Origin: Dehalococcoidia bacterium UBA7891 | GTDB lineage: Bacteria; Chloroflexota; Dehalococcoidia; Lucifugimonadales; UBA826 | NCBI GenBank assembly: GCA_002500485.1 | Contig: DLRJ01000033.1 | Coordinates: 7,035 to 71,034, forward strand | Direction: 5' to 3' | DNA length: 64,000 nt | Shown: one piece after another, positions 1 to 64,000 of the stretch | Layout of the letters: each line of letters opens with the position of its first letter | Numbering within the stretch: the stretch's first letter is position 1 | Program-made: the position numbers and the translations under genes | The notes under the pieces: generated by a model | Told to the model about the DNA's origin: nothing | Seen by the model: the letters and a program-made list of their open reading frames with translations, nothing else | Database searches by the model: none

Positions 1-4
1 TTTG

Positions 5-47
5 TGACTAAAATCCCTTTTTTTGCCTCCTACCTCACTTTTCAAAT
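5..47. repeat. left copy of imperfect direct repeat flanking the GC-rich islet
   Basis: TGACTAAAATCCCTTTTTTTGCCTCCTACCTCAC... matches 2371-2413. The first 10 nt are identical and about 30/43 ungapped positions match by hand count. Confidence 0.45.
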
Positions 48-194
48 TAGAGATTTCCGTAAATATGGTTACGAACTTTCTGGAAGCGTCAGATTTAATG
101 CTTCGTCAATTTGTCTCGTAGCAGCTTCTTCCAAACCAGTCGTTACATGGAAATAAGTGTCTATAATGAATAACACAATCCATAAGGAGGGAAT

Positions 195-911
195 ATGGGC
201 ATTCTGGTACAGCGGGAATTCACCGTCACTCGCGATCACCGACAGGAGTTTGAGCGTCAGAGTCGTCTTGGAACATGGGTGAAAATGCGCCACAACGGCG
301 CACAGATGATCGGTTTCGGAGGCTGGGCGTTCGGTGGTCGGGGGGACGTCGTGGTCACCCATTCGACCTATGCGGATTTCGATCATTGGACCGCAACGCG
401 CCCTTGGGGCGCATTCACAACAGATCCTGAACGTGCTGAAGAAACTCGGCACGCCAGCGCGATCTTTGCCGGTCGTCCACGGCTCATCAATCACTCCCGT
501 ACAAAGATCATCGACTACGACAACGAGTTATCCGAACCAACGCCTTTCTACCGCAATAGCGGTGATGAGTTAGCCTCTCTCCCGCTGACCTATGGTCCTC
601 AGTCGATACTTGCAGAGTGCCGTTATCGCCTTCGCTCGGGATCCGAGGCAGAGTTTCGCGAGCTGTCCGCGGAGACGCTTTGGCCTTGGCTTCGAGCGCA
701 TGATGCACGTATGGTGCTCTACGGCAAGGATCTGCTGGCGGCGGCGGACGAGGTGGTGGAGTTAACGGCCTACCGTTCGATTAGCGAATGGCATCAACTG
801 TTGAACCCAACTGGAGACACGAAGCAGGTCTCTGCCAAGCGACAGTCACTGATCGCAGACCGTCAGACGCGACTCCTGATGGTGCAGACGGATTTCGGCG
901 AAAAGGTATAG
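195..911 (+). CDS. NIPSNAP-like / dimeric alpha-beta-barrel protein (two tandem halves), function unknown
   Basis: 238-aa ORF with SD AAGGAGG a few nt upstream of the ATG. The two-halves architecture resembles the NIPSNAP/ABM fold. The antisense ORF 69..494 is treated as a shadow ORF. Confidence 0.55.
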   Translation: MGILVQREFTVTRDHRQEFERQSRLGTWVKMRHNGAQMIGFGGWAFGGRGDVVVTHSTYADFDHWTATRPWGAFTTDPERAEETRHASAIFAGRPRLINHSRTKIIDYDNELSEPTPFYRNSGDELASLPLTYGPQSILAECRYRLRSGSEAEFRELSAETLWPWLRAHDARMVLYGKDLLAAADEVVELTAYRSISEWHQLLNPTGDTKQVSAKRQSLIADRQTRLLMVQTDFGEKV

Positions 912-941
912 GGATCGAGCTCATCAAGGAGTATGGGGGCA

Positions 942-2237
942 ATGTCGAAAGATAAAGTTGTTATCGCAGGTGGAGGTATTGGTGGTCTTGTACTTGCATT
1001 AACACTGAATCAGATTGGTATTGAGTGTATTGTCTGCGAGAGCGTGCGCAACCCTAGGCCTCTTGGCGTCGGGATTAACCTTCAGCCGAACGCAGTTAGG
1101 GAGATGTTTGACCTCGGATTCACCGTCGCGGACATGAATGAGTTTGGTGTACCGGCTAAAGAGTGGGCACTTGTCGGGCTGAAAGGTCAGGAAATATATT
1201 CAGAGCCGCGCGGGATATTTGCTGGGTATTCCTGGCCGCAGTATGCAGTGCATCGAGGAGAGTTCCACATGGCACTCTATCGAAGGTTCCGGGACCTGGC
1301 GGGAGACGACGCAATACGGCTTGGGTGTCGGGCTAAAGGATATGATATTCATAAAAATGGAACCGTCTCGCTACAGCTTGATACGCCGGATGGACCCGAT
1401 TATGAAAATGGAACCTTGCTTGTTGGAGCAGATGGTATTCATTCTGCAATCCGTGGCGCTATGTTTCCTAGGCAACCTCCTATCCATTGGGGGGGCGCTA
1501 TCATGTGGCGTGGCACTTCGCGGGCGAGGCCAATTCGAACGAAATCATCCTTCGTAGGTCTCGGTAACCACCGCCAACGCATGGTGATATATCCTATTTC
1601 TGAGGCCGATCCAAATACAGGTCTCGCTCTAATCAACTGGATTGCTGAAGTCACTTATGACGATCCGTCAACGCATGATAATACTGACTGGTTCCGGAGT
1701 GTGGAGATCGAAAGTTTTATCCATCATTTTGAGGATTGGACCTATGATTGGCTAGATGTACCATCACTGATACGAGAAGCAGAGGAAGTTTTCGAAAATC
1801 CAATGATTGACCGTGACCCGATCTCGCACTGGGCTGAAGGGCCAGTTGCCCTTCTCGGGGATGCTGCACATCCAATGTATCCGACAGGATCAAACGGAGC
1901 TAGCCAAGCTATTGTCGACGGACGCATCATGGGCGCAAAATTCCTAGAACATGGTGTCACACCAGCCGCCCTGCAGGCCTATAACAACATGCTTTGCAGG
2001 CCGATTTCAGAAGTGGTATTACGCAATCGTGAAGCCGGGCCATTCGGTTTGTTGAATATGGTTAATGACCGCTGCGATGGCGAATTCGAATGTATTGACG
2101 AGGTAATCTCGGCCTCAGAACGGTCCGACTTTATGGGAAAATATCAAGCTGCTGCAGGTTTTGCGCGCGACATACTAAATGATGCCCCACCGACCATCAG
2201 GCCAGGGGCTCGAGTTGGCAGGATGGGGCGGTACTAA
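942..2237 (+). CDS. FAD-dependent aromatic-ring monooxygenase (salicylate/3-hydroxybenzoate hydroxylase-like family)
   Basis: N-terminal VVIAGGGIGGLVLAL (GxGxxG) and C-terminal GDAAHPMYPTGSNGASQAIVDG motif. The track ORF starts at 933, but AAGGAG (926-931) is correctly spaced for ATG 942. Confidence 0.85.
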   Translation: MSKDKVVIAGGGIGGLVLALTLNQIGIECIVCESVRNPRPLGVGINLQPNAVREMFDLGFTVADMNEFGVPAKEWALVGLKGQEIYSEPRGIFAGYSWPQYAVHRGEFHMALYRRFRDLAGDDAIRLGCRAKGYDIHKNGTVSLQLDTPDGPDYENGTLLVGADGIHSAIRGAMFPRQPPIHWGGAIMWRGTSRARPIRTKSSFVGLGNHRQRMVIYPISEADPNTGLALINWIAEVTYDDPSTHDNTDWFRSVEIESFIHHFEDWTYDWLDVPSLIREAEEVFENPMIDRDPISHWAEGPVALLGDAAHPMYPTGSNGASQAIVDGRIMGAKFLEHGVTPAALQAYNNMLCRPISEVVLRNREAGPFGLLNMVNDRCDGEFECIDEVISASERSDFMGKYQAAAGFARDILNDAPPTIRPGARVGRMGRY

Positions 2238-2334
2238 ATAAGCGGCTGGGTGAAACTATTGTTAATGAATGAAAATTATGCGATTATTTCAGCACCCTGA
2301 TCTTTGGATTTTCATAGCTCATAACTCAAAGATC

Positions 2335-2362
2335 GCAGGTTGAAATCTTGCTCCCGCTGTCA
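2335..2362 (+). other. tRNA-like 3' remnant (T-arm plus acceptor 3' strand), no matching 5' half
   Basis: GCAGG-TTGAAAT-CTTGC-TCCCGCT-G-TCA resembles a T stem-loop plus acceptor. Upstream sequence does not supply a complementary acceptor 5' strand, and the T-loop is degenerate (G instead of C56). Confidence 0.3.
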
Positions 2363-2370
2363 CTCATTCA

Positions 2371-2413
2371 TGACTAAAATTTCCGCTTTTGACCCCTACT
2401 ACACCTCGGAAAT
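2371..2413. repeat. right copy of imperfect direct repeat flanking the GC-rich islet
   Basis: TGACTAAAATTTCCGCTTTTGACCCCTACTACAC... See 5-47. Confidence 0.45.
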
Positions 2414-2488
2414 GGGGCATGCTGGCAATATAAACACAAGCGACGAATAGTTAGGCTACAAATTGTTGATTCGAAAGGAAAAATAAGA

Positions 2489-3628
2489 ATGTCAGAGCAA
2501 ACTTCAAAAGAAATAAGATCAACTGTAACAAGTGAAGGATATATAGAAATCTCTATTATTACTGTAGAAAAACCAGCGCCTTCAGAAAATGAAGTTTTAA
2601 TCAAAGTAGAAGCTTCTCCTATTAATCCATCGGATTTAGGACTTCTTATAAGTTTTGCAGCCAATCTTGATAGTCTGAGTGTTTCAGGTTCAGGTGATCA
2701 TACGGTAGCAAAAATGAAAATCCACGAAGGTTTGATGAAAACAATGACTCCAAGAATGGGCCAATCTATGAAAGTAGGCAATGAGGGTGGCGGGGTGATT
2801 GAAGATGCCGGCGCAAATGCAAAAGAACTTATAGGAAAAACTGTTGGCGCCGCTGGTGGAGCTATGTATTCCCATTACAGGTGTGTTCCAAAAACTAGCT
2901 GTTTGGTGATGGATGACAACACAACTTCTTCTGAAGCTGCCTCTTCCTTTGTAAATCCATTAACTGCTTTAGGCTTCATTGAAACTATGAAACTAGAAAA
3001 CCACAGTGCCATAGTACATACAGCTGCGGCCTCAAATTTAGGACAAATGCTTGTAAAAATCTGTAAAGATGACTCTGTTCCTCTTGTAAATATCGTTAGA
3101 AGATCGGAACAAGTGGAACTTCTTAAAAACCTTGGTGCTGAGCACATATGTAACGTTAGTGAACCTGACTTCATGGAGGGCCTGGTTGATGCTCTCGAAG
3201 CGACTGGTGCTACTCTAGGTTTTGATGCGACTGGGGGAGGAAATAAAGGGAGACTTGCAGGGCAAATACTCTCAGCGATGGAAATAGCTGCGAACAAAAT
3301 TGCTAAAGAATATAGTCGATATGGTTCAGATACCTATAAACAAGTATATATCTACGGTGGACTAGATCAATCACCCACAATTCTGAACAGATCCTTTGGT
3401 ATGCAATGGGGACTTGGCGGATGGCTTTTAACTCCAATGATAGGTAAATTTGGCATGGAAACATTTCAACAGATGCGTGAGCGAGTAGTTAAAGAAATTA
3501 AGACTACTTTTGCTAGTCACTACACTGAAGAGATATCTTTTGAAGAAATGCTTCAACCGGAAACTATTAGAGCCTATGCGAAACAAGCTACCGGTGAAAA
3601 GTATTTAGTTGCTCCCCATAAAGAATAG
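2489..3628 (+). CDS. MDR-superfamily NAD(P)H-dependent oxidoreductase (quinone oxidoreductase / enoyl reductase-like, zinc-independent type)
   Basis: 379 aa. EVLIKVEASPINPSDLG is a typical QOR/ETR N-terminal motif, followed by a Rossmann region AIVHTAAASNLGQML. Confidence 0.8.
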   Translation: MSEQTSKEIRSTVTSEGYIEISIITVEKPAPSENEVLIKVEASPINPSDLGLLISFAANLDSLSVSGSGDHTVAKMKIHEGLMKTMTPRMGQSMKVGNEGGGVIEDAGANAKELIGKTVGAAGGAMYSHYRCVPKTSCLVMDDNTTSSEAASSFVNPLTALGFIETMKLENHSAIVHTAAASNLGQMLVKICKDDSVPLVNIVRRSEQVELLKNLGAEHICNVSEPDFMEGLVDALEATGATLGFDATGGGNKGRLAGQILSAMEIAANKIAKEYSRYGSDTYKQVYIYGGLDQSPTILNRSFGMQWGLGGWLLTPMIGKFGMETFQQMRERVVKEIKTTFASHYTEEISFEEMLQPETIRAYAKQATGEKYLVAPHKE

Positions 3629-3664
3629 ATCGTTATTTCCGTGTAAAATCGCGCTAAAAATACA

Positions 3665-3694
3665 GCCCAATAAACCCTTTACCGACAATTGGGC
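3665..3694 (+). terminator. weak candidate hairpin after the MDR gene
   Basis: GCCCAAT ... ATTGGGC forms a 7-bp stem with a 16-nt loop. There is no clear U-tract. Confidence 0.25.
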
Positions 3695-3785
3695 ATTAAT
3701 AGTGCTCCTAATCATTCCCTCATTCTGCTGTATTATTCAGTCCAGTGGATCATGTAATTTATGAGGAAGGTGAGGAGAATTTTAT

Positions 3786-4562
3786 ATGAGACTTGAAGGA
3801 AAAGTTGCTTTAATAACTGGAGGAGCCAGAGGCCAAGGTGCAGCCGAAACAAAGTTATTTGCCAAGGAAGGCGCAAAGGTAGTCATAGCGGATATTCTCG
3901 ATGAAGAAGGTGAAAAGCTCGAAGCAGAGATTACTGAGCTGGGTGGGGAATGTTTCTATACTCACCTAGATGTCTCTAGCTCTGAAAATTGGGAAGAGAC
4001 TATCAACACTACAGTGACTCATTTTGGAACAATTGACATACTCGTGAATAATGCCGGCATTGCAGTCTGGGGCACCAATGACGACACGACTGAAGAAATT
4101 TGGGATACGGTTATGGATGTAAACGCAAAAGATGTCTTTTTAGGTACGAAACGCGTAATCCCTGAAGTGAAAAGGTCAGGTGGAGGCTCAATCATCAACA
4201 TATCGTCCATCTCTGGCCTAGTTGGCCAACCAACTATACAGCCAGTCTACAACGCCTCAAAAGGCGCAGTCAGATTGTTCACGAAATCCACAGCCGTACA
4301 GTACGGCAGCTATGGAATTAGGGCTAATTCCATTCATCCAGGTGCAATCGATACAGATATGATTTCTCATAGAATTCAAGGCGAAGAAAATAAAAATAGA
4401 ATAAAACATACTGTTCCACTTCAACGAGTCGCAAAGCCTATAGAAATCGCCTACGGAGCCTTGTTTTTGGCCTCAAAAGAATCTTCGTACATGACGGGCA
4501 GCAAAATGGTGATCGACGGTGGAGTTACCGCTGGAGCTCCTAACTCAAGCGCCAATTCATAG
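3786..4562 (+). CDS. classical short-chain dehydrogenase/reductase (SDR)
   Basis: TGGARGQG cofactor motif, NNAGI, and catalytic YNASKGAV. SD GAGGAG lies 9 nt upstream. Confidence 0.9.
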   Translation: MRLEGKVALITGGARGQGAAETKLFAKEGAKVVIADILDEEGEKLEAEITELGGECFYTHLDVSSSENWEETINTTVTHFGTIDILVNNAGIAVWGTNDDTTEEIWDTVMDVNAKDVFLGTKRVIPEVKRSGGGSIINISSISGLVGQPTIQPVYNASKGAVRLFTKSTAVQYGSYGIRANSIHPGAIDTDMISHRIQGEENKNRIKHTVPLQRVAKPIEIAYGALFLASKESSYMTGSKMVIDGGVTAGAPNSSANS

Positions 4563-4611
4563 ATCTCTAGACTTCCTGCGACTGAGGTCATAGGTATGTT
4601 ACAGAAAGGCC

Positions 4612-4776
4612 TCAAGGGCCGTGGCATTTTTTGTATTTTTTTCCACTACCACAGGGACATTTTTCATTTCGACCTATTTTCCTAGATGCATTTATCTTTA
4701 TACGGTTCGATTCTTGGCATTTTGCGCAGGTGCAAGCCACGGGATGTTCTTTATGCCAGTTGGTACGCGATGTCAC
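4612..4776 (-). CDS. SEC-C motif (SecA C-terminal-like zinc-binding) microprotein, 54 aa
   Basis: The minus-strand translation ends ...[18 protein letters not shown], a near-consensus SEC-C metal-binding motif. There is an upstream CTCAKC pair and a GTG start with AGGA 8 nt upstream. It is below the 60-aa track cutoff. Confidence 0.65.
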
Positions 4777-4895
4777 GAGATATGTCCTGGGTATTTAAAA
4801 ACAACACAGCCATGTAATTTGACTAAGTTATGGTTTTTCATAACATTATCACATACCATAGTCAGGTAAATTGAATTCATTATTCGGAGATTAAT

Positions 4896-6164
4896 TTGCC
4901 AGGTCCGTTAGATGGAATAAAAATCGTTGAGTTCACCCAAATAATAGCTGCCCCGTTTGGAGGCATGTTATTGAGTGACATGGGTGCTGAGATAATTAAA
5001 ATCGAACCCATTGAAGGCGAACCTTGGAGACTCCACACTGAATTTCTACCCAAGGAAAGTAAAACATTCATAGCCTTGAATCGGGGGAAAAAAAGTCTTC
5101 CGTTGGATCTTCAAAGTAAAGAAGGTCTTGAGATCGCCCAGAAACTTGTGGCAGATGCCGATGTGGTTATCATAAACGCTCGACCAGACGTCCCTAAAAA
5201 GTTGGGGATTGACTACGAAACCCTATCTGAAGCCAACCCAAAGTTAATATATTGCGATAACACAGCATTCGGCCGACAGGGCCCTCATGGCTATAGACCA
5301 GGTTACGATCTGATTATTCAAGCTATGAGTGGTCTTTTAGCTGCTGACAATAAGGTCGTTGATGGTGTCCCACAACAGGTGACTGCGACTGCCGTTGCAG
5401 ATTACACCACGGGAGTTGCGATTGCCTGGGGTGTTAGCGCGGCCTTATTTTCGAGGGAACGTACCGGTAAAGGCCAAAAAATCGACACAACTCTGCTTTC
5501 GACATCTCTACTCATCCAAGGTGGGTTTATGGAGGTGGAAGAACATGGAAAGGAAGAGAAAGATGAACTGGTGGAGACTTTGGGTGCCTTAAGGCAAGCT
5601 GGCCTGCCGTACCAAAGCCTGTTGGACCAACAACAAATTTTCTCGCCATTTAATACAGCATTTCGTATCTATTACACCACATACCAAACTGCCAATGACG
5701 TGATTGCCATCGCTTGCTTAAGCAACAGGCTTAGAAAAAAAGCTGCCGATGCAATTGGTGTGGTTGATCCACGGTTTTCAGAAGGCTACGACCCTGAAGA
5801 TCCATCCATAGTGTCGGCAATAGAATCCCTATCGGAAGAAATGAAAACCATATTACTGAGTAAAACCGGTGAAGAATGGCTTTCGATCCTTGATGCAGCG
5901 GGAGTTCCGGCTGGTCCTGTGAGGTTTATACAAGAACTGACTAATGACGAACAAGTGATTGCAAATGATATGGTGGTAGAGGTAAATCACTCACTTGCTG
6001 GGAAAATTCGGATGGCTGGGCCCATGATACAAATGAGCGAAACCCCTTTGGCGGTGAAATCGGCATCTCCTGCTTTAGGGGAACATACTGATGAAATCAT
6101 GCTCAATCTCGGCTATTCTGAAGACGAGATTACCGATCTAAAATCCCGGAATATAACCCTCTGA
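4896..6164 (+). CDS. family III CoA-transferase (CaiB/BaiF family)
   Basis: PLDGIKIVEFTQIIAAPFGGMLLSDMGAEIIKIEP is the canonical N-terminus. TTG start with GGAG upstream. Confidence 0.9.
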   Translation: MPGPLDGIKIVEFTQIIAAPFGGMLLSDMGAEIIKIEPIEGEPWRLHTEFLPKESKTFIALNRGKKSLPLDLQSKEGLEIAQKLVADADVVIINARPDVPKKLGIDYETLSEANPKLIYCDNTAFGRQGPHGYRPGYDLIIQAMSGLLAADNKVVDGVPQQVTATAVADYTTGVAIAWGVSAALFSRERTGKGQKIDTTLLSTSLLIQGGFMEVEEHGKEEKDELVETLGALRQAGLPYQSLLDQQQIFSPFNTAFRIYYTTYQTANDVIAIACLSNRLRKKAADAIGVVDPRFSEGYDPEDPSIVSAIESLSEEMKTILLSKTGEEWLSILDAAGVPAGPVRFIQELTNDEQVIANDMVVEVNHSLAGKIRMAGPMIQMSETPLAVKSASPALGEHTDEIMLNLGYSEDEITDLKSRNITL

Positions 6165-6293
6165 CATTCATATTTCTCGCCAATCAAACAATTCACAGCA
6201 GTCTCCACGTTGAAGCCCTCATACTCAAGAGATATAATTCCGAGGTTATCCCATAAGGAATTTTCATTTAGACGAGGAGTACAAAAATAGCAT

Positions 6294-6542
6294 ATGACCT
6301 ACATTATCGCTGAACCCTGTATTGATGTGTTAGATAGAGCCTGCATAGATGTATGCCCGGTTGACTGCATTTATGAAGCAGAAGAGCATAGTATGCTACT
6401 TATAAACCCAGAAGAGTGCATCGATTGCGCTGCATGTGAGCCAGTTTGCCCAGTAACCGCCATATTTGCCGAGGACGACGTGCCTGCCGACTGGGATAAA
6501 TGGACTGAGCTGAATTACGAGTACTTTGGACAGAAAAGATAA
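6294..6542 (+). CDS. 7Fe-type ferredoxin ([3Fe-4S][4Fe-4S])
   Basis: 82 aa. Cluster motifs CIDVLDRACIDVCP and CIDCAACEPVCP. Confidence 0.9.
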   Translation: MTYIIAEPCIDVLDRACIDVCPVDCIYEAEEHSMLLINPEECIDCAACEPVCPVTAIFAEDDVPADWDKWTELNYEYFGQKR

Positions 6543-6705
6543 CAAATATGGGCTTTACTCGCCCTCTTTTAAATTGAAGTTGGTTTTAACGCGGATTAAT
6601 CTCTGGGTTGAATATTAATAGCTATCGTGATAATTTCACTCAGATGAGATACTATTCCTGAGTTGCCGACTGCCTCATCCTTAGCAATTTCGGAGTTACA
6701 GTCTC

Positions 6706-9396
6706 ATGAATAACAATGGTAATCCTTCAAGCCTAATATCAAAAAATATTCTGCAGACCCTATCAGGTAGTTACACCTATTACTCTATCGACTCTGCCGA
6801 GAAGGCTGGGTTAATAAACATCGACAAAACCCCTTATGCAATAAGGGTTTTGTTAGAGAATGTTATACGTAACGCCGATGGAGGCCCTGCAACGGAAGAC
6901 CATATAAAATTAGTATCATCTTGGCGCCCAAACAATAAACCGGCTAGTGAATTTCCTTACATGCCAGGTAGAGTTCTACTCCAAGATTTCACTGGAGTTC
7001 CGGTAGCGGTAGACATAGCAGCTATGAGAGATGCAGTGAGTGAGTTGGGAGCTGATGCATCTATCATCAATCCAATTGTCCGCTCAGATATGGTTATAGA
7101 CCACTCAGTCCAAGTAGACAATTTCTCTGTCCCCAACGCACTTAACCTGAATATCGAAATGGAATTTGAGAGAAATACTGAAAGATACCAGTTGCTGAAA
7201 TGGGCTCAAAACGCCTTTGATAATTTTAAAATAGTTCCTCCTGGCACCGGAATCGTTCATCAAGTTAACTTGGAGTACTTGGCAGAAGTTGTTTTAAGTG
7301 GAGATGATGTAGTCAACCCTGTTGCATTTTTGGACACATGTGTGGGAACTGACTCTCACACTACGATGGTCAATGGTTTAGGGGTTTTAGGATGGGGGGT
7401 GGGTGGAATTGAAGCGGAAGCAGTCATGCTGGGGCAACCATACTATATGGTCGTACCAGAGGTAGTTGGGGTGAGACTGACTGGAACCCTACCAAATGGC
7501 TCCACAGCGACTGATCTAGTTTTATCGATAGTAGAAATGCTACGAGCAGTGGGTGTAGTCGAGAAATTTGTCGAATTTTATGGCCCAGGATTGAAAGAAC
7601 TAAGCCTTGCTGATCGAGCCACAATAGCAAACATGGCCCCTGAATATGGGGCAACGTGTGGGTTTTTTCCTATAGATCATCAAACTCTAAGGTACCTAAA
7701 AGACACTGGACGTGATACTGCAATAGTGGAATTGGTTGAACAGTACTCAAAAATGAATAACTTTTATTATGATGATCAAAAGGAACCAGATTACAGTGTA
7801 GATATCAATTTTGATATTTCTAAAGTTATTCCATCGATGGCAGGACCTAAACGACCCCAAGACAAAATTTCCTTAGAAAACATTCCTGAAAATTTTTCAG
7901 AATCTTTCTCTGATTCATCAGGTCGCATTCACAAAATAGAAATCGATGAAGAGGAGGTGGAATTTGGGGATGCTGCAGTAGCAATTGCAGCTATAACAAG
8001 TTGCACCAACACTTCAAACCCCTCAGTTATGGTGGGAGCCGGTTTATTGGCGCGAAACGCGAGACAAAAAGGATTACAAAGGAAACCATGGGTTAAATCG
8101 AGTTTGGCACCGGGTTCCACTGTAGTAACTAGATACCTTGAGGCTGCCGGGCTAAATGAAGACCTAGATTATTTAGGTTTTAACACTGTTGGGTATGGTT
8201 GCACAACCTGCATCGGAAATTCAGGACCGCTACCACAACCAGTCGCGGAAGCAGTCTCTGACAATGATTTAACCGTGGCAGCCGTTCTAAGTGGTAACAG
8301 GAATTTTGAAGGTAGGGTTCACCCACAAGTGAAGGCCAATTACCTGGCATCTCCAATGCTCGTGGTGGCCTATTCTATAGCTGGTAGGGTAGATGTCAAT
8401 CTGGTAGAAGATTCCATCGGTCAAGACCCATCAGGAAATGAGGTTTTCTTAAAAGACATTTGGCCCACACAAGACGATATTTCAAACACAATATCCTCAT
8501 GCCTCACACCAGAGATGTTCCAGGAGCAATACGGTAAGGTAGTCGAAGGCCCCCAAGAATGGCAAAATTTAGAAACGTCTTCTACTTTAAATTTCAACTG
8601 GGACAAAGAATCCACATATATTCAAAAACCACCATACTTTGAAAACTTTACCAAGAACCCTTCTGAAAGAACAGAAATCACCGATGCCAGAGTGTTAGTG
8701 TATTTGGAAGATTCGGTAACCACGGATCATATTTCACCAGCAGGATCCATACCTCCGAGTGCTCCGGCAGGCCAGTTCCTTCTAGGAAATGACGTACCTC
8801 GACGGGAGTACAATTCATTCGGATCTAGAAGGGGTAATCACGATGTAATGGTTAGGGGTACATTTGCAAATATTAGACTTAGAAATAAGTTAAACCCGGC
8901 TATGGAGGGTGATTGGACTGTTCACCAGCCTTCGGAAGAAATTATGCGTATTTATGACGCTTCAGAAAAATATAAAAATGAAGAAGTTCCTTTGATAATC
9001 ATTGCAGGTAAAGAATACGGCACCGGCAGCTCGAGAGATTGGGCCGCTAAAGGCCCTATGCTCCTAGGAGTCAGGGCCGTAATAGCCGAAAGCTTTGAAA
9101 GAATCCACCGCTCGAATTTGATTGGAATGGGCGTTTTGCCATTAGTTTTCATAAACGGACAAACAGCAATGTCACTTGGTTTAGATGGAACAGAAACATA
9201 CGACATACCTGGAGTTGCAAATAATGTCACCCCTTCTTCCAACATTGAAATTACTGCCACCTCAAAAACAGGTAAGGTAACTAAGTTTGAGGTTTTGGCG
9301 CGTATAGACACTGAAATCGAGAATGAATATTACAGGCACAATGGACTCCTGCCCTATGTACTGCGTCAAATGATGTCTGAAAATTCGGTTTCATAA
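6706..9396 (+). CDS. acnA: aconitate hydratase A
   Basis: 896 aa. Shows VLLQDFTGVP, GTDSHTTM, ITSCTNTSNP, GCTTCIGNSG and the C-terminal swivel domain GKEYGTGSSRDWAAKG. Confidence 0.97.
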   Translation: MNNNGNPSSLISKNILQTLSGSYTYYSIDSAEKAGLINIDKTPYAIRVLLENVIRNADGGPATEDHIKLVSSWRPNNKPASEFPYMPGRVLLQDFTGVPVAVDIAAMRDAVSELGADASIINPIVRSDMVIDHSVQVDNFSVPNALNLNIEMEFERNTERYQLLKWAQNAFDNFKIVPPGTGIVHQVNLEYLAEVVLSGDDVVNPVAFLDTCVGTDSHTTMVNGLGVLGWGVGGIEAEAVMLGQPYYMVVPEVVGVRLTGTLPNGSTATDLVLSIVEMLRAVGVVEKFVEFYGPGLKELSLADRATIANMAPEYGATCGFFPIDHQTLRYLKDTGRDTAIVELVEQYSKMNNFYYDDQKEPDYSVDINFDISKVIPSMAGPKRPQDKISLENIPENFSESFSDSSGRIHKIEIDEEEVEFGDAAVAIAAITSCTNTSNPSVMVGAGLLARNARQKGLQRKPWVKSSLAPGSTVVTRYLEAAGLNEDLDYLGFNTVGYGCTTCIGNSGPLPQPVAEAVSDNDLTVAAVLSGNRNFEGRVHPQVKANYLASPMLVVAYSIAGRVDVNLVEDSIGQDPSGNEVFLKDIWPTQDDISNTISSCLTPEMFQEQYGKVVEGPQEWQNLETSSTLNFNWDKESTYIQKPPYFENFTKNPSERTEITDARVLVYLEDSVTTDHISPAGSIPPSAPAGQFLLGNDVPRREYNSFGSRRGNHDVMVRGTFANIRLRNKLNPAMEGDWTVHQPSEEIMRIYDASEKYKNEEVPLIIIAGKEYGTGSSRDWAAKGPMLLGVRAVIAESFERIHRSNLIGMGVLPLVFINGQTAMSLGLDGTETYDIPGVANNVTPSSNIEITATSKTGKVTKFEVLARIDTEIENEYYRHNGLLPYVLRQMMSENSVS

Positions 9397-9426
9397 ATAC
9401 TGATTCAAGGTCCGAATTTATAGCTC

Positions 9427-11817
9427 TCAAGTAATACTAAGTTCTTTAAGCCGTTCATCAAGTTGAATCCTCAATGCTTGGTGTTCTTCTGAAGACAATT
9501 CGTAATCTAAATTCAAGACTTTGGAAGCCTCTATTCCTGCCAGTGATACAAGGTCCGCATCAGATGGATCTGCGACTCTAAAAAACGGAGTCCCACTCTG
9601 CCTCCTACCTTCTATTAAATCTCCAGCACCTCGCATCCTCAAGTCTTCATCTGCCAACCTGAACCCATCATTTATTCTATGTAATATCTCCATGCGTTCT
9701 TTCGAATCAGCACTCGGGTTATCAGACATTAGAATGCAATAACTCTGATGTTCACCTCTACCGACTCGTCCTCGGAATTGATGTAATTGAGATAACCCAA
9801 ACCTCTCGGCACCATCAATCAACATTACACTGGCATTAGGAATATCTACCCCCACTTCGATTACGGATGTGGCCACCAAAATATGTAATTTACCAGACCG
9901 AAATTCGTTCATTACTGATTCTTTTTCTGGCAATTTCATTCTTCCATGTAGCAATCCCACTTTCATTTCAGGAAAAATGTCCTTTGACAATTTTTCAAAC
10001 TCTTCAATGGCTGCCCTTGACTGTAGAGATTCTGATTCTTCAATCAGGGGGCAAACAACGAATGCTTGTCTACCCTTCAAAATTTCCTTTCGTATAAAAC
10101 GATGTACTTCTTCACGCTTATTCTGTTCATAAACATATGTTTGAACAGGTTTCCTTCCGACTGGCATCTGGTCTATCACAGACAAATCTAAATCGCCGAT
10201 CATCGTAAAATATAAGGATCTCGGTATGGGTGTCGCCGACATCAGTAGCATGTGAGGGCGAGGTTCTAAATGATCAAATACATTCTTTTGATTTATTCCA
10301 AACCTATGCTGCTCATCTACAACAAGTAACGCCAAATTAGGTATGTCAATTGAATCCTGTATAAGCGCATGCGTTCCAACGATAATATCGGCCTGCCCGG
10401 AGCGAATAATTTCTTGGGTAAGGGCTTTCTCTCGGTTTCCCAAACTCCCATTTAGCAAGGCAATTGTTAATTTGTTGTCCGAACCTTCTATATTTGTTTC
10501 AATGATGTTCGGTAACCCTTCCATCAAAGGAGTAGAACTGGAATCAGAGAAAAAATTCCGTAAAGTCATAAAATGCTGTTCGGACAAAACTTCAGTTGGT
10601 ACCATCATCGCAGACTGATAGCCATCGGCTGCGGCCTGTATCATCCCGGTCAAGGCAACTAATGTTTTTCCACTTCCTACGTCTCCCTGGAGAACACGGC
10701 GCATAGGAATACCGCTAGATAAATCTTCACAAATCTCATCCATGCACCTAGATTGAGCCAAGGTAAGTTTGAATGGTAGCGTGGAAATGAATAGGCTGAG
10801 TATGTCACGGTTTTGATTCAGTGATATTCCAGAAACTTGGTTCTTCCAATCAAGTTTCTTCTTTCGCATGGCCAGTTGTACTAAAAACAATTCGTCGAAA
10901 GCTATTCTTCTACGGGCTCTACTGAAATCTTGAATGTTTCTAGGATAATGATATCTAGCAACCGCTTTTTTTATAGGATAAAGACCTGTTCGGCTGAGCA
11001 AAGTTTCTGGAAGATATTCATCTAATTGATCCAAGGCAGACGTAAGAGCCGCATGTATCTCTCTTCTCAAAGTCTTTACAATAATTCCTTGAGTCAATTT
11101 ATACACCGGCACTAATCGGCCGGTATGTAACTTGGTAACCCGTGGGTTGATTCGGTCATAAACTGGATTCTTGTATGTCGGTTTCCCTTTTTCGTATTCC
11201 ACTTTCCCACTCAACATCACTTTATCTCCAGGCTTGAGGTCCTTAAGGATCCATTGCTGTCCGAAAAAGGTCACTTTCATTGAACCTGTCGTATCCGAAA
11301 ATTCAATTTCCACCCGATCATGTTTTCCGTTACGACTTTTCTTAAGTTGCAAGGATTTCACGGATAATTCGGATGACTGGGTTTCCCCGCTGATCAAATC
11401 AGAGATTTTCCGTATGTTACTAAAATCCTCGTGTCGTTCAGGGAAATGCAAAATCAAATCTTTTACTGTGTTCAAACCTAAAGACTCTGATATCTTTTTT
11501 ACAGGCCAGCCCCTCCCGCTCTTCTTAAATGATTCGATAGAGTCGGCCAAGAAAATATCTTTTCGTGGAGTTGAGAAATTAGGTTTCACATCAGGAGTTA
11601 ATGCTCGAATCAATTCCCCCACTACATAAGCTCGTTGCTGGTTATTCATAATTGAATAGCCTTTCAAAGGCTCCAAAAATCGCTCTGGGAGCATTCCGAC
11701 ATTTGAAGACAAAAAGGCCTCTATCCCTCCAATCACAGTGGAGTTATTAAATTCCGAAGCTACTTCCTGCTTCAGAATCTTTCTCAAGGTTTCCACCATC
11801 AAATTACGATTGACCAT
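9427..11817 (-). CDS. recG: ATP-dependent DNA helicase RecG
   Basis: 796 aa. Wedge/OB domain followed by an SF2 helicase (GDVGSGKT, DEQHRFG, QLHQFRGRVGRG). Confidence 0.95.
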   Translation of the reverse strand: MVNRNLMVETLRKILKQEVASEFNNSTVIGGIEAFLSSNVGMLPERFLEPLKGYSIMNNQQRAYVVGELIRALTPDVKPNFSTPRKDIFLADSIESFKKSGRGWPVKKISESLGLNTVKDLILHFPERHEDFSNIRKISDLISGETQSSELSVKSLQLKKSRNGKHDRVEIEFSDTTGSMKVTFFGQQWILKDLKPGDKVMLSGKVEYEKGKPTYKNPVYDRINPRVTKLHTGRLVPVYKLTQGIIVKTLRREIHAALTSALDQLDEYLPETLLSRTGLYPIKKAVARYHYPRNIQDFSRARRRIAFDELFLVQLAMRKKKLDWKNQVSGISLNQNRDILSLFISTLPFKLTLAQSRCMDEICEDLSSGIPMRRVLQGDVGSGKTLVALTGMIQAAADGYQSAMMVPTEVLSEQHFMTLRNFFSDSSSTPLMEGLPNIIETNIEGSDNKLTIALLNGSLGNREKALTQEIIRSGQADIIVGTHALIQDSIDIPNLALLVVDEQHRFGINQKNVFDHLEPRPHMLLMSATPIPRSLYFTMIGDLDLSVIDQMPVGRKPVQTYVYEQNKREEVHRFIRKEILKGRQAFVVCPLIEESESLQSRAAIEEFEKLSKDIFPEMKVGLLHGRMKLPEKESVMNEFRSGKLHILVATSVIEVGVDIPNASVMLIDGAERFGLSQLHQFRGRVGRGEHQSYCILMSDNPSADSKERMEILHRINDGFRLADEDLRMRGAGDLIEGRRQSGTPFFRVADPSDADLVSLAGIEASKVLNLDYELSSEEHQALRIQLDERLKELSIT

Positions 11818-11838
11818 TGCCGATATGCCAACTGATAA

Positions 11839-13503
11839 TTAATTACTTAAAACAGAGATCAGGTAGTCATAATGAGGTTGCCCACCTACGTGCAGTTCAA
11901 TAATATCTTCTTCCAAATTTTCCACGTTGTGATCCAAGATCTTATTGATCCGATCAATATCATTGCTATTCATCCCGTTGCCCACAAGAACTGTGACATG
12001 TTCTACATGTTGCCCTAATTCCTCTTGAATTACCTCCAGGAATAACTCATCCAAGGTATCTCCAGACTTACGAATCTCTCCTTCAGTCATCACTATTGGT
12101 TGCAATCGACCCACCTCCATACCGTTTATTTTCACAGACCTGGAGGATTTAAATATCGCAATTGTCTTAATATGGGGTATCAGTCGGCCCATTATTTCTT
12201 TGTTTTGTAAAGCGGATATTTCTGGATTAAAATTAAAAATACATTCTAGCCCTTGAACTTGAGTTTCCGTCGGCAACACCTCGATGGTTGCGGTGAGCAA
12301 TTCAGCAGCCTGATTAGCAGCCGGGATGACATTTTTGTCGTTAGTTAAAAGTAAAATAGAATCTGCCCTAACTTGATTGACTGCTGTAACTATATCTTCC
12401 ACGCTGGGATTCATATCCAATCCCCCGTCAATCGCCAGATCAACACCTAGTTCATTATTCATCCTTAGAATCCCGTCCCCATTAACAATGGACATAAGCG
12501 CCGTTTGACCAGGTAAATCAATTTTTACGGAAGGTTTTTCCTTCTTGGAAGAATTTAAAATGTCCTGGGACTGTGTTTCCATATTTTCTATCGATACTGA
12601 CCCTATACTTCCTATCGCAATAGCTTTGGTAAGTACTTTACCCGGGTCAACGGTGTGTATATGAATTCTGAATATATCCCTATCCCCTACTATCACAGTA
12701 GATGTTCCTAAACCTTGGAAAAGGTTTTCTATACCCTCCATATCGGTTTTGGTATCGAGAAGAAATTGAGTACAATAGCCAAAATCATCTTCAGATCCAA
12801 AATGATCAGAAATAAGATTCTCAACCCCCAAACCATCTCCCTTCGGAAGTCTCAATAAGACAGGAAAATTATTAGGGTCGTTACCTTCAAGGAAAATCGA
12901 CATACCTTTCAACATGACTTCAAGCCCATATCCCCCCGAATCCACCACTCCACTTTCCTTTAGTATCTGCAACAATTCAGGGGTTCTATCTACTGATTTT
13001 TCCGCCTCTTCAACGAGGGAGCGGAAGAAATTTTTAATGGAGATATTTTTTCTTTTAAGAAATTCCGCCTTCTTTGCAACATCTGACAATACTGTGAGCA
13101 TAGTCCCTTCCGCCGGCTCTGCTACAGATTTAAATGCCTTGAGTCTGGCATTTTCAATAGCGCCTGCGATGAGTTCAAAGTCAACATCGGACGTGTGGCG
13201 GGACAAATGATCAGACAATCCTCGAAATATTTGAGACAGGATTATCCCACTATTACCTCTTCCTTCGTAAAGAGCCGCCTGTGAGAGCTGGTCTGTAAGT
13301 TCATAAAGATTGTTGTATGAAACTGAGGACATCCGAGATTGCATGCCATGCAGGGTACCGTACATGTTGGTGCCAGTATCCCCGTCAGGAACCGGAAAGA
13401 CATTTAGAGAATTTATGGCTTCAACATGTCGCTTAAAAAAAACAACAGAGGAGCTAAACATTCCAAAAAAAGTATCTGCTATTGTTACATTGAAATCCGT
13501 CAT
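11839..13503 (-). CDS. DAK2/DhaL-domain fusion protein (YloV family)
   Basis: 554 aa. N-terminal DhaL-like motif NVFPVPDGDTGTNM. Conserved position upstream of recG and divergent from rpmB. Confidence 0.85.
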   Translation of the reverse strand: MTDFNVTIADTFFGMFSSSVVFFKRHVEAINSLNVFPVPDGDTGTNMYGTLHGMQSRMSSVSYNNLYELTDQLSQAALYEGRGNSGIILSQIFRGLSDHLSRHTSDVDFELIAGAIENARLKAFKSVAEPAEGTMLTVLSDVAKKAEFLKRKNISIKNFFRSLVEEAEKSVDRTPELLQILKESGVVDSGGYGLEVMLKGMSIFLEGNDPNNFPVLLRLPKGDGLGVENLISDHFGSEDDFGYCTQFLLDTKTDMEGIENLFQGLGTSTVIVGDRDIFRIHIHTVDPGKVLTKAIAIGSIGSVSIENMETQSQDILNSSKKEKPSVKIDLPGQTALMSIVNGDGILRMNNELGVDLAIDGGLDMNPSVEDIVTAVNQVRADSILLLTNDKNVIPAANQAAELLTATIEVLPTETQVQGLECIFNFNPEISALQNKEIMGRLIPHIKTIAIFKSSRSVKINGMEVGRLQPIVMTEGEIRKSGDTLDELFLEVIQEELGQHVEHVTVLVGNGMNSNDIDRINKILDHNVENLEEDIIELHVGGQPHYDYLISVLSN

Positions 13504-13655
13504 AGATACACCACAACAAAAATATGCTGGAAGTATAATAAAGGATATGGTATTTTTTAACCTAGATTTCTTCCAATGCTAAGGTGATTTAGTGACTTGG
13601 AAATTGATTCAGCGACCCATAAAAGATACGTAATAAAATTACCGAAAGGCGAAAA

Positions 13656-13853
13656 ATGGCTACATGTGAAGCTCCCAATTGTAAAATTCAGGTACGTACC
13701 GGCAATAATGTTAGCCATTCTAAAAGGCGAACGCGAAGGACATGGAGTCCGAACATTCACAAAGCCACTATTGAAATTGATGGCCAGATGAAAAAAGTCA
13801 GTTTATGCACTCGCTGCTTGAGGACCCAATACAAAACGGCGATGAAAGACTGA
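13656..13853 (+). CDS. rpmB: 50S ribosomal protein L28
   Basis: 65 aa. Contains GNNVSHSKRRTRRTWSPNI, the L28 signature. Confidence 0.92.
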   Translation: MATCEAPNCKIQVRTGNNVSHSKRRTRRTWSPNIHKATIEIDGQMKKVSLCTRCLRTQYKTAMKD

Positions 13854-13881
13854 GAACTAAGTAATAAAGCTCTGTAGTTCT
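13853..13881 (+). terminator. weak candidate hairpin after rpmB
   Basis: AGAACTA ... TAGTTCT forms a 7-bp stem with a 15-nt loop, followed by ATTTAT. Confidence 0.3.
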
Positions 13882-13955
13882 ATTTATACGTCAATCCTTG
13901 CGTTGACACTGCTTGCCTTGCCTTACTATTATTAATTCTGTTCATTTCTAGTATT

Positions 13956-13974
13956 AGCTGCTTGTGAAGCAGCT
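13956..13974. promoter_or_regulatory. perfect palindrome AGCTGCTT-GTG-AAGCAGCT upstream of the DHDPS-family gene (possible operator or small hairpin)
   Basis: 8+8 nt inverted repeat with a 3-nt spacer, about 35 nt upstream of ATG 14009. Confidence 0.35.
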
Positions 13975-14008
13975 ATATGAATAAGTTCACATATTGAGGT
14001 TCATTTGC

Positions 14009-14980
14009 ATGGCTGAATACAGCAAACCCGAAGCGGTTGATTGGGCGAAAGAAAATCTTCGCGGGCAATGGTCCACCCTAATGACCCCTTTTACGTCAGA
14101 AGATGAGATAGATGAAGAGGGACTTCGCAGAGATATACGACATGTAAAATCTTTAGGTACCAAAGGTGCTGGTTGCACCTGGGGCATGGGGGAATTCTGG
14201 ACTCTAACTAAAGAGGAAAGATTCCGAGTCTATGACATTGTTAGCGATGAAGCTGGAAATAACTGGCCAATTGGAGCTCATGTGTCCCACACATCTTTAA
14301 AAGAAATGCTAGATCTGGCCAGCTATGCCGAACATGCTGGGTTTGATTTACTAATTGTGGCTGCTCCTTATTTTGCTACACGAACTGAAGATCAAGTGAT
14401 AGATTGGGTAGGAAGCTTAGCCGACAACACAAATTTGGCGATTATGTATTACAACTCTCCACAATTTGGAACTGTTCTAGATGCAAACGGGTTAGAGCGC
14501 ATTTGCAATATTTCCAATGTAGTTGGAGTCAAAGAGGCCAGTTTCAATCCAGAACTTTCAATTGACACTCACTTAAAAATAGGTAAGCAAGCCATCATAA
14601 GTACCCCCGATGAATGGATATTCCAAAAAGGAAAAGAACTAGGTTTTGAACAACAAGTTATGTTTGCCAACACCTCTGACTGGAGATTTGATACACCTGA
14701 CTCCAACTACTATGTACAGTTTATTGACAAAGTGATGGAAGGGGACCTTGATAAGGATTTCTATAACACTAACATAAAGCCAATTAAAGAGGTTTCAGAT
14801 AAATGGTGGAAATACACTGTGCAGAAGATGGGGGGAGCATTACCTGCCTCCTTATGCAAATACTGGGGTGAACTCATGGGCATGTCAGGCGGACATGTCA
14901 GGGCACCACTGACCGATCTTACAGATGATGAAAAGAAACGATTAAAAAATGATATAGCCGCTGCCACAGGCAGGCTGTAA
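14009..14980 (+). CDS. dihydrodipicolinate synthase/N-acetylneuraminate lyase family class I aldolase (not the housekeeping DapA)
   Basis: Contains VVGVKEAS (Schiff-base Lys context) and an N-terminal MTPFTSEDEIDEEGL. The track start is TTG 13994. ATG 14009 has GAGG 9 nt upstream. Confidence 0.8.
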   Translation: MAEYSKPEAVDWAKENLRGQWSTLMTPFTSEDEIDEEGLRRDIRHVKSLGTKGAGCTWGMGEFWTLTKEERFRVYDIVSDEAGNNWPIGAHVSHTSLKEMLDLASYAEHAGFDLLIVAAPYFATRTEDQVIDWVGSLADNTNLAIMYYNSPQFGTVLDANGLERICNISNVVGVKEASFNPELSIDTHLKIGKQAIISTPDEWIFQKGKELGFEQQVMFANTSDWRFDTPDSNYYVQFIDKVMEGDLDKDFYNTNIKPIKEVSDKWWKYTVQKMGGALPASLCKYWGELMGMSGGHVRAPLTDLTDDEKKRLKNDIAAATGRL

Positions 14981-15021
14981 ATAGAAACACAGAACAGAAT
15001 TAGTCACGAGGAATACACAAA

Positions 15022-16005
15022 ATGATTCTTATGGTAAGTGTCCAAGATTTATATGAAGCAAAGCAAGCTCTAAAAGGCGGAGCTGATATAGTCGATGTCA
15101 AGAACCTTCAAGAAGCCCTAGTAGGTTCGGCTCATCCTAACGTAGTGAAAGAAATCAGAGATGAAGTTCCAAGTGCACACCACGCAAGTGTCACCTTAGG
15201 AGTTGTGCCTAACCAAATAGGCACCGTCTCTATGGCTGTTTATGCCGCCGGAATCCTGGACGCAACTTCGGTCAAAGTAGGCTTCATGGTGAGTGAATAC
15301 GATGTGGCACTAGAAACGTTATTAGCAGCAAAAGAAGCTCTAATAGGAACTCAAACTAAACTAATTGGCTCACTTTTTGCAGACAATCTACTCTATGACG
15401 GTGGCATTGACCCAGACCTCATGGTGCAATTGGCGAAAGAAGGTCAATGTGACGGTTTTTTAATAGATACACTTGTAAAAGACGGTAGAAATTTATTCGA
15501 CTTTGTACCTGAAGATCGTCTGAAAGAAATGGTTTTGGAGGGAAAAGAATTGGGCATGAGCACAGCCCTGTCAGGCCATTTGAAGATGAGTGACCTTGAC
15601 GAGCTATCAAGAGTCAATCCTGATATTGTTGGAGTCAGAGGAGCCGTTTGCCAAAAAGGAGATCGTGACTCTCGGGTTCACTGGGAATCTGTATCGGAGT
15701 TCAAAAAACAACTAGATCTCAGGCAAACCGGCGAAATAGATGTATATCCTGAAAATAGAACCTCATCCGTAAACCAAGAATCAAACGGATGGATAATAAT
15801 AGATGGCACAGGAAAGACCTGTGCCGGGATAATAGCAACTCTTAGTGAGCAAATAAATGCCGATACCGCGTCGTTTGTTGAAGTGATAATACCTGACGTT
15901 TTAAACACATATGACTTAATAGTCTGGGCAGAAAAAAACAGCCATGACATTGTTACTCAGAGAAAAGATGCAGAAGGTTCTGTGAGAATGCTTATTAAGC
16001 CATAA
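15022..16005 (+). CDS. MfnB-like (5-formylfuran-3-yl)methyl phosphate synthase family domain fused to a C-terminal TusA/SirA-like domain
   Basis: The N-terminal ~235 aa align by eye with MfnB (MILMVSV..GGADIVDVKN.., SVKVGF, DIVGVRGAVCQKGDR). The C-terminal ~70 aa (IIDGTGKTCAGIIATL...VEVIIPDVLNTYDLIVWAEKNSHDIV...VRMLIKP) follow the TusA fold pattern with its Cys retained. Confidence 0.7.
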   Translation: MILMVSVQDLYEAKQALKGGADIVDVKNLQEALVGSAHPNVVKEIRDEVPSAHHASVTLGVVPNQIGTVSMAVYAAGILDATSVKVGFMVSEYDVALETLLAAKEALIGTQTKLIGSLFADNLLYDGGIDPDLMVQLAKEGQCDGFLIDTLVKDGRNLFDFVPEDRLKEMVLEGKELGMSTALSGHLKMSDLDELSRVNPDIVGVRGAVCQKGDRDSRVHWESVSEFKKQLDLRQTGEIDVYPENRTSSVNQESNGWIIIDGTGKTCAGIIATLSEQINADTASFVEVIIPDVLNTYDLIVWAEKNSHDIVTQRKDAEGSVRMLIKP

Positions 16006-16032
16006 GGCAGCAGCAAATCAAAAATTAGGATG

Positions 16033-16064
16033 CACTCGATGATTCATTTCGTCGAGTGTTTTTC
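16033..16064 (+). terminator. rho-independent terminator
   Basis: CACTCGATGA-TTCATT-TCGTCGAGTG forms a 10-bp stem (one G-U pair) followed by TTTTTC. Confidence 0.8.
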
Positions 16065-16090
16065 TATTATGCTAGGATTAAAGAACTGTT

Positions 16091-16363
16091 ATGGACTCAA
16101 ATATTTATGAAATAGTTGGCTTAATACGGGACATGGCATTCATAGTTTGCCTCCCATTGATTTGCATTTTCTTAATTTTGACTATTGTAAAAATCAATCG
16201 CCTGTTGGAGTCCCTTACTAGGAATTTTCAAAATGTGGAAAACATTACTGATAACATCGCAGGTAAATTCTCGGGGAGCATGGGACTTTTTGGCGGCCTT
16301 ATAAAATTGTTTACCTGGGCCGGAGGATTTTCCAGAAAAAACCATCGAAAAGGAGACGACTAA
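16091..16363 (+). CDS. small membrane protein (DUF948-like)
   Basis: 90 aa with an N-terminal TM helix and then a helical region. It overlaps the start of the next gene (TAATG). Confidence 0.5.
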   Translation: MDSNIYEIVGLIRDMAFIVCLPLICIFLILTIVKINRLLESLTRNFQNVENITDNIAGKFSGSMGLFGGLIKLFTWAGGFSRKNHRKGDD

Positions 16364-16725
16364 TGGCTAAAGACAATGGTGGTGGCTTTTCCACCGGACT
16401 TATCTTGGGGGCAATTATAGGAACCGTTGCCGGAATACTAATGGCTCCTAAACCTGGGTCTGAAACCCGGTCCGAACTTTTAGAGAAAAGTGATTATTGG
16501 CGAGAAAAAGCTGAAAGATTTTCCGACATAATAGTAGAAAGGCTAGGTCCGACACTTGAAACAGTTCGAGATAACGTACCTCCAACAATAGAAAATATGA
16601 AAGCCCGGATTGACCCCTTAATAGAGCAAGTGAATTCAAGATTTGTAGGTCCAGACACAAATGTATCTGAGGAACCTCATTCAGAGACAGGTATTAATAG
16701 TGACGATTCAGCAAAACCCTCATAA
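16363..16725 (+). CDS. YtxH-domain protein
   Basis: Contains GLILGAIIGTVAGILMAPKPGSETR, the typical YtxH N-terminus. Confidence 0.75.
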   Translation: MAKDNGGGFSTGLILGAIIGTVAGILMAPKPGSETRSELLEKSDYWREKAERFSDIIVERLGPTLETVRDNVPPTIENMKARIDPLIEQVNSRFVGPDTNVSEEPHSETGINSDDSAKPS

Positions 16726-16740
16726 AATAGGATCTAAGCG

Positions 16741-17577
16741 CTACACATCACCTTTAGGGTAGGAACCAAAAATTTTCAGCATGGACACTTTTTTTTGAAG
16801 CGAGTCCAGTGCCTGTTTAACTTCAACGGTTCTCCTGTGCCCATCGATATCTACCAGAAAAACATAACGGCCTAAACGTCTTTTATTCGGTCTCGACTCA
16901 ATCTTCACAAGATTGATGTTTCTAGCTGCGAATTCTGTCAAAGACTCGCTAAGTATACCGGGGCTATCTCCATCAAATTCAAAGCAAAGAGAGGTTTTAT
17001 CATTTGAAGTTATTTCGTGGTCATCCTGTGAAAGAATAACAAACCTGGTTTCATTGTTGGGGTTGTCCTCTACATTTTTTTGCAGAACTACCGCCCCATA
17101 CAAATTAGCAGATCTTTCGCTTGATATAGCAGCTGAGTTCGGTGTCGAATCTAACATCTCCTCAACAGCTTTAGCGTTGCTTAAGGAAGCCATCAAGGTA
17201 GCTTGCGGTATATTATTCAGAAGAAATTGCCTACATTGACCCAATGATTGCGGGTGAGAAAATACAGTAGTGATATTTTCAAGATCAATTTCCTTCTGAG
17301 CCATCAAATAATGATTTATGGGGACTATGACTTCACCACAAATCGATAAGGTTGAATCGTGAATGAGTAAATCAAGTGTGAAAGTGACTCCACCCTCAAT
17401 ACTGTTTTCTATAGGCACGACTCCCTGATAAGATTCTCCCTCTTCCACTGATTTTGCAACAGCTGGAATCGATTCGACTGGCAAAAGTTCATCAACATTG
17501 TTCCACTGCTTAGCTGCCTGCTCACTGTAAGTTCCGGGAGGACCAAGATACGCTATTTTACGAACAGTTTTATTCAC
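16741..17577 (-). CDS. pheA: prephenate dehydratase (with C-terminal ACT domain)
   Basis: 278 aa. Contains KIAYLGPPGTYSEQAA and a TRF-containing region. GTG start overlaps the upstream stop (GTGA), with GGAGGA 5 nt upstream. Confidence 0.92.
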   Translation of the reverse strand: MNKTVRKIAYLGPPGTYSEQAAKQWNNVDELLPVESIPAVAKSVEEGESYQGVVPIENSIEGGVTFTLDLLIHDSTLSICGEVIVPINHYLMAQKEIDLENITTVFSHPQSLGQCRQFLLNNIPQATLMASLSNAKAVEEMLDSTPNSAAISSERSANLYGAVVLQKNVEDNPNNETRFVILSQDDHEITSNDKTSLCFEFDGDSPGILSESLTEFAARNINLVKIESRPNKRRLGRYVFLVDIDGHRRTVEVKQALDSLQKKVSMLKIFGSYPKGDV

Positions 17578-17993
17578 AAATCCTCCACAAGCATGGGAGC
17601 GACGAGGCTTTGCATTTTTTCGGTTATAAGTTCTGTCACGTCGATTACGATATCGATCCCCAAAAGCCTAAGCAGGTTGGCATTGTCTGGAGTATCACTT
17701 ATAGCAATGGTCCTGTCTACTTCAAAATGGTGCTTGGCTATTTGGCATGCTAGCATGTTGTCTTCGTCAGAGCTTAAGGTGGATATGAAAAGGTTAGCCC
17801 TTTTTACACCCGCGATATTTTGAGTAGCAATTTTAGTACCATCACCCAAAACCACTACCGAGCCCAGCAAATTGTCCGCAAGTCTCTGTTTCTCACCAAT
17901 TTCCTCTATCAGTGTTACTTCAGCACCAGAGGCCATCAACCATTCAGCTACTTTAATACCGGTGGTCCCACATCCTAAAATTATCGCGTACAA
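17574..17993 (-). CDS. RCK N-terminal (TrkA-N) NAD-binding domain protein, no TrkA-C domain
   Basis: Contains AIILGCGTTGIKVAEWL (GxGxxG). The track ORF extends to 18080 and overlaps the upstream gene. TTG at 17993 has GAGG 6 nt upstream and lies 13 nt after the upstream stop. Confidence 0.7.
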   Translation of the reverse strand: MYAIILGCGTTGIKVAEWLMASGAEVTLIEEIGEKQRLADNLLGSVVVLGDGTKIATQNIAGVKRANLFISTLSSDEDNMLACQIAKHHFEVDRTIAISDTPDNANLLRLLGIDIVIDVTELITEKMQSLVAPMLVEDL

Positions 17994-18006
17994 GGTATAC
18001 CTCTCA

Positions 18007-18462
18007 TCAATCCAATCCCTCCTTGATAACTTCCATGAGCAACCCATCGGGATTAATAACTTTAATACCAAGGTTCTCATATATTGGTAAAAGGTTGGAA
18101 TCCCTAACTAAACATACTACTAGCGGTATCCGCATAACATGACGCGCTAATTGACCGCTCATTAAGTTGACAGATTCTCTCGTAGTCGCTGCTATCAGAA
18201 GGTCTACATCCTGTACTCCGGCCTGCCTCAATGATACTTCTTGCGTTCCATCTCCAACAGCAGTCACAACTCTGGAGGTTTCAAGTAGGTGAGACGGCAG
18301 TGAAAAAAATGACTTCGGGTCTTTATCAATTACAATTACGATATTCCCGGACGATGATAATTCTATCGCGATTTGAGTGCCTAGTGAACCACAACCGATG
18401 ACAGCAATCCTTTTTAATCTTTGCACACCAGAATTCGAGTTTTCCTCTGAAGTTTGAGTCAT
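18007..18462 (-). CDS. RCK N-terminal (TrkA-N) NAD-binding domain protein, paralog of the downstream gene
   Basis: Contains IAVIGCGSLGTQIAIELS (GxGxxG). 151 aa, with no TrkA-C domain. Confidence 0.75.
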   Translation of the reverse strand: MTQTSEENSNSGVQRLKRIAVIGCGSLGTQIAIELSSSGNIVIVIDKDPKSFFSLPSHLLETSRVVTAVGDGTQEVSLRQAGVQDVDLLIAATTRESVNLMSGQLARHVMRIPLVVCLVRDSNLLPIYENLGIKVINPDGLLMEVIKEGLD

Positions 18463-18469
18463 TTAATTC

Positions 18470-18883
18470 CTAAGCCAACTTACCTGTATTTGTGCACATA
18501 ATTACATCACATTTTGCATTGCCCGCCACGTATCCACAAATATTGTCGTACAAATTGTCAGAATTCCGTTCCTTATATTCTAGGACTATAAGCCTTGCTT
18601 GAATATTCTCTGACTGACTAATAATTGCACTGCCTGAGAATCTAGCTTGGAGTATTTCCCCTTTAGATTTGACTTTAAATTTACTCACTATCTTTTCCAT
18701 TTGGGATAGAGTTTTTTCACCCTTTTCGGTATCCTGAGGTATTTCCATATCGATCGGATAATTCCTTTCGACTTCGATTACATAAAGTAAATTTACTGGA
18801 AATTTCATTTGCTTGGCCAACCGTGAAGCAGTGGCGGTTACATACTCATCACTGGTGGAACCTGTTATTACTGCAAGGATCAT
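18470..18883 (-). CDS. universal stress protein (USP)-like protein
   Basis: 137 aa with the USP pattern (ILAVITGS..., LIVLEYK..., AKCDVIMC). The ATP-binding glycine motif is not evident. Confidence 0.5.
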   Translation of the reverse strand: MILAVITGSTSDEYVTATASRLAKQMKFPVNLLYVIEVERNYPIDMEIPQDTEKGEKTLSQMEKIVSKFKVKSKGEILQARFSGSAIISQSENIQARLIVLEYKERNSDNLYDNICGYVAGNAKCDVIMCTNTGKLA

Positions 18884-18923
18884 ATGGCCATCTCTTCAAT
18901 AACAAATTTAACTTTTTGTTAAG

Positions 18924-19610
18924 TTAAATTTGTTCCTCTCCACCACCTGAAGAATCATCCAAGGTTTCAAGATCGCTATCCAAAGCTGCAACAATTACAA
19001 AATCTCCAGATTCGACTTTAGAACTTACAGGTGGATTCAAGGTCACTTTCCTTCCTTTACATAAAGCCACGGCAGTTATTCCATAACTGTCACGACTATT
19101 AGTAAATCCTATTTCTTCAAGTGTTGTGCCAGACAGTTTCTCTGGGACTCTGTATCTACTAACCCCGTAATTATTGGTTATTTCCAAGTATTCTTCAACA
19201 CTGGCATTAAACAGGCTATGCGCGAGTCTAGTTCCCATCTCTTCCTCGGGCTGAATAACCCTGTCCACTCCTATCCTCCTGAGAGTGCTAGCATGCAATG
19301 AGTCGCGAGCTCGAGCCACAATTGTTTTTACTCCAATAGTCTTGAGTAGAACGCAAGCCATGACACTATCTGCTATGTTGGTTTCAATAGTGATTATCGC
19401 TACATCATAATCCTGAATTCCTAGATCTCTCAATGCACTCTCATTAGTACACTCTGCAGATACTGCGTAGGTGCATTGACCCAACACGGACTGAACCCTG
19501 GCCTCATCTTTATCAATAGCCAAAACATCATGGCCGAGATTATAGAGGGTACGAGTGGTACTAACTCCAAATCTTCCTAGGCCTATAACTGCAACCTGTT
19601 TGTTAGCCAT
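18924..19610 (-). CDS. K+ uptake regulatory subunit TrkA/KtrA (TrkA-N plus TrkA-C)
   Basis: 228 aa. Contains VAVIGLGRFGVSTTRTL and a C-terminal RCK-C domain (SGTTLEEIGF... GDFVIVAA). Confidence 0.88.
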   Translation of the reverse strand: MANKQVAVIGLGRFGVSTTRTLYNLGHDVLAIDKDEARVQSVLGQCTYAVSAECTNESALRDLGIQDYDVAIITIETNIADSVMACVLLKTIGVKTIVARARDSLHASTLRRIGVDRVIQPEEEMGTRLAHSLFNASVEEYLEITNNYGVSRYRVPEKLSGTTLEEIGFTNSRDSYGITAVALCKGRKVTLNPPVSSKVESGDFVIVAALDSDLETLDDSSGGGEEQI

Positions 19611-19640
19611 AAAATTTACCTTCGACGTGCATTTAATACG

Positions 19641-21071
19641 CTAGCCAATTGTAACTGGTTCCGTAGCATACCGATACGGGCTCGCTTCTCTATTAGGAAC
19701 CATTCTAAGGCCTACTATAATCGGTCCAACTCGACCGATGAACATAGTAATTGCAACTATCACATGCCCCAATCTATTTAGCTCTTCGGTAGCACCAGTA
19801 CTCAGCCCTACTGTACCGAAAGCTGAAACAGATTCAAAGGCTAAATCCCTTATTAGAATATGGCTGTTAGTAAGGGCCAAACATAAAGTACATAGGAATA
19901 TAAAACCCAGACAAATTAGTGTCACAGCGTAAGATCTCCGAACTGTGGTCGGAGATATTTCTCTACCAAATGCTGTGACATGTGCTCTTTCTCTAATTAT
20001 GGCTACCACGCTGAGAACAATAATGAAAAAGGTTGTTACCTTAATACCGCCGGCGACAGACCCGGTCGCACCTCCAATAAACATCAAAAGAGACATAAAA
20101 ACATCAGTCGCAGGCCTAGCATACCCATAATCTATTGTGGAAAATCCAGCTGTACGACCACTCACACCCTCAAAAATGGACACACCAATCTGAGCATTTA
20201 TCGGCAAATCTCCAATCGTTTTAGGATTGTTACTTTCAGCAAAAAGAAAGAATGACGCGCCAGTAATTATTAATGCTACCGTCATCAATAATACTATTTT
20301 GGTCACTAAAGAGAATTTTCTAAGCGAATCCTTCGATACCAAGTCAAGGACTACCCAAAAACTTAAAGATCCCAGAATAATCAACCACCCTATTATGCTT
20401 AAAACAATAAAATCTTCTCTGAATGCGTGCAAGCCATCAGATTGGTTCAAAATAACAAACCCCGCATTATTGAATCCTGAAACCGAATGAAACAAAGCCT
20501 GCCAAGCGGCTTCCCCAGGAGATTCCAAAAATAGGAACCTTGCGAACAAAGCAAAAAAACCTATAACCTGAATTGATATAGCAGCGGCAACTATCGTAAC
20601 GCTTAACCTCTGAATACCGCCCATATTTTCGCTTCCCAAGGTTTCCCTAATCAGCAATCTCTGAGCCATTGAAACTCTCTGACCGAGAACAGCCAACAAG
20701 AAAGCAGCTAGAGTCATGAATCCCAGCCCTCCCACAAACATAAGGAGCAATATAATAACCTGACCACTTGAAGTCCAGTAGGTGGCAGTATCCACTATGA
20801 TCAAGCCTGTAACTGTCACGGCAGAAGTGGCAGTGAATATTGATAAAACAGGGTCCCCCCACCCTTGTTCATGGTGAGCAAATGGAGCCGACAGTAAAAG
20901 GGCTCCCACTAATATCAAAGCCAAAAACACCGCGACCAGTATTAGGGGAGAGGGAAAAGTACGGGCATTTATTCTTCTCTCATCTACATTAAAAGTGATA
21001 GGAGCTATTTCTGATCGCCTAGGTTTTGTTATAAAAATATCGCCAAGGCGTTTGTTGAACCTAGTATCCAT
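19641..21071 (-). CDS. TrkH/KtrB family K+ transporter membrane subunit
   Basis: 476 aa, polytopic, with repeated selectivity-filter-like motifs (TVTGL, NNAGF, SGRTAGFS, TVGLSTG). Confidence 0.9.
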   Translation of the reverse strand: MDTRFNKRLGDIFITKPRRSEIAPITFNVDERRINARTFPSPLILVAVFLALILVGALLLSAPFAHHEQGWGDPVLSIFTATSAVTVTGLIIVDTATYWTSSGQVIILLLMFVGGLGFMTLAAFLLAVLGQRVSMAQRLLIRETLGSENMGGIQRLSVTIVAAAISIQVIGFFALFARFLFLESPGEAAWQALFHSVSGFNNAGFVILNQSDGLHAFREDFIVLSIIGWLIILGSLSFWVVLDLVSKDSLRKFSLVTKIVLLMTVALIITGASFFLFAESNNPKTIGDLPINAQIGVSIFEGVSGRTAGFSTIDYGYARPATDVFMSLLMFIGGATGSVAGGIKVTTFFIIVLSVVAIIRERAHVTAFGREISPTTVRRSYAVTLICLGFIFLCTLCLALTNSHILIRDLAFESVSAFGTVGLSTGATEELNRLGHVIVAITMFIGRVGPIIVGLRMVPNREASPYRYATEPVTIG

Positions 21072-21313
21072 TTTATACTTCTATGTGAGATGGACCGTGA
21101 ATAATTATAAAAGAATTTTGATAATCTGCTAATAGTTTATATTTCAAATTAGCCTCTAATTATAGCAGTCTGCTAAAACAGGGCATTTGAAAGGTTTATA
21201 TATTCCTTTAATTGAGGAGAATGTAGCCCAAATTTGGCTATTCAGACCCTAAAAACACCGATATCCTTGAAAGATAAATTTAAGAAACAGGAAATGTCGG
21301 GAGTAAAAAACAA

Positions 21314-21910
21314 TTGAGAGCACCCAAAGGCTTTCACATGCCACACCCTGACATTCACCTACCTCACTTAATCCTTCCTCACGGCTTCCTACCGCACATA
21401 TTAGACCAATACATTCATTCCAGATGGAACCATTATTTTTTACAATGCTGCCTTGCCTCGGTATCACTGATACTGATATTACTAATTGGAGATACCTTAA
21501 AAACCGCAATAGTGGTCGGAATTGCATCCTCTGCCTTTACAATATTTGTAGTTCCAAACAGTGTGGCCGCAACACCACGCAAAGTAATTGGGGGGCATCT
21601 CTTAGCAGCCTTTATAGGAACCCTAATCGCCCTGATTCTTCAATCTCCACCTTTGATTCAACAGGTATTGGAAAATCGTTATTTCCTTGATGTAGCGGCA
21701 GCTCTATCCGTTGGGATTGGCATATTTTTGATGGTTGTTACCAACACTGAACACCCACCGGCCGCAGGAACCTCTCTTGGTTTAGTAATCCAATGCTGTG
21801 AACCAAATACAGGGGTTGATTGGTCCTCCATCATATTCATAATAGCTAGTGCCGGCTTGCTTTCTGGAGTAAGGATCGCCCTCCGTGATAAAATGGTGAA
21901 TCTTCTTTAA
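21314..21910 (+). CDS. HPP-family membrane protein
   Basis: Contains the TNTEHPPAAGTSLG motif and four TM segments. The start is uncertain (TTG 21314 or ATG 21338). Confidence 0.65.
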   Translation: MRAPKGFHMPHPDIHLPHLILPHGFLPHILDQYIHSRWNHYFLQCCLASVSLILILLIGDTLKTAIVVGIASSAFTIFVVPNSVAATPRKVIGGHLLAAFIGTLIALILQSPPLIQQVLENRYFLDVAAALSVGIGIFLMVVTNTEHPPAAGTSLGLVIQCCEPNTGVDWSSIIFIIASAGLLSGVRIALRDKMVNLL

Positions 21911-22046
21911 AAGGCATCTTGAAAGATCTCTATATACATATAAATATGTCTTTGCTGTAAAACTTAAGCATCGCAAAGCCATTTGTGAAATGACGGCGAT
22001 TCCATACCAGCACATGGATATCTAACAGGTTAGGCACACTAGATAT

Positions 22047-23192
22047 ATGAATTCCGACTTAGAATATTCCATTACTCGCATACACAATTCGAAGACAAAG
22101 TTGGTCATGTCTGTATCTGGAGTAGGCTCCCAATCAATTAATTGGTTATTAAGCGTTCCTGGCGCATCGAAAACTTTGATTGAAGCGACAATTCCATATT
22201 CCAATGAATCTCTCAATCGGTATATTGGAGAAGTGCCCAGACAATACGTGTCTAAAACAACAGCGTTATCGATGGCAAAAGCTGCATATATCCAGGGAGT
22301 CCAATATGGCAATCATGAGATAGACATTATTGGAGTTTCATGTACAGGAGCAATATCCACAAATCGAAAAAGAAGAGGTGACAATCAGGCGTTTATTGGA
22401 TTATGGGGCCCCAGATTAAAATATGTCGCCCACCTAATTCTCGAAAAAGGAGAAAGAAATAGGGTTGAGGAGGAAGAACTTGTGAGTTCACTAATCGTCC
22501 AATACATAGAGGAAAAACTACTAGGTAACAGTGTATTAAATATGGAATTAAACAAGTTGGAGTCTGTTTCTGTAGATGAAACAGAATTCCCCTCTGATCT
22601 TGATTCTTTAGTGAATGGCCATATTAGTTCTATTACTTACATGGGCTCTAATTTAGTGGGATTAGACAAAAGTTTCAAAGGTGGAATATTGTCTGGGTCC
22701 TTTAATCCAATGCACCAAGGACACATAGAGCTTTCGAAACTTGCATCTGATATGTTGGGAGTTCCAGTGGCGTTTGAAATATCTGCATCTAATGTGGACA
22801 AACCACCACTTCAAGCGAATGAAATAGAAAAGAGAGTATCTCAATTTGAAAGGTCAGAAACAGTGATTTTGACTTGTGCGCCATTGTTCGGGGAAAAATC
22901 CAGTATATTCCAAAATTCGACCTTCATCATAGGTAACGACACTGCCCTACGGTTAGTGGACCCCAAATACTATGACAATGATGTTCAAAACATGTACACA
23001 TCCTTGCAGAAGGTAAAGGATAATAAATGCGACTTTCTAGTGGCAGGGCGTCTCCAAAATAGCGAATTTAAAACTATAAGTGATATGGCGATACCTGAAG
23101 CATTTATTTCGTTATTTCAAGGTATACCCGAATCCCAATTCAGAATGGATTTATCTTCCACAGAACTTCGCAGCGACGGAACTAAGTTATAG
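22047..23192 (+). CDS. fusion protein: CinA-C/PncC-like N-terminal domain plus NadD-like nucleotidyltransferase C-terminal domain
   Basis: N-terminal region: SVSGVGSQSINWLLSVPGASKTLIEATIPYSNES (compare ESCTGG...PGSS...YSNEAK of PncC). C-terminal region: GSFNPMHQGHIEL (the HxGH motif of NadD/NMNAT) and DLSSTELRS (ISSTxIR-like). Confidence 0.65.
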   Translation: MNSDLEYSITRIHNSKTKLVMSVSGVGSQSINWLLSVPGASKTLIEATIPYSNESLNRYIGEVPRQYVSKTTALSMAKAAYIQGVQYGNHEIDIIGVSCTGAISTNRKRRGDNQAFIGLWGPRLKYVAHLILEKGERNRVEEEELVSSLIVQYIEEKLLGNSVLNMELNKLESVSVDETEFPSDLDSLVNGHISSITYMGSNLVGLDKSFKGGILSGSFNPMHQGHIELSKLASDMLGVPVAFEISASNVDKPPLQANEIEKRVSQFERSETVILTCAPLFGEKSSIFQNSTFIIGNDTALRLVDPKYYDNDVQNMYTSLQKVKDNKCDFLVAGRLQNSEFKTISDMAIPEAFISLFQGIPESQFRMDLSSTELRSDGTKL

Positions 23193-23194
23193 AA

Positions 23195-24649
23195 ATGAGC
23201 TATAAAAACCTGAGCGAATTCATTAGTTTTTTAGATTCTAAAAATCAAGTGCAATATATAGACGCTCAGGTGAGTAGGGATTTAGAAATTAGCGAGGTAA
23301 CCGATAGGGCAGTTAAGTCAGGAGGCCCTGTTCTGTATTTCCGTAATGTAGAAGGATTCACAATACCTGTTGTGACCAACCTATTTGGTACACACCAACG
23401 AATGGCTTGGGCTTTGGGTGTAGAAAATACTGATGATTTAACGCAGAAAGTCCGTGACATTCTGGGAATTGTAAAAACACCTCCCCAGTCAATGTTAGAC
23501 AAACTAAAAACTCTCAAAGACATGGCAAGCCTGGCCCGAACACAGCCCAAAAGAATTTCATCTGCTCCCTGTCAAGAAATAGTAAAGACGGGGCAAGATG
23601 CTAATCTAAATCATTTGCCTCATCTGACCTGCTGGCCTATGGACGGTGGCAGATACATCACTCTACCTCTGGTGATTTCTAAAGATCCTAGTTCAGGAAA
23701 AAGAAATGTCGGTACTTACCGTATGCAAATCTATGATTCTCACACTGCAGGCATGCATTGGCAGTCACATAAAGTCGGAGCAAGCCACTACAGGTCCGGC
23801 GAACTGAAGAAGTTACCAAAGATGGAAGTTGCCATTGCGTTAGGTTCCGACCCTGTAACTATGTGGACAGGAGCATTACCGTTACCTCCTGACATGGACG
23901 AAATAGCGGTATCAGGGGTATTGAGAAACTCATCTGTCGAAATGGTTAAATGTAAAACAGTTGACCTCGAAGTACCCGCCCATTCTGAAGCCGTGCTGGA
24001 AGGATATATAATCCCTGGGGAATTGAGGGAAGAGGGCCCGTTCGGTGATCACACCGGATACTATTCTCTTGAAGACAATTATCCTGTTTTCCATCTCACT
24101 GCTTTGACACATAAAAGACATCCCATTTATCCGGCCACTGTGGTAGGAAGGCCACCATCCGAAGATTTCTTTATGGGAAAAGCTGTAGAGAGGTTGATGC
24201 TTCCTGCACTCCAATTAACTTTGCCAGAGGTAGTAGATATTAATATGCCAGCAGAAGGTGTTTTCCATAATTTGGTTATCGTTTCAATGAAAAAGGAATA
24301 TCCAGGACACACAAGAAAGGTCATGAATGCAATTTGGGGATTGGGATTGATGATGCTGGCAAAAGGGATAGTCATTGTAGACGACACAGTTAATGTCCAT
24401 GATTTGTCTGAAGTTGCGTGGCGAGTCACTAGCAATATTAATCCAGATAAAGACATTGTGATCACCGAAGGACCTGTCGATGACTTAGATCATGCAAGCC
24501 CAACACCTAAATACGGGAGTAAAATCGGGATAGATGCTACAAAAAAGACCGCACTTGATGGAAGGGAAAGAATTTGGCCTCCTGACGTAGTAATGTCAGA
24601 GGAAATAAAATTGCTGGTCACTAATCGCTGGTCAGAGTACGGTTTTTGA
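23195..24649 (+). CDS. UbiD-family (prFMN-dependent) decarboxylase
   Basis: 484 aa. Typical UbiD N-terminus (LSEFISFLDSKNQVQYIDAQVS) plus GTYRMQ and EGPFGDHTGYY motifs. Confidence 0.92.
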   Translation: MSYKNLSEFISFLDSKNQVQYIDAQVSRDLEISEVTDRAVKSGGPVLYFRNVEGFTIPVVTNLFGTHQRMAWALGVENTDDLTQKVRDILGIVKTPPQSMLDKLKTLKDMASLARTQPKRISSAPCQEIVKTGQDANLNHLPHLTCWPMDGGRYITLPLVISKDPSSGKRNVGTYRMQIYDSHTAGMHWQSHKVGASHYRSGELKKLPKMEVAIALGSDPVTMWTGALPLPPDMDEIAVSGVLRNSSVEMVKCKTVDLEVPAHSEAVLEGYIIPGELREEGPFGDHTGYYSLEDNYPVFHLTALTHKRHPIYPATVVGRPPSEDFFMGKAVERLMLPALQLTLPEVVDINMPAEGVFHNLVIVSMKKEYPGHTRKVMNAIWGLGLMMLAKGIVIVDDTVNVHDLSEVAWRVTSNINPDKDIVITEGPVDDLDHASPTPKYGSKIGIDATKKTALDGRERIWPPDVVMSEEIKLLVTNRWSEYGF

Positions 24650-25521
24650 TATTCATGCCCCTTAACAGGTTTTGGCCGAAAATACCCAATTTCTTTGATG
24701 CAATAAAGTTTCAAGAATCTCTTTTCGCACTCCCTTTTGCCTACATAGGAATGCTGCTTGCGATTCGGGGCCTACCTGATTTTCAAAGCTTTTTTTGGAT
24801 AACACTCGCAATGGTGTCGGCTAGAACCGTGGGTATGATTGCTAACAGAATTATAGACAGACACATAGACTCAAAAAATCCACGGTCGTCGCAAAGGCAT
24901 CTCCCACGTGGAATTCTTTCAGTTACCGATTTGTTAGTCCCTGGAATAATTTCCTCACTCATTTTTATGCTATGCGCTTACATGCTTAACACTTTAGCAC
25001 TGATTTTAGCCCCTGTAGCTCTCATATACCTTGTGGTGTACCCGTTTACCAAAAGGGTCACTTGGTTGGCTAATTTGCTTCTTGGATGGGCTCTCGCCAT
25101 AGCCCCAGCAGCAGCTTGGATCGGAATGCTTGGTAAACTAGGATGGCAGCCTGTTTTACTTTCAACTTCAGTGGCCCTTTGGGCTGGAAGTTTTGACATC
25201 ATCTACCATACACAAGATGTTTCTTTTCAAAAAAAAGAGAAGTTACATTCAGTCGCATCTCGTTTTGGAATCTCTAAAGCCTTTAAAATTGCACAGTGCA
25301 TGGATCTATTGGCTGTATTGTGTCTAATAATACTAGGCGCATGGATGCAATTAGGAATATTTTATTACGGTGGCTGCGGATTAAGTACAATTTTTCTTGT
25401 CTACAAATATATATTAGTAAAGCCTAGCGATTTATCTAAAATGGGAATGAGCTTCATGAGAATTAACGCTTTTGTATCTTGTTCCATGTTGTTAGGTACA
25501 ATTGCATCATTAATAGTGTAA
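24646..25521 (+). CDS. UbiA-family aromatic prenyltransferase (4-hydroxybenzoate polyprenyltransferase / MqnP-like)
   Basis: 291 aa, polytopic. Contains the NRIIDRHIDSKNPR Asp-rich motif. It overlaps the UbiD stop by 4 nt. Confidence 0.88.
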   Translation: MIFMPLNRFWPKIPNFFDAIKFQESLFALPFAYIGMLLAIRGLPDFQSFFWITLAMVSARTVGMIANRIIDRHIDSKNPRSSQRHLPRGILSVTDLLVPGIISSLIFMLCAYMLNTLALILAPVALIYLVVYPFTKRVTWLANLLLGWALAIAPAAAWIGMLGKLGWQPVLLSTSVALWAGSFDIIYHTQDVSFQKKEKLHSVASRFGISKAFKIAQCMDLLAVLCLIILGAWMQLGIFYYGGCGLSTIFLVYKYILVKPSDLSKMGMSFMRINAFVSCSMLLGTIASLIV

Positions 25522-25523
25522 AA

Positions 25524-26123
25524 ATGGAAAAACTCGAGGCACGAATTGTGGTTGGTATATCTGGGGCTAGTGGATCCCTTTTAGCCGCCAAAACGGTTGA
25601 CGCATTGTTAGACAGAAAAGTTGGGGTATCGCTGATCGCGTCAAACCCAGCCCGAATGGTATGGCAGCACGAGATGAGTATGTCCTACGGAGAAAGTATT
25701 GAAGAATGGTCATCCAACAATAATTTTGAGCATTTCGCTATAGGGGATTTTAAGGCGCCTATAGCGAGTGGAACTTACCCAACTACTGGAATGGCCATAG
25801 TCCCATCTAGCATGGCAACAATTTCTGCAGTGGCAAAAGGTCTATCAGATAATTTAATAAGAAGAGCTGCCGACGTTTGCCTAAAAGAGAAAAGACCTTT
25901 AGCAATGGTTCCACGAGAGTCTCCGCTTAATGCTATACATCTAGGTAACATGAAATACCTCGCCACTTTGGGTGTGACTATCCTACCTTCAGACCCTCCA
26001 TACTACCTGCCTATAACGACCCTTGAGGAAGTTGCCAATTTTACAGCCCAGAGAATATTGATAGCACTAGGTATAACCGACCAACTACCTGAGGAGATGC
26101 AATATAGAGGTCCAATTATTTAA
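25524..26123 (+). CDS. ubiX: UbiX-family flavin prenyltransferase
   Basis: Contains RIVVGISGASGSLLAAK and PSSMATISAVAKGLSDNLIRRAADVCLKEKRPL. ATG lies 2 nt after the UbiA stop (the track ORF starts earlier, at 25479). Confidence 0.92.
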   Translation: MEKLEARIVVGISGASGSLLAAKTVDALLDRKVGVSLIASNPARMVWQHEMSMSYGESIEEWSSNNNFEHFAIGDFKAPIASGTYPTTGMAIVPSSMATISAVAKGLSDNLIRRAADVCLKEKRPLAMVPRESPLNAIHLGNMKYLATLGVTILPSDPPYYLPITTLEEVANFTAQRILIALGITDQLPEEMQYRGPII

Positions 26124-26189
26124 TTCTATTGTGCTGATCTAACTGGCAACTATAAAATGGTCATGATTAAAACTGAAAAAGGAAGTGAC

Positions 26190-26756
26190 ATGATTTCGGC
26201 AATCGAGGCGGTAAAGGCCATTAGCGATATCAGGAGTAGTGAAGTGGTCGTAGCCACGATGACCGCAAATAGATATTGGGAATCTGTCTCTCAAAACCAA
26301 GAAATGGATTTGCCCATATTTGGGGCGATGGGTAAAGCCTCTTCAGTTGCTTTAGGTCTGGCATTATCTCAACCAAATAAAAAGATAGTTGTTTTGGATG
26401 GTGATGGAAGTTTATTGATGAATCTAGGCTCCTTGGTAACTGTGGCAGGTATGGAACCAAAGAATTTCCTTCATTTTGTATTTGAAGACGGCGCATATTG
26501 GACCACGGGAGGTCAACCTATTCCGGGAAACGGGAAATTTAATTTATCTGCTATGGCCAATGATGCTGGCTACAAAAGCTCCCATTCCTTTGAAGATCTA
26601 GAAACATTAGTAAGTGAACTTCCCAGTCTGATGAGGCAAGATGGTCCAATATTTGTTTCAATTAAAATTACTCATCCAGAGCATGCAGGTGAGCCTTTTA
26701 TAGGCTCCACAAAAAATGCGATGGAGAAACTGTCAAAATCAATATCAGGTTATTAA
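26190..26756 (+). CDS. thiamine-diphosphate-binding protein resembling sulfopyruvate/phosphonopyruvate decarboxylase beta subunit (PP domain only)
   Basis: Contains VLDGDGSLLMNLGSL, a TPP-binding GDGS...N motif. About 188 aa, and no Pyr-domain partner in the window. ATG 26190 has AGGAAG upstream (track start is 26157). Confidence 0.7.
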   Translation: MISAIEAVKAISDIRSSEVVVATMTANRYWESVSQNQEMDLPIFGAMGKASSVALGLALSQPNKKIVVLDGDGSLLMNLGSLVTVAGMEPKNFLHFVFEDGAYWTTGGQPIPGNGKFNLSAMANDAGYKSSHSFEDLETLVSELPSLMRQDGPIFVSIKITHPEHAGEPFIGSTKNAMEKLSKSISGY

Positions 26757-26759
26757 TCA

Positions 26760-27419
26760 ATGTATGATTTTCACACCCATACTTTTTTAAGTGACGGAGT
26801 GCTTTCCCCGATCGAACTCATAAGGCGAGCTATTGCGATCGGGTATAAGACGATGGCAATAACGGACCATGTTGGTCCAGGCAATCTGGAATTTGTGTTA
26901 GCTACCTTAAAAAAAGATTGTGAAATGGCAGAAAAAAGATGGGACATAAAAGTTTACCCAGGTGTAGAAATCACCCATACCCCAACAGAAGATATCCACC
27001 TTTTGGCCAAAGAAGCACGATCCATTGGTGCCAAAATTGTTAACGTCCATGGGGAAACCATAATGGAGCCGGTAATCCCTGGAACTAATATAGCTGCTGT
27101 ATCATCCGAGTATGTAGATATATTGGCACATCCTGGTCTAATAACGGTCGAAGAAGCAAAAATGGCCGCCAAGAACGGAGTTTTCTTAGAAATTTCAGGT
27201 AGAAAAGGTCATGGTTTGGCCAATGGGCATGTTGTGAAAACAGCTCGAGAAAGTGGTGCTACATTGATACTGGACTCAGACGCCCATGCTCCAGAAGACT
27301 TGATGACTCAGGAATATGCTGAAAAAGTGGCTGCTGGATCCGGGCTAAATGAAACAGAGCGTGCCACATTACTTGAGCAAACACCTTTAAGTCTAGTGTC
27401 CCGAGTCAATTCGCGATAA
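26760..27419 (+). CDS. PHP-domain metal-dependent phosphoesterase (histidinol-phosphatase-like)
   Basis: MYDFHTHTFLSDG at the N-terminus, later DHV/HGE/DSDAH metal ligands. Starts 3 nt after the previous stop. Confidence 0.8.
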   Translation: MYDFHTHTFLSDGVLSPIELIRRAIAIGYKTMAITDHVGPGNLEFVLATLKKDCEMAEKRWDIKVYPGVEITHTPTEDIHLLAKEARSIGAKIVNVHGETIMEPVIPGTNIAAVSSEYVDILAHPGLITVEEAKMAAKNGVFLEISGRKGHGLANGHVVKTARESGATLILDSDAHAPEDLMTQEYAEKVAAGSGLNETERATLLEQTPLSLVSRVNSR

Positions 27420-27420
27420 C

Positions 27421-28401
27421 CTAATCGTCTGGAAGAACGACAGATTCTGGATCTCCTCCGTTAACGACTTTGGCGGTATTATAGGTGGCAAATACCCTGC
27501 TTTTGTCTGAAGCCTCCTGAGTAAAAGCGGCTAGATGTGGAGTAATCAGGACATTATCCATATCGATCAGTGGATTATCTTCAGGAGTGGGCTCTACTTC
27601 AAGCACATCTACCCCCGCAGCCATTATTTTGTTCTGTTCAATCGCACGGATAAAAGCATCTTCATCAACCACAGGGCCCCTACATGCATTGATTAGGATT
27701 GAAGTGGGTTTCATCAAATCAAATTCTCTATCACTTATCATTCCTCTCGTATTACGATTCAAAGGAACATGTAAGGTAATGATGTCAGATGTGGATAATA
27801 ATTCATCCAATCCCACCTTCTCCATAGAGAGATCACTCACCAATTCTGAATCTGGATCAACGACATCATGATAGATAAGTTCACACTCCCAGCCTTGTAA
27901 TCTCTTGGCTACTCGAGATCCTATTCTGCCAACGCCTATTATGCCGACTGTTTTTCCAGTTAACTCATGTGCCTGTGAAAACCAGTCGATTCGAATGTTC
28001 GACATCCATTTCCCGTCTTGCACACTTTTAAATTGCAACTGTAATTTTCGGTAGACTCCTATCATCAAGGCGATGGTATGCTCCGCAACCGCCACGGCGT
28101 TACCTCCCCCGTTATTGGACACTTTGATTCCAAGCTCTCCAAGTGCAGCCTTATCAAGTTGGTTGGTACCTGCACTAGTAGTTTGAATAAGGCGCAATTC
28201 TGGGCATTTAGCAGCCAATTCAAGGTCAAATACAAGGGCTCCTCCCAAGATTATCGCCTTGGTATTTTGTAATGCCTCAGTCGATTCCTCCAAGGAGCCC
28301 GAAGAGTTAACCCAATCTATTTCAACCCCTTCCGGCATTGCATCTTTTAACACTTGTAGACCAGAATCATCCGGGGCCCAAAAAACAACTTGATCATTCA
28401 T
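27421..28401 (-). CDS. D-isomer-specific 2-hydroxyacid dehydrogenase (NAD-binding)
   Basis: Contains GKTVGIIGVGRIGSRVAKRL, CRGPVVDE and ITPHLAAFT. Confidence 0.9.
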   Translation of the reverse strand: MNDQVVFWAPDDSGLQVLKDAMPEGVEIDWVNSSGSLEESTEALQNTKAIILGGALVFDLELAAKCPELRLIQTTSAGTNQLDKAALGELGIKVSNNGGGNAVAVAEHTIALMIGVYRKLQLQFKSVQDGKWMSNIRIDWFSQAHELTGKTVGIIGVGRIGSRVAKRLQGWECELIYHDVVDPDSELVSDLSMEKVGLDELLSTSDIITLHVPLNRNTRGMISDREFDLMKPTSILINACRGPVVDEDAFIRAIEQNKIMAAGVDVLEVEPTPEDNPLIDMDNVLITPHLAAFTQEASDKSRVFATYNTAKVVNGGDPESVVLPDD

Positions 28402-28535
28402 ATTGGTAACATACCCCCTAACGGTAAGAATACTTTCTGTTTGTGATTATATGTAGTTAATTACAACCTCTCAACTAGGGAGTCTTTTTGTTTATAATTC
28501 CACACGTAGAATACAGAAAATATTAGGACAGGCTA

Positions 28536-29738
28536 TTGAAACCCCAAGCTTTGAAAAATGTGAGGATTCTGGATTTGACTCACTATATATCTGGGCCATA
28601 CTGCACAAAACTATTGGGTGATTTTGGGGCCGATGTCATAAAAATTGAAAACCCTCTAGTCGGTGACCCTTGCAGAAAAATGCCACCCTTTGACGAAACC
28701 AACCCGAATAGTAATGACAGTCTTTTATTTCAATATCTCAACACCAACAAGAAAAGCGTTGAACTCGACTTAAAATCCGATTTCGGTCATCTTGCTGCTG
28801 AAGAATTAGTGAGGAATTCTGACATACTAGTGGAGAATTTTCGACCTGGAACCCTGGCATCCTACGGTTTAACAGAGAGCAAACTGCGTACCTTAAACCC
28901 CAATTTAATTGTTGTATCTATTAGTAATTTTGGCCAAACGGGACCTTATAGAGACTTTGAGGCAACTGATCTAGTATTTTATGCTTTGGGGGGATTGATG
29001 TTCATTTTTGGATCAATTAACAAATCTCCTCTCAAACACGCTTTCCACCAAGCACAATTCAAAGCAGGCACTAACGCAGCCTCAGCAGCATTAATGGCTT
29101 TCTACGAGATGATAAATTCGGGTACCGGTCAGAAAGTGGACATATCTATTCAGGAGAGCATGGCTGCAGCGGTACGTGATACAACCACAAGTTACGCCGC
29201 CTCTGGCATAGTTAGAACGAGACAAACATTAATGAACGGAGAGCTTCCTCGGGCACCTATACAAGTCAAAGATGGATATATCGTCCCAATCACTTTTGGA
29301 TCTACCGACTGGAACAAAACTGCCAATCTGTTGGGAGATGAAAGTTTGGCTGACCACAAATTTCAGACACCTGAAGGAAGAAGGATGCATGCTGAGGAAT
29401 TTGAGAACTTGGTGAAAGCTGCTTTCATCCGTAGAGGTAAACACGAACTTTTTTACGGAGCCCACTCTCACCGTGAACTGGTTTACGGATTAGTACAAGA
29501 CGCAGCGGATCTAATAGAAAACCCGCAATATCAACATGATCAATATTTTCAGGCTATTGGTAATTCCGGTTCAGATACACCCAAATTTCCAGGAAGACCT
29601 TTTAAGCTATCCAAAACTCCTTGGAATATACAAACAACTGCACCTGCATTAGGGCAACATACCGAGGAAATACTATTTAATAAATTAAATTTACCTATCG
29701 ATAAATTTCAGAATACTGGGCGGTCAAATGAAAAATAA
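28536..29738 (+). CDS. family III CoA-transferase
   Basis: Contains NVRILDLTHYISGPYCTKLLGDFGADVIKIENP. TTG start. Confidence 0.9.
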   Translation: MKPQALKNVRILDLTHYISGPYCTKLLGDFGADVIKIENPLVGDPCRKMPPFDETNPNSNDSLLFQYLNTNKKSVELDLKSDFGHLAAEELVRNSDILVENFRPGTLASYGLTESKLRTLNPNLIVVSISNFGQTGPYRDFEATDLVFYALGGLMFIFGSINKSPLKHAFHQAQFKAGTNAASAALMAFYEMINSGTGQKVDISIQESMAAAVRDTTTSYAASGIVRTRQTLMNGELPRAPIQVKDGYIVPITFGSTDWNKTANLLGDESLADHKFQTPEGRRMHAEEFENLVKAAFIRRGKHELFYGAHSHRELVYGLVQDAADLIENPQYQHDQYFQAIGNSGSDTPKFPGRPFKLSKTPWNIQTTAPALGQHTEEILFNKLNLPIDKFQNTGRSNEK

Positions 29739-31077
29739 TGGCATCCTCAACGGTATCCGAGTAGTTGAGCTAGGCCAACTAATCGCCGTGCCTTACGCCA
29801 CAAAACTCCTATCAGACATGGGTGCAGAAATTATCAGGTTGGAATCAGCTCAACGGCCGGATGCCTACCGGCTTGCTGATTTTTACGATGAGAGAGAGGA
29901 TGGGAAATATTGGAATCGAGCCATAAATTTTAATGAGCAAAATAGAAACAAACTAAGTCTTGGACTAGAATTAGACCATGAAAGCAGCCTTGAATATTTG
30001 CACGATTTGATTAGCATAAGTGATGTCTTTGCATGCAATTTCACCCCTAGAGTGATGAAAAAATTCGGCCTAGAGTACGAGCATCTCCAAAAAATACGTC
30101 CCGATATAATCGTCATTTCATCAACGGGTTATGGTCACACTGGACCGTGGTCGAGTTTTGGTGCCATAGGGTTTGGTACTGAGGCTGCGTCAGGACTTGC
30201 GGCCGCAACAGGATACGAAAATGGCCCACCAGTTCAACCAGAAATACCTTATCCAGATTACACTGCCGCCGAGCACACTGTCTTTGCTGTAATGGCAGCG
30301 CTTATACATAGACTAAAGGAAGGCGAAGGCCAGTTTATTGAGATATCGCAAGCAGAATGTGTTACATCAACTATCCCGGAAACAATACTTGAATACACAG
30401 CCAACAAAAAGATAGTTAAGCGAATGGGCAACTCGCATCCCAACATATCTCCACATGGCTGTTATCCATGCAAAGGTCAAGATAAATGGATAACCATCAC
30501 TGCTAATTCTCAGGATCAATGGAAATCATTATCAAATTTGTTGCTTCCAGAAACTGGCACTGACAATCGATTTGAATCTAATGAGTCACGCATACATAAC
30601 CGAAAAGAATTAGACAAATTGATATCTTCAAGAACTCTATCATGGGACAATGTCGTATTGATGAATACTTTACAAAGAAAAGGTGTGGCTGCAGGGGCAG
30701 TATTGAATGGTAAAGAACTGCTATTTAATGAGCATTTGAACCAAAGGGATTTTTTTGAAATAGTTGATCATCATCCAGAAAGTGAAGTTCCCACACTTCC
30801 ATATCCTGGCAAGCCATGGAAAATGTCGGCAAATTCAGATGTCAAAATGAAGGGAGCACCTTTATTTGGACAGCATAACGAATCAATATTGAAAAATCAC
30901 CTGGGATTGACCAACGAATCCTATGATGCACTGATTAATGAAGAAGCAGTGGTTAACTATATTAAATTAGACCCCAAAGAAATTCTTGTATCAAGAGAGG
31001 CGAGAGAAGAAGAAGGGTCTATATATTCTTATGATCCTGATTTCAAATCCACCATAAAATCTTATTTCAACATTTGA
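29728..31077 (+). CDS. family III CoA-transferase
   Basis: Contains GIRVVELGQLIAVPYATKLLSDMGAEIIRLES. It overlaps the previous gene by 11 nt. Confidence 0.9.
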   Translation: MKNNGILNGIRVVELGQLIAVPYATKLLSDMGAEIIRLESAQRPDAYRLADFYDEREDGKYWNRAINFNEQNRNKLSLGLELDHESSLEYLHDLISISDVFACNFTPRVMKKFGLEYEHLQKIRPDIIVISSTGYGHTGPWSSFGAIGFGTEAASGLAAATGYENGPPVQPEIPYPDYTAAEHTVFAVMAALIHRLKEGEGQFIEISQAECVTSTIPETILEYTANKKIVKRMGNSHPNISPHGCYPCKGQDKWITITANSQDQWKSLSNLLLPETGTDNRFESNESRIHNRKELDKLISSRTLSWDNVVLMNTLQRKGVAAGAVLNGKELLFNEHLNQRDFFEIVDHHPESEVPTLPYPGKPWKMSANSDVKMKGAPLFGQHNESILKNHLGLTNESYDALINEEAVVNYIKLDPKEILVSREAREEEGSIYSYDPDFKSTIKSYFNI

Positions 31078-31108
31078 AATCACAGATATTAAGGCAAAAA
31101 TTTATTTT

Positions 31109-31774
31109 ATGAAATTTCAAATAGCAATAGATGGCCCTGTTGCCTCTGGGAAAACCGCTGTGGGAAGAGGTGTCAGTAAGGCTTTGAAATGGAATTTCCT
31201 AGACACAGGGATAATGTACAGAGCTGCAACTAGATCTATATTGGATTCAGGCATATCATTTGAGGAGAATTCAAGCATCATTGAAACCGTCAAGAAAACG
31301 ACCCTTGACATTGACAACTCTCCAGGTTTTGAAAAAATACTGATAAACGGAAAAGATAAAACCTCCACACTTAAAACCCCTGAGATAGATCGAGCAGTAT
31401 CAATCATTTCAAAGATCCCTGAAGTAAGAAAAGAACTGGTAAGGCAGCAACGAGGTATTGCCAGCCAAGGGCCAATCGTGATGGTAGGAAGAGATATAGG
31501 AAGTGTCGTGTTACCTGAAGCAGAATTAAGAATATACTTAGAGGCCAATGTTGAAATTAGAGCCCAGCGACGCTACCAAGAACAAATTGCATCCAAGGGC
31601 AAATTATCATTGAACGATGTAAAAGTTGATCTGGAGAAAAGAGACCTCATAGACACACAGCGGCAAGATTCACCCCTGAGTAAGTATGATTTCTATACCA
31701 TCATTGATACCACAACTATGAATTTGGAAGATGTGGTGGATGAAATAACATCTATTTACAGATCTCAAATTTAA
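31109..31774 (+). CDS. cmk: cytidylate kinase
   Basis: Contains IAIDGPVASGKTAVGR (P-loop) and GRDIGSVVLP. Confidence 0.93.
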   Translation: MKFQIAIDGPVASGKTAVGRGVSKALKWNFLDTGIMYRAATRSILDSGISFEENSSIIETVKKTTLDIDNSPGFEKILINGKDKTSTLKTPEIDRAVSIISKIPEVRKELVRQQRGIASQGPIVMVGRDIGSVVLPEAELRIYLEANVEIRAQRRYQEQIASKGKLSLNDVKVDLEKRDLIDTQRQDSPLSKYDFYTIIDTTTMNLEDVVDEITSIYRSQI

Positions 31775-32421
31775 TGCTCTACCCAACCTGTAATTTTCTA
31801 CAAAAGATCACTTTAAAATGCTTTGCCAAATTTGAAGTTTCTGGCAAGGAAAATGTTCCACCAGTAGGACCTCTAATCGTAGTTTCTAATCACTTAAGCA
31901 ACATAGATCCATCAATTTTGGCGGTTTCGGTTTCTAGAAGATTGCAATTTCTTGCAAAAAGCAGCTTGTTTACCGGACCTTTCCTCAGCAAACTTCTACA
32001 TTGGTATGGTGCTTATCCTCTAAATAGAGACAAAATTGATGTAACGGCCTTCAGGTGGACCCTAAATCAGTTACGCCAGGACGGCGCCATTTTAATTTTC
32101 CCTGAAGGGACGAGAAGTAAAGGATCCATGATTAAAGCCAAACCGGGAGTAGCTAGACTAGTCCAAATGTCCGACGCGACTATATTGCCAGTAGCGATAA
32201 CTGGAACTGAACACATCGGTAATGTAGTAAGAGTGGTGAACCCAACAGGAAATATAAAAGTAAATATTGGAAGCCCGTTCTCGCTCCCTAAAATAGATGG
32301 GGCGATTGATAGTGGTATCTTAAAATCGATGACTGACATGATAATGGAAAGGATTTCTATTCTCCTACCGGAAAAATATAGAGGGGTGTACGAGATCAAC
32401 AAGAAAGAGAGGTCTATATAA
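31774..32421 (+). CDS. plsC: 1-acyl-sn-glycerol-3-phosphate acyltransferase
   Basis: Contains SNHLSNIDP (the HX4D motif) and FPEGTRS. TAATG overlap with cmk. Confidence 0.88.
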   Translation: MLYPTCNFLQKITLKCFAKFEVSGKENVPPVGPLIVVSNHLSNIDPSILAVSVSRRLQFLAKSSLFTGPFLSKLLHWYGAYPLNRDKIDVTAFRWTLNQLRQDGAILIFPEGTRSKGSMIKAKPGVARLVQMSDATILPVAITGTEHIGNVVRVVNPTGNIKVNIGSPFSLPKIDGAIDSGILKSMTDMIMERISILLPEKYRGVYEINKKERSI

Positions 32422-32425
32422 CCTG

Positions 32426-34270
32426 ATGTGCGGAATTATTGGCTACACTGGACGCTCACAAGCATTACCTATCTTAATAGACGGGCTATCAAAACTTGAA
32501 TATCGAGGCTACGATAGTGCTGGAGTATCAGTTTTCAACGAAAACCAAACCCACACAACCTATAGATCTGCGGGTAAGCTAAGCGAACTTCAAAGGCTAA
32601 CCGAAACTTCAAAGACTGACGGAATGTCAGGTATTGGACACACACGATGGGCTACTCATGGTGAAGCTACTGCCATTAATGCCCACCCTCACAGCGACAC
32701 TTATGGAAACTTGTCTGTAGTACATAATGGGATTGTAGAAAACTACCTGGAATTAAAAGAAGAATTGACCAAAATGGGGCATATTTTCAGTTCTGATACA
32801 GATTCTGAAACTATTCCCCATTTAATAGAACACTATATGAATGACGGTGCCACCTTTGAGGAGGCAACCGGGATGAGTGTAGGCAGGATCAGAGGAGCAA
32901 ATGCCGTAGTCGTTATGTGCAATGACCAGCCGGAGAAAATAGTAGCGTTTAGAACTGGCAATGCAGGGGGTCTTATAATCGGATATGGGAAGGATGAAAT
33001 GTTAGTGGCAAGTGACATTCCCGCAATCCTAAGCCATACAAATACTATCTCACACATGCGGCCAGGGGAACTTGCGATATTGGAGCCGAACTCCATCACA
33101 TTCAGAGACAATCATGGCAATTCAATAGAAAAGGAAAGGACTGTCGTGGCAAATGACCCTCTCTCTATGGCCAAAGGTGACTACAGACATTTCATGCTGA
33201 AAGAGATATGCGAACAACCCGACGCCATAATCGCCTCATTAATGGGCCGATTATCTTCTGATAAAGGCTTATTCAACCTCGATGATTTTAACCTTAGCAT
33301 AGAAGAAATCAAAAAAATTTCAAAAATAATCCTTACAGGGATGGGAACGAGCTTACATGCTGCCATGCTTGCCCGTCTCTGGATGGAACGAATCGCAGGT
33401 ATACCGGCTGAATGGGATAACTCATCAGAATTCCGTTATCGAGAACCGATTCTTGAAAAAGATTCACTTTTTATATCTATAAGTCAATCGGGAGAGACAG
33501 CTGACACCCTTGCAGCAATGGAAGAGGTTCGGGAAAAAAATATTGCCCAAATAACACTTTGTAATTACCTAAATACACAGGCTTCCCACATAGCAGATCA
33601 AACACTTCAAATTAGGGCTGGGTTAGAAGTCGCGGTTGCAGGGACCAAAACCTTTACATGCTCCTTGGTAACTCTTTATACACTTGCAATATACTTTGGA
33701 GTGCAAAGAAAGCATATCTCCCATAATCAGGCCGCCAGTCTTACAGAGGAACTTTCCCGGTTACCAGAAATGATAGGGAACATCTTGGTTGATCAAAGGC
33801 AGTACGAGGAACTGGCAAGTAGATACTACACTAGCTCAGATTTCTTATTTCTTGGGAGAGGGTACAGCTATCCCGTTGCCATGGAAGGTGCTCTTAAATT
33901 AAAGGAAGTCAGTTATATACATGCTGAAGGCTATCCCGCCGGAGAGATGAAACATGGACCAATATCACTAATAAACGACAACATGCCCGTCGTGGCATTG
34001 ATACCAAAAGACTCTCTATATGAAAAAATGCTGAACACTGTGAATGAGGTAAAAAGTAGAGGCGCTATAGTCATTGCAGTTGCCTCAGAATCAGACACAG
34101 AAATCAACGGGAAAGTGGACCATGTTATAAGGATTCCCGATGTTTCCGATTCGCTTTCCCCTATCGTGGCCACAGTACCGCTACAACTAATTTCTTATTA
34201 TTTTGCGGTGAGGAGAGGATGCGATGTAGACCAACCTAGGAACTTGGCTAAGTCAGTAACTGTGGAGTAG
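32426..34270 (+). CDS. glmS: glutamine--fructose-6-phosphate aminotransferase (isomerizing)
   Basis: 614 aa. MCGIIGY N-terminal nucleophile, two SIS domains, and a C-terminal ...AKSVTVE. Confidence 0.97.
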   Translation: MCGIIGYTGRSQALPILIDGLSKLEYRGYDSAGVSVFNENQTHTTYRSAGKLSELQRLTETSKTDGMSGIGHTRWATHGEATAINAHPHSDTYGNLSVVHNGIVENYLELKEELTKMGHIFSSDTDSETIPHLIEHYMNDGATFEEATGMSVGRIRGANAVVVMCNDQPEKIVAFRTGNAGGLIIGYGKDEMLVASDIPAILSHTNTISHMRPGELAILEPNSITFRDNHGNSIEKERTVVANDPLSMAKGDYRHFMLKEICEQPDAIIASLMGRLSSDKGLFNLDDFNLSIEEIKKISKIILTGMGTSLHAAMLARLWMERIAGIPAEWDNSSEFRYREPILEKDSLFISISQSGETADTLAAMEEVREKNIAQITLCNYLNTQASHIADQTLQIRAGLEVAVAGTKTFTCSLVTLYTLAIYFGVQRKHISHNQAASLTEELSRLPEMIGNILVDQRQYEELASRYYTSSDFLFLGRGYSYPVAMEGALKLKEVSYIHAEGYPAGEMKHGPISLINDNMPVVALIPKDSLYEKMLNTVNEVKSRGAIVIAVASESDTEINGKVDHVIRIPDVSDSLSPIVATVPLQLISYYFAVRRGCDVDQPRNLAKSVTVE

Positions 34271-34300
34271 TTCATATCAGTAAATTAAAGTGAAGGTATC

Positions 34301-34429
34301 ATGGAAGGATTAGCGGTAATGGGTTTTGTTTTCGGGATGGTAGGCGTTGTGGCGCTCGTTCGTTTGGAGAAATTGACAAAAGCACTAAAAGAAAAAGAAA
34401 TTTTAGATCAGGATTACAAGAAAGAATAA
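34301..34429 (+). CDS. candidate 42-aa single-pass membrane peptide
   Basis: MEGLAVMGFVFGMVGVVALVRLEKLTKALKEKEILDQDYKKE. GAAGG lies 5 nt upstream of the ATG. It is below the track cutoff. Confidence 0.4.
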   Translation: MEGLAVMGFVFGMVGVVALVRLEKLTKALKEKEILDQDYKKE

Positions 34430-34469
34430 ATGCCGGTTGTAAAACACTCAGTCACAGTGGGGTGAATGG

Positions 34470-34997
34470 TTGAATAAATCGATTTTTTTACCCTTATTAT
34501 TTGTAGTCGTTGCGTTAGCATGTACCACTGAACAAAATACCGTAGTACCACAGCGATTAAACAGTGCAGCAGAAGAGTCTTCTATTGAAAAATTGCCGTA
34601 TTTTCAGCTGAATACCTCCCATGGAAAAATATCTTCAGATCAGTTTTTAGTCGATAACAAACCCGAATTCTTACTTTTTATATCCCCTGATTGAGGTACA
34701 TGTATTTCCGAGTTACGGAAATTAGCTAACACTGATGAAGAACTTTCATCTTTGGCAAATATTTACATTATAGGGATGAATCCCGGTTATAAATTTAAGG
34801 ACCTCAAACGAATGGCAGTCGGAAACCCCAACTGGATTTATGCTCTACCAGCTGACGCCAGCACATTAAAGTCGATCACAGGGTTGAGCCGATCTACAAA
34901 AATTCTAGTAGGTGAAAAAAATCAGATTCTCAAAAGGTATAAAATGGGTGATTGGAACCTTTCTGAATGGATTGAAATATTTCAAAAGGCAGGCTAG
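34470..34997 (+). CDS. thioredoxin-fold (TlpA/redoxin-like) lipoprotein, probable selenoprotein with in-frame UGA (Sec at codon 75, U-G-T-C motif)
   Basis: Track ORFs 34470..34694 and 34752..34997 share a frame and are separated only by TGA 34692-34694. Read-through gives ...FLLFISPD-U-GTCISEL.... The signal peptide has lipobox VVALAC. A SECIS-like hairpin lies just downstream. Confidence 0.6.
34704..34722 (+). promoter_or_regulatory. SECIS-like stem-loop
   Basis: ATTTCCG-AGTTA-CGGAAAT is a perfect 7-bp stem starting 9 nt after the UGA. The apical loop contains GU. Confidence 0.5.
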
Positions 34998-35026
34998 AAA
35001 ATAACAATCTGAGATTGCTTGGCCAA

Positions 35027-35467
35027 TTAATTTTGAATCAGTTCATCAAGATATTTGGTGAAGCGGGGGACCATTACAAATCTGCCCATATTTTGATACC
35101 AGTCAATCACACCCGGTCCAGTACCTAGCATTATATTTGCATACATTGTTACTTGATCGCTGTTATTGTCGTAATCCCACAGCTCTTGGATTCTTAAAAA
35201 ATACGACACCATGAATACATTGAATCGATGTCTCTCTTCCTTATTCAAGGCTGTATCACCTTCAATTGCTCTTAAATATATGTGGGTGAAGCCAGGATCT
35301 GTGATCATGAAACCAATCCACTGAACTATACCACCGGTCAGTTCAGTCCGAGTTGCAACCAGAGAATCCCTATGCTGCAACTTTAGCTGTGATGCAAGGA
35401 AAACTGCGACAGCTAAGGTCGCTATCCCCGTCGCTGTTTGGGCTACGATAGATATATAGTCGAGCAT
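35027..35467 (-). CDS. hypothetical protein with one N-terminal TM helix
   Basis: The track ORF runs to 35542. ATG at 35467 (MLDYISIVAQ...) has GGAGG 10 nt upstream. I recognise no family. Confidence 0.55.
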   Translation of the reverse strand: MLDYISIVAQTATGIATLAVAVFLASQLKLQHRDSLVATRTELTGGIVQWIGFMITDPGFTHIYLRAIEGDTALNKEERHRFNVFMVSYFLRIQELWDYDNNSDQVTMYANIMLGTGPGVIDWYQNMGRFVMVPRFTKYLDELIQN

Positions 35468-35654
35468 TCTGAGCGTACCTCCAATAGGGCTGCAGTTTTG
35501 TTGTAGGACATAAAATACACCTTTCTGGTGGTGATGGTACATGGAGCATCTACAATTGAGATGTCAGACTCGATTCAAATTTTTGTGAGGATATAACGCA
35601 CCAGTCACATTAGACTAGAAAGATAGTTACACAATACGGTAATATCAGCTCATT

Positions 35655-36320
35655 ATGGAGAAAGAATTCAATTCCGAAAACCTTTATGAAGAGCTCCGGC
35701 AATCGCAAATGGATATACGCCACCTAGGTGACAGTATCCAGGCATTGCGAGAAGAATTGGAATCTCAAAATTATGAGAAAGACAAAAATGTTCAATCGGT
35801 CCGGATGGAAGGGGTTGATGAAGTGATCCAGCTGAAAGAAACCATCACTAGCTTGCGAGAAGAACTTCAAAATATGCAGTTTGAAAACAGCCAATCAGTT
35901 GAAAGACTACACAGCGACTACGCAGAGGAAATGCAACAACTCAGGGATACAGCCAGCAGTCTTCGTACTGAACTCGAAGAATTGAAATTCCAGAAAGACC
36001 GCGATGTTCAAAAGGCTATTTCTGATTCTGCAATAGAATGCGACCAATTGCGGGCTACTGCTGGGGCGCTAAGACAGGAACTTGAAGATCTTCGATTCAA
36101 CAAGGATAACGAAGTGCAAAAAGCCATAACTGGTGGAGCGGATGAAATTATGCAGTTAAAAGAAACATCTGCATCCTTAAGAGATAACATTGAAACCATC
36201 AAGAGTGAATATGACCAAAAGCTTCACGATATAAAGCGAGATGCCCTCGATGAAAAAAACCATCTCACTGAAACAATAGTAACTTTGAGAAATTCATTGG
36301 AAGGAAATTCCAAAAAATGA
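35655..36320 (+). CDS. alpha-helical repeat protein built from six in-register 36-residue repeats, function unknown
   Basis: 221 aa. LR pairs occur at residues 31/67/103/139/175/211 and (Q/H)L at 23-24/59-60/95-96/131-132/167-168/203-204, an exact 36-aa period. Confidence 0.75.
   Translation: MEKEFNSENLYEELRQSQMDIRHLGDSIQALREELESQNYEKDKNVQSVRMEGVDEVIQLKETITSLREELQNMQFENSQSVERLHSDYAEEMQQLRDTASSLRTELEELKFQKDRDVQKAISDSAIECDQLRATAGALRQELEDLRFNKDNEVQKAITGGADEIMQLKETSASLRDNIETIKSEYDQKLHDIKRDALDEKNHLTETIVTLRNSLEGNSKK
35715..36302 (+). repeat. six tandem ~108-nt coding repeats (diverged at DNA level, conserved at protein level)
   Basis: Unit consensus is roughly xQLKETxxSLREELExLxFxKDxxVQKAIxxxxxEx. 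Confidence 0.7.
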
Positions 36321-36381
36321 TAATCATCGTTTTCAATTGTTCAATTACATATTATTCATCAAAGAAAGTACAGGTTGAACT

Positions 36382-38622
36382 ATGGCACAAAAATTAGAAA
36401 CTTCAGATAGATCCGAAATGCTATTGAACATCTCAAGACGTGTCGCTAGAGACGAATCAATAGAAGAAATAATAGCTAGCATAATTGAAGTCACAACTTG
36501 GGAATTGAAGGCAGAAAGAGGATCTTTGTTTTTAAACGATGCAGCAACGAACGAGCTATACACCAGATTCGCCCAAGGTGCTAATTTAAGAGAAATACGT
36601 ATACACAACAAAAGCGGGATAGCGGGATCAGTTTTCCAATCAGGAGTCGGCGAGATAATCCACGACGCATACAATGACGATCGTTTTAATTCTGCAGTAG
36701 ATCAGCAGACCGGATATATGACCAAGAATATTCTATGCGCCCCGGTCAAAACCTTAAACGGAGTAATTATTGGAAGCGCGGAGGTGCTAAACAAAAAATC
36801 CGGTCGCTTCACCAAGAAAGATTTGGAACTTTTAGAAGCTATGACGGAGCAAGCAAGTATAGCACTGCAAAGTGCTCAATTTGTGGAACAAATGCAGAAA
36901 AGTAGAGATGAAGAGAAAAAGCTTCTTGACGTGGTCTCGGAAGTGACTGCAGAGATAGACTTGCCGACAATGCTAAGCAAGGTTATGGGGGAAGCTACCA
37001 AAATGCTTAACGCTGACAGGTCTTCGATATTCCTTAACGATCCAAAAACTAATGAGCTTTGGTTGCAAATTGGTGATGGCTTGGAAAGTACTCAAATAAG
37101 GTTTCCAAATCATCTGGGCATTGCAGGTACCGTTTTTACTTCTGGCCAAACTATCAACATCCCTCACGCTTATGCAGATCTAAGGTTTAACCCAGATTTT
37201 GATAAACAAACCGGATATTTCACTAGGTCGATATTGTGCGTCCCGATCATAAATAAGGACAGAATAATATTAGGTGTTACACAAGTCCTTAACAAAAGAG
37301 GAGGCCCGTTTAGTGAAGAAGATGAGCAAAGATTAAAAGCTTTTACCGCACAAATTTCTGTCGGCCTAGAAAATGCTCAGCTTTTTGCGGATGTACAGAA
37401 TATGAAAAACTATAACGATAGCATCTTACAAAGTGCAGCCTCAGGCGTGATAACTCTAGATGAAGATGAAAAAATAATAACCTGCAATGAAGCAGGTCTT
37501 AGAATACTAAGCATTACTGGGTCAGAAATATTACAGAAACCCGCTGTAGATTTCTTCATCGGAGAAAATGAATGGTTAATGGAGCGCATCAACAAAGTAC
37601 AGGATGAACAACAAACTGACACCTTTGTAGATGTATCCTATCAAACGGACGACCAAACATTATCACTCAATGGCACTGTTGCTCCCCTCATAAGCATGGA
37701 TGGGAAAAAACTTGGGGTCATGGTGATGCTAGAAGACATCAGTACAGAAAAGAGAATGAAGTCCACTATGTCCAGATACATGGACCCAGGTCTGGCGGAC
37801 CAGTTGCTTGAGGGAGATGATAATTTAGGCGGTGAAGAAAAAAAAGCAACAATTCTATTTTCAGATGTCAGAGGGTTTACAACTATCACCGAGCAATTGG
37901 GAGCCCAAGGAACCGTTCAATTACTAAACGACTATTTTTCCATCATGGTGGATTCCATAACGAACCAAGGGGGGATGTTAGATAAATTTATTGGGGATGC
38001 CATAATGGCAGCCTTCGGAATTCCATTCACTACTGATGATGACGAAGATAGAGCACTGAGAGCCTCAATCGACATGATAACCAACCTTTGGGAATGGAAT
38101 GAGGTGCGGGCCGAAAATGGGCTACCACCAATTGACATGGGGATAGGATTAAACACTGACACAGTTGTATCTGGAAATATTGGTTCCCCCAAAAGAATGG
38201 ATTACACAGTTATAGGCGACGGGGTGAATTTGGCAGCCAGATTAGAATCGGCCTGCAAACAGTACGCCGCTCGCATATTGGTGAGTGAGTTTACGCATTC
38301 CAATCTAAAAGGCGTATATAGGTCTAGGGAAATCGACAGGGTGATTGTGAAAGGTAAAACAGAGCCTGTAGGAATTTATGAGGTACTAGATTTCCATACC
38401 GCAGAAACATTCCCAAATGTAATGGAAGTATTGAACTACTTCAAAGATGGATTAGAAAAATATAGGGTTGGTGCCTGGGATCCTGCTATAAAATCATTTA
38501 AAGAAGGCCAAAGGTTAAATCCGACAGATTATATTACTGAAATGTATATAGGTCGTTGCCAAAGCTTAAAAGCAGACCCTCCGAAAGATTGGGATGGGGT
38601 TTGGGTGATGACATCAAAATAA
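36382..38622 (+). CDS. class III adenylate/guanylate cyclase with GAF-GAF-PAS sensory region
   Basis: 746 aa. Two GAF-like blocks (..ERGSLFLND..ELYTRF.. and ..DRSSIFLNDPKTNELWLQ..), a PAS-like block, and a cyclase core (ATILFSDVRGFTTITE, KFIGDAIMAAFG, DYTVIGDGVNLAARLE). Confidence 0.9.
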   Translation: MAQKLETSDRSEMLLNISRRVARDESIEEIIASIIEVTTWELKAERGSLFLNDAATNELYTRFAQGANLREIRIHNKSGIAGSVFQSGVGEIIHDAYNDDRFNSAVDQQTGYMTKNILCAPVKTLNGVIIGSAEVLNKKSGRFTKKDLELLEAMTEQASIALQSAQFVEQMQKSRDEEKKLLDVVSEVTAEIDLPTMLSKVMGEATKMLNADRSSIFLNDPKTNELWLQIGDGLESTQIRFPNHLGIAGTVFTSGQTINIPHAYADLRFNPDFDKQTGYFTRSILCVPIINKDRIILGVTQVLNKRGGPFSEEDEQRLKAFTAQISVGLENAQLFADVQNMKNYNDSILQSAASGVITLDEDEKIITCNEAGLRILSITGSEILQKPAVDFFIGENEWLMERINKVQDEQQTDTFVDVSYQTDDQTLSLNGTVAPLISMDGKKLGVMVMLEDISTEKRMKSTMSRYMDPGLADQLLEGDDNLGGEEKKATILFSDVRGFTTITEQLGAQGTVQLLNDYFSIMVDSITNQGGMLDKFIGDAIMAAFGIPFTTDDDEDRALRASIDMITNLWEWNEVRAENGLPPIDMGIGLNTDTVVSGNIGSPKRMDYTVIGDGVNLAARLESACKQYAARILVSEFTHSNLKGVYRSREIDRVIVKGKTEPVGIYEVLDFHTAETFPNVMEVLNYFKDGLEKYRVGAWDPAIKSFKEGQRLNPTDYITEMYIGRCQSLKADPPKDWDGVWVMTSK

Positions 38623-38700
38623 ATAATAAAATCACTAAGCCCACTTGAACGAAATTATGTCCTATGCTAAGTTTGGCTGACTTTTAACGGGAGATTTGCT

Positions 38701-38922
38701 GTGCTACCACATGTAACTAAATTTGGTATTTATTTTAATTCTTCGGAGGAGAAAGTCGTCAGAATTACTTCTCCATACTGGTTCCCTCCTGAGCCTGAAT
38801 GGGTCTATGTAACCAAGGAAGTAAACGCCACTCTCTTGAGTATTCGGGAAATGATAAAAGAGCAAGGATTAGCTGACCAAAGTGATTCTGTGACTTGGGG
38901 TCGCATACCTTTGTTAGATTAG
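38701..38922 (+). CDS. hypothetical 73-aa protein
   Basis: GTG start with GGGAG 8 nt upstream. I recognise no family. Confidence 0.45.
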   Translation: MLPHVTKFGIYFNSSEEKVVRITSPYWFPPEPEWVYVTKEVNATLLSIREMIKEQGLADQSDSVTWGRIPLLD

Positions 38923-38951
38923 CTTCAGGAAATCTTCGGAGCCCATATTAA

Positions 38952-39140
38952 ATGCCACATGATAACGAGCTAAAATCAGATAGACTCCCAGAATATGTCT
39001 CTAAATTATCGATAGATGCTGAACAATGGGCCATCTTAGAACCTTTGGTTAGATCTGCCTCAAATTCTGTCATAATGCTGGACCAAGTGCTAACAGTAGA
39101 AACTGAGTCATCAGCTATTTTTGTCTTGGGAAAGGTTTAA
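38952..39140 (+). CDS. small GatC-like / AtzG-like protein (putative amidase partner)
   Basis: 62 aa. The helical pattern YVSKLSIDAEQWAILEPLVRSASNSVIMLDQV resembles GatC. It ends 3 nt before the amidase start. Confidence 0.4.
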   Translation: MPHDNELKSDRLPEYVSKLSIDAEQWAILEPLVRSASNSVIMLDQVLTVETESSAIFVLGKV

Positions 39141-39143
39141 GCC

Positions 39144-40550
39144 TTGGACAATTTATACGAACTTTCCATTAGTGAAGCTTCAAGCTTACTGAAAAAAAAA
39201 GAACTCTCCCCTGTAGACCTCGTAGCCTCACATCTTCTTCGTATAAATGAGACAGATAACCGGCTGAACTCCTTTATAACCGTCTTAAGTGACAAATCCC
39301 AAAAAGATGCACTCCAGGCAGAAAAAGAAATTTTGTCAGGGCAATGGAAGGGAAATCTACACGGAATCCCTATCGGACTCAAAGATCTTTATTACACCAA
39401 AGGCATACCGACAACAGTAGGGTCCAAAATATATAAAGACTTCATCCCCGATTTTAACGCTACCGTGGTGGACAAATTAACTGAGGCAGGGGCCGTCATC
39501 ATCGGTAAGCTACAAATGCATGAGTTTGCACTGGGGACAACCAGCCATAACCCTCATTATGGGCCAGCCAAGAACCCATGGAACACTGAATGTGTTACTG
39601 GTGGCTCTAGCGGAGGATCAGCTTCCGCAGTCTCCGGCGGCCAATGCATGGGGGCTTTAGGTAGTGATACGGGGGGATCAATACGGATACCTTCGGCTTT
39701 ATGTGGGATTGTTGGTATGAAACCCACATTTGGGAGAGTCTCAAGATATGGCGTGTTCCCCTTGAGCAGTTCTTTGGATACTGTAGGTCCTATGACAAGA
39801 ACAGTGAAAGATAATGCCATAATGCTCAACGCTATTGCAGGACATGATATAAATGATTCTTTCTCTGCAAAACACAGCCTATCGGATTACACATCCGATA
39901 TTGAAAAAGACATTAGTGGGATAAAAATAGGGAACCCTCAAACATATTTCTACGATGTTATTGATAAAGAAGTAGTCTGCTTGATGGAAAAAGCCTCCGA
40001 GCATTTTACGGATTTGGGGGCCAAAGTCGAACCTGCTGAAGTACCTATACTTGAACATACCCTAGCTATATCCGGAACAATACTTCTAACAGAGGCAGCC
40101 GAGATACATTCTGAAAATATTAGAACTAAAGCAGAATTAATTGGCAATGATGTTAAATCTCGATTGCAGCAAGGCGCTCTGACATCAGGCGTGGATTATG
40201 TAAAAAGTCAAAGGGCAAGAACTATATATAATCAAAAAATAGACGACTTATTTAAAACTTATGACATTTTAGTTTCTCCTACAGTGGCCACAGGAGCACC
40301 CCTATTAGACGATACATCTGTAGATATCAACGGAGTCCAGGAACTCATAGCACCATTAATGGCAAGACTAACTCGCCCACAAAACATAACAGGACTTCCT
40401 ACCATTTCACTTCCTATTGGTTTCACATCAAAGGGGTTACCGGTGGCAATGCAACTTACTGCACCTCCATTCCAAGAGGCTCGACTCTATAACATAGCCA
40501 ATCAATACGAAAAAGTATCAACCTTCAAAAATATAATTCCATCAATCTAG
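39144..40550 (+). CDS. amidase-signature (AS) family amidase, GatA-like
   Basis: 468 aa. Contains the GGSSGGSASAVSGG signature and the GSDTGGSIRIPSALCGIVGMKPTFGRVS catalytic Ser-cisSer-Lys context. TTG start. Confidence 0.9.
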   Translation: MDNLYELSISEASSLLKKKELSPVDLVASHLLRINETDNRLNSFITVLSDKSQKDALQAEKEILSGQWKGNLHGIPIGLKDLYYTKGIPTTVGSKIYKDFIPDFNATVVDKLTEAGAVIIGKLQMHEFALGTTSHNPHYGPAKNPWNTECVTGGSSGGSASAVSGGQCMGALGSDTGGSIRIPSALCGIVGMKPTFGRVSRYGVFPLSSSLDTVGPMTRTVKDNAIMLNAIAGHDINDSFSAKHSLSDYTSDIEKDISGIKIGNPQTYFYDVIDKEVVCLMEKASEHFTDLGAKVEPAEVPILEHTLAISGTILLTEAAEIHSENIRTKAELIGNDVKSRLQQGALTSGVDYVKSQRARTIYNQKIDDLFKTYDILVSPTVATGAPLLDDTSVDINGVQELIAPLMARLTRPQNITGLPTISLPIGFTSKGLPVAMQLTAPPFQEARLYNIANQYEKVSTFKNIIPSI

Positions 40551-40600
40551 AAATCTGTCACAATATCCAAATAAAATAATGGTCTGGAGAAGATAAGTTT

Positions 40601-41521
40601 ATGAGCACTAAAGAACGTCAAGGATTATCTCTATATGATGCTGCAAGGGAAGTAGGCGTAAGTTTTGAAAAAGAATGGAAGCCTGAAAGCAAATCAATAG
40701 AAGTGAACGGAATGAAATTCCATTACCTTGAATGGGGCGACCCTGCCAATCCCGTCATGGTACTGCTTCATGGCTTTGCCCAACAATCACATTCTTGGGA
40801 CTTCGTTGCCCTGTCATTCGCAGACAGATATCGAATAATAGCATTGGATCAAAGAGGACATGGCGACAGTGATTGGGCGTCGGACGGAGACTACACTCCA
40901 GAAACACAACAAAAAGACATAGAGGCAATAGTAACCAAACTAGGCCTCGGCGAATTCGTTCTGATGGGACTTTCGATGGGTGGAAGAAACTCATTCACCT
41001 ATGCCTCCTCTAACCCCGACCAGGTAAAAGCTTTAATAATTGTGGATGCTGGACCTGAAAATGTCAGGGCAGGAACTCAGAACATAAGAAACTTCGTGGA
41101 GCAGGAGGACGAACTTGACTCTATCGACGCCTTTGTCGACAGGGTAATCAAATACAATCCTCGGAGGGATCCAATACAAATCAGAGGAAGCATAGTTAAC
41201 AATCTAAAACAACTTCCTAACGGTAAATGGACATGGAAATATGACAAAATCCTAAGATCCCAAGGAAGAATGGGGCGTCCCCAAGACCCAGAAATGACTA
41301 GCAGACTATGGGGTTATTTAGAGAACTTGCAGTGCCCCACCATGGTTGTTAGAGGAGACAAGAGCGACATTATAGCTACTGAAACTGCTGACCGAATGAT
41401 TGGAAGAATTCCGGGTGGTCAATTAGCGATAATAGAAAATGCCGGACACCTTGTCATGGGTGATAACCCATCCGGGTTTGAAAAGGCTGTAACTGCCTTC
41501 ATAGAATCGATTCAAAAATAA
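40601..41521 (+). CDS. alpha/beta-fold hydrolase
   Basis: Contains LLHGFAQQSHSW, the nucleophile elbow GLSMGG, and a C-terminal GH. Confidence 0.85.
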   Translation: MSTKERQGLSLYDAAREVGVSFEKEWKPESKSIEVNGMKFHYLEWGDPANPVMVLLHGFAQQSHSWDFVALSFADRYRIIALDQRGHGDSDWASDGDYTPETQQKDIEAIVTKLGLGEFVLMGLSMGGRNSFTYASSNPDQVKALIIVDAGPENVRAGTQNIRNFVEQEDELDSIDAFVDRVIKYNPRRDPIQIRGSIVNNLKQLPNGKWTWKYDKILRSQGRMGRPQDPEMTSRLWGYLENLQCPTMVVRGDKSDIIATETADRMIGRIPGGQLAIIENAGHLVMGDNPSGFEKAVTAFIESIQK

Positions 41522-41642
41522 TATCTTTATAATTTAAATCCAATGTTGAATTATAAATTGCTACACCGAAGATTGGGTGTTACACTTTTTACAAACTTAA
41601 ATTAGTTAGATAACAAGAAAGAGAGAAATCCAGGAGAACGGA

Positions 41643-41906
41643 TTGGATAGGGCTGACAAGGAAGCCGTTATTGCGGAATACCGCGTTCACGACAACGATA
41701 CAGGGTCGACTGAGTCGCAAGTAGCGATACTGACTTCACGTATCAATGAATTGACCCAGCACTTAAGAGAGCACAATCACGACGAATCCACAAGAAGAGG
41801 TTTGCTGAAACTTGTAGGAAAGCGTCGGAGGCTTTTACGCTATCTGAATGCAGAAGACGTAAACAGATACAGGTCGTTAATAGCCAGATTGGGTCTTAGG
41901 CGGTAG
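41643..41906 (+). CDS. rpsO: 30S ribosomal protein S15
   Basis: 87 aa. Contains [46 protein letters not shown] start with AGGAG 6 nt upstream. Confidence 0.93.
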
Positions 41907-42048
41907 TAACTTACACATCACTCCCCCCCCGATTATTGCACATCTCCCATCTGAACCTCTGGTACTACTCCAGGAGTAAATAGACATTTCATTACATACA
42001 ATAACCCGTAATATACACGGACACGATTTAGAATTAGAAACGGGGCGG

Positions 42049-44352
42049 TTGGCTCAAAAAGCAGGCGGCTCGATATTGATCAAGCAAGGTGACAATGTGG
42101 TTCTAGCCACGGTCACAATGAGTAATCCTCGAGAAGGATTAGATTTTTTCCCCCTCACAGTGGATCTTGAAGAAAGACACTACGCTATTGGCCAAATACC
42201 CGGAAGTTTTTTTAGACGGGAAGGCAGGCCTACAACCCACGCAATACTCACTGACAGGCTAATAGACAGGCCAATAAGGCCTTTATTCCCCAAGGGATTT
42301 AAAAACGAGGTCCAAGTTATAGCAACAACACTGTCCAGTGACAGAGAAATACCCTTAGATATCATAGCCTTAAACGGGGTTTCCGCTGCCTTGAGCATAT
42401 CGAACATCCCATTTAATGGACCTATTGCAGCAACCCGAATCGGGTATATTGATGGTGAATTTGTAATTAACCCTACATATGCTCAGATTGAAGAAAGCCT
42501 CTTAGATCTTGTGGTTGCAGGATCTACCGATGGCGTATCAATGATGGAAGCCGGGGCAAAAGAGGTAGATGAGGATGTCGTGTTTGAGGCTATCCAACTA
42601 GCACAGTCGGTAAATTTAGAGATTATCTCCCTACAACAAGATTTCGCTGATGAAATTGGTACCCCAAAATCAGATTTTGTACCAAAAGGCCATGATCCTG
42701 AAGCTGTGAAACAAGCAAGAGAAATTTTGGGAGACCGTATTTACACGGCAATGTCAGACGCAGAAGATCAAGAAGATATGAGGAATCGTTTAAAAGTTTT
42801 AGAAGACGAATTGGAAGAATCCCTGTCAGAGGAATTTGATTCCAGTGTTTCAGCTGGAGCCTTTGAGGAACTGCTAGATGAACAATTCAGGGTCAGAATA
42901 CTTAAAGACGGAGTTAGACCGGATGGGAGAGGTTTGAGAGAAATACGATCTCTTTCAGCGGAGGTTTCAATTTTACCTCGTACTCATGGCACAGGACTAT
43001 TTAATAGAGGTGAAACACAAATACTGGGTGTAACCACCCTCGGGTCTTCAGGCGACGCACAGAAACTAGACAATCTAAGCCCAGAAGTATCCAAAAACTT
43101 CATGCTCCACTATAACTTTCCTCCTTATTCTGTCGGAGAAGCGAGAAGAGTTGGATCCCCTGGCCGTAGAGAGATCGGGCATGGAGCTTTAGCAGAAAGA
43201 GCCTTGAGTGCTGTTTTACCTTCCCAAGAAGATTTCCCCTACACAATAAGAATTGTATGTGAAGCTCTTAGCTCAAATGGTAGTACATCCATGGGGAGTG
43301 TTTGCGCAGGAACTTTAGCTCTAATGGATGCTGGAGTGCCGATTACATCCCCGGTAGCTGGAATATCTGTCGGGCTTATTACTGGTGAAGATGGTGAATA
43401 TGTAACCTTAACCGACATACAAGGATTAGAAGACCATGTTGGAGATATGGATTTCAAAGTTGCAGGTACTTCTGAGGGAGTTACAGCGATACAACTTGAC
43501 ATAAAGGTAAATAGCATCAGTTTTGAGGTAATAAAAGAGGCCCTCTCACAGGCAAAAGAAGCCAGGTCACAAGTATTGGACGTTATAACGTCTGCTATAC
43601 CTGAAGTCAGATCTGATGTCAGTCCTCATGCTCCCAGAATCCAAAAAATCATGGTTCCTACAGATAAAATAGGAGCAGTAATTGGCCCAGGCGGCAAAAC
43701 AATCAGAGCGATAGTTGAAGAAACCAACGCTACCGTCGACATACAAGATGATGGAACGGTCCTTATCGGGTCATCTAATGCAGAAGATGCGGCGAGAGCA
43801 ATACAGATGGTGGAAGATCTTACGAGAGAGATCAAAGTAGGAGAAATCTTTACCGGAACCGTAGCTAAAATAGCCAGTTTTGGAGCCTTCGTTCAAATAT
43901 TACCTGGTACAGATGGTATGGTCCACATAAGTGAACTCGCCAATTACCGGGTTGCAAATGTAGAAGATGAAGTATCAGTCGGAGATGAAGTGGATGTGAA
44001 AGTCATAGGGGTTGACCAGTCAGGAAAAATTAAATTGTCCAGAAAAATACTTCTAGATGATAGTGATGGCCCGTCGTCTTCTGCTCCAAGTCCCAGGAAA
44101 GAAATTGAAAAGGTTGAGGTAAATGTTGGGGACATCATAACCGGAGCAGTAGTGAACATTGCGAAATTCGGGGCCTTCGTTGAAATAGCACCTGGCACAG
44201 ACGGAATGGTTCATATAAGTGAATTAGAAAATTACAGAGTGGCCAAAGTCGAAGACGTTGTAAGTGTGGGAGAGGAAATTACGGTGGAGGTCATTGATGT
44301 AGACGATTCCGGTCGTATAAAACTTTCTCGTAAGGCCCTTTTGACTGACTAA
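42049..44352 (+). CDS. pnp: polyribonucleotide nucleotidyltransferase (PNPase) with two C-terminal S1 domains; the true start is probably upstream (see findings)
   Basis: Two RNase PH domains, a KH domain (KIGAVIGPGGKTIRAI) and a duplicated S1 domain (GEIFTGTVAKIASFGAFVQI... and GDIITGAVVNIAKFGAFVEI...). The TTG at 42049 cuts into the conserved N-terminal ...LELETGRLAQKA motif. Confidence 0.93.
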   Translation: MAQKAGGSILIKQGDNVVLATVTMSNPREGLDFFPLTVDLEERHYAIGQIPGSFFRREGRPTTHAILTDRLIDRPIRPLFPKGFKNEVQVIATTLSSDREIPLDIIALNGVSAALSISNIPFNGPIAATRIGYIDGEFVINPTYAQIEESLLDLVVAGSTDGVSMMEAGAKEVDEDVVFEAIQLAQSVNLEIISLQQDFADEIGTPKSDFVPKGHDPEAVKQAREILGDRIYTAMSDAEDQEDMRNRLKVLEDELEESLSEEFDSSVSAGAFEELLDEQFRVRILKDGVRPDGRGLREIRSLSAEVSILPRTHGTGLFNRGETQILGVTTLGSSGDAQKLDNLSPEVSKNFMLHYNFPPYSVGEARRVGSPGRREIGHGALAERALSAVLPSQEDFPYTIRIVCEALSSNGSTSMGSVCAGTLALMDAGVPITSPVAGISVGLITGEDGEYVTLTDIQGLEDHVGDMDFKVAGTSEGVTAIQLDIKVNSISFEVIKEALSQAKEARSQVLDVITSAIPEVRSDVSPHAPRIQKIMVPTDKIGAVIGPGGKTIRAIVEETNATVDIQDDGTVLIGSSNAEDAARAIQMVEDLTREIKVGEIFTGTVAKIASFGAFVQILPGTDGMVHISELANYRVANVEDEVSVGDEVDVKVIGVDQSGKIKLSRKILLDDSDGPSSSAPSPRKEIEKVEVNVGDIITGAVVNIAKFGAFVEIAPGTDGMVHISELENYRVAKVEDVVSVGEEITVEVIDVDDSGRIKLSRKALLTD

Positions 44353-44380
44353 AACTTCTCAATTGTTGGAAGTTAGGTTT
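44353..44380 (+). terminator. weak candidate hairpin after pnp
   Basis: AACTTC-(10 nt)-GAAGTT followed by AGGTTTT. Confidence 0.3.
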
Positions 44381-44415
44381 TACAGAGCAACCAATGTGAT
44401 AAAAGGAGTTCCACC

Positions 44416-45207
44416 ATGGCTGATATTAAAGTCGTCGTTAACGGAGTCCTAGGAAAGATGGGTCAGGAGGTTTTAAATGCCGTGGATAAAACCCAAGGTA
44501 TGAAACCTATTGGTGGTTCAGATATTGCCGCCAATATTGATCAAATACCATTGCCTAATGGAGAAGGATTCATACCGGTATTTCAAAATATAAGAGATGC
44601 GGTCAAAGGAGCTGACGTTGTTGTGGATTTCACAAACGCATCTGGCGCAAAAGGTGTAATGGAAGCCGCTGCACCAGCTGGAGCCAGTTGTGTCATTGGT
44701 TCAACTGGTCTATCTCAAGAGGATTTTGAGAAGGCTAAATCGTTAGCTGAGTCTAATAACACAAGCATAATCATTGCTCCTAATTTCGCTATGGGAGCGG
44801 TATTGATGTCACATTTAGTAAAAGCAGCTGCTAGATTTTTTGACTATGCTGATCTAACAGAAGTTCATCATGAAGCGAAAATAGATGCTCCATCTGGAAC
44901 CGCTTTAGCAATAGCACAGGCAGCTGTAGAGGGGAAAGGGAGTCGCTTTGAGGCTCCACTTGCTGAAAAAGAACTTATCGCTGATACCAGGGGTGGAACA
45001 CACGAAGGGGTTGTAATACATAGCGGTAGAATGCCAGGACGAGTCGCACATCATGAGATGGTTTTTGGATCCTTAGGCCAAACTTTGACACTGCGTCATG
45101 ATTCGATAAATAGAGAAAGTTTTATGCCAGGTGTGATTATGGCAATAAAGGCCTCAGAAACATCAAATGGATTGACTGTCGGGCTAGATAAAATTATGGG
45201 CCTATAA
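44416..45207 (+). CDS. dapB: 4-hydroxy-tetrahydrodipicolinate reductase
   Basis: 263 aa. Contains VVVNGVLGKMGQ, APNFAMGAVL and EVHHEAKIDAPSGTA. Confidence 0.93.
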   Translation: MADIKVVVNGVLGKMGQEVLNAVDKTQGMKPIGGSDIAANIDQIPLPNGEGFIPVFQNIRDAVKGADVVVDFTNASGAKGVMEAAAPAGASCVIGSTGLSQEDFEKAKSLAESNNTSIIIAPNFAMGAVLMSHLVKAAARFFDYADLTEVHHEAKIDAPSGTALAIAQAAVEGKGSRFEAPLAEKELIADTRGGTHEGVVIHSGRMPGRVAHHEMVFGSLGQTLTLRHDSINRESFMPGVIMAIKASETSNGLTVGLDKIMGL

Positions 45208-45269
45208 CCCTCTCCATTTTATCAGTCGACCCATCCACCGGTTTAATATTCAAATTTACGGAGGAAAAC

Positions 45270-46304
45270 TTGGATTCTTGCAAAATTGCCGTTGTGGGAG
45301 CAACAGGAGCCGTGGGCCAGGTATTCTTGGACATTGCGGAGCAACGAAACTTCCCCATCGATGAAATAAGGTTATGCGCCTCAACTCGATCAGTCGGTAA
45401 AAAATTAAAATTTAAATCACAGGAAATAGCGGTCGAACTCTGTACCCCAAAAGTTTTGGATGAGGTTGACTTTGCATTCATTTCTGCAAGCGGTGATGTA
45501 AGCAGAGAGATTGCGCCCCTTGCGGCGAAACATGGGACGGTCGCTATTGATGACAGCTCAGCCTTCCGAATGGATGCAGATGTTCCCTTGGTGGTTCCCG
45601 AAGTAAATGTTGATGATTTATCTGATCACAAAGGAATAGTTGCCATACCAAACTGTTCTACTACCCCTTTAGTAATGGTGCTAAATCCTCTGAAGAAGAA
45701 ATCCTCCATCAAACGTGTTGTTGTCGACACCTTCCAATCTGTAACTGGAACTGGAACGGCAGCACTGACTGAAATGGAACACCAAAGCAAAGCGGTTCTA
45801 CAGGATAATCCAATCACAACCAAAGAATATCCTCACCAAATAGCTTTCAATGTATTGCCTCATATAGAACCTTTTCAAGAAAATGGGTACACAAGAGAAG
45901 AAATGAAGATGCTCTACGAAACCCAAAAAATCCTCCACGATTCCAATATTTTGGTTTCTGCGACATGCGTGAGAGTACCAGTTGCTGTGAGTCACAGTGA
46001 GGCAATTCACATTGAATTCGAAGATCCAATAACGCCTAATGAAGTCACGGAAATATTGGGAAATGAGCCGGGTATAAGGATTGTAGACGACCCATTCTCT
46101 GACGTGTATCCTATGCCGATAGACGCTGCCGGGGGCGATGATGTTCTCGTAGGAAGAATCCGAAAAGATATCTCACATCCAAATGGAATAGCTATGTGGG
46201 TTGTCTGCGACAATTTACGAAAGGGTGCAGCTCTTAATGCTATTCAAATAGCAGAGGAAATGATGAAACGCAACGTAGTTTCAGAAAGTAACTGGAGGCA
46301 ATAG
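45270..46304 (+). CDS. asd: aspartate-semialdehyde dehydrogenase
   Basis: 344 aa. Contains KIAVVGATGAVGQ, the active-site IPNCSTTPLV, and DNLRKGAALNAIQIAE. TTG start with GGAGGA upstream. Confidence 0.94.
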   Translation: MDSCKIAVVGATGAVGQVFLDIAEQRNFPIDEIRLCASTRSVGKKLKFKSQEIAVELCTPKVLDEVDFAFISASGDVSREIAPLAAKHGTVAIDDSSAFRMDADVPLVVPEVNVDDLSDHKGIVAIPNCSTTPLVMVLNPLKKKSSIKRVVVDTFQSVTGTGTAALTEMEHQSKAVLQDNPITTKEYPHQIAFNVLPHIEPFQENGYTREEMKMLYETQKILHDSNILVSATCVRVPVAVSHSEAIHIEFEDPITPNEVTEILGNEPGIRIVDDPFSDVYPMPIDAAGGDDVLVGRIRKDISHPNGIAMWVVCDNLRKGAALNAIQIAEEMMKRNVVSESNWRQ

Positions 46305-46308
46305 GAAC

Positions 46309-47202
46309 ATGGTAGATTTTGGAAGACTTCTCACAGCTATGATTACCCCGTTTGATTCAGCCGGTAATATTGACTTCCCTCAGGCCAGAAAACTTGCAAA
46401 AGGATTAGTTGCATCAGGGACTGACGGGTTGGTGATAGGCGGTACCACAGGCGAATCTCCCTCTATGTCAGATGACGAAAAGGTACAGCTATTCGCCGAG
46501 GTGAAAGAAGCTGTAGGTGACACTGCCACGGTAATCGCAGGAACCACCGATAATAATCATAGAAAATCTGTGGAACTGTCTATTGAGGCAGAAAAGGTTG
46601 GGGCTGACGGGTTACTACTGACGGTTCCTGCCTACAACAAGCCTACACAAGAAGGACTTTATCAAAACTTTAAGGCGATATCAGAAGCGACCTCTCTTCC
46701 GGGACTACTTTACAACGTTCCATCTAGGACAGCCTTGAACATGACAACAGAAACTACACTGAGACTTGCTGAGATAGATAGCATAGTGGGAGTGAAAGAA
46801 GCTTCAAGCGATTATGTTCAAATCACCAATATTATTGACAAAGCTCCCGACGGATTTAGAGTTTGGTCTGGAAATGATGACGAAACATTTCCCATCATGT
46901 GTGTTGGAGGGCATGGAGTAGTAAGTGTTGCTTCTAACCTCTACGGAAACCAGATCAAAACTATGATGGGACTCATACTCGAAGGAAATATTGAAAGTGC
47001 TGCCACCGAACACAAGCGGTTACTTCCAATTTTCAAAGCCCTTTTTGGGGTTACCAATCCTATCCCAATCAAATATGCCGTCAATCGAGTAGGGTTTAAT
47101 GCTGGATCAGTCAGGCTCCCGCTCTGCGATCCAGATGATGATTTTATATCGACCTTTAATCCTGTAATGGACGAATATGAGGCGGATCTCCCAGTTTCCT
47201 AA
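46309..47202 (+). CDS. dapA: 4-hydroxy-tetrahydrodipicolinate synthase
   Basis: 297 aa. Contains TAMITPF, GGTTGESPSMS, YNVPSRT and VGVKEAS. Confidence 0.93.
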   Translation: MVDFGRLLTAMITPFDSAGNIDFPQARKLAKGLVASGTDGLVIGGTTGESPSMSDDEKVQLFAEVKEAVGDTATVIAGTTDNNHRKSVELSIEAEKVGADGLLLTVPAYNKPTQEGLYQNFKAISEATSLPGLLYNVPSRTALNMTTETTLRLAEIDSIVGVKEASSDYVQITNIIDKAPDGFRVWSGNDDETFPIMCVGGHGVVSVASNLYGNQIKTMMGLILEGNIESAATEHKRLLPIFKALFGVTNPIPIKYAVNRVGFNAGSVRLPLCDPDDDFISTFNPVMDEYEADLPVS

Positions 47203-47222
47203 ATATTGCCAATCGGCTTAAT

Positions 47223-48521
47223 TCAGGAGGCTAAGATATCCCTTACCATTATTGTGTGATCTCTATGAGGTCCAGTCGAAATAATATCAACTGGGCAACC
47301 AATTAACTCCTCGAGGCGATCCACATACACCCTTGCATTAATTGGCAATTGTGAGGCTTCTGATATACCGGCAGTAGGCGTATCCCATCCCGGCAGAGTT
47401 TCATAAATTGGTAAACATCTTTCTAGGGCCGCTACCCCTCCTGGAGGTTCGTCAAGTATTTCACCATCCAATTTGTATGCCACACAAATATTTATCGAGT
47501 CTAAATGATCCAGCACATCCAGTCTTGTAATTACTGCAGAGGTATATCCATTGATCCTGTTGCTGTATCTCGCCAGCACCCCATCAAACCACCCTATTCT
47601 TCTTGCCCTTCCTGTTGTAGTACCGAATTCTTTTGCAATGGTGCGAATTCCTTCCCCCACATCATCAAATAATTCCGTAGGAAATGGCCCTGAACCAACT
47701 CTTGTATTGTAAGCTTTAAAGATACCCAACACATTTGTAATTTGCCTAGGCTGAATCGCTAAACCAGTACTGGCACCGCCAATGGTGGGGCTGGAAGATG
47801 TTACGAACGGGTATGTACCATGATCCAAATCAAGCAGTATTCCTTGTGCTCCCTCTAGGACTACTGTACCACCCGAATCCAATACCTCATTTACATATCT
47901 ACCTACTGGTTTTATAAGAGGTCCCAGAAAATCTTTCCACATCCTACTTTTATCCAAAATATAGTCTATAGATACGGAATCAACCTCATACACCTTAGTC
48001 AATACTCTATTCACGAAGGGAAGAACTTCTTCCAGGCGGTGCCTTAAACCTTCCAAATCCAAAAGATCTGCCGCCCTTATACCCGTTCTAGATGTTTTGT
48101 CACTGTAGGCAGGGCCAATGCCCTTTCCTGTGGTACCAATTGCAAAGTCGCCCCGCTCCCTTTCAGCTAAGGTGTCCAACATTACATGGTAAGGCATTAT
48201 GAGATGGGCTCTTTCACTAATCATGAGGGAATGACTTATATCTATACCTCCCCGTTGCAACGCCTCCATCTCTTCGATCAAAACATCTGGGTCAACTACC
48301 ACTCCATTCCCTATAACATTCATGACCCCATCGCTAAAAACACCACAGGGAACCAAGTGAAGGCTAAAATCACCCAAATCATTTATCACTGTGTGGCCGG
48401 CATTGTTGCCACCAGAGAACCTAGCCACAATATCAGCTCGTCGTGAAATATAGTCTATTATCTTCCCTTTCCCTTCATCACCCCACTGGGCACCGAGGAT
48501 GGCATATGCGGGCATCCGCAA
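47223..48521 (-). CDS. purA: adenylosuccinate synthase
   Basis: 432 aa. Contains GAQWGDEGKGKIID, GGNNAGHT and GTTGKGIGPAY. Confidence 0.96.
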   Translation of the reverse strand: MRMPAYAILGAQWGDEGKGKIIDYISRRADIVARFSGGNNAGHTVINDLGDFSLHLVPCGVFSDGVMNVIGNGVVVDPDVLIEEMEALQRGGIDISHSLMISERAHLIMPYHVMLDTLAERERGDFAIGTTGKGIGPAYSDKTSRTGIRAADLLDLEGLRHRLEEVLPFVNRVLTKVYEVDSVSIDYILDKSRMWKDFLGPLIKPVGRYVNEVLDSGGTVVLEGAQGILLDLDHGTYPFVTSSSPTIGGASTGLAIQPRQITNVLGIFKAYNTRVGSGPFPTELFDDVGEGIRTIAKEFGTTTGRARRIGWFDGVLARYSNRINGYTSAVITRLDVLDHLDSINICVAYKLDGEILDEPPGGVAALERCLPIYETLPGWDTPTAGISEASQLPINARVYVDRLEELIGCPVDIISTGPHRDHTIMVRDILAS

Positions 48522-48696
48522 TTCTCCTAAATTTATCTCAACATTTTGTTAAGCCTATAAAAGGCAAATATTTCTGGGCAAAAAAATTTCTCCTCAATGA
48601 GGGTCCGGACCTCAAAACACGGACACTTCACAGGGAGATTTCACTCCGAAGTATAACAGAAGTTACTGGGTCAATTAGTGTAGATTTCCCAAATTT

Positions 48697-49545
48697 TTAC
48701 AGGAAATCGTTAACAAACCCTTCTAATTGTTCCAAGGCTTCTTTCTCAGGGACGCTGTCAATGGATAAAACTATTCTTTCGGCACCTGCTGAAAAAAGTT
48801 CACTTACTATACTGGGATCAGGGGTAGCACCGTAAACAGTTATTCCTATCGTGGAAAAATCCCTGCCTGATTCCTCACAGAGTCTTTTAAGTTCATTTTT
48901 ACCGCTCTCAATATCTCCAGGGGTTATACGATTCGGCATCCAAGCATCGCCCCAACTTACCACTCTTTTAAATACATTTTTTGCATGACCGCCCAGATAT
49001 ATGGGAGGGTGTGGGCGCTGAACTGGCATTGGAAAAGAATACACAGGAGGAAAATCATAATACTTACCGTGATATTCACTTTCCACCGTGGTCCAAAGTT
49101 CTTTCATGGCCATCACAGATTCTCTGGTCTGAGTCCAACGGTGGGCAAAATCACCTCCCATAATATCCGTTTCTTCTTTTAACCAGCCGGCCCCAATACC
49201 AAACAAAAATCTGCCCTTGGCATACATATCTAGAGTCGCTACCTCTTTTGCGAGTATAAGAGGGTTTCTTTCTGGCACCAAGCAAATACCTGTTCCTAAT
49301 AATAGCTTATCTGTAACTGCCGAAGCTCGACCTAAAGCCACAAAGGGATCGGCCACATCGGCATACTTTTTAGGTATCACACCACCTGGACCCGGCCAAG
49401 GTGTTTCTGCACCCACAGGTAATACTGGATGCTCAGCAACCCACAATGAATCGAATCCAGCTTCTTCCGCTTTCGCTGCCAAAACTGCTATATCAATAGC
49501 ATAATCTGTTGGAAATGTAGTTATCCCTATATTACCCATTTGCAC
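48697..49545 (-). CDS. luciferase-like monooxygenase (LLM) class, probably F420-dependent oxidoreductase
   Basis: 282 aa. Contains AEEAGFDSLWVAEHP..., LGTGICLVPERNP and FGIGAGW. Confidence 0.8.
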   Translation of the reverse strand: MQMGNIGITTFPTDYAIDIAVLAAKAEEAGFDSLWVAEHPVLPVGAETPWPGPGGVIPKKYADVADPFVALGRASAVTDKLLLGTGICLVPERNPLILAKEVATLDMYAKGRFLFGIGAGWLKEETDIMGGDFAHRWTQTRESVMAMKELWTTVESEYHGKYYDFPPVYSFPMPVQRPHPPIYLGGHAKNVFKRVVSWGDAWMPNRITPGDIESGKNELKRLCEESGRDFSTIGITVYGATPDPSIVSELFSAGAERIVLSIDSVPEKEALEQLEGFVNDFL

Positions 49546-49575
49546 ATACCTCTTTTTAAAATCAATATTCTAGGC

Positions 49576-49926
49576 CTACTTGGATAGCAATTTTATGGCT
49601 CGGTAAAGGTATACCGTTTCCTCCTCCGGTGGCAAATCCAAATCTTTCAATTGCTCTGATTGTTCATAACCTCCCAAAGTAGATGCTCCAGGCAGTACTG
49701 ATAGGATCAGTTCCTTTAAAAACCCTTCCGGGGTCACGACAATGCAACCTCTGTCGGGAAAACCGACAATAGGTTCTACTTCTATGGCTTGGACAGTTTC
49801 CATACCTAAGAATCCAGGAAAATTTGCCACAGAACTTGCAAGCCCAATCAGCAAGTTATGCAATTTAGCGTTTGTCTCATTTAAAATCACATCAGCTTCT
49901 ATATTCGGTTTCGTTGTCGAATCCAT
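49576..49926 (-). CDS. hypothetical protein
   Basis: 116-aa ORF in a coding-dense context. I recognise no family. Confidence 0.5.
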   Translation of the reverse strand: MDSTTKPNIEADVILNETNAKLHNLLIGLASSVANFPGFLGMETVQAIEVEPIVGFPDRGCIVVTPEGFLKELILSVLPGASTLGGYEQSEQLKDLDLPPEEETVYLYRAIKLLSK

Positions 49927-49929
49927 TGT

Positions 49930-49958
49930 TTGACACCCCCTATATCGGCTATTATATT
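49930..49958 (+). promoter_or_regulatory. near-consensus sigma70-type promoter for the tRNA cluster
   Basis: TTGACA (49930-49935), then a 17-nt spacer, then TATATT (49953-49958). The first tRNA starts at 49982. Confidence 0.55.
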
Positions 49959-49981
49959 TTATTAGTCTGTGGGACTAGCAT

Positions 49982-50054
49982 GGCTACGTAGCTCAGGGGT
50001 TAGAGCGGGCGCTTCATAAGCGCTAGGTCGCTGGTTCAAATCCAGCCGTAGCCA
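49982..50054 (+). tRNA. tRNA with CAT anticodon (elongator Met, or Ile2 if lysidine-modified); CCA not encoded
   Basis: Hand-folded cloverleaf: acceptor GGCTACG/CGTAGCC, D arm GCTC..GAGC, anticodon loop TTCATAA, T arm GCTGG-TTCAAAT-CCAGC. There is no initiator-type GGG/CCC anticodon stem. Confidence 0.9.
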
Positions 50055-50099
50055 GAAACCAAACTGTTCTCTAAGGCTCGGTCTTACCGGGCAAAATTA

Positions 50100-50176
50100 G
50101 GGCGGTTAGCTCAGCTGGTTAGAGCGCTACCTTCACACGGTAGAGGTCAGAGGTTCGAGTCCTCTATCGCCCACCA
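50100..50176 (+). tRNA. tRNA-Val (CAC), CCA encoded
   Basis: Acceptor GGGCGGT/ATCGCCC, anticodon stem CTACC/GGTAG with loop TTCACAC, T arm AGAGG-TTCGAGT-CCTCT. Confidence 0.92.
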
Positions 50177-50182
50177 GAAAAT

Positions 50183-50268
50183 GCCGAAGTGGCGGAACGG
50201 TAGACGCGCTACGTTCAGGACGTAGTATCCGCAAGGGTGTGTGGGTTCGAATCCCTCCTTCGGCACCA
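50183..50268 (+). tRNA. tRNA-Leu (CAG) with long variable arm, CCA encoded
   Basis: Acceptor GCCGAAG/CTTCGGC, anticodon stem CTACG/CGTAG with loop TTCAGGA, a long extra arm, and T-loop TTCGAAT. Confidence 0.92.
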
Positions 50269-50352
50269 GTCCCTTCAAATCACCTTGTTTTGTTCCTAGA
50301 AAAGCTTTAATCTACGCTGTATTATTCCCAAAAGTGAATTTACCCAAAATAA

Positions 50353-51219
50353 TTACAAACGTTCAATATACTCAAGTTCTTCATGTAACTCTTCTTTGGT
50401 GTAAAAATGCTCTAAGAGAATGGTCGCTTGTAAAGCTTTGACCCGCCGATGAAAGTCTGTAGGTATTGAACCCTTGCCCACAGACAGATGGGAATCATTT
50501 CTCCCTCTAACGTCATAAAGATAATTGTCACTCCAATGTACATGGGTAATGAGGTCCGGACGATTGAGAAAAGCCTCAATCTTTCCCGCACGCTCCTCTT
50601 CTGGAAATCTGTGTCCATAGGTCGACACATGGCTGGTATCGAGACAAAGTTGGACATTGTCTCTATCAACATCCAGGCACATCTCAATCCATTCCTCCGG
50701 ATTCATTCCAAAGGCCTCATTGGAATTATCCCAGTTAACCTGAGCGAAATCAGTATCATCCGAAATATTATTGAGCGCCCAATAGCAATTCAAATTCTCC
50801 AAAACAATTTCAATTCCTGAGGTTCGCGCGTAGTCTGAAAGAGTCCTTATCGATTCAATGTGTGTCTCATAATCCCCTTTTTGGCCACGTGGCTGCGTCT
50901 CAGAAACCCAGTTCTTAAGACCAAAATGCATGTTAATTTGTCCAATATTTGGAAACATTGCACAGCGATCAATATAATCTTTAAAAACCAAAATACACTC
51001 GTTTCTAAAGTCACTATCTGTTGCTGCAATATTCAATCGTTCTTCACCTATGGTAGTTGGAGCGTGAGCACTATAAAGAACATCGGCATATTCTCGAAAA
51101 TCATTGACATTGTCTCGAAGTGAAGTCTCAGCCCTAAGTTCAAATAGATTTATAGTCTTTAAGCCTGCCTTAACTGGAACGGCAAGCGGATATTTCAATC
51201 GGGGCATAATTTTCTCCAT
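50353..51219 (-). CDS. sugar phosphate isomerase/epimerase (xylose isomerase-like TIM barrel)
   Basis: 288 aa. Contains IEIVLENL, LCLDTSHV and HVHWSDN metal-ligand motifs. Confidence 0.8.
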   Translation of the reverse strand: MEKIMPRLKYPLAVPVKAGLKTINLFELRAETSLRDNVNDFREYADVLYSAHAPTTIGEERLNIAATDSDFRNECILVFKDYIDRCAMFPNIGQINMHFGLKNWVSETQPRGQKGDYETHIESIRTLSDYARTSGIEIVLENLNCYWALNNISDDTDFAQVNWDNSNEAFGMNPEEWIEMCLDVDRDNVQLCLDTSHVSTYGHRFPEEERAGKIEAFLNRPDLITHVHWSDNYLYDVRGRNDSHLSVGKGSIPTDFHRRVKALQATILLEHFYTKEELHEELEYIERL

Positions 51220-51223
51220 TCGT

Positions 51224-51517
51224 TTAACTTTGACTTGGTACCATTACTGGTCCGGATATTACTTGGGCCTTACCGGGAACCAAATCCCCTAAATGTTTAG
51301 ATATCCACTCCTGGGCCAAATTATTCGATTTAACACTCGTTTCTTCGTCCTCAAATATACTTACAGCGGTGACCAGTCCATCACCGGAGTCGACAACATA
51401 ATAGGCTATGTATCCCGGCTCCTCACTAATGATGGGCATGAACCCGTCATCAATTGTTTTCATAAGGCTATTAACAGAACCAGAAACCATTTTTCTACTT
51501 CGAACCGTTATCACCAT
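51224..51517 (-). CDS. ABM-like (antibiotic biosynthesis monooxygenase fold) small protein
   Basis: About 97 aa. ATG 51517 is preceded by GGAAGGAG 5 nt upstream. The track start at 51532 lies inside that SD. Confidence 0.6.
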   Translation of the reverse strand: MVITVRSRKMVSGSVNSLMKTIDDGFMPIISEEPGYIAYYVVDSGDGLVTAVSIFEDEETSVKSNNLAQEWISKHLGDLVPGKAQVISGPVMVPSQS

Positions 51518-51574
51518 GTAAACTCCTTCCATTTGAATTATTCAATCTTCAAAATGTCACTACCCTGAACTAGA

Positions 51575-52660
51575 TCATTCAAAAACCACAACGGATCTTA
51601 ATACTTTCCCAGCCTCCATTTTTTCAAAAGCAGTCTCAACTTCCGACATAGATATTGTCTCCGTTACGAATTTGTCCAAATTTATCCTTCCATCCAAGTG
51701 AAGATCAATGAATTTGGGGAAATCCCTGGAAGGAAGGCAGTCTCCATACCAAGAAGATTTTAGGGAACCTCCCCGTCCAAATACTTCTATCAAGGGAAGT
51801 TCAATTCTCATGGTGGGATCAGGCACTCCAACTAATACCAAAACCCCTGCATGGTCTCTGGCATAAAAGGCTTGTTCATATGTCTTTGGGTTACCCACCG
51901 CTTCAATAGTTACATTTGTTCCATTCCCATCAGTAACACTACGGATAAAATCTACTGGATCAGTGCTTCGGCTATTTACAGTGTGAGTGGCTCCAAACTC
52001 CATGGCCCACTCCAATTTTTGGTCATCTATGTCCACTGCTATTATTTTCTGGGCTCCGGCCAACTTAGAGCCAACTATTGCAGCGTTTCCAACACCTCCA
52101 CATCCAAAAACAGCTACGGAATCTCCCATCCCAATTGATCCTGTATTTATAGCAGCCCCAAGACCTGCCATTACACCACAACCCAGCAAAGAAGCCGTAT
52201 TGGAATTAACCGCTGCATCCACCTTAATAGCCTGTCCTGCGTCAACTAACGTTAACTCTGAGAAAGCACCAATGCCCAAAGCAGGTGAAAGAGTAGAACC
52301 ATCCTCCAGTGACATGTTCTGAACAGCGTTTCTACTGTCAAAACAATACCAGGGTTTGCCTTTAAGACATGAGCGACACCTACCACACGGAGATCTCCAG
52401 GCGATAATCACGAAATCCCCTACCGTGACATTGGTTACCCCCTCCCCTATCTCCTCTACATAACCAGCCGCCTCATGCCCTAGCAAAAAAGGGAATTCAT
52501 TATTGATTGCACCTTCACGATAGTGAAGATCCGTATGGCACACGCCACAGGCCTTGATTTTAATCAATGCTTCATTGGGCCCGGGTTCAGGAACTAAAAT
52601 CTCAACCTCTTCAACCCTCTCTCCCCTATTTCTTGCGATAACAGCCTTTGACTTATGCAA
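51575..52660 (-). CDS. zinc-dependent alcohol dehydrogenase (class III / S-(hydroxymethyl)thiol dehydrogenase-like)
   Basis: 361 aa. Contains [18 protein letters not shown], the structural-zinc cluster [15 protein letters not shown], and GCGGVG. TTG start. Confidence 0.9.
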
Positions 52661-52723
52661 ATCTGCCCCCTAGACATATCTTTGATGTAACTTTTACATG
52701 TTACGCCATGTTAGCCTCCAGTC

Positions 52724-52735
52724 GTATGAAGCAGT
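52724..52735. repeat. 12-nt direct repeat GTATGAAGCAGT, copy 1
   Basis: An identical 12-mer recurs at 53078-53089 within the same ORF-free spacer. Confidence 0.4.
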
Positions 52736-53077
52736 TCCAGTAATTCACTGGTACCGATCTCACTCAGACCCATATCAACATTCACCTATTAGTTACTCCA
52801 CTGAGTCCGAATTTAGGAGATTTCTAAACTGATTGCTTATTTCTATCAGCTGTCACTAGGTTTGACTTTAGGCTTGGGTCCGAAGTTCGTAAAAATTTTC
52901 CATACCAGATTCCAATAAGGTTAAAGAAGATGCCATCAATATTATATGGCGAATATCAAGCACGTGACCTGGCCATATCCTCCTTATATTCCTTAAAAAG
53001 GCTAAGTCTGTTCATGACATAAAGAGGCTGGAAGTGGCCTCACTTAATACTCTCTAACCAAAATTCATTCGGGTATA

Positions 53078-53089
53078 GTATGAAGCAGT
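53078..53089. repeat. 12-nt direct repeat GTATGAAGCAGT, copy 2
   Basis: See 52724-52735. This copy ends about 48 nt upstream of the malic enzyme start. Confidence 0.4.
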
Positions 53090-53137
53090 ATTTACGAACC
53101 ATATAAAATGAGACAGTATCATGCGTGAGGTAATCAC

Positions 53138-54553
53138 TTGACTGTTAGAAGGCAACCTGGAGCCGCGCATAGTATCACGATAAGAACTTCATATCCCAAC
53201 ACAGTTGGCATGCTAGGTCAAATAACCACCAACATTAGTGCAGCTGGCGGGGATATTGGGGCAATCGACATCGTATCAGCCGGACGAAACGGCATGGTCC
53301 GAGATATTACAATAAATGCTCGGGACGATTCTCATGCAGAGATATTGAAAAAAGCGGTATCAAGCGTTGAAGGGGTAACAATAGTAAATGTATCCGATCA
53401 AGTCTTTCTAAGGCATCTTGGCGGTAAAATTGAAATGCAAAGCAAAGCACCCATTAAAACTAGAAATGACATGTCATTGATATACACACCGGGTGTTGCG
53501 AGAGTTAGCAAAGCCATTCATGAACAACCAGAATCTGTATGGAATCTCACGAGTAAGGGTAATACCGTTGCAATTGTGACCGATGGGTCAGCTGTACTCG
53601 GATTAGGGGATATTGGTCCTGCTGCTGCTTTACCCGTAATGGAAGGCAAGGCTCAATTACTGAAAGAACTAGTCGGGGTGGATGCCTGGCCTATTGTTCT
53701 AGATACTCACGACACAAACAAAATCGTAGACACAATAAAATTGCTATCCCCCGGGTTTGGGGCGATAAACCTGGAAGACATTTCGGCACCGAGATGCTTT
53801 GAAATAGAACAACGTCTTCACAAGGAACTGGCCATACCCGTATTTCATGATGATCAGCACGGAACTGCAATCGTGGTTCTGGCGGCACTATACAATGCAG
53901 TCAAAGTGGTCAACAAAAATTTACCTGAACTAAAGGTAGTATTAGTTGGAGTAGGAGCGGCTGGGGTGGCCACTACCAAACTTTTAATCAAAGCCGGCAT
54001 AAAAAATATCATTGGCGTGGATCGGTTAGGGATTTTAGACAGGCAAAAAGATTACGGGAATAACAAAGTTTGGAAAGAATATTCCAAAATAACAAATCCA
54101 CATAATATCTCTGGGCAAATCACAGAAGCTGTGACAGGTGCAGATGTGTTTATAGGCCTATCAGGCCCAGAAGTCCTCCAAATTGAAGACGTGAGTTTGA
54201 TGAACACAAACCCAATAATTTTTGCTATGGCGAATCCTGATCCTGAAATATGGCCGGAGGAAGTCGAAGGACTCGTTGAAGTTATGGCGACAGGAAGATC
54301 AGATTACCCCAACCAAGTTAATAATGCTTTGTGTTTCCCTGGCATGTTTAGGGGCATCCTAGATGCAAGAGCACAAAAAGTTACAGATGAAATGAAAATG
54401 GCCGCAGCCTTTGCCATATCCAAGGGAGTCTCAGAGAGCCATATTAATAACGAATATATTATGCCAAGCATTTTTGATACTGATGTGGCTGATCAAGTCG
54501 CAAAAAATGTAAAAGCCGCAGCCATAAAAAGTGGAGTGGCTCTGAAAAATTAA
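53138..54553 (+). CDS. NAD(P)-dependent malic enzyme with N-terminal ACT domain
   Basis: 471 aa. ACT-like N-terminus ([34 protein letters not shown]), then [31 protein letters not shown] and [11 protein letters not shown] start with GAGG 7 nt upstream. Confidence 0.92.
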
Positions 54554-54566
54554 CCTCCCAGATTAA

Positions 54567-54600
54567 GTTCCCTACAAAACGGGAACCTTCGGCCCTTTTT
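54567..54600 (+). terminator. candidate terminator hairpin
   Basis: GTTCCC-TACAAAAC-GGGAAC forms a 6-bp stem, but the T5 run begins 9 nt after the stem, which is imperfect geometry. Confidence 0.35.
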
Positions 54601-54839
54601 CCTCAGGATTTTGATGTTTAATTTGATTGATTCTGAACTTCTATATCCTGCCCGTAATTGGTTACGAGTACATGAAAGGTATCAGCCTAGACATCACCAT
54701 CCATGTTTATGACGTCAGCCAGTTTCAATCGGAAAACATAATATGAAAACCGGATTCCACATGCCTCTAGAATCATTCAATGGTATTTCTAGGCCTAAAG
54801 TGACATTGCAAGGATAGTACTGCAGTCACACCTTCACAT

Positions 54840-56108
54840 TTATCGCACGGCTGGGAATGTCCGATTGGCACTAAAGACCAGACCTATACTAAGAATTGTC
54901 AAAAGTAGGAACCCGCAAAAAATGTAGTTATAGCTCCCTGTTACATCGAACCCTATACCGGCGATCATTGGGCCAGCTGAAAAACCAAGAACTGCCGCCG
55001 CCCTATTGACTCCATATATTCCACCGACATTATTCTTTCCAAAATAGCTCACTAATAGCAAAACTAGTACTGTGGATTGAATTCCATCTGAAATCCCTCC
55101 AAGAGCCCCGGAAAACACAGCCTTGAAAAAAGTATCAGCAAATATAAGTAACGCGATCGAAAATGCCCTTACAGAAATGGCCGTCAGAATTAGTAGTCGA
55201 GGTGTATAGCGATCAGCCAAAACACCACCTATTAATCCCCCAATTGCTGAAGCAATAAACCGAACGCTAACTGTAGCAACCGCTTCCTCTGGATTCAAAC
55301 CTTGACCTACAAGGAAGGGCACTATGTGTAGCCCTATGCCTGCAGTAGCAATGCCAGTGGCAAATACTGTTGTCGTTAGAAACCAATATTCCTTAGTGTG
55401 GAGAACCTCCGACAAAGAAAATTCAGGGAATGTGAAGTTTCCCGACTCAACTTCATCACTATCATTCTCGTGAAGATCTGTAGGAGAGCGAACAAATAAA
55501 ATAACCGGAAGTGCTCCTACTAGAAACATTAATAAACCCAAAACCAACCATCCAAATCGCCAACCAAATTCTTCAATCGATGCTTGGGATATCAAAGGAA
55601 GTAATACACCACCTAAAGCCGTGACAGCAAATAAAACAGATACAGCCATTCCACTATTTCTATCAAACCATTTAGCTATGATAGAAGGGGAAACGGCTTG
55701 AATAAATCCTTGATCACTTACTCGTGCTGCCCCATAAAAAATATAAAACGCTATGATGGCGGAGATTTGGCTTAAAGCAATCATAGAAATAGTTGTAATT
55801 AAGGCTCCAATTGCCAATATGACCCTTGGTCCTGTTTGATCCAGGATTCTTCCCGTCACTACTGCCACCCCTGCCCCCAGCAAGGCACCCAGGCTTGCCG
55901 CCCCGGAAATTTGTGTACGGTTCCACAGAAATTCGTCGGACATCGGCAAAAAGAAGACGGTTAAAACATTAAGACTAGCCACAGAGTTAGAGAAGGCCAA
56001 ACCACAAACAGCTGCCAACACAACCCAGCTGTAGTGAATTTTCCTCAATGAACTAATCATTAACCATAGGTTCGCCTTGCCCTGTGATATTGAATTTTGA
56101 GTCCCCAT
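54840..56108 (-). CDS. MFS transporter
   Basis: 422 aa with about 12 predicted TM segments and the typical loop 2-3 motif region (GRILDQTGPR). Confidence 0.85.
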   Translation of the reverse strand: MGTQNSISQGKANLWLMISSLRKIHYSWVVLAAVCGLAFSNSVASLNVLTVFFLPMSDEFLWNRTQISGAASLGALLGAGVAVVTGRILDQTGPRVILAIGALITTISMIALSQISAIIAFYIFYGAARVSDQGFIQAVSPSIIAKWFDRNSGMAVSVLFAVTALGGVLLPLISQASIEEFGWRFGWLVLGLLMFLVGALPVILFVRSPTDLHENDSDEVESGNFTFPEFSLSEVLHTKEYWFLTTTVFATGIATAGIGLHIVPFLVGQGLNPEEAVATVSVRFIASAIGGLIGGVLADRYTPRLLILTAISVRAFSIALLIFADTFFKAVFSGALGGISDGIQSTVLVLLLVSYFGKNNVGGIYGVNRAAAVLGFSAGPMIAGIGFDVTGSYNYIFCGFLLLTILSIGLVFSANRTFPAVR

Positions 56109-56197
56109 TATAACTAGTCATTGAAGGGGATTTCTAAGCATTTCATCTCCGATCAATGCTTGGAAACTCATTTCCCCAAAAACTAAGGTGTGTTTTT

Positions 56198-57517
56198 TCA
56201 GTCAGCCATGCCTACATTCATAGGAAGCTTGACCCATAAGAGAACCACGGTGGCTATTAAACAAATGATCCCGCTAAATAGAAAAGCAGATTTTATCCCA
56301 AATTCATCGATGAGCATTCCGGTGAAAATTGGGGAAACTGTTCCCAATAAACTTGCCCCATAAATCAACGAGACTACTGTTGGCTGTGATTTTCCACCCG
56401 AAACATCCATAGCAGCGGAAATAAAAACAGTATGCAATGAGTATAAGAAAGCACCCATAACGAATATATTCAACACAAGTTGGTATCCATCAGATGCGTA
56501 ATACAATCCGATAAATGAAATTCCTAATATAGTCATACTAGGCAATAGAACTATTTTTCTTCCACACTTGTCAGACAGCAAACCAAGTACAGGTTGGCCA
56601 ATAATTCCAGCTACCTGTGCTCCAGCCAGAAAAACTCCCACTGTAAGTGGGTCTTTGGCAAGCCCTCCCTCTCCTACAGCTGTTATCAGGTAAAGGGGAA
56701 GAAAATACATAATCGAAGATTGGCCCATATCGCTCAACCCTGTGACCAGTATTAAGCCCCAAATCCCTTTGTCTTTTAGCAATTCTCTCAGACCGCCGAA
56801 ATATTCTGCAAAAGATTCTGCCTTAGGGACATCCTTCGAAACACCTCTCATCATAATATAAACAACTAGAGCGAAAATTAAAGCAGGCAAAACACTTATT
56901 CGAAGAACTTCATTCCATTCAAATGCGATTAGGTATGTCATGGTAATGATGCTACCGACCTTGAATGTCTCCGTAGTTAACAAGCCCACTATGAAAGGTC
57001 CAAACATTTCTCCTATTGAACCACCTGTCCCGTGAAGGGATATCGCAAATCCTCGTCTATCCGGGAATCTTCTTGATAGCTCTGCAATCGCTGGTGGGTG
57101 ATACAAAGAAGGGCCTATTCCGACAAGGAGCATCGCCCCAAGAAGCCACCAAAAACTAGGAGCCATTCCCAACAAAAAGAAGGAAGTCCCCATAATAGTT
57201 AACGATATTGCCATCATGGCCCCAGGGCGGTCAGAGAAACGTTCTCCAAGATAACCTGCAACCATTGTGGTAGCATCCGAGGCTCCTCGCCCGAATCCTC
57301 CAACAACACCAAATTGAGTCGCTGTTAAATTGAAACGTGGGTCAGTTTTCATCATTGCAAGCAGTAAGGGAAGCGAAGAATTAAAAACATGGCTCACTGC
57401 ATGCCCTAACACAATTGCTGAGGCCAGTTTCTTACTTCCTATAGTAAAGTTAGGTGAAATCTGTCTTTTTTCTTCCAATGCACTTGTAAATTTGGGAGTC
57501 TCACCGTCATCCGGCAT
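56198..57517 (-). CDS. MFS transporter
   Basis: 439 aa, polytopic. Contains GYLGERFSDRPG (MFS motif A-like). Confidence 0.85.
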   Translation of the reverse strand: MPDDGETPKFTSALEEKRQISPNFTIGSKKLASAIVLGHAVSHVFNSSLPLLLAMMKTDPRFNLTATQFGVVGGFGRGASDATTMVAGYLGERFSDRPGAMMAISLTIMGTSFFLLGMAPSFWWLLGAMLLVGIGPSLYHPPAIAELSRRFPDRRGFAISLHGTGGSIGEMFGPFIVGLLTTETFKVGSIITMTYLIAFEWNEVLRISVLPALIFALVVYIMMRGVSKDVPKAESFAEYFGGLRELLKDKGIWGLILVTGLSDMGQSSIMYFLPLYLITAVGEGGLAKDPLTVGVFLAGAQVAGIIGQPVLGLLSDKCGRKIVLLPSMTILGISFIGLYYASDGYQLVLNIFVMGAFLYSLHTVFISAAMDVSGGKSQPTVVSLIYGASLLGTVSPIFTGMLIDEFGIKSAFLFSGIICLIATVVLLWVKLPMNVGMAD

Positions 57518-57632
57518 TACAAAACCCTTGAAGATATCTTTTTTATTCTGAAGCCAAGCGTTACTGTCTCAATGCAGTTTTTAATGTCCTTTTTCATATG
57601 TGCATTATAGCTATTAACAAGTATGTTTTAGA

Positions 57633-58784
57633 ATGAGAATTAATATGGCACAGATCGTTGGAAATCTAGTTTTAATAACCATGCTCGTGGCGATGCTCGC
57701 CTGCTCTAATAACATCTCAGACAATTCAATAGCAAACCCCCAAATAGCCCCGAAACTTCTCCCTATTGAATTTGGCACTTCAGGGCCATGGATCAATAGT
57801 GAACCATTTGTCTTACAGGAAAAGAGGAACGAGGTCGTTCTAATCGATTTTTGGACCTACACCTGCATCAACTGCATAAGGACTCTTCCGCACCTAAATG
57901 AATGGCACCGGAAATACAACGAAAAGGGTCTAAATGTTTTGGGAGTGCATAGTCCCGAATTTGAGTTTGAGAAAATATATGGCAATGTCGTCTCTGCTGC
58001 AGAGTATTTAGGAATTGATTATCCGATAGTGATGGATAACGATTTCAATATATGGAACACATTTGATAATCGATACTGGCCTTCGAAATACCTTTTGGAT
58101 AAAGATGGGGTGATCCAATTTAGCCACTTTGGTGAAGGGGGATACGAAGAGACAGAATTAGCAATAAGAGCTTTATTAGAGGAGGCTGGCTTCGATACCT
58201 CAGATATCCCTTTAGAAGTTAATCTCCACCAAAAAGGTGATTCGTCCAATATTTCCAATGAGCAAACGTTGGAGTTATACATGGGTACTGATAGAAACTA
58301 CAAATTCAACTTTTTTCAAGATACATATATCGGAAATAAAGAATACTATGAAAATATTCGAACCGATGCTTGGAAGAAAAAAGATGTCTTTAAAAGTCCC
58401 TCCAAAAAACAAAAAAATAGGGTTTATATTGAAGGTTTGTGGAGTAAAGAAAAAGAATATATTTCTCACAGCAGAAATACTGATGCTTACATCGATCAAA
58501 TTTTTCTAAAGTTCTCAGGGGCTGAGGTGAACGTGGTTTTGGGAAAACATAAAACCCCCTATAAGGTACTAATCACCCTGGATGGATTCCCTGTAAAGAA
58601 ATCAGAAGCGGGTAAGGATGTCTACTTTGACCCTAGCGGAAAGAGCTTTGTTCAAGTCGACAGTTCTCGGATGTATAACTTCGTTAAGTTGAAAAAATTC
58701 GACACGCGAGAGCTAATATTAAGCTCTACATCATCTGGGTTCTCCATTTATTCTTTCACTTTCGGCTCCGATGTAAGGGAATAA
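57633..58784 (+). CDS. extracytoplasmic thioredoxin-fold lipoprotein (DipZ C-terminal-like redoxin plus beta-rich C-terminal domain)
   Basis: Signal peptide with lipobox (VAMLAC). Contains VVLIDFWTYTCINCIRTLPHL, a CxxC motif. Confidence 0.8.
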   Translation: MRINMAQIVGNLVLITMLVAMLACSNNISDNSIANPQIAPKLLPIEFGTSGPWINSEPFVLQEKRNEVVLIDFWTYTCINCIRTLPHLNEWHRKYNEKGLNVLGVHSPEFEFEKIYGNVVSAAEYLGIDYPIVMDNDFNIWNTFDNRYWPSKYLLDKDGVIQFSHFGEGGYEETELAIRALLEEAGFDTSDIPLEVNLHQKGDSSNISNEQTLELYMGTDRNYKFNFFQDTYIGNKEYYENIRTDAWKKKDVFKSPSKKQKNRVYIEGLWSKEKEYISHSRNTDAYIDQIFLKFSGAEVNVVLGKHKTPYKVLITLDGFPVKKSEAGKDVYFDPSGKSFVQVDSSRMYNFVKLKKFDTRELILSSTSSGFSIYSFTFGSDVRE

Positions 58785-58792
58785 TCATTTAA

Positions 58793-59722
58793 ATGAGCTA
58801 CAACAGATTCCTTTCTATTTTCTTGTTTTGTATTGGCATAACCACCTTAACGACCTCTTGCAATGATATTAAAGACCCATTTACAGATGAATATCCGATA
58901 AAAAGCTCAATCACCGAGGGAGGCTATCAAATAGTTTTGGCTACGACAGATCTGGCCGTAGGGGAAAATCGATTCGCATTTATAGTTCTGTCTGAGACAG
59001 GGTTTATCAATAGAGATTATTCCATGGTGACCTTTTATGCTCCGATCAAGCATTCACAAGAATCAAAAAAAACTGCCCAGTTCATGCATTGGGACGATCT
59101 CAACAGAGGATCTTTTGTCGCCAATGTGAATTTTCCGTACCCTGGAAAATGGACATTCCAGGTAGATTTACAGGACAACGAAAAAGACATTTCGGTTCAA
59201 GCGAATTTCACTGTTAACGAAAAAACTGTCGCCCCAAATGAAGGTGATAAGGCTCCCATAACAAAGAACAAAACCTTAGACAGCGTAGTAAATATCCAGC
59301 AACTCTCAACAGGAAATGTAATTGCCCCTGACCTGTATCGACACTCAATCAAGGATGCAATGGAAAATGGTAAGGCCACTGTTGTTACTTTTTCCAGCCC
59401 CGCTTTCTGTCAAGATGAGACATGTGGACCACAGGTGAAAGTGCTACAAAAATTAAGCTCTTATATGAATTCTTCAATAAATTTCATCCATGTTGAAATT
59501 TATGATAACCCAGTCGAACTCCAAAATGATTCTAAGGCTGGTTTGTACTCTGAGACTTTCAAAAAATGGAACTTGCCGAGCTTTCAATGGACATTCATCA
59601 TCAATTGCCTCGGTGAGATATCACATCGGTATCAAGGATTCGTATCCTCTGAAGAACTAGACGGAGCCATAAAGTTTTTTATCCCAGGGAAAGGAGGTAA
59701 GAATCATTGTTTAGTAATCTAA
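58793..59722 (+). CDS. lipoprotein with N-terminal YtkA/FixH-like beta domain and C-terminal thioredoxin-like domain carrying an atypical C-x4-C motif
   Basis: Lipobox LTTSC. The GENRFAFIVL block suggests a beta domain. Also contains TVVTFSSPAFCQDETCGPQ. Confidence 0.6.
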   Translation: MSYNRFLSIFLFCIGITTLTTSCNDIKDPFTDEYPIKSSITEGGYQIVLATTDLAVGENRFAFIVLSETGFINRDYSMVTFYAPIKHSQESKKTAQFMHWDDLNRGSFVANVNFPYPGKWTFQVDLQDNEKDISVQANFTVNEKTVAPNEGDKAPITKNKTLDSVVNIQQLSTGNVIAPDLYRHSIKDAMENGKATVVTFSSPAFCQDETCGPQVKVLQKLSSYMNSSINFIHVEIYDNPVELQNDSKAGLYSETFKKWNLPSFQWTFIINCLGEISHRYQGFVSSEELDGAIKFFIPGKGGKNHCLVI

Positions 59723-59903
59723 TTTGAGAAAATTACATTCGTTTAATATAACTTAATTCAGAGGGCCCTACCCCCAAATAAAATAAGAAATCTCAGAAGC
59801 CTCAAATGAACCCCCTTATACTGACTGGTTAGTTTCCATCTGTATTTTGCCTAAAGTTTGACTTGGGTTGGTTTACAATCCTCATCACAAGGGATGAAAG
59901 ATT

Positions 59904-60584
59904 ATGAATGCAAAAGTAAATACCGAATACACAATATATTTTGCCGGAGCGTTATTCGACCACAAGGAACTTATCGGTAACGCTATTTTAGCCTCCTACA
60001 TAAATAAACTTTCCAAGGAGAAATACCGGTGCATACTACCGCAAGACCTTGAACAATCTACAAATAGGGCAGTCGACATAAGAAATCAAGATTTAAATTG
60101 TGTGTTGTCATGTGACTTAGCAATTTTTAATTTTGATGGCACAGAATTAGACTCAGGGACTGTCGTAGAATTTTTGTATGCTAAAACTTTGGACATACCT
60201 GCATTAATCATAAGGTCTGATTTTCGAGGGAGCGGTGATCAAAATCGTGAGGGAGATCAATGGAATTTAATGGCATCCTTTTATCCTCGGACTAGAAAGC
60301 TAGAATTTAATGCAATGGAGTGGTATCAAAGAGAGATAAAGGCTTCATCTGAAGACCAAAACATATTCGACACCGCTGATCGCTTATATAAAAAGTTTGC
60401 TAGTTCAGTTATAAGTGAATTGGATATTGTGATAAAGGACCCACCCTTGCTCTCTACCGATAAAGAGCAAGCTTTTAGCCTTTATCAATGGGCCTCAGTG
60501 TTTCCTGGAAATGGGCTCCCAGAAATTGTCCCGAACATAGAAGACATAATTATATCCAAGAAGAATAAGGGGTTAATAAATTAG
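59904..60584 (+). CDS. nucleoside 2-deoxyribosyltransferase-family protein
   Basis: IYFAGALFDHKELIGN at the N-terminus and a DSGTVVEF region are typical of the PF05014-like fold. Confidence 0.6.
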   Translation: MNAKVNTEYTIYFAGALFDHKELIGNAILASYINKLSKEKYRCILPQDLEQSTNRAVDIRNQDLNCVLSCDLAIFNFDGTELDSGTVVEFLYAKTLDIPALIIRSDFRGSGDQNREGDQWNLMASFYPRTRKLEFNAMEWYQREIKASSEDQNIFDTADRLYKKFASSVISELDIVIKDPPLLSTDKEQAFSLYQWASVFPGNGLPEIVPNIEDIIISKKNKGLIN

Positions 60585-60618
60585 AATAAACCCGTACCCT
60601 TTTAATTAAGATAAGCAA

Positions 60619-61497
60619 TTATTGAAACAATGGTAAGGCCCCTCGACATGCTAACAACAACCCGACAGCTAGTAGAACGAAGCCCATCGTAAGAATAAGA
60701 GTGTTCAGATTCACTTTCCCGGTTAACTTCGCACCATACCAACTACCAACCATAGCACCCGCTCCCATAAGGATTAAAACAGGGTAATCGACCTTTCCCT
60801 GACTAGCGTGCCCTATCCATCCTACAGCTCCCATAAAAAATCCGATAAAAAGATTAGATCCTGCAGCAATACGGGGATCGATTTTAAGAACTCTGACAAG
60901 AGCTGGTAAGCGTATGCTGCCCAAAATAAGCCCAACGGCACCGCCCAGAAGCCCAACCCCCAACCCAATTCCGGCTTCTGCAGAAACCCGCCCAGGAGTG
61001 AATAGCCCTGAAGATCCCTCTAATCCAGCCCCGAATAGAGGAGAAGTTGATTGGCCGGATTTTACACGGTTTTGGTAGATAATGATGAATTCTACTCCCT
61101 GCCACAACACGAGTAGTCCTGCGAGAAATAGGAGTATCCCTTCGTGTATTACACCACTGAGGAATCCTCCAGCAAAGGCCCCTGCAAAAGCAGGAATACC
61201 CATCACTATTACTATCCTCATGTCCACCCTACCTCCCCGCCAATGCTTTATTGCGCCTGACGGAGAACTAAGACTGCTGACCATAATATTAGTTCCTCCC
61301 GCAATGGCAGCTGGTGTCCCTAAAAGCAGCAGTGCAGGTAAGCGAATCGTTCCCAAAGCAAGGCCAACAAATCCACCAAGTATTCCTACTAATAGAGATA
61401 TAATGGTCAGTAAGAGAGCCTTCCAGACAAGATGGTCGGACGGAAGTCCAATATCTCCAAGGGTCAAAGCCATTAAATCTGAGAAAGTCTGTTCCAT
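60619..61497 (-). CDS. TauE/SafE-family anion (sulfite/sulfonate) exporter
   Basis: Polytopic, with a duplicated G-rich TM pattern (GGFVGLALGTIRLPALLL and GGAVGLILGSIRLPALV). ATG 61497 (MEQTF...) is preferred over the track start at 61590. Confidence 0.75.
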   Translation of the reverse strand: MEQTFSDLMALTLGDIGLPSDHLVWKALLLTIISLLVGILGGFVGLALGTIRLPALLLLGTPAAIAGGTNIMVSSLSSPSGAIKHWRGGRVDMRIVIVMGIPAFAGAFAGGFLSGVIHEGILLFLAGLLVLWQGVEFIIIYQNRVKSGQSTSPLFGAGLEGSSGLFTPGRVSAEAGIGLGVGLLGGAVGLILGSIRLPALVRVLKIDPRIAAGSNLFIGFFMGAVGWIGHASQGKVDYPVLILMGAGAMVGSWYGAKLTGKVNLNTLILTMGFVLLAVGLLLACRGALPLFQ

Positions 61498-61657
61498 ATA
61501 GTCTCTCTTTCCACGATTATGCGCTTTCAGAAAGCCAATGAATAGGAATGGTACAACTGTTACTAGTTCAAATGTATGATACCAAGGCACTTATCCCAAG
61601 AAACCGGATACGTAATGTCACGTATGGCATCGCTTCCAGCCAATTAGGAGAGAGAAA

Positions 61658-62518
61658 ATGAGATCAATGCATATGGCAGATGCAGGGAAGGTACTATTGG
61701 AGATCAGACAGTTGCTAAATGATACCAATATTATTTTTTTTCTGCGCCACGGAACCTGTCTAGGTGCTGTCAGGGACGGGGAGCTTATACCTTGGGATGA
61801 CGATATAGATATTGGTTCAATTATTGGCATGTATAATCTCGATGAGCCGTCCATTTTACAAGCCGTAGATGAGTTTAAACGGGCAGGCTTTCAAGTAAAA
61901 GTATTGGAAACAGATTTCCATATCGGTGTAGAACTTTCAAAACTTGGCATACCTGTCGATTGGACCTGTTACAGGGTATTGGAAAAAAGTATTTTGCAGT
62001 ACCCTGGCGTGAAAATTCCTATTCAAATTTATGAGGATTTAAGTACCGTATCTTTATTAGATAAACCTTTTCTCGTGCCGAGTCCTCCGGAAGAATATTT
62101 AACACTCAAATATGGTCCCGATTGGAGAGTGCCAAAGAAAACAGGCTTTGAAGCCGATATCATCGATTCGATACCAGAATCTATAAACCTTGAAGTAAAA
62201 TATTCTATTTTCACTAGGGTTTTAAAATTTTTATTTCCTAGGAAGTACTCTATCCGAATCACGGTCCTCTCTGCTGACACTCAGCCTATTCCGATGATTG
62301 AAGTAGCCATTGCCGGTGTGAGTAGGCAAACAACCGATCACGATGGATGTGTCCAATTTGATTTATCCCATGAAGACTATTATGCAGTGGATATCGGCAT
62401 CGGCGAGAATAGAGAAATCTTATATGAAGAGGTTTTAAAACCAGGGAGGGATTATTTCTATATACAAGATCCCAACGAAATGTATGGGCGAATTCATGTG
62501 CTAAAGGAAAAAGACTAG
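61658..62518 (+). CDS. LicD-family phosphotransferase with C-terminal carboxypeptidase-regulatory-like beta domain
   Basis: Contains FFLRHGTCLGAVRDGELIPWDDDIDIG (LicD signature). The C-terminal region IRITVLSADTQPIPMIEVAIAGV...TDHDGCVQFDL suggests the beta domain. AGGAG lies 7 nt upstream. Confidence 0.75.
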   Translation: MRSMHMADAGKVLLEIRQLLNDTNIIFFLRHGTCLGAVRDGELIPWDDDIDIGSIIGMYNLDEPSILQAVDEFKRAGFQVKVLETDFHIGVELSKLGIPVDWTCYRVLEKSILQYPGVKIPIQIYEDLSTVSLLDKPFLVPSPPEEYLTLKYGPDWRVPKKTGFEADIIDSIPESINLEVKYSIFTRVLKFLFPRKYSIRITVLSADTQPIPMIEVAIAGVSRQTTDHDGCVQFDLSHEDYYAVDIGIGENREILYEEVLKPGRDYFYIQDPNEMYGRIHVLKEKD

Positions 62519-62572
62519 CCATCGTTTCATTTTTATATATGAGTTGTGAAAAGTGCACTTGGGAGAATAATA

Positions 62573-62989
62573 ATGACAAGGGTTTATGTTGATATGGTAG
62601 CCGATCTATTTCATTATGGTCACGCTAACTTTCTTAAGAAAGCTCGACAGTTCGGTGATTATTTAATTGTCGGAATTCATTCTGACAAGGTTGTAAAAGA
62701 ATATAAACGATCTCCAATAATGACCATGAGAGAACGTATAGATACCGTATCTTCCTGTCGCCATGTGGATGAAGTCATACCTGATGCACCATTGATAATT
62801 GATCAAGAATGGATAACCACCCATCGTATAGATCTGGTTGTACATGGTGACGATTTTTCAGGGGAGATGAAACAATTGTGCTATAAGATTCCAATCGATT
62901 TGGGGATTTTCCGGTTGGTACCCTATACCTCAGATATTTCTACAACAGATATTATCAAAAGAATAGAAAAATACACGGGTAACTGTTGA
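62573..62989 (+). CDS. cytidylyltransferase (glycerol-3-phosphate / phosphocholine cytidylyltransferase family)
   Basis: Contains VYVDMVADLFHYGHANFLKKAR (HxGH) and GIHSD. ATG 62573 has GGGAGA 6 nt upstream (the track start is GTG 62546). Confidence 0.8.
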   Translation: MTRVYVDMVADLFHYGHANFLKKARQFGDYLIVGIHSDKVVKEYKRSPIMTMRERIDTVSSCRHVDEVIPDAPLIIDQEWITTHRIDLVVHGDDFSGEMKQLCYKIPIDLGIFRLVPYTSDISTTDIIKRIEKYTGNC

Positions 62990-63186
62990 TCTGGAGTTAC
63001 TAATAATCCCGGCAACTCCACACCAAGGTAGATATACTGCCATATCACGATCTATTTTAGTGAAAATGGTACTATTTGCTTCTAATATCCAATATTCATA
63101 ACCTAAACTAAAGGTGCTATAAATTGTACCGGAGCCACTATTAAATTAGCGGAACTAATTCAATAGCACAAAGGTATACAAACATC

Positions 63187-63465
63187 ATGCCAGCTACATC
63201 CAGAGTTTTTGAAGACAACGAAAGAGTACGAGTAACAAAATGGCATTTTAGCCCAGGTGAGGAAACAGGCTGGCACAGGCACGAACTCGATTACACAGTA
63301 GTACCACTACTTACAGGCACCCTCACAATTGTAGACCGAACAGGAACAGAGTCATTGAACGAGATAGAAATCGGAATTCCGTATTTCAGGTACTCAGGGG
63401 CTGAACACAATGTAATCAACCATTCTGAAATCGAGGTGGCTTTCATGGAAATTGAAATAAAGTGA
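63187..63465 (+). CDS. cupin-domain protein
   Basis: 92 aa. Contains GWHRHELDY...EHNVIN, which are cupin motifs. Confidence 0.7.
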   Translation: MPATSRVFEDNERVRVTKWHFSPGEETGWHRHELDYTVVPLLTGTLTIVDRTGTESLNEIEIGIPYFRYSGAEHNVINHSEIEVAFMEIEIK

Positions 63466-63553
63466 TCTTGGTTTTCAAAATTTCTTACAAGGACTCAGGG
63501 CCTTTTACCGGAGGCCGGTTGTTAGAAAAATTTTTGCAAAATGAGGCAAAATT

Positions 63554-64000
63554 ATGGCAGACCGAAAACCCTTAATCCACGTGATTGGGACAGGTGGGAC
63601 CATTGCTGGCATTGGACCTGACAGGCTGGATTACACTCAGTATGCTGAACTCGGTAAAAAATTCAGCATAGAACAATCATTGGACCGAATATCCGAAATT
63701 AATGCCCTAGCCGATATACAAAGTGAGGACATGATCAGCGTAGGTAGCCCGGCAATAGGCCCCAAGGAATGGCTCCAGCTAAGTAACCGGATCAACACCG
63801 TTTTAAACTCTACAAATGTTGATGGGGTTGTAGTAACACACGGGACTGCCACACTAGAGGAGACAGCCTATTTTTTGCATTTGACAGTAAAATCCAAAAA
63901 ACCCGTCGTTATTACCGGGGCAATGCGGCCACCAACTGCATTTGGCACAGATGCAGATCTAAACCTCATAGACGCTATCAGGGTTGCTGCGAGCCCTCAT
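63554..64000 (+). CDS. L-asparaginase (3'-truncated by the window edge)
   Basis: MADRKPLIHVIGTGGTIAG... is the catalytic Thr motif, followed by VVVTHGTATLEETAYFL. The frame stays open to position 64000. It is absent from the track because there is no stop codon in the window. Confidence 0.88.
   Translation, partial: MADRKPLIHVIGTGGTIAGIGPDRLDYTQYAELGKKFSIEQSLDRISEINALADIQSEDMISVGSPAIGPKEWLQLSNRINTVLNSTNVDGVVVTHGTATLEETAYFLHLTVKSKKPVVITGAMRPPTAFGTDADLNLIDAIRVAASPH

Follow-up and report, generated by a model that had tools for sequence, protein, structure and literature searches.

MfnB (MJ1099; PDB 4rc1 and 4u9p; Orf22 of methylotrophs) is a TIM-barrel 4-HFC-P synthase of methanofuran synthesis, and Wang et al. 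are said to have described in 2015 the roles of its catalytic residues D25, K27, K85, D151 and K155. In ThiG–ThiS and BexX, a Lys of a TIM barrel forms a Schiff base with a sugar phosphate, and a small carrier donates sulfur to make a C–S bond or a heterocycle. Archaeal KD(P)G aldolases are members of the DHDPS family. In the dark ocean, SAR202 ranks among the most abundant groups of bacteria, and its chemistry has for the most part been deduced from unusual families of enzymes. Methylotrophs have MfnB in a cluster with mfnE, mfnF and fhc (PMC8141765), and K155 of MfnB is cited elsewhere (PMC11365854). The SAR202 literature describes C1 oxidation as THF-linked only. Our literature search found no paper in which TusA or SAR202 is joined with MfnB, UPF0264 or methanofuran, in agreement with the original prediction, in which no described MfnB::TusA fusion was known.

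The 64-kb window (the whole stretch of DNA that was analysed) comes from a marine SAR202 bacterium, in which genes 1 and 2 form a two-gene operon (Table 1). The bicistronic unit had been proposed before, and both ORFs are present as claimed. Gene 1 encodes a DHDPS-like aldolase, and gene 2 encodes an MfnB-like barrel followed by a TusA-like domain. The best overall explanation, to which we give a probability of roughly 0.5, is a self-contained, sulfur-carrying system of three enzyme modules common to SAR202 and archaea, in which gene 2 is not the methanofuran MfnB. That the three modules work together in a role distinct from methanofuran synthesis is, taken by itself, very probable.

Table 1 Coordinates of the features of the two-gene operon, counted from the first nucleotide of the window
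Feature	Position	Strand	Remark
Promoter-like site TTGACA-18 nt-TATTAT, 5' of gene 1	13903..13932	+	11/12 consensus positions matched
Perfect palindrome TAGCTGCTT-GTG-AAGCAGCTA, 5' leader	13955..13975		probably incidental
Gene 1 ORF	14009-14980	+	ATG at 14009; GAGG at 13996-13999
Gene 1, divergent DHDPS/NAL-superfamily class I aldolase, 323 aa	14009..14980	+	Schiff-base Lys175 codon 14531-14533
Gene 2 ORF	15022-16005	+	GAGGA just upstream
Gene 2 N-terminal MfnB-like TIM barrel, aa 1-235	15022..15726	+	Lys27 codon 15100-15102
Gene 2 linker, aa 236-256	15727..15789	+	length and sequence vary
Gene 2 C-terminal TusA-like domain, aa 257-327 and stop codon	15790..16005	+	Cys267 codon 15820-15822
Intrinsic-terminator-like hairpin (11 pairs, 6-nt loop) then TTTTTCTATT	16032..16069	+	dG -20.6 kcal/mol, z=-6.2

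The N-terminal part of gene 2 belongs to the MfnB family over the ~235 residues originally aligned by eye, and every motif quoted at that time is there. Residues 3–227 match positions 1–227 of the 228 of PF04476 (4-HFC-P synthase) with E=8.9e-54 and 183.1 bits against a gathering score of 22.4, and the sequence match to PDB 4rc1 (MJ1099) reaches E=4.5e-41. The AF2 model of this domain (pLDDT 90) superimposes on 4rc1 with a target-normalised TM-score of 0.94 and an rmsd of 1.4 Å at 38% identity (Foldseek E=1.7e-24). D25, K27, K85, D149 and K153, which correspond to D25, K27 (the Schiff-base Lys), K85, D151 and K155 of MfnB, are invariant across 81 SAR202 and 119 archaeal-type sequences, and R208 and R217 of MfnB are likewise conserved in the clade of gene 2. 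However, this TusA-associated clade is monophyletic and separate from canonical MfnB, with 61–76% identity inside the clade and 32–34% to canonical members. D61, present in 93% of 104 canonical MfnB sequences, is replaced by Val in the clade, and Y122 (90% of the same 104) is replaced by Phe in 100% of it. Both substitutions lie on the active-site face, at the C-termini of strands 3 and 5 of the barrel, and P29L, A36S and A186S are further changes relative to canonical MfnB. The scores of gene 2 against the NCBIfam MfnB equivalogs NF002573 and NF002575 are below the cut-offs (184.6 vs 341 and 169.8 vs 304 bits), and an archaeal clade member scores 221 vs 341 bits. Several clade members carry the NCBI name (5-formylfuran-3-yl)methyl phosphate synthase.

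The genomic context of the clade also differs from that of canonical MfnB. The nearest canonical MfnB adjoins a GHMP kinase and a PLP decarboxylase (MfnA-type), whereas the TusA-associated clade does not; its partners are always a TusA-like module and a DHDPS-like enzyme instead of mfnA, mfnC–F or H4MPT genes, and it is hosted by lineages of aerobic heterotrophs. The rest of the 64-kb window has no methanofuran or H4MPT gene (mfnA, mfnC–F, fhc, fae, mch), as had been stated before. The archaeal and divergent-bacterial clade loci that were looked up likewise have none among their Pfam-annotated neighbours, a screen confined to loci other than the 160 loci L001–L080 and L092–L171.

The linker that follows the barrel has a blank conservation line and, at residues 245–252, a pLDDT below 50, and the length of the gene 2 protein ranges from 323 to 335 aa over 80 loci. 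The AlphaFold model of the 70-aa C-terminal domain (pLDDT 94) adopts a β-α-β-α-β-β two-layer fold (E2–6, H12–25, E30–35, H42–50, E54–60, E66–71) like that of the TusA/SirA/YeeD carriers. The highest full-length PDB TM-scores, 0.78–0.81, are those to E. coli TusA, YeeD/TsuB and a SirA-like protein, and the TusA-fold structures matched (1dcj, 3lvj, 3lvk, 8k1r and 3hz7) have Foldseek E-values of only 0.014–0.13. TusA (PF01206) is the sole Pfam family match of the domain, over profile positions 2–69 of 70, and its score of 13.9 bits for the full protein or 18.2 bits for the domain alone is below the gathering score of 28.6. In all of nine diverse relatives, TusA is the top and the sole sensible family (best E=8.5e-7).

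Cys267 is invariant in 81/81 SAR202 sequences and is kept in 5/5 archaeal and soil copies. It lies at the N-terminus of helix 1, and the spacing D261-x-x-G264-x-x-C267 equals D13-x-x-G16-x-x-C19 of TusA; the surrounding motif W-x-x-I-D-G-x-G-K-x-C-A-G-I is (nearly) invariant across 81/81 sequences. Unlike the characterised TusA proteins, the domain does not have CPxP, which is replaced by C-A-G-I in SAR202 and by C-T-G or C-K-G in archaea, and its fused or adjacent partners are aldolase-type enzymes in place of those of tRNA thiolation, Dsr or YeeE. An attempt to prove TusA homology by sequence only failed: a profile of the C-terminal domain searched against the PDB did not find TusA, and hhalign of the domain against E. 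coli TusA alone was not significant. The earlier assignment to the TusA/SirA type is supported by the fold (TM ~0.8) and the invariant Cys and weakened by the score below the Pfam threshold and the missing CPxP. A possible hairpin over the Cys-motif codons (15805–15825) was dismissed, synonymous sites not being conserved there.

Gene 1 matches Pfam DHDPS (PF00701) end to end with E=4.6e-29 and 101.5 bits against a threshold of 22.1, as do members of the DapA/N-acetylneuraminate lyase superfamily, which includes KdgD and the archaeal KD(P)G aldolases. The Schiff-base Lys175 (GVKEAS) and the catalytic Tyr148 (YYNSP) are invariant in 77/77 sequences, align with their counterparts in the DapA encoded in the window and are equivalent to K161 and Y133 of DapA. 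In contrast, the carboxylate-binding GTTGE is replaced by W-G-M-G-E-F-W (W-(G/N)-M-G-E-F-W in the clade), F122 stands in for Y107 of DapA, no equivalent of the ASA-binding Arg138 was found in the alignment with DapA, and there are two insertions, the clade-specific MFANTSDWRFD and a W-rich segment. The score of gene 1 is far under every NCBIfam equivalog cut-off, including that of the dapA model TIGR00674 (78.1 bits vs 206.15), and a weak match to Arch_KDGaldase amounts to 49.9 bits. Its closest PDB relative is matched with E of about 1e-24 only, and its identity to archaeal orthologues is 51%. Judged by these sequence features, gene 1 is not DapA. The bona fide dapA lies at 46309–47202 in a dapB-asd-dapA cluster and scores 311 bits against the cut-off of 206. 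The original prediction of a DapA/NanA-family class I aldolase distinct from the true dapA is thus confirmed on both points.

The two genes have been kept together in relatives. Gene 1 is located directly 5' of gene 2 in 78/78 informative SAR202 loci from 80 species genomes, separated from it by -4 to 234 nt and with overlapping stop and start codons in nine loci, and the pair remains linked where the flanking synteny is lost. Across the 80 species genomes, identity is 68–92% for the C-terminal domain and 71–97% for the catalytic domain, so that the former is as conserved as the latter. A survey of the prevalence of the MfnB::TusA fusion, which had been called for, found the module in at least 431 species-level genomes with 60–97% identity, and the best 80 of these at least 431 genomes are all SAR202, Dehalococcoidia or unclassified Chloroflexota. 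A single 699-aa DHDPS::MfnB::TusA polypeptide exists, as do fragments of two others. The SAR202 pair is apparently single copy and lies in a conserved housekeeping neighbourhood; one MAG has two gene pairs, either paralogues or a mixed bin. Because the adjacency in SAR202 could largely mirror the general conservation of synteny in the region, the fusion and the archaeal clusters provide independent evidence for the association. Clustering of neighbours over 80 SAR202 and 80 archaeal loci gave no fourth conserved gene and only lineage-limited neighbours, which in SAR202 are hemA, an epimerase and ubiD, and genes that mobilise sulfur, such as those for cysteine desulfurase or rhodanese, are not among the conserved neighbours of these loci. 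Recent horizontal acquisition was rejected, the GC content of the pair (42.4–42.7%) being close to that of the window (42.2%).

In Thermoplasmata, Marsarchaeota and related archaea, the trio is encoded by separate genes in the order MfnB-like, TusA-like (91–94 aa, with the Cys kept) and orthologous DHDPS-like. These lineages are uncultured and come from peat, soil and hot springs. When 80 metagenome loci anchored by tblastn on the DHDPS-like gene were compared, the other two genes were nearby in 59–62 of them. Precomputed Pfam annotation places PF01206 on the archaeal homologues, mostly flagged as weak, and JGI names them TusA-related sulfurtransferases. Between the SAR202 domain and five archaeal or soil TusA-like sequences, only the Cys, the Gly two residues further on and a W-A pair are kept, and a (K/R)-K-G-H stretch is retained in several of the five. 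With the stand-alone TusA-like protein of archaea as query, a search for homologues gave only five proteins and no new domain architectures. In 22 peat loci, an acyl-CoA-synthetase-like gene lies 3' of the trio. In one archaeal genome (L090 and L091), the trio adjoins ask, asd and an AroA'/AroB' shikimate cluster; a link to aromatic amino-acid synthesis was rejected since the arrangement is limited to this genome and is repeated in 0/80 metagenome loci.

The retention of the trio in SAR202 and as separate genes in archaea points to an undescribed small-molecule pathway other than methanofuran synthesis. A different, uncharacterised pathway had been suggested from the gene pairing, and this suggestion is strengthened by the evidence for the TusA-like fold, by the absence of mfn genes from the window and from the annotated neighbours looked up, and by co-conservation. 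Schiff-base chemistry of the trio on a triose phosphate and a 2-oxo acid is probable. Genes 1 and 2 would be expressed constitutively as one operon that supplies a DHDPS-like class I aldolase, an MfnB-like triose-phosphate-condensing barrel and a tethered TusA-like carrier with one cysteine. Lys27 of the barrel would form a Schiff base with glyceraldehyde-3-phosphate or DHAP to produce a C6 carbonyl or furan-type phosphate, and, to judge by the lost D61 and Y122, its late steps (cyclisation, dehydration) would differ from those of 4-HFC-P synthesis. A persulfide on Cys267 may then be carried by the swinging TusA-like domain and hand its sulfur to the reactive carbonyl intermediate; sulfur transfer via Cys267 is a tentative assignment, somewhat less probable than the converse. 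Alternatively, and with less likelihood, Cys267 may tether the intermediate covalently. Lys175 of the DHDPS-like enzyme, with pyruvate or another 2-oxo acid, would add a C3 unit to the aldehyde or remove one from it, and the trio would yield a small molecule that contains sulfur and serves as a cofactor or head-group precursor. ThiG–ThiS thiazole synthase and the 2-thiosugar synthase BexX offer a possible mechanistic analogy. However, the carriers of these systems (ThiS, MoaD, CysO) are ubiquitin-like thiocarboxylates, that of the trio would be a putative persulfide carrier of the TusA type, and apart from the barrel fold these systems and the trio are unrelated in sequence. A more specific version is distinctly unlikely: a hitherto unrecognised primary-metabolic pathway in which a triose-derived dicarbonyl or furan is sulfurated by the TusA-type carrier and extended with pyruvate by the aldolase to give an S-heterocyclic cofactor or quinone head group. 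In that version, a thiophene or thiol would form in a Paal–Knorr-like manner, and SAR202 would share the pathway with Thermoplasmata and Marsarchaeota, probably through inter-domain gene transfer.

The TusA-like module could instead be a scaffold, a lid, or a regulatory or aldehyde-tethering (thiohemiacetal) domain that couples both Schiff-base enzymes to make a sulfur-free product. The missing CPxP, the sub-threshold Pfam score and the lack of sulfur-relay genes nearby agree with such a role, and the triple fusion and flexible linker suit channelling or tethering equally well. However, the Cys is among the few residues kept between the SAR202 and the archaeal or soil copies, a lone invariant Cys at the persulfide position of TusA fits a carrier and exceeds what a scaffold needs, and the JGI name of the archaeal copies also speaks for a sulfurtransferase, which leaves a sulfur-free role somewhat unlikely. 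It is improbable that gene 2 is an ordinary 4-HFC-P synthase for a methanofuran- or methylofuran-type cofactor with the TusA-like domain and gene 1 as accessory or unrelated parts. The strong PF04476 match, the near-identical fold, the retention of all five experimentally implicated MfnB residues and the NCBI names of several clade members agree with this assignment, but both NCBIfam equivalog cut-offs are missed, the clade is set apart by D61V and Y122F, mfn, fhc and H4MPT genes are found neither in the window nor among the Pfam-annotated neighbours looked up, the literature links SAR202 to THF-linked C1 oxidation and not to methanofuran, and the tightly conserved, even fused partners have no role in the MfnA–F scheme.

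It is quite improbable that the trio has a part in the synthesis or modification of a menaquinone-type prenylquinone head group, such as that of a sulfur-substituted quinone. Late menaquinone genes of the futalosine type, namely ubiD (which passes TIGR03701), mqnP-like ubiA and ubiX, lie ~7 kb downstream in most SAR202 loci, are directly 3' of gene 2 in two of them (L033 and L042) and adjoin the pair in a divergent genome (L172), and eight archaeal loci from hot springs have a gene for a MenA-like prenyltransferase next to the DHDPS-like gene in divergent orientation. Against this, ~70 other archaeal loci do not have such neighbours, residual synteny may account for the SAR202 cases, the MenA-like match is below its cut-offs, and it is not obvious how chemistry would lead from two trioses and pyruvate to a naphthoquinone. 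A catabolic module for recalcitrant organic matter, with the DHDPS-like enzyme as a KD(P)G-type aldolase (GA3P and pyruvate) or in the cleavage of furan or aromatic 2-oxo acids, is highly improbable: the neighbourhood of the SAR202 pair is a conserved housekeeping one, the pair is apparently single copy, shows no paralogue expansion and lies behind a near-consensus promoter-like site, the MfnB-type reaction is strongly biosynthetic, and the acyl-CoA-synthetase-like gene that follows the trio in the peat loci is limited to one locus group. That gene, the membership of archaeal KD(P)G aldolases in the DHDPS family together with the weak Arch_KDGaldase match, and the richness of SAR202 in catabolic paralogues reported in the SAR202 literature are the points in its favour.

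Public databases label the module as hypothetical or as the methanofuran enzyme MfnB, and the latter label is probably misleading. If the trio makes a new sulfur metabolite, the MfnB family would gain a new type of reaction, TusA-type carriers would gain a role beyond tRNA thiolation and sulfur oxidation, and archaea and bacteria would be seen to share a pathway. At the least, an MfnB annotation in organisms other than methanogens and methylotrophs is not evidence for methanofuran-dependent C1 metabolism.

The palindrome that had been reported before the operon is real and slightly longer than stated, but it is not conserved and is within chance expectation. It is perfect in this genome only, near relatives of 91% nucleotide identity have the imperfect version TAGCTGCTTGTTTAGTAGCTA, and no comparable repeat was found in distant SAR202 loci. 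A search of the window for perfect inverted repeats (arms ≥9 bp, loops 0–8 nt) gave 6 hits at ~4 distinct sites, compared with a mean of 2 (range 0–4) in 10 Markov simulations of it, and the RNA fold of the palindrome (z = -1.7) is not significant. A function as an operator or attenuator was rejected because of the lack of conservation, the chance-level frequency and the insignificant fold. A search of the 5' leader against Rfam for a riboswitch or other known RNA gave nothing above noise. An alternative TTG start of gene 1 at 13994 lies 5' of the RBS. The promoter-like site upstream, which is absent from the original prediction, is unchanged in the five closest relatives in the alignment of loci. 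No promoter or terminator is called in the 41-nt gap between the genes. The strong terminator claimed 3' of the operon is borne out: its 11-pair stem spans 16032–16059 and is followed by the T-run, and equally good folds were obtained in 0/200 shuffles.

The DHDPS-like aldolase encoded by gene 1 and the MfnB-like barrel and TusA-like domain joined in gene 2 are three modules that are co-inherited and at times fused. The two-gene unit claimed in the original prediction is present, with both reading frames on the same strand, 41 nt apart and each with a ribosome-binding site, and the strong terminator placed behind them is confirmed as a hairpin with a T-run, whose folding was equalled by 0 of 200 shuffles. 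The source organism is a SAR202-cluster Dehalococcoidia bacterium, and the operon flanks are housekeeping genes (acnA, recG, a fakA-like gene and rpmB upstream; a ytxH-like gene, pheA and trkA/usp/trkH downstream). The 5' leader matched no Rfam family. The perfect palindrome noticed ahead of the operon exists but is not special, because about 4 such perfect inverted repeats occur in the window against about 2 expected, its fold z-score is -1.7, and it is imperfect in the closest relatives and absent from distant ones.

Features of the operon and loci with a MenA-like neighbour
Feature	Position or loci	Strand	Description
Promoter-like site TTGACA-18-TATTAT	13903-13932	+	predicted; near-consensus, 11/12 positions
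Palindrome TAGCTGCTT-GTG-AAGCAGCTA	13955-13975		perfect inverted repeat
Gene 1	14009-14980	+	323 aa; GAGG-type ribosome-binding site
Gene 2	15022-16005	+	327 aa; GAGG-type ribosome-binding site
Gene 2 linker	aa 236-256	+	variable length, low model confidence
Terminator-like hairpin with T-run	16032-16069	+	11 pairs, dG -20.6 kcal/mol, z=-6.2
MenA-like neighbour loci	L099, L119, L121, L123, L135, L136, L143, L149	opposite to DHDPS-like gene	

At least 431 species genomes in GTDB encode the C-terminal domain of gene 2, and the 80 best matches among them come exclusively from SAR202, Dehalococcoidia or unclassified Chloroflexota. A gene 1 orthologue lies directly upstream of gene 2 in all 78 loci having upstream DNA; the gap ranges from -4 to 234 nt, and in nine loci the stop codon of gene 1 overlaps the start codon of gene 2. 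Synteny around the pair is also conserved, yet the pair is unbroken where the flanks are rearranged. Co-conservation, which the original prediction had left to be checked, is thus seen as adjacency and, in some relatives, as fusion: the 699-aa representative P0123 carries DHDPS::MfnB::TusA in one polypeptide, and two other representatives are fragments of that arrangement. Beyond the fusion clade, the library of representatives, clustered at 50% identity, falls sharply to MfnB-sized proteins without the extra domain. One metagenome-assembled genome, QGNN01 (SAR202-II-177A), has two gene 1-gene 2 pairs (L004 and L034) with 94-96% and 66-74% identity to the window proteins, and these copies are therefore either paralogues or the product of a mixed bin.

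The trio also occurs as separate genes. The TusA-like part is a separate 90-aa gene in the soil relative P0126 (61% identity), whose own relatives are 250-aa proteins from Marsarchaeota, Thermoplasmata and Thermoprotei. The archaeal gene order runs from the MfnB-like gene through a TusA-like gene (91-94 aa, Cys kept) to a DHDPS-like gene, clearly orthologous to gene 1 at 51% identity and with all its special motifs, and some archaea have a fused MfnB::TusA gene convergent with the aldolase gene. Among 80 metagenome loci located through their DHDPS-like gene, 59-62 have both partner genes nearby. In 22 of L092-L171, the DHDPS-like gene is immediately followed, on its own strand, by an AMP-binding acyl-CoA-synthetase-like gene (for example L129, 4764-6536; best NCBIfam match MbcS, below cut-off). 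In the Marsarchaeota loci L086/L087 (10001-11261), overlapping MfnB-like and TusA-like genes are followed by an 82-aa Cys-rich reading frame and a rhomboid protease gene, and no DHDPS-like gene was found within 10 kb. In another archaeal genome (L090/L091, 12099-20756), the trio's neighbours are ask, asd and a full set of archaeal-type shikimate genes in a cluster (DeoC-family AroA', DHQS-II AroB', aroDE, GHMP aroK, aroA and aroC), an association that none of the other 80 loci shows.

Gene 1 matches Pfam DHDPS (E=4.6e-29) and keeps an invariant Schiff-base lysine, K175 (GVKEASF), and catalytic tyrosine, Y148 (YYNSPQF). It differs from DapA in having W-G-M-G-E-F-W for the GTTGE motif, Phe for Y107, no counterpart of Arg138 and clade-specific insertions such as MFANTSDWRFD; its nearest solved structures are DapA proteins, at E about 1e-24. 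It reaches no NCBIfam equivalog cut-off, scoring 78 bits as dapA against 206, whereas the bona fide dapA at 46309-47202 scores 311 bits, so that the two are distinct, as had been proposed. Because the latter gene sits in a dapB-asd-dapA cluster (44416-47202) and passes the equivalog model, the lysine-pathway function of DapA is already covered.

Residues 3-227 of gene 2 match PF04476 (E=8.9e-54) and MJ1099 MfnB (E=4.5e-41), and the AlphaFold model of the barrel (pLDDT 90) superimposes on 4rc1 with a TM score of 0.94 and an rmsd of 1.4 A, upholding the MfnB-family assignment. D25, K27, K85, D149 and K153 are invariant and correspond to D25, K27, K85, D151 and K155 of MJ1099. These features would also fit an ordinary MfnB. 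However, gene 2 scores 184.6 bits against an NCBIfam MfnB equivalog cut-off of 341, and its clade is monophyletic, with 61-76% internal identity against 32-34% to canonical MfnB (104 sequences). D61 and Y122, each at least 90% conserved in canonical MfnB, are V and F throughout the clade; both sit on the catalytic face, at the C-terminal ends of strands 3 and 5 of the barrel, and their replacement may signal altered late steps in an MfnB-like reaction. The nearest canonical MfnB, P0136 (41% identity), adjoins genes for a GHMP kinase and an MfnA-type PLP decarboxylase, unlike the trio loci, and MfnB of methylotrophs is clustered with mfnE, mfnF and fhc (PMC8141765). No methanofuran or H4MPT genes were found within the window, in agreement with the first reading of it. 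In papers on SAR202, tetrahydromethanopterin occurs only within names of luciferase-like oxidoreductases, and C1 oxidation is described as THF-linked. We rate the clade as an MfnB subfamily of its own that has dedicated partners, and assign a probability of about 0.8 to the three modules working together in a system other than methanofuran synthesis.

The C-terminal domain (aa 257-327) has a b-a-b-a-b-b fold, with a pLDDT of 94 when modelled by itself. Its highest-TM full-length PDB matches are E. coli TusA (1dcj, 3lvj, 3lvk), YeeD/TsuB (8k1r) and a SirA-like protein (3hz7), with TM scores of 0.78-0.81 and an rmsd of about 2 A, although Foldseek gives weak E-values to a domain of this small size. 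All 81 sequences compared carry Cys267, within the motif W-x-x-I-D-G-x-G-K-x-C-A-G-I, and the D-x-x-G-x-x-C spacing is that of TusA Cys19 in the 1dcj sequence. Synonymous sites of this motif vary freely, indicating selection on the protein. A hairpin in the stretch that encodes the invariant DGTGKTCAG motif (GGCACAGG-AAAGA-CCTGTGCC, 15805-15825, perfect 8-bp arms), scored as a terminator-like site on the minus strand, was rejected as a functional element and is incidental, since relatives vary at synonymous positions. The predicted TusA-like domain stands in its fold and cysteine spacing but not in its Pfam score or the CPxP motif: TusA is the sole Pfam family matched, end to end, at a sub-threshold score here and at E=8.5e-7 in relatives, and CPxP is missing.

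Two modules have intact Schiff-base lysines, and the third, which has the TusA fold and is flexibly tethered, carries one invariant Cys. The MfnB-like barrel may condense triose phosphates via K27, the TusA-like Cys may deliver persulfide to a reactive carbonyl product or hold the product covalently, and the DapA-like enzyme may join a 2-oxo acid, probably pyruvate, to an aldehyde via K175. That enzyme might instead cleave such an adduct. A catabolic role for the trio is an unlikely alternative. Sulfur transfer by the trio is a tentative proposal that we consider somewhat doubtful. The Cys domain may instead be a tether or scaffold without a sulfur role, as the absence of the CPxP motif would allow; the conservation of the domain equals that of the catalytic domain.

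A link to menaquinone-type quinones is another unlikely alternative. A ubiD-ubiA-ubiX block (futalosine-type) lies directly after gene 2 in L033 and L042 and is convergent with and adjoins the pair in the divergent genome L172. In eight hot-spring archaeal loci, the DHDPS-like gene lies apart from the MfnB-like and TusA-like genes and has, some 900 nt upstream, a divergently oriented MenA-like prenyltransferase gene (best NCBIfam match DHNA polyprenyltransferase, 121 bits, below cut-off). However, such adjacency is recurrent, not general. The window has its own ubiD-ubiA-ubiX block at 23195-26123, which looks like the late steps of futalosine-type menaquinone synthesis: its ubiD passes the NCBIfam model 'menaquinone biosynthesis decarboxylase SCO4490' (599 bits against 496), and its ubiA is closest to MqnP.

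By sequence comparison, every domain can be placed in, or resembles, a known family. The literature searched describes no MfnB-TusA association, trio or trio product, consistent with the earlier statement that no described MfnB::TusA fusion was known to its author, and database names for the clade proteins are hypothetical, UPF0264 or MfnB. The trio is important for its prevalence in SAR202 and its occurrence in both archaea and bacteria, and its genes risk being misread as a marker of methanofuran-dependent metabolism.

Elsewhere in the window, three family-III CoA-transferase paralogues (4896-6164, 28536-29738 and 29728-31077) and a luciferase-like monooxygenase (48697-49545) fit the paralogue expansions reported for SAR202. 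The window also contains a GAF-GAF-PAS adenylate or guanylate cyclase (36382-38622), three plus-strand tRNA genes in tandem (49982-50265) and, on the minus strand, a gene for a TauE/SafE-family sulfite exporter (60619-61590).

Follow-up and report, generated by a model that had tools for sequence, protein, structure and literature searches.

A lineage-conserved menaquinone gene cluster of a SAR202 bacterium with a CinA-like/NadD-like fusion gene and accessory TPP-domain and phosphatase genes

Organization of the cluster

The DNA analyzed here (the window) is a 64-kb stretch of the genome of a SAR202 bacterium, a marine member of the Chloroflexota (Dehalococcoidia). Open reading frames in the window were read directly, and six forward-strand genes were found at the coordinates originally predicted, with a further gene convergent to the last of them:

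22047-23192, + strand: gene 1 ('fus'), 381 aa, CinA/PncC-fold N-domain and predicted NadD-like C-domain
23195-24649, + strand: UbiD-family prFMN-dependent decarboxylase, MqnL/SCO4490-like, 484 aa
24646-25521, + strand: UbiA-superfamily polyprenyltransferase, nearest to MqnP, 291 aa counted from TTG 24646
25524-26123, + strand: UbiX-family flavin prenyltransferase, MqnM-type, 199 aa
26190-26756, + strand: stand-alone diphosphate-binding (PP) domain of a TPP enzyme, 188 aa
26760-27419, + strand: PHP-family metal-dependent phosphoesterase, 219 aa, last gene of the operon
27421-28401, - strand: SerA-like 2-hydroxyacid dehydrogenase, convergent with the PHP gene

The intergenic distances read from the sequence agreed with those claimed: 2 nt between gene 1 and the UbiD gene, 2 nt between the UbiA and UbiX genes and 3 nt between the TPP and PHP genes. 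The proposed 4-nt overlap of the UbiD and UbiA genes (24646-24649) is obtained only when the UbiA gene starts at TTG 24646, and is replaced by a 5-nt gap with the alternative start, ATG 24655. The UbiX reading frame in its longest form begins at TTG 25479. The interval between the UbiX and TPP genes is either 33 nt (start at 26157, the longest reading frame) or 66 nt (ATG 26190); the latter is favored because a ribosome-binding site, AAGGAAG, lies 5 nt upstream of this ATG and homologues are 188 aa in length. Neither a terminator-like or promoter-like excess nor an Rfam element was found inside the six-gene cluster. From their spacing and synteny, the six genes are probably co-transcribed as one polycistronic operon. 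Elsewhere in the window, 8 of the 32 same-strand gene pairs are separated by 10 nt or less; as tight pairs are this frequent, close spacing by itself is a weak sign of common function. Among the tightly spaced pairs outside the cluster are cmk, acyltransferase and glmS genes, whose functions are unrelated.

A late futalosine-pathway module

The motifs quoted in the original prediction (SVSGVG, YSNESL, GSFNPMHQGH, LSSTELR and GDGS) can all be found in the translations, and its domain calls were reproduced by profile searches against Pfam and NCBIfam. The UbiD gene matched the Pfam families UbiD_N, UbiD and UbiD_C and passed the NCBIfam equivalog TIGR03701 (mena_SCO4490; 599.4 bits against a cutoff of 495.9), and it scored under the cutoff of the ubiquinone UbiD equivalog NF008175 (408.8 against 788 bits). 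The UbiA gene (Pfam UbiA, 165.7 bits) had MqnP_DT as its top NCBIfam match, at 270.6 bits under a strict cutoff of 430, and passed TIGR01475 (ubiA_other; 263.8 bits against 180.8). The UbiX gene (Pfam Flavoprotein, 115.4 bits) passed TIGR00421 (ubiX_pad; 154.2 bits against 108.9). The trio had been assigned to a prFMN-decarboxylase and prenyltransferase module of quinone synthesis, of ubiquinone or menaquinone type; the assignment holds, and the TIGR03701 score identifies the futalosine/menaquinone version. By family membership, the trio is thus the module already known for the late steps of the futalosine menaquinone (vitamin K2) pathway. The products of mqnP, mqnL and mqnM have been predicted to catalyze the final steps of that pathway (PMC4746308), and the Chloroflexi are menaquinone organisms among which both menaquinone pathways are represented (PMC3914697).

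The same three families occur in the same order in the mqnL-mqnP-mqnM cluster of the Streptomyces SCO4490-SCO4492 type (PMC4746308), whose SCO4490 model is the one passed by the UbiD gene of the window. The window differs in that the trio is preceded by a CinA-like/NadD-like gene, probably translationally coupled to it, and followed by a PHP phosphatase gene, which may or may not be accompanied by a TPP PP-domain gene; these additional genes are conserved across Dehalococcoidia/SAR202 loci. The UbiA protein also differs in falling under the cutoffs of the MqnP-specific NCBIfam models.

Gene 1 combines a degenerate CinA/PncC fold with a NadD-like domain

The fused architecture proposed for gene 1 was supported by Pfam, NCBIfam and Foldseek. 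The N-domain extends over residues ~1-165 and the C-domain over residues ~196-381; Pfam CTP_transf_like was matched at 25.1 bits (gathering threshold 21) and Pfam CinA at 21.6 bits, under its threshold of 23.5. Two AF2 models were obtained with pLDDT values of 89.5 and 89.4. Foldseek matched the modelled N-domain to the CinA structures 6mr3, 2a9s and 4ct8 (E-values of 1e-7 to 1e-5, target TM-score ~0.7), and the top five matches of the C-domain were all NadD (8aih at 2.8e-6; TM-scores of 0.42-0.48).

CinA/PncC enzymes use a defined Ser/Lys catalytic dyad, and the K63A variant of AtCinA is inactive (PMC5384747). Residues of gene 1 were compared by HMM alignment to 2a9s (AtCinA) and 4ct8 (TtCinA), using 14 Chloroflexota members and 15 wider members of the family. 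The catalytic Lys (AtCinA K63, TtCinA K301) aligns with position 56 of gene 1, which is Leu, Met or Phe throughout the 14 Chloroflexota sequences, and none of the 15 wider members has Lys there; the position aligned with the nucleophile is Ser in gene 1 of the window, but Ala in most family members. Since the Lys is replaced throughout and the Ser position is mostly Ala, the protein is not expected to act as a deamidase by the known mechanism, and the claim that the PncC signatures are degenerate was confirmed. The substrate-binding residues G46/S48 and Y58 of PncC/CinA appear to be retained as GAS39-41 and Y51, the two correspondences that the alignment covered; T105 also appears to be retained, as T100, and R145 may correspond to R139. 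The N-domain accordingly has a CinA/PncC fold that lacks the Ser/Lys dyad, and its fusion partner is a nucleotidyltransferase in place of the COG1058 pyrophosphatase domain found in CinA.

The C-domain is predicted to be an apparently active nucleotidyltransferase of the HxGH/SSTxxR type. Its HxGH, (F/I)IGxD and SSTxxR motifs align with those of NadD/NMNAT enzymes, and among the 14 aligned Chloroflexota sequences the residues H223, G225, H226, S370, S371 and R375 of its ATP motifs do not vary. SSTxxR is also invariant in the wider alignment, in which G225 of HxGH is nearly so, the Gly differing in one distant member. The domain nevertheless has only ~20% identity to NadD and lies far under the cutoffs of all NadD equivalog models (26 bits against 240). 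It also carries a family-specific motif, (E/M)(L/I)S..N(V/A)DKPPL, in which E244, N249, D251 and K252 are invariant and which NadD-family models and structures left unaligned.

Gene 1 belongs to a very large uncharacterized family (2,410 clusters at 50% identity, with E-values of 1e-30 or better) that includes members from Planctomycetota and eukaryotic algae. In some sources its members are labelled PncC or NaMN adenylyltransferase.

Deamidation of NMN by PncC and adenylylation of the resulting NaMN by NadD are consecutive steps of the pyridine nucleotide cycle, and gene 1 could accordingly be a bifunctional NAD-salvage enzyme with no relation to quinones, packed fortuitously into a compact genome. 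The family labels, the Ser kept at the nucleophile-aligned position in the window and the frequency with which unrelated genes are tightly spaced there all fit this reading. It is nonetheless improbable, given the replacement of the catalytic Lys in every aligned member, the Ala at the Ser position in most of them, the sub-threshold CinA score and a pattern of genomic neighbors that packing leaves unexplained.

Genomic neighbors of gene 1

The gene order fus-UbiD-UbiA-UbiX was found in 39 of 81 Chloroflexota loci, with fus immediately 5' of UbiD orthologues that are 62-95% identical. The estimated distance from the fus stop codon to the UbiD start codon was -11 to +7 nt in 37 of these 39 loci, with fus identity falling as low as 37%. 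In a clade of Anaerolineae, gene 1 adjoins MenA instead (L050, L065, L078, L172 and L173; TIGR00751, 141 bits against a cutoff of 102.15). A third arrangement, in 32 Chloroflexota loci, has a flavin reductase gene (Flavin_Reduct) tightly upstream of gene 1, and in 26 of the 32 a complex I operon (NuoA/B/C/D/H/I) lies downstream. About half of the Chloroflexota gene 1 loci have no quinone neighbor, and in roughly ten the neighbors are unrelated. Outside the Chloroflexota, no quinone or nuo neighbor was found in 82 of 83 sampled loci, and the single exception (L158) is itself Chloroflexota-like in appearance.

The complete six-gene order was found again in a 3.76-Mb genome (L088). The cluster is therefore a real operon conserved in the lineage and not peculiar to this genome, as the original prediction required. 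Much of this conservation is plain lineage synteny: the upstream TrkA/TrkH/HPP genes and the downstream 2-hydroxyacid dehydrogenase and CoA-transferase genes are likewise conserved. The associations consequently represent few independent evolutionary events, as assessed on a neighbor-joining tree.

The recurrent tie of gene 1 to MqnLPM, to MenA or to flavin reductase and nuo genes in Chloroflexota is real but unexplained, and exceeds what fortuitous packing, the alternative offered originally, would predict; packing accounts neither for the fus-mqnL spacing across 39 species-level loci nor for the MenA adjacency. A further interpretation makes gene 1 an unrecognized participant in the menaquinone biosynthesis of Chloroflexota. 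Its product would then be an adenylyltransferase whose PncC-like domain binds a ligand, and it would activate, repair or supply a cofactor or intermediate of nucleotide type that is required for naphthoate prenylation or decarboxylation, or for quinone reduction before methylation. Gene 1 lies directly beside the head-group prenyltransferases of both alternative menaquinone pathways (with MqnP in the 39 mqnLPM loci and beside MenA in Anaerolineae), and its third clade is also respiratory in context. The tight fus-mqnL spacing, suggestive of translational coupling, has persisted over deep divergence, and the probability that gene 1 would adjoin a menaquinone gene by chance in each of two contexts was roughly estimated as 1e-3. 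However, the MqnLPM, MenA and nuo contexts could all descend from a single ancestral gene order and so are not fully independent, known mqnLPM clusters have been described without such a gene (PMC4746308), and the family also occurs in eukaryotic algae, in sampled loci outside the phylum that nearly all lack a quinone or nuo neighbor, and in Chloroflexota loci with unrelated neighbors. A dedicated role of this kind is therefore rather unlikely.

The TPP-domain and phosphatase genes

The TPP gene matched only TPP_enzyme_C in Pfam, and no protein with a Pyr domain (TPP_enzyme_N) was detected among the window ORFs scanned, in agreement with its description as an orphan half-enzyme. Its NCBIfam matches, to the C-terminal half of phosphonopyruvate decarboxylase (120.7 bits; cutoff 312.5) and to the sulfopyruvate decarboxylase beta subunit (108.1 bits; cutoff 221.5), were under cutoff. 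The nearest solved structure was 9iz3_B, a 'putative phosphonopyruvate decarboxylase beta subunit' (E-value 1.8e-16). The protein shares its size and the GDGS...TGGQ TPP motif with the beta subunits of the split decarboxylases (ComDE and 9iz3), but has ED in place of the canonical NN, lacks an adjacent alpha (Pyr) subunit and has a PHP phosphatase as its genomic partner. The TPP gene is a facultative insert of the cluster, occurring in 15 of 31 informative loci, all of which also carry the PHP gene.

The assignment of the sixth gene as a PHP phosphoesterase was upheld by a full-length match to NF004981 (PRK06361, 'histidinol phosphate phosphatase domain-containing protein'; 291.8 bits against 117) and by Pfam PHP (39.3 bits). 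This gene is present in 28 of the 31 informative loci, in 13 of them without the TPP gene. In two loci (L009 and L023) the PHP slot is filled by an IMPase-family protein that scored slightly under the cutoff of the HisN model TIGR02067 (243 against 275 bits). HisJ (PHP type) and HisN (IMPase type) are the textbook pair of analogous histidinol-phosphate phosphatases, and since a HisN-like phosphatase can fill the slot, a generic or housekeeping role is indicated. The PHP protein, however, falls short of the HisJ models (TIGR01856, 23.9 bits against 90.2), and other his genes are absent nearby. Some phosphatase is kept 3' of UbiX in nearly every informative locus (28 with PHP and 2-3 with IMPase-like proteins, of 31), and this retention could tie the phosphatase functionally to the quinone module, making it more than a passenger.

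The TPP and PHP proteins might instead act with the adjacent 2-hydroxyacid dehydrogenase in a separate small pathway, of sulfolactate/sulfopyruvate or phosphonopyruvate type, that had simply been added onto the mqn operon, in the order phosphatase, dehydrogenase, decarboxylase. The families nearest to the TPP protein, and its constant association with PHP in mqn loci, are consistent with such a pathway, as are a TPP-PHP pair without mqn genes in L082 and, in L083, a TPP homologue whose neighbors encode a TauE sulfite exporter, a luciferase-like monooxygenase and a flavin reductase. Against it, no Pyr-domain partner was called in the five TPP neighborhoods examined or among the scanned window ORFs, the 64-kb window showed neither a PEP mutase nor ComA/B/C, the specific NCBIfam models were all under cutoff, the NN of the TPP motif is ED and PHP occurs without TPP in 13 loci. 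Such a pathway is very improbable.

The suggestion that the operon carries out aromatic prenylation and decarboxylation in some undescribed variant form was not demonstrated, given the presence of TPP in just 15 of 31 loci, a PHP slot open to a HisN-like phosphatase and a gene 1 family often found without quinone neighbors. The region is a known kind of operon with conserved accessory genes, rather than a demonstrated new pathway.

Proposed function

The best explanation (probability about 0.6) is a single operon that comprises a futalosine mqnLPM core, gene 1 as a recruited nucleotide-handling factor, and TPP and PHP passengers. The UbiX-type MqnM would prenylate reduced FMN to form prFMN, with which the UbiD-type MqnL would decarboxylate the naphthoate head group, and the UbiA-type MqnP would add the polyprenyl chain; methylation and the early mqn steps would be encoded outside the operon. 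These assignments follow from the families to which the proteins belong and from what is established about the pathway. The TPP PP-domain gene would be a facultative passenger, and the PHP gene probably encodes a generic phosphomonoesterase, most likely of histidinol-phosphatase type, kept at the operon end and replaceable in place by a HisN-like phosphatase.

Gene 1, immediately 5' of mqnL and probably translationally coupled to it, would not be a dedicated enzyme of the pathway. A pyridine or similar mononucleotide is probably the ligand of its PncC-like domain, which is catalytically dead, and its NadD-like domain is an apparently active adenylyltransferase; this combination may handle an NMN- or NaMN-like nucleotide. 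Chloroflexota may have recruited it for co-expression with the menaquinone and NADH-dehydrogenase system. If so, gene 1 would couple the supply of pyridine or flavin nucleotides to the respiratory chain.

Organization of the cluster

Six forward-strand open reading frames occupy the positions at which an operon had been predicted. The window belongs to a SAR202-cluster bacterium (Chloroflexota): the product of the first gene is 100% identical to an NCBI protein that carries the label 'SAR202 cluster bacterium'.

Genes of the cluster (window coordinates)
22047-23192, +, CinA-like::NadD-like gene (fus), 381 aa
23195-24649, +, UbiD (MqnL)
24646-25521, +, UbiA (MqnP-like)
25524-26123, +, UbiX (MqnM)
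26190-26756, +, TPP diphosphate-binding (PP) domain gene; longest ORF from 26157
26760-27419, +, PHP phosphoesterase gene

The junctions were read directly from the sequence. Two nucleotides separate fus from the UbiD gene and the UbiA gene from the UbiX gene, and three separate the TPP and PHP genes. The UbiD and UbiA genes overlap by 4 nt if the latter starts at TTG 24646, or lie 5 nt apart if it starts at ATG 24655. The UbiX-TPP junction is 33 or 66 nt long, depending on the start chosen for the TPP gene; ATG 26190 is the most likely start because a putative ribosome-binding site (AAGGAAG) lies 5 nt upstream and the homologues are 188 aa long. The PHP gene ends 1 nt from the stop codon of a convergent 2-hydroxyacid dehydrogenase gene.

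This tight spacing is nothing special in the window: gaps of 10 nt or less were found in 8 of the 32 other same-strand gene pairs, and the close-packed pairs include the functionally unrelated cytidylate kinase, acyltransferase and GlmS genes. Control by a riboswitch or other RNA element was rejected, as Rfam returned no match between 21000 and 28600 even at E <= 1, and promoter-like and terminator-like sites in the cluster region did not exceed shuffled expectation.

Flanking genes in the window
17574-21071, -, potassium-uptake block just upstream of the cluster: two short TrkA-N genes, universal stress protein, TrkA, TrkH
21314-21910, +, HPP-family membrane protein, after the potassium-uptake block
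4896-6164, 28536-29738 and 29728-31077, +, the three family-III CoA-transferase genes of the window

Gene order around the cluster is also kept in many related loci. TrkA/TrkH, in many cases with the HPP gene, is syntenic with the mqn cluster upstream in many Dehalococcoidia loci, and the dehydrogenase, two family-III CoA-transferases (an overlapping pair in the window that is kept in related genomes), cytidylate kinase and acyltransferase follow downstream. Part of the apparent conservation therefore reflects lineage-wide gene order, not selection on a functional unit.

The menaquinone core

The reading of the UbiD/UbiA/UbiX trio as a known quinone module was borne out by profile searches. 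The gene 2 product contains UbiD_N, UbiD and UbiD_C domains (Pfam) and passes TIGR03701, the equivalog model for the menaquinone-pathway UbiD decarboxylase of the SCO4490 type, over residues 8-443 of 484 (599.4 bits; cutoff 495.9). Gene 3 matches MqnP models best, in each case below the NCBIfam cutoff (270.6 vs 430, 242.8 vs 420 and 184 vs 375 bits), and passes the generic UbiA-superfamily prenyltransferase model TIGR01475, ubiA_other (263.8 vs 180.8 bits); its place in the cluster, flanked by the UbiD (MqnL) and UbiX (MqnM) genes, is the same in 36 related loci. Gene 4 passes the UbiX/MqnM flavin prenyltransferase subfamily model TIGR00421 (154.2 bits; cutoff 108.9).

A role in ubiquinone synthesis was rejected because gene 2 fails the UbiD equivalog NF008175 (408.8 bits against a cutoff of 788) while passing the menaquinone-type model, and because the Chloroflexi are listed as menaquinone organisms, with both menaquinone pathways represented in the phylum (PMC3914697). 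The trio was named MqnL, MqnP and MqnM by Ravcheev and Thiele, who predicted that it completes the futalosine pathway; the late steps were assigned largely by comparative genomics (PMC4746308). Given the model matches, the published description and the occurrence of menaquinone in the phylum, the core is a known kind of cluster. The early futalosine genes MqnA, C, D and E were absent from the ORFs scanned in the 64-kb window.

The fus protein joins CinA-like and NadD-like domains

The first gene had been predicted to encode a degenerate PncC domain fused to a NadD-like nucleotidyltransferase, and the structural comparisons agree. In Pfam, only a weak cytidylyltransferase-like domain scored above threshold (25.1 bits), and the CinA/PncC family PF02464 reached 21.6 bits, below its gathering score of 23.5. 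An AlphaFold2 model built with 14 family members was confident (pLDDT 89.5), and Foldseek matched its N-terminal half to the CinA/PncC structures 6mr3, 2a9s, 4ct8 and 5kol (E 1.7e-7 to 1e-5) with a target TM of ~0.7; this half has the CinA fold. A single-sequence search of the PDB with the N-terminal domain gave only chance antibody matches; a profile search was needed to find CinA. The C-terminal half, modelled alone (pLDDT 89.4), had NadD structures as its top five matches, with 8aih at 2.8e-6, ~20% identity and a TM of only 0.42-0.48, followed by PPAT and cytidylyltransferases. NadD also ranked first when PDB sequences were searched with the profile (E 4e-5), with the family motifs GxFNPxHxGH, FxIGxD and DISSTxxR aligned to 8aih. 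The best score against NadD equivalog models was 26.5 bits, far below the cutoff of 240.

The NMN deamidase of the PncC type uses a Ser/Lys dyad; in Agrobacterium CinA, S31A and K63A are inactive, and S48, Y58, T105 and R145 are binding residues (PMC5384747). When the fus family is aligned by profile to 2a9s and 4ct8, its position 56 falls opposite K63 (Thermus K301); this position is Leu, Met or Phe in 14 Chloroflexota sequences and is not Lys in any of 15 more distant ones. At the nucleophile position the window protein has Ser and most relatives have Ala, so the family does not keep the dyad. The Chloroflexota alignments show no variation at GAS39-41, Y51, T100 and R139; in the wider alignment full invariance is limited to Y51, an Arg and, within GAS, the Gly and the Ser. 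The ATP-binding motifs of NadD/NMNAT, HxGH and SxxxxR, are present: H223, G225, H226, S370, S371 and R375 do not vary among the 14 aligned sequences, though the Gly is not quite invariant in the wider set.

The missing lysine, together with the retained NadD motifs and folds, suggests that fus probably encodes a ligand-binding CinA-like domain that is dead as a deamidase, joined to a NadD-like adenylyltransferase that is probably active. The protein is neither a PncC nor a NadD in the strict sense, and because the catalytic lysine is missing, the family should not be annotated as NMN deamidase.

The family is large: at 50% identity, 6,554 representatives were found with E <= 1e-3 and 2,410 with E <= 1e-30, nearly all ~380 aa long with both domains, and labelled 'hypothetical', 'PncC' or 'cytidyltransferase-like' at source. 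Bacterial members come from SAR202, Dehalococcoidia, Anaerolineae, Planctomycetota and Phycisphaerae, and eukaryotic members from Chlorokybus, Pedinophyceae, Tetraselmis, Gloeochaete, Eutreptiella and Paratrimastix, together with a JGI 'Mesen1' protein. Full-length two-domain homologues thus occur in green, streptophyte, glaucophyte and euglenid algae and in Paratrimastix (proteins P0281, P0309, P0328, P0269, P0357, P0319 and P0408); many carry N-terminal extensions of 40-80 or more residues, which could be targeting peptides. Yeast POF1 and plant At2g01220 may also be members; what the searches show is the presence of algal homologues. Literature searches returned no papers on At2g01220, nor any treating CinA, nucleotidyltransferase and menaquinone together, and the Pof1 paper (PMC13191266) contains nothing on the two-domain architecture.

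Genomic neighbours of fus

With one genome per species, at least 572 stretches encoding fus were found. The best 80 of these, all labelled Chloroflexota, together with the related locus L001 gave 81 loci, which were sorted into four contexts. Within the phylum, the order fus-UbiD-UbiA-UbiX recurred in 39 of the 81 loci. In 37 of these 39 the estimated gap between fus and the UbiD gene was -11 to +7 nt, with fus identity to the window protein down to 37%; such persistent tight spacing suggests translational coupling. Loci with this context form the basal, paraphyletic part of the neighbour-joining fus tree.

The second context, a nested clade of 32 Chloroflexota loci, has a Flavin_Reduct (PF01613) gene directly before fus; the two overlap or are at most ~50 nt apart. 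This gene, of ~190 aa, is tightly coupled to the 5' end of fus in L020, L027, L047, L064, L070 and others (about 8300-9000 in those loci). NuoA, B, C, D, H and I genes lie downstream of fus in 26 of the 32, NuoA starting ~75 nt to ~5 kb past fus in those examined. In L174, where the Flavin_Reduct gene (4450-5001) shares 1 nt with fus, there is no nuo operon downstream, so that the true pair in this clade is flavin reductase and fus.

In a third context, an Anaerolineae clade, fus is followed on the same strand and within ~30-50 nt by MenA, the 1,4-dihydroxy-2-naphthoate polyprenyltransferase of the classical pathway (TIGR00751, 141.4 bits; cutoff 102.15). FeoAB iron-transport genes come after MenA in both loci with called genes (L172 and L173).

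MenA genes after fus, by locus
L050, 10198-11169
L065, about 10178-11053
L078, about 10181-11032
L172, 6208-7134
L173, 6269-7198

In the remaining Chloroflexota loci, about 7-10, fus has unrelated neighbours. Chloroflexota fus thus adjoins menaquinone prenyltransferases of both alternative pathways as well as an NADH:quinone oxidoreductase operon. The chance of two separate adjacencies to a genome's few menaquinone genes was estimated at ~1e-3, with few independent events behind it, since the contexts may share ancestry.

A quinone link for the whole family was rejected. About 80-83 metagenome loci seeded with distant members had no Mqn, MenA, Nuo, flavin-reductase, TPP or PHP neighbour, except for one Chloroflexota-like contig, and showed no other recurrent neighbour theme; two direct look-ups of Planctomycetota-like members likewise gave no quinone, Nuo or flavin-reductase neighbour. 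The fus gene is therefore not a universal quinone-pathway gene.

The TPP gene is facultative

The TPP gene product consists of a diphosphate-binding domain only (Pfam). Its nearest families, all below their cutoffs, are the C-terminal half of phosphonopyruvate decarboxylase (TIGR03297, 120.7 bits vs 312.5), sulfopyruvate decarboxylase beta (TIGR03846, 108.1 vs 221.5) and PRK06163, and the nearest solved chain is 9iz3_B (E 1.8e-16), from a putative phosphonopyruvate decarboxylase that is split into subunits, of which this is the beta. The protein retains GDGS...TGGQ, with ED in place of the usual DN/NN. By established TPP enzymology, such a protein cannot catalyse unless another protein supplies a Pyr domain. 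The protein had been described as an orphan subunit, and a partner in the window was indeed rejected, as no TPP_enzyme_N domain (PF02776) was found among the ~48 ORFs scanned with Pfam. No Pyr-domain gene was called beside the homologues in L082, L083 and L085-L088, and the ORFs in UbiX-PHP gaps elsewhere encode luciferase-like monooxygenases, toxin-antitoxin, TPR and IMPase-like proteins, with no Pyr domains. A literature search on SAR202 and sulfopyruvate decarboxylase found nothing.

Among the 31 mqn-context loci with enough downstream sequence, the TPP gene was present in 15, always upstream of PHP. In L082 TPP and PHP are paired in the absence of mqn genes, and in L083 a TPP homologue accompanies TauE, luciferase-like monooxygenase and flavin reductase genes. 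Several loci carry insertions between UbiX or TPP and PHP, namely luciferase-like genes, HicAB, TPR genes or transposases.

Genes found near TPP and PHP in related loci
L011 13096-14031, L037 6149-7090 and L038 13478-14419, luciferase-like monooxygenase between UbiX or TPP and PHP
L083 7604-8497, luciferase-like monooxygenase beside the TPP PP-domain homologue, with TauE and flavin reductase
L085-L087 about 6700-9000, TPR-repeat genes, HicA/HicB toxin-antitoxin pair and DDE transposases in the TPP-to-dehydrogenase region

The inserts in L085-L087 indicate that the 3' part of the operon tolerates insertions. Its presence in about half of the loci (15/31), its occurrence without mqn genes and these insertions make the TPP gene a facultative, mobile member of the cluster. 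The idea of an undescribed prenylation or decarboxylation chemistry, with a nucleotide-activated head group or a TPP-dependent step, is unsupported, because the TPP gene is optional and fus belongs to a broad family that mostly lives elsewhere.

A phosphatase is kept downstream of UbiX

The sixth gene had been called a PHP-type phosphoesterase, and it passes NF004981 (PRK06361, 'histidinol phosphate phosphatase domain-containing protein') at full length, with 1-215 of 217 covered (291.8 bits; cutoff 117); it does not pass the HisJ histidinol-phosphatase model TIGR01856 (23.9 vs 90.2 bits). PHP was found in 28 of the 31 informative mqn loci. In L009 and L023 its slot, a few nt past UbiX on the same strand and ahead of the convergent dehydrogenase gene, holds an inositol-monophosphatase-family protein whose best model is HisN histidinol-phosphatase (243.3 bits, below the cutoff of 275). 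In L030 the slot encodes a 291-aa protein with no Pfam match and a DPFDGS motif reminiscent of the inositol-monophosphatase superfamily.

Replacements in the PHP slot
L009, 13061-13849, HisN-like protein
L023, 7538-8365, HisN-like protein
L030, 13375-14250, DPFDGS protein

These changes are in-place non-orthologous replacements, and some phosphatase is therefore kept downstream of UbiX in essentially all of the informative mqn loci. The simplest reading is that PHP is a histidinol-phosphatase-type housekeeping enzyme, a function for which the HisN-like protein in its slot is the sole hint; exchange for an analogous enzyme is also to be expected if phosphatase activity matters to the operon.

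Other genes in the window

Further features (window coordinates)
13994-14980, +, DHDPS-family gene
15022-16005, +, 4-HFC-P synthase family gene (PF04476, MfnB family)
48697-49545, luciferase-like monooxygenase
59904-60584, +, nucleoside 2-deoxyribosyltransferase-like gene, adjoining the following gene
60619-61590, -, TauE/SafE sulfite exporter gene

The MfnB family is known from archaeal methanofuran biosynthesis and is thus unexpected in a marine Chloroflexota bacterium. The MfnB-family gene comes directly after the DHDPS-family gene, and this pair is also kept in L001 (567-2711).

Possible role of the cluster

Three features stand out: the persistent tight spacing of fus and mqnL, the ties of fus to MenA, flavin reductase and complex I within the Chloroflexota, and the retention of a phosphatase after the UbiX gene. 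In one reading, whose probability we put low, at roughly 0.15, fus would be a new accessory enzyme of the Chloroflexota menaquinone and respiratory system, and the downstream phosphatase would supply the monophosphate substrate of the UbiX-type enzyme. The adenylyltransferase, guided by the dead-deamidase ligand-binding domain, would produce or regenerate a cofactor or intermediate of nucleotide type that the prenylation, decarboxylation or reduction of the naphthoquinone requires. The phosphatase (PHP, or the IMPase-like protein where PHP is missing) would provide a monophosphate such as dimethylallyl monophosphate, formed from the diphosphate. To our knowledge, no source has been firmly established in vivo for the two substrates of UbiX-type enzymes, prenyl monophosphate and reduced FMN.

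SAR202 bacteria are abundant in the deep ocean, and they keep the three late-step menaquinone genes in one tightly packed operon together with an adenylyltransferase-like protein and a phosphatase. Other lineages of the Chloroflexota likewise have fus beside genes for menaquinone synthesis or complex I, which offers a starting point for tests of what this very large family does; its members currently bear no annotation beyond 'hypothetical' or the erroneous PncC. If the accessory-enzyme reading were true, it would bear on where UbiX enzymes obtain their prenyl monophosphate and would give a role to a family whose sequence clusters number more than 2,400 and extend into the algae.

Follow-up and report, generated by a model that had tools for sequence, protein, structure and literature searches.

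Do the two open reading frames at positions 34470-34694 and 34752-34997 of the window, i.e. the whole 64-kb stretch of DNA analysed here, represent two genes, the remains of one, or a single gene in which an in-frame TGA is decoded as selenocysteine (Sec)? The initial annotation had proposed the last of these. Our analysis makes it highly probable that 34470-34997, from a SAR202-cluster bacterium (Chloroflexota, Dehalococcoidia), is one gene whose UGA75 is decoded as Sec, in a membrane-anchored extracytoplasmic protein of the ResA/CcmG/TlpA type. The protein class is already known, and the gene is a further example of it. Taken alone, the window sequence gives modest evidence for this reading, and the decisive support is comparative.

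Reading frame and conservation of the TGA

Both open reading frames, like all features described below, lie on the plus strand. They share a frame, and the TGA at 34692-34694 is the only stop before the terminal TAG (34995-34997), as had been stated at the outset. Read through, they form a complete selenoprotein coding sequence (34470-34997) of 175 codons plus TAG, whose sole interruption is the TGA, the proposed Sec codon U75; the product around it is ...EFLLFISPD-[TGA]-GTCISELRKLA.... As a small correction, the start codon is TTG and not ATG; relatives begin with one or the other of these codons at the aligned position. At the other end, homologues terminate with TAA at the position aligned with the TAG.

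We compared the gene with 55 homologous loci that are colinear with it across its full length and 50–91% identical to it in amino acid sequence, including 14 species-level SAR202/Dehalococcoidia genomes, two of which are single-cell genomes. The gene is carried by, among others, the MAG with protein HJO59789.1, the assemblies VFFY01 (OSU_TB12), DJMH01 (UBA6495), QGNN01, JAPYSB01, RQOP01 and PBKS01, and the single-cell genomes VEXB01 and QCNV01. Every one of the 55 loci, which comprise 42 distinct gene segments, had TGA at this codon. Genuine tryptophan codons were TGG in the 12 sequences inspected, and the genes ended in TAA or TAG. The dN/dS ratio was about 0.1–0.2 on both sides of the TGA (median 0.11 upstream and 0.18 downstream), and the downstream part is therefore translated. 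The stretch G-T-C-x-S-E-L-R-K-L directly past the TGA is conserved, T+2, C+3 and L+10 varying synonymously, and the motif here reads [NFDY]-U-G-T-C-[IVT]-S-E-L-R-K. C78 is invariant in all alignments, and Glu81 (codon GAG, 34710-34712), three residues past C78, never changes in the family, whether the member has Sec or Cys. Two distant subfamilies (L057 and L058; approximately 21–29% identity), with U-G-K-C and U-G-H-C, have retained the TGA and, after a spacer of 9 nt, the same hairpin.

When Cys homologues were aligned, the TGA fell exactly on their first CxxC cysteine (SPYCGTC in P0024, SSSCPTC in P0025, and ATWCPxC in P0027 and P0031), Cys being found at the aligned position also in P0035, P0028 and P0037. 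A profile-to-PDB alignment likewise put the TGA on the first Cys of the active-site CxxC of the target, for instance in the WCKPC of Bacillus anthracis ResA (4nmu). The U-G-T-C motif (U75 and C78, 34692-34703) corresponds in position to the CxxC of the family, as the initial annotation had supposed, and the predicted nucleophilic active-site residue is the selenocysteine of U75-G-T-C78.

A nonsense pseudogene, inactivated in this genome by mutation of TGT/TGC or TGG to TGA, would explain why one in-frame stop splits the gene and why public annotation shows fragments. The probability of this is negligible, however, as the TGA occurs in 55 of 55 loci from at least 14 species and also in the two distant subfamilies, the downstream dN/dS (about 0.11–0.19) is like that upstream, and the frozen hairpin described below is present in TGA-bearing members only. 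A dead copy had initially been pictured as one with further disabling lesions, next to orthologues with TGT or TGC and no hairpin. The Cys homologue P0024 (C-G-T-C; locus L059) does have TGT at the codon and lacks the hairpin, but no lesions were found in the TGA members.

A frozen hairpin downstream of the TGA

The hairpin ATTTCCG-AGTTA-CGGAAAT (34704-34722) starts 9 nt past the TGA and is exactly as first described: a perfect stem of seven Watson-Crick pairs (34704-34710 with 34716-34722) and a 5-nt loop, AGUUA (34711-34715). It overlaps the codons of I79-S80-E81-L82-R83-K84, and nearly all loci agree completely in its 17-nt core, TTTCCGAGTTACGGAAA. The hairpin codons TCC GAG TTA CGG (S+5, E+6, L+7 and R+8) displayed zero synonymous variation in the 42 distinct sequences. 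The other degenerate columns with an invariant residue all varied synonymously (0.45–2.04 bits), the S, L, R, E and K columns elsewhere in the gene using 2–5 codons apiece. At K+9, AAG appears only alongside C or a wobble partner.

Paired cells amounted to 98.9% in the stem versus at most 57% in slid controls, and the RNAalifold consensus gave the same stem. Five of the seven stem pairs never vary; they are therefore uninformative on pairing itself and show sequence constraint only. Only the two outer pairs vary, and they do so in a compensatory manner: among 25 distinct sequences, pair 2 (20-36) was UA in 21, CG in three and UG in one, with GC in L057, while pair 1 (19-37) was AU in 13, GU in six and GC in four, with a basal A·C mismatch in two of the 25. 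The co-conservation of TGA and hairpin that a functional element would entail was found in all 55 loci, together with these compensatory changes and the frozen synonymous sites. A lower-stem extension pairing the UGA region was seen in single-sequence MFE folds and rejected, as it was absent from the RNAalifold consensus.

When a single sequence was folded, the 65-nt region around the TGA was no better than shuffles (z = −0.9). The hairpin by itself is weak, at −5.9 kcal/mol (values from −5.9 to −8.2 kcal/mol), and the MFE in context was −7.5 kcal/mol. Of the 2475 TGA triplets that the window contains, only 13 (0.5%) precede a perfect hairpin whose stem has 7 bp or more and whose geometry suits a bacterial SECIS. 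The bSECIS model specifies a loop of 3–9 nt, a stem of 4–16 bp, a spacing of 16–37 nt, a G within the first two loop positions and an MFE of −7.5 or lower (PMC13188914). The hairpin conforms to it, with a loop of 5 nt, a stem of 7 bp, 16 nt from UGA to loop, and G at loop position 2 followed by U; its spacing (16 nt) and MFE (−7.5 kcal/mol) lie at the edge of the limits of the model. The SECIS assignment of the initial annotation agreed with the bSECIS geometry, at the limits of energy and spacing, but gained nothing from the single-sequence shuffle test. Rfam searches with gathering and permissive thresholds gave no relevant match.

Like the minimal element of Escherichia coli fdhF and the bSECISearch consensus, the hairpin is intragenic, lies immediately 3' of the UGA and has a small loop with G-U. 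Unlike those elements, it has no bulged U, is only 19 nt long, has the minimal 16-nt spacing and is marginally stable; it also differs from known bacterial SECIS elements in that its sequence is frozen across subfamilies.

It is conceivable that the 17 frozen nucleotides reflect something other than a SECIS, either an extreme codon preference or a binding site for a protein or sRNA unrelated to recoding, and with five invariant pairs only two are left that test pairing. This is nevertheless very improbable: both of those pairs are compensatory, the same amino acids are encoded by several codons elsewhere in the gene, the element strictly co-occurs with the TGA at a fixed 9 nt across 21–91% protein identity, and it is missing from the Cys homologue at L059 although E-L is kept there.

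According to the mechanism that we propose, UGA75 would be recoded during translation as selenocysteine, the 19-nt hairpin 9 nt downstream (6–7 bp stem, AGUUA loop presenting G-U) acting as a bacterial SECIS. It would bring SelB·GTP·Sec-tRNA(Sec) to the ribosome with the UGA in the A site, and its nucleotides would double as code for I/V-S-E-L-R-K, including the invariant Glu81. After export and probable lipidation at Cys18, the selenol/thiol pair may exchange thiol-disulfide (selenenylsulfide) on extracytoplasmic substrates, possibly in the direction of a reductase. If so, the locus offers a clean natural case of a very small bacterial SECIS that doubles as code for a conserved active-site peptide.

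Fold and family of the read-through protein

The structure was modelled with AF2 on P0002, a homologue 60% identical to the window protein. The pLDDT was 83, rising above 90 over residues 41–175, and the model has an N-terminal helix (4–15) followed by a disordered linker (20–36). The fold is that of thioredoxin, extended by an N-terminal hairpin and interrupted by a central insert; the TGA position lies at the N-terminus of helix 76–87, with strand 66–71 on its other side, and helix alpha1 thus begins at the redox dyad, in which Sec replaces the first Cys. Foldseek matched the model to DsbE/CcmG, ResA and SdbA (TM 0.69–0.76, E 2e-8 to 1e-7), and profile searches matched ResA, StoA, CcmG and two 'thioredoxin family protein' chains (E 1e-9 to 1e-19). 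The ResA/CcmG/TlpA-like domain corresponds to residues about 41–175 (34590-34994). The model, the structural matches and the profiles all bear out the assignment of the product to the thioredoxin-fold thiol-disulfide oxidoreductases.

The fold bears directly on the possibility that the locus encodes a small lipoprotein of 74 aa and, from TTG 34752 onwards, a second small protein of 81 aa, with the hairpin as an intercistronic regulatory or coupling element. Both open reading frames exist mechanically, and some pipelines call both (L065). Yet both halves are needed for the thioredoxin fold, strand 66–71 and helix 76–87 flanking the TGA; the 19 codons from the TGA to the first possible start are the most conserved stretch and evolve as coding sequence; and the Cys homologues are single polypeptides. 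Two separate products are thus most improbable.

ResA, CcmG (DsbE), TlpA, StoA and SdbA form a family of membrane-anchored extracytoplasmic thiol-disulfide oxidoreductases. The proposed Sec-containing protein has their fold (TM up to 0.75 to ResA 1st9/2h1a, CcmG 2b1k and SdbA 5um7), their N-terminal beta-hairpin extension and a redox dyad placed like theirs at the start of helix alpha1, and probably also an N-terminal membrane anchor or lipoprotein signal. The position of Glu81 relative to C78 presumably matches the spacing in ResA, where Glu80 follows Cys77, and structures of ResA E80Q, C74A and C77A are among the Foldseek matches. The protein differs from this family in that the first Cys is Sec (UGTC), the cis-Pro is replaced, and the Pfam scores are below the gathering cut-off. 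The cis-Pro loop facing the active site is absent, with R-S-T-K where ResA has L-P-T-S. At the aligned site P0028 and P0037 have F-P-S and S-P-A; the Pro is missing from the closest Cys homologues too. No Pfam or NCBIfam model reached its cut-off. The read-through protein scored 18.6 versus a cut-off of 26 bits for AhpC-TSA and 12.9 versus 26.6 for Redoxin, and had no match to Thioredoxin_8, whereas the Cys homologue P0024 does match AhpC-TSA.

Two other assignments were considered and rejected. The PxxxT/SxxC motif of peroxiredoxins does not fit the protein, as S-P-D-U-G-T-C has its Pro two residues before U and not four before Thr, and in Foldseek peroxiredoxin structures ranked below or level with the ResA type, with partial coverage only. 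NCBIfam NF053656 (redoxin_TUGYCR, TUGYCR-motif thioredoxin-fold (seleno)protein) is similar in fold and in U-G-x-C, but the protein scored 12.1 bits (E 0.13) against a cut-off of 100.

Thioredoxin-fold UxxC selenoproteins described from marine metagenomes (reference sequences MAK15852.1, MGB1650493.1, MBA3499694.1 and WP_010940744.1) resemble the present protein in having UxxC on a TlpA-like/redoxin scaffold, a Sec/Cys pair and a SECIS within the gene, and in coming from the sea. It may differ from these families in that it has no Thioredoxin_8 match and only a sub-threshold AhpC-TSA score. Two reviews of UxxC families name neither Chloroflexota nor SAR202.

Export and location

The N-terminus had been read as a lipoprotein signal peptide. 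It consists of a hydrophobic stretch, MNKSIFLPLLFVVVALA (34470-34523), that ends in Cys18, which is invariant in the alignment and is the probable lipidation site. The hydrophobic leader and the conserved Cys agree with that reading, whereas the lipobox is only a loose match to the consensus [LVI][ASTVI][GAS]C: residues −3 to −1 before Cys18 are A-L-A (A-L-A-C), and relatives have T-A, I-G, N-G, A-A and F-A. On these sequence features the protein is probably a lipoprotein. The initial annotation had also called it periplasmic. Chloroflexota are generally regarded as single-membrane bacteria, and we therefore prefer 'extracytoplasmic, membrane-anchored', which retains the location but not the periplasm.

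The PDB entry 2yp6 ('thioredoxin family protein') matched the profile from its first residue, through both the leader and the TlpA-like domain (E 2.7e-14). We take this entry to be, in all likelihood, Etrx1 of Streptococcus pneumoniae. Etrx1 is a surface lipoprotein that uses Cys and has CcdA and MsrAB2 as partners. Like the probable lipoprotein described here, it belongs to the thioredoxin family and to a bacterium with a single membrane, but partners of the CcdA/MsrAB2 type were not seen near the window gene.

Public annotation and decoding of the UGA

Standard gene callers had been expected to break the gene up, and they do so. Public calls at this very locus comprise either 74- and 73-aa proteins or only a C-terminal piece of 61–81 aa, and both fragments are called by some pipelines (L065). 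Each public call examined consisted of 'hypothetical protein' fragments or had dropped the N-terminal half, so the family is mis-annotated wherever it was checked. Full-length database versions with 'W' at position 75 come only from short contigs (<2 kb), on which the DNA has TGA; they fit the choice of code 4 by gene callers on short contigs. Selenoproteins may thus be found in protein catalogues as full-length 'W' versions on short contigs (code 4) and as fragments on long ones.

Within the window, TGA terminates eight of the 46 long open reading frames, including a CoA-transferase gene (29728-31077). A reassignment to code 4 or code 25 was ruled out by this stop-codon usage, TGA being an ordinary stop elsewhere in the window.

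Machinery for Sec was sought in 529 kb, consisting of the 64-kb window and another 465 kb of related loci, which is less than a whole genome. ARAGORN found no tRNA-Sec in the window and 14 genome loci. In the 529 kb, tblastn with E. coli SelA, SelB and SelD gave only EF-Tu-like matches, and the Pfam annotation of essentially all open reading frames of the 64-kb window contained no sel genes. The EF-Tu-like matches adjoin tRNA-Thr/Tyr. A screen of the SAR202 DNA examined for conserved in-frame TGA near Cys/Ser/Thr found this selenoprotein gene only.

In BSepDB, Dehalococcoidia MAGs belong to the bacteria richest in selenoproteins (PMC13326102). Two sponge bins carry SelA and SelB COGs (PMC5649159, Table S4); the nearest 16S reference of these bins is a SAR202 single-cell genome, at only about 83% identity (PMC5649159). 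A literature search returned nothing specific linking SAR202 with selenocysteine, selenoproteins or selenium.

These results have to be weighed against read-through of the UGA without Sec, either under code 4/25 (Trp/Gly) or by a near-cognate tRNA (Trp/Cys), with the hairpin pausing the ribosome. Such read-through would be consistent with the full-length 'W' versions and with a machinery search in 529 kb that found none, and stem-loops can stimulate read-through in other systems. Still, we consider it unlikely. In the DNA of the 'W' proteins this position is TGA, every true Trp being encoded by TGG; the window uses TGA as a normal stop; and the codon coincides with the catalytic CxxC cysteine, at which an inserted Trp or Gly would abolish the active site. 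In addition, not only the stem but also the loop sequence is invariant, which fits the G-U rule of SelB-binding elements.

Distribution and possible significance

The N-terminal fragment cluster was found on more than 300 contigs, and the gene is abundant in ocean metagenomes. Joining the fragments would give SAR202 genomes back a redox enzyme. Decoding as Sec would also imply that SAR202, which is dominant in the dark ocean, invests in Sec-decoding machinery, and therefore relies on a supply of selenium.

More tentatively, the gene might belong to an undescribed selenoprotein family centred on SAR202, made up of ResA-like lipoproteins that have lost the cis-Pro loop, carry U-G-T-C and have a minimal 19-nt SECIS frozen across subfamilies at about 21–29% identity; we rate this as possible but rather doubtful. 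If true, it would document Sec decoding in a lineage that ranks among the most abundant bacteria of the deep ocean, and would hint at a selenium-dependent extracellular redox activity distinct from that of cytochrome-maturation reductases, e.g. one that reduces or repairs oxidised proteins or sulfur compounds where deep water is oxygenated.

Across the loci compared, CcdA, cytochrome c maturation, ResBC, Msr and Sco genes were not found as conserved neighbours near the gene. Synteny, with glmS upstream and a GAF-PAS-cyclase gene downstream, was seen in one subclade only, the divergent loci having unrelated neighbours.

Reading frame and conservation of the TGA

The reading frame at 34470-34997 on the plus strand starts with TTG, ends with TAG (34995-34997) and has the TGA at 34692-34694 as its sole internal stop. 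Its product across this codon reads ...KPEFLLFISPD-[TGA]-GTCISELRKLA.... A perfect hairpin, ATTTCCG-AGTTA-CGGAAAT (34704-34722, plus strand), begins nine nt after the TGA. The sequence thus agrees with the initial annotation, which had described a single frame broken only by this TGA and followed by this hairpin. The window copy has Asp (GAT, 34689-34691) immediately before the TGA; in every other sequence this residue is Asn, Phe or Tyr, the codon being AAT in the metagenome contigs L026-L030 (approximately 90% protein identity).

Relatives of the gene product were sought among 5.8 billion proteins. Nine were found (52-61% identity), every one on a contig of <2 kb, and all eight that span the site carry 'W' at the TGA position. 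The DNA behind these residues is TGA; genuine Trp is always TGG, and the genes end with TAA. On long contigs the family was present only as fragments whose last residues are exactly ...FISPN or ...FISPY. Unbiased scans gave 14 species genomes (SAR202/Dehalococcoidia/Chloroflexota MAGs, two single-cell genomes) and 29 metagenome contigs. Adding the window and the other contigs analysed brings the set to 55 loci, which comprise 42 distinct gene segments and share 50-91% identity with the window; TGA stands at this codon in 55/55. Judged from this comparison, the TGA is a conserved feature and not a lesion. One relative, L009:111-647, has a second in-frame TGA at codon 119 (SM*DSG) on a contig with a coverage of 1.7; its siblings L020, L046 and P0009 have Ser there, and the second TGA is probably a sequencing error or marks a dead copy.

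Translation downstream of the TGA

The best-conserved stretch of the protein, G-T-C-x-S-E-L-R-K-L, directly follows the TGA and lies before 34752, the earliest codon at which translation could restart. Across 42 sequences, Thr+2 uses four synonymous codons, Cys+3 two and Leu+10 five (counted from the TGA codon), showing that the stretch evolves as coding sequence. The median pairwise dN/dS was 0.18 downstream and 0.11 upstream of the TGA (0.14 and 0.19, in that order, for the window versus the related locus L012). By these substitution patterns, the part 3' of the TGA is translated. The coding-type evolution before 34752 and the low downstream dN/dS rule out that this is a pseudogene or a pair of independent small genes, and we give each of these readings next to no weight.

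A hairpin within the coding sequence

The hairpin by itself is energetically unremarkable (-5.9 kcal/mol alone, -7.5 in context; z-score of -0.9 for the 65-nt region against shuffles, folding the window sequence alone). Of all TGA triplets in the window, however, just 0.5% precede a perfect hairpin that is ≥7 bp long and has bacterial-SECIS geometry. Synonymous variation was 0.45-2.04 bits in every degenerate column with an invariant residue except four consecutive codons, Ser+5 TCC, Glu+6 GAG, Leu+7 TTA and Arg+8 CGG, which coincide with the hairpin and do not change in 42/42 sequences. Lys+9 is AAA, and AAG occurs solely where the partner base changes too. The TGA and the hairpin core are thus conserved together across orthologous loci, the pattern that the initial annotation had proposed to look for.

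When 25 distinct 60-nt segments were compared, the hairpin pairing was present in 98.9% of cells, as against ≤57% in a control with the 3' arm slid. The second stem pair is U-A in 21 segments, C-G in three and U-G in one, and the basal pair is A-U in 13, G-U in six, G-C in four and A·C in two; the remaining five pairs and the AGUUA loop do not vary. RNAalifold independently predicted the same stem, and the changes at the two variable pairs are compensatory. The hairpin satisfies the published constraints on bacterial SECIS elements (PMC13188914), with a 7-bp stem and a 5-nt loop whose second and third positions are G and U; its spacing (16 nt) and MFE (about -7.5 kcal/mol) are both at the permitted limit. 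A non-SECIS role for the hairpin seems to us extremely improbable.

Two remote subfamilies, obtained by an all-against-all profile search, retain the TGA, the 9-nt spacer and the hairpin. The L058 subfamily (L058:495-1016; U-G-H-C; approximately 21% identity to the window protein) has an identical 19-nt hairpin. The L057 subfamily (L057:286-837; U-G-K-C; approximately 25-29% identity) has CGTTCCG-AGTTA-CGGAACT, in which the second stem pair, G-C, is a further compensatory type. Both loci sit on AT-rich short marine contigs. In the Cys homologue P0024 (C-G-T-C), the codon is TGT and the hairpin is absent, even though the Glu-Leu residues are retained.

Fold and active site of the predicted product

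The TGA aligns to the first Cys of the CxxC in Cys relatives (SPYCGTC, SSSCPTC, ATWCPxC) and, in profile alignments, in solved structures (e.g. WCKPC of Bacillus anthracis ResA, 4nmu), which places residue 75 where the initial annotation had put it. The AlphaFold model of a 60%-identical homologue showed a thioredoxin fold (pLDDT 83, domain >90) in which position 75 lies where helix 76-87 has its N-terminus. The top structural and profile matches were DsbE/CcmG, ResA, SdbA, StoA and chains labelled only 'thioredoxin family protein' (e.g. 2yp6); peroxiredoxins and Sco rank alongside as remoter fold relatives. The invariant Glu81 lies three residues after Cys78, the same spacing as that of Glu80 from the second Cys of ResA. 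Unlike ResA, which has an L-P-T-S cis-Pro loop, the window protein has R141-S142-T143-K144 (34893-34904), an invariant R/Q-S-T-K in the family; the active-site-facing cis-proline of ResA, CcmG and thioredoxin is missing even in the closest Cys homologues. The N-terminus is a hydrophobic leader whose last residue is the invariant Cys18. Of the lipoprotein signal peptide claimed earlier, the leader and the Cys stood, but the lipobox match is loose; lipidation at Cys18 is plausible.

We consider it very probable that UGA75 is recoded as Sec, and the observation is real and its reading as a Sec-containing thioredoxin-fold protein is supported. The hairpin would direct Sec insertion at UGA75 in a SelB-dependent manner. 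The resulting protein would be a thiol/selenol-disulfide oxidoreductase of the U-x-x-C type, extracytoplasmic and anchored in the membrane, with a reaction direction and substrates inferred from family resemblance only.

Genetic code, Sec machinery and genome context

Could UGA75 be read through without Sec, by a reassigned code or a near-cognate tRNA? We regard this as improbable. No sel genes or tRNA-Sec were seen in the window or the relatives' loci (529 kb in all), which leaves this reading a small probability. However, the TGA falls on the catalytic residue, the invariant G-U loop agrees with SelB-type elements, and TGA is an ordinary stop in the window, terminating 8/46 long ORFs, the CoA-transferase at 29728-31077 among them; the genetic code is therefore standard, and a reassigned code was rejected on this stop-codon usage.

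The window has a GC content of 42%, and its GlmS matches HJO59789.1, from a SAR202-cluster MAG, at 100%. No second selenoprotein gene was seen in the SAR202 DNA examined, and the literature searched contained no paper linking SAR202 to selenoproteins. Dehalococcoidia MAGs with 46-49 selenoproteins are present in BSepDB (PMC13326102). SelA and SelB COGs occur in two bins from sponges; the 16S reference closest to these bins belongs to a SAR202 single-cell genome, at only approximately 83% identity (PMC5649159).

The selenoprotein gene has glmS and a 42-codon ORF to one side; to its other side lie two genes of no assigned function and a GAF-PAS-cyclase gene. The glmS/GAF-PAS-cyclase arrangement was seen in one subclade only; divergent loci have unrelated neighbours, with no CcdA, cytochrome-maturation, Msr or Sco partner among them. 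The 42-codon ORF (34301-34429, plus strand; MEGLAVMGFVFGMVGVVALVRLEKLTKALKEKEILDQDYKKE) looks like a small membrane protein; several public contigs whose glmS is identical have a gene call for it. Directly downstream lie conserved genes of 171 aa (35027-35542, minus strand; only some subclades) and 221 aa (35655-36320, plus strand; syntenic in all close relatives), both without a significant Pfam match.

Annotation of the family

The Sargasso Sea and GOS metagenomes have already yielded UxxC selenoproteins with a TlpA-like or redoxin scaffold, and current reviews list them, so the kind is known. The family itself is not caught by Pfam or NCBIfam thresholds; all models, that of the TUGYCR selenoprotein family included, scored below their cut-offs on the product. 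GenBank and metagenome gene calls give one or two 'hypothetical protein' fragments (MAR86511.1 + MAR86510.1, KAA1284097.1, MAO75408.1), and the window locus is called as 74 + 73 aa or only 61-81 aa, the splitting predicted for standard callers. Full-length catalogue copies (loci L001-L011, L057 and L058; proteins P0001-P0008, P0013 and P0023) come only from short contigs (<2 kb), on which the gene caller opted for code 4 and so put 'W' in place of Sec; the same genes on long contigs are fragments of about 60-108 aa. This signature could be used to mine selenoproteins.

Other genes in the window

A second extracytoplasmic thioredoxin-like lipoprotein (383 aa; 57633-58784, plus strand) has a leader ending in LAC, a C-I-N-C active site with ordinary Cys, and Thioredoxin_8/AhpC-TSA and C-terminal Thioredoxin_10 domains. 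A gene for a YtkA-like protein comes next (58793-59722, plus strand), with a TauE sulfite-exporter-family gene nearby (60619-61590, minus strand); these genes may form another envelope redox module. The 64 kb also hold three family-III CoA-transferase paralogues (4896-6164, 28536-29738 and 29728-31077, plus strand), many dehydrogenases, a luciferase-like monooxygenase (48697-49545) and a UbiD-UbiA-flavoprotein (UbiX-like) cluster of prenyl-FMN decarboxylase and prenyltransferase genes (23195-26123, plus strand). A match to 4-HFC-P synthase (PF04476; MfnB family of methanofuran biosynthesis) at 15022-16005 on the plus strand, adjoining a DHDPS-family gene (13994-14980), is unexpected for a marine Chloroflexota genome.
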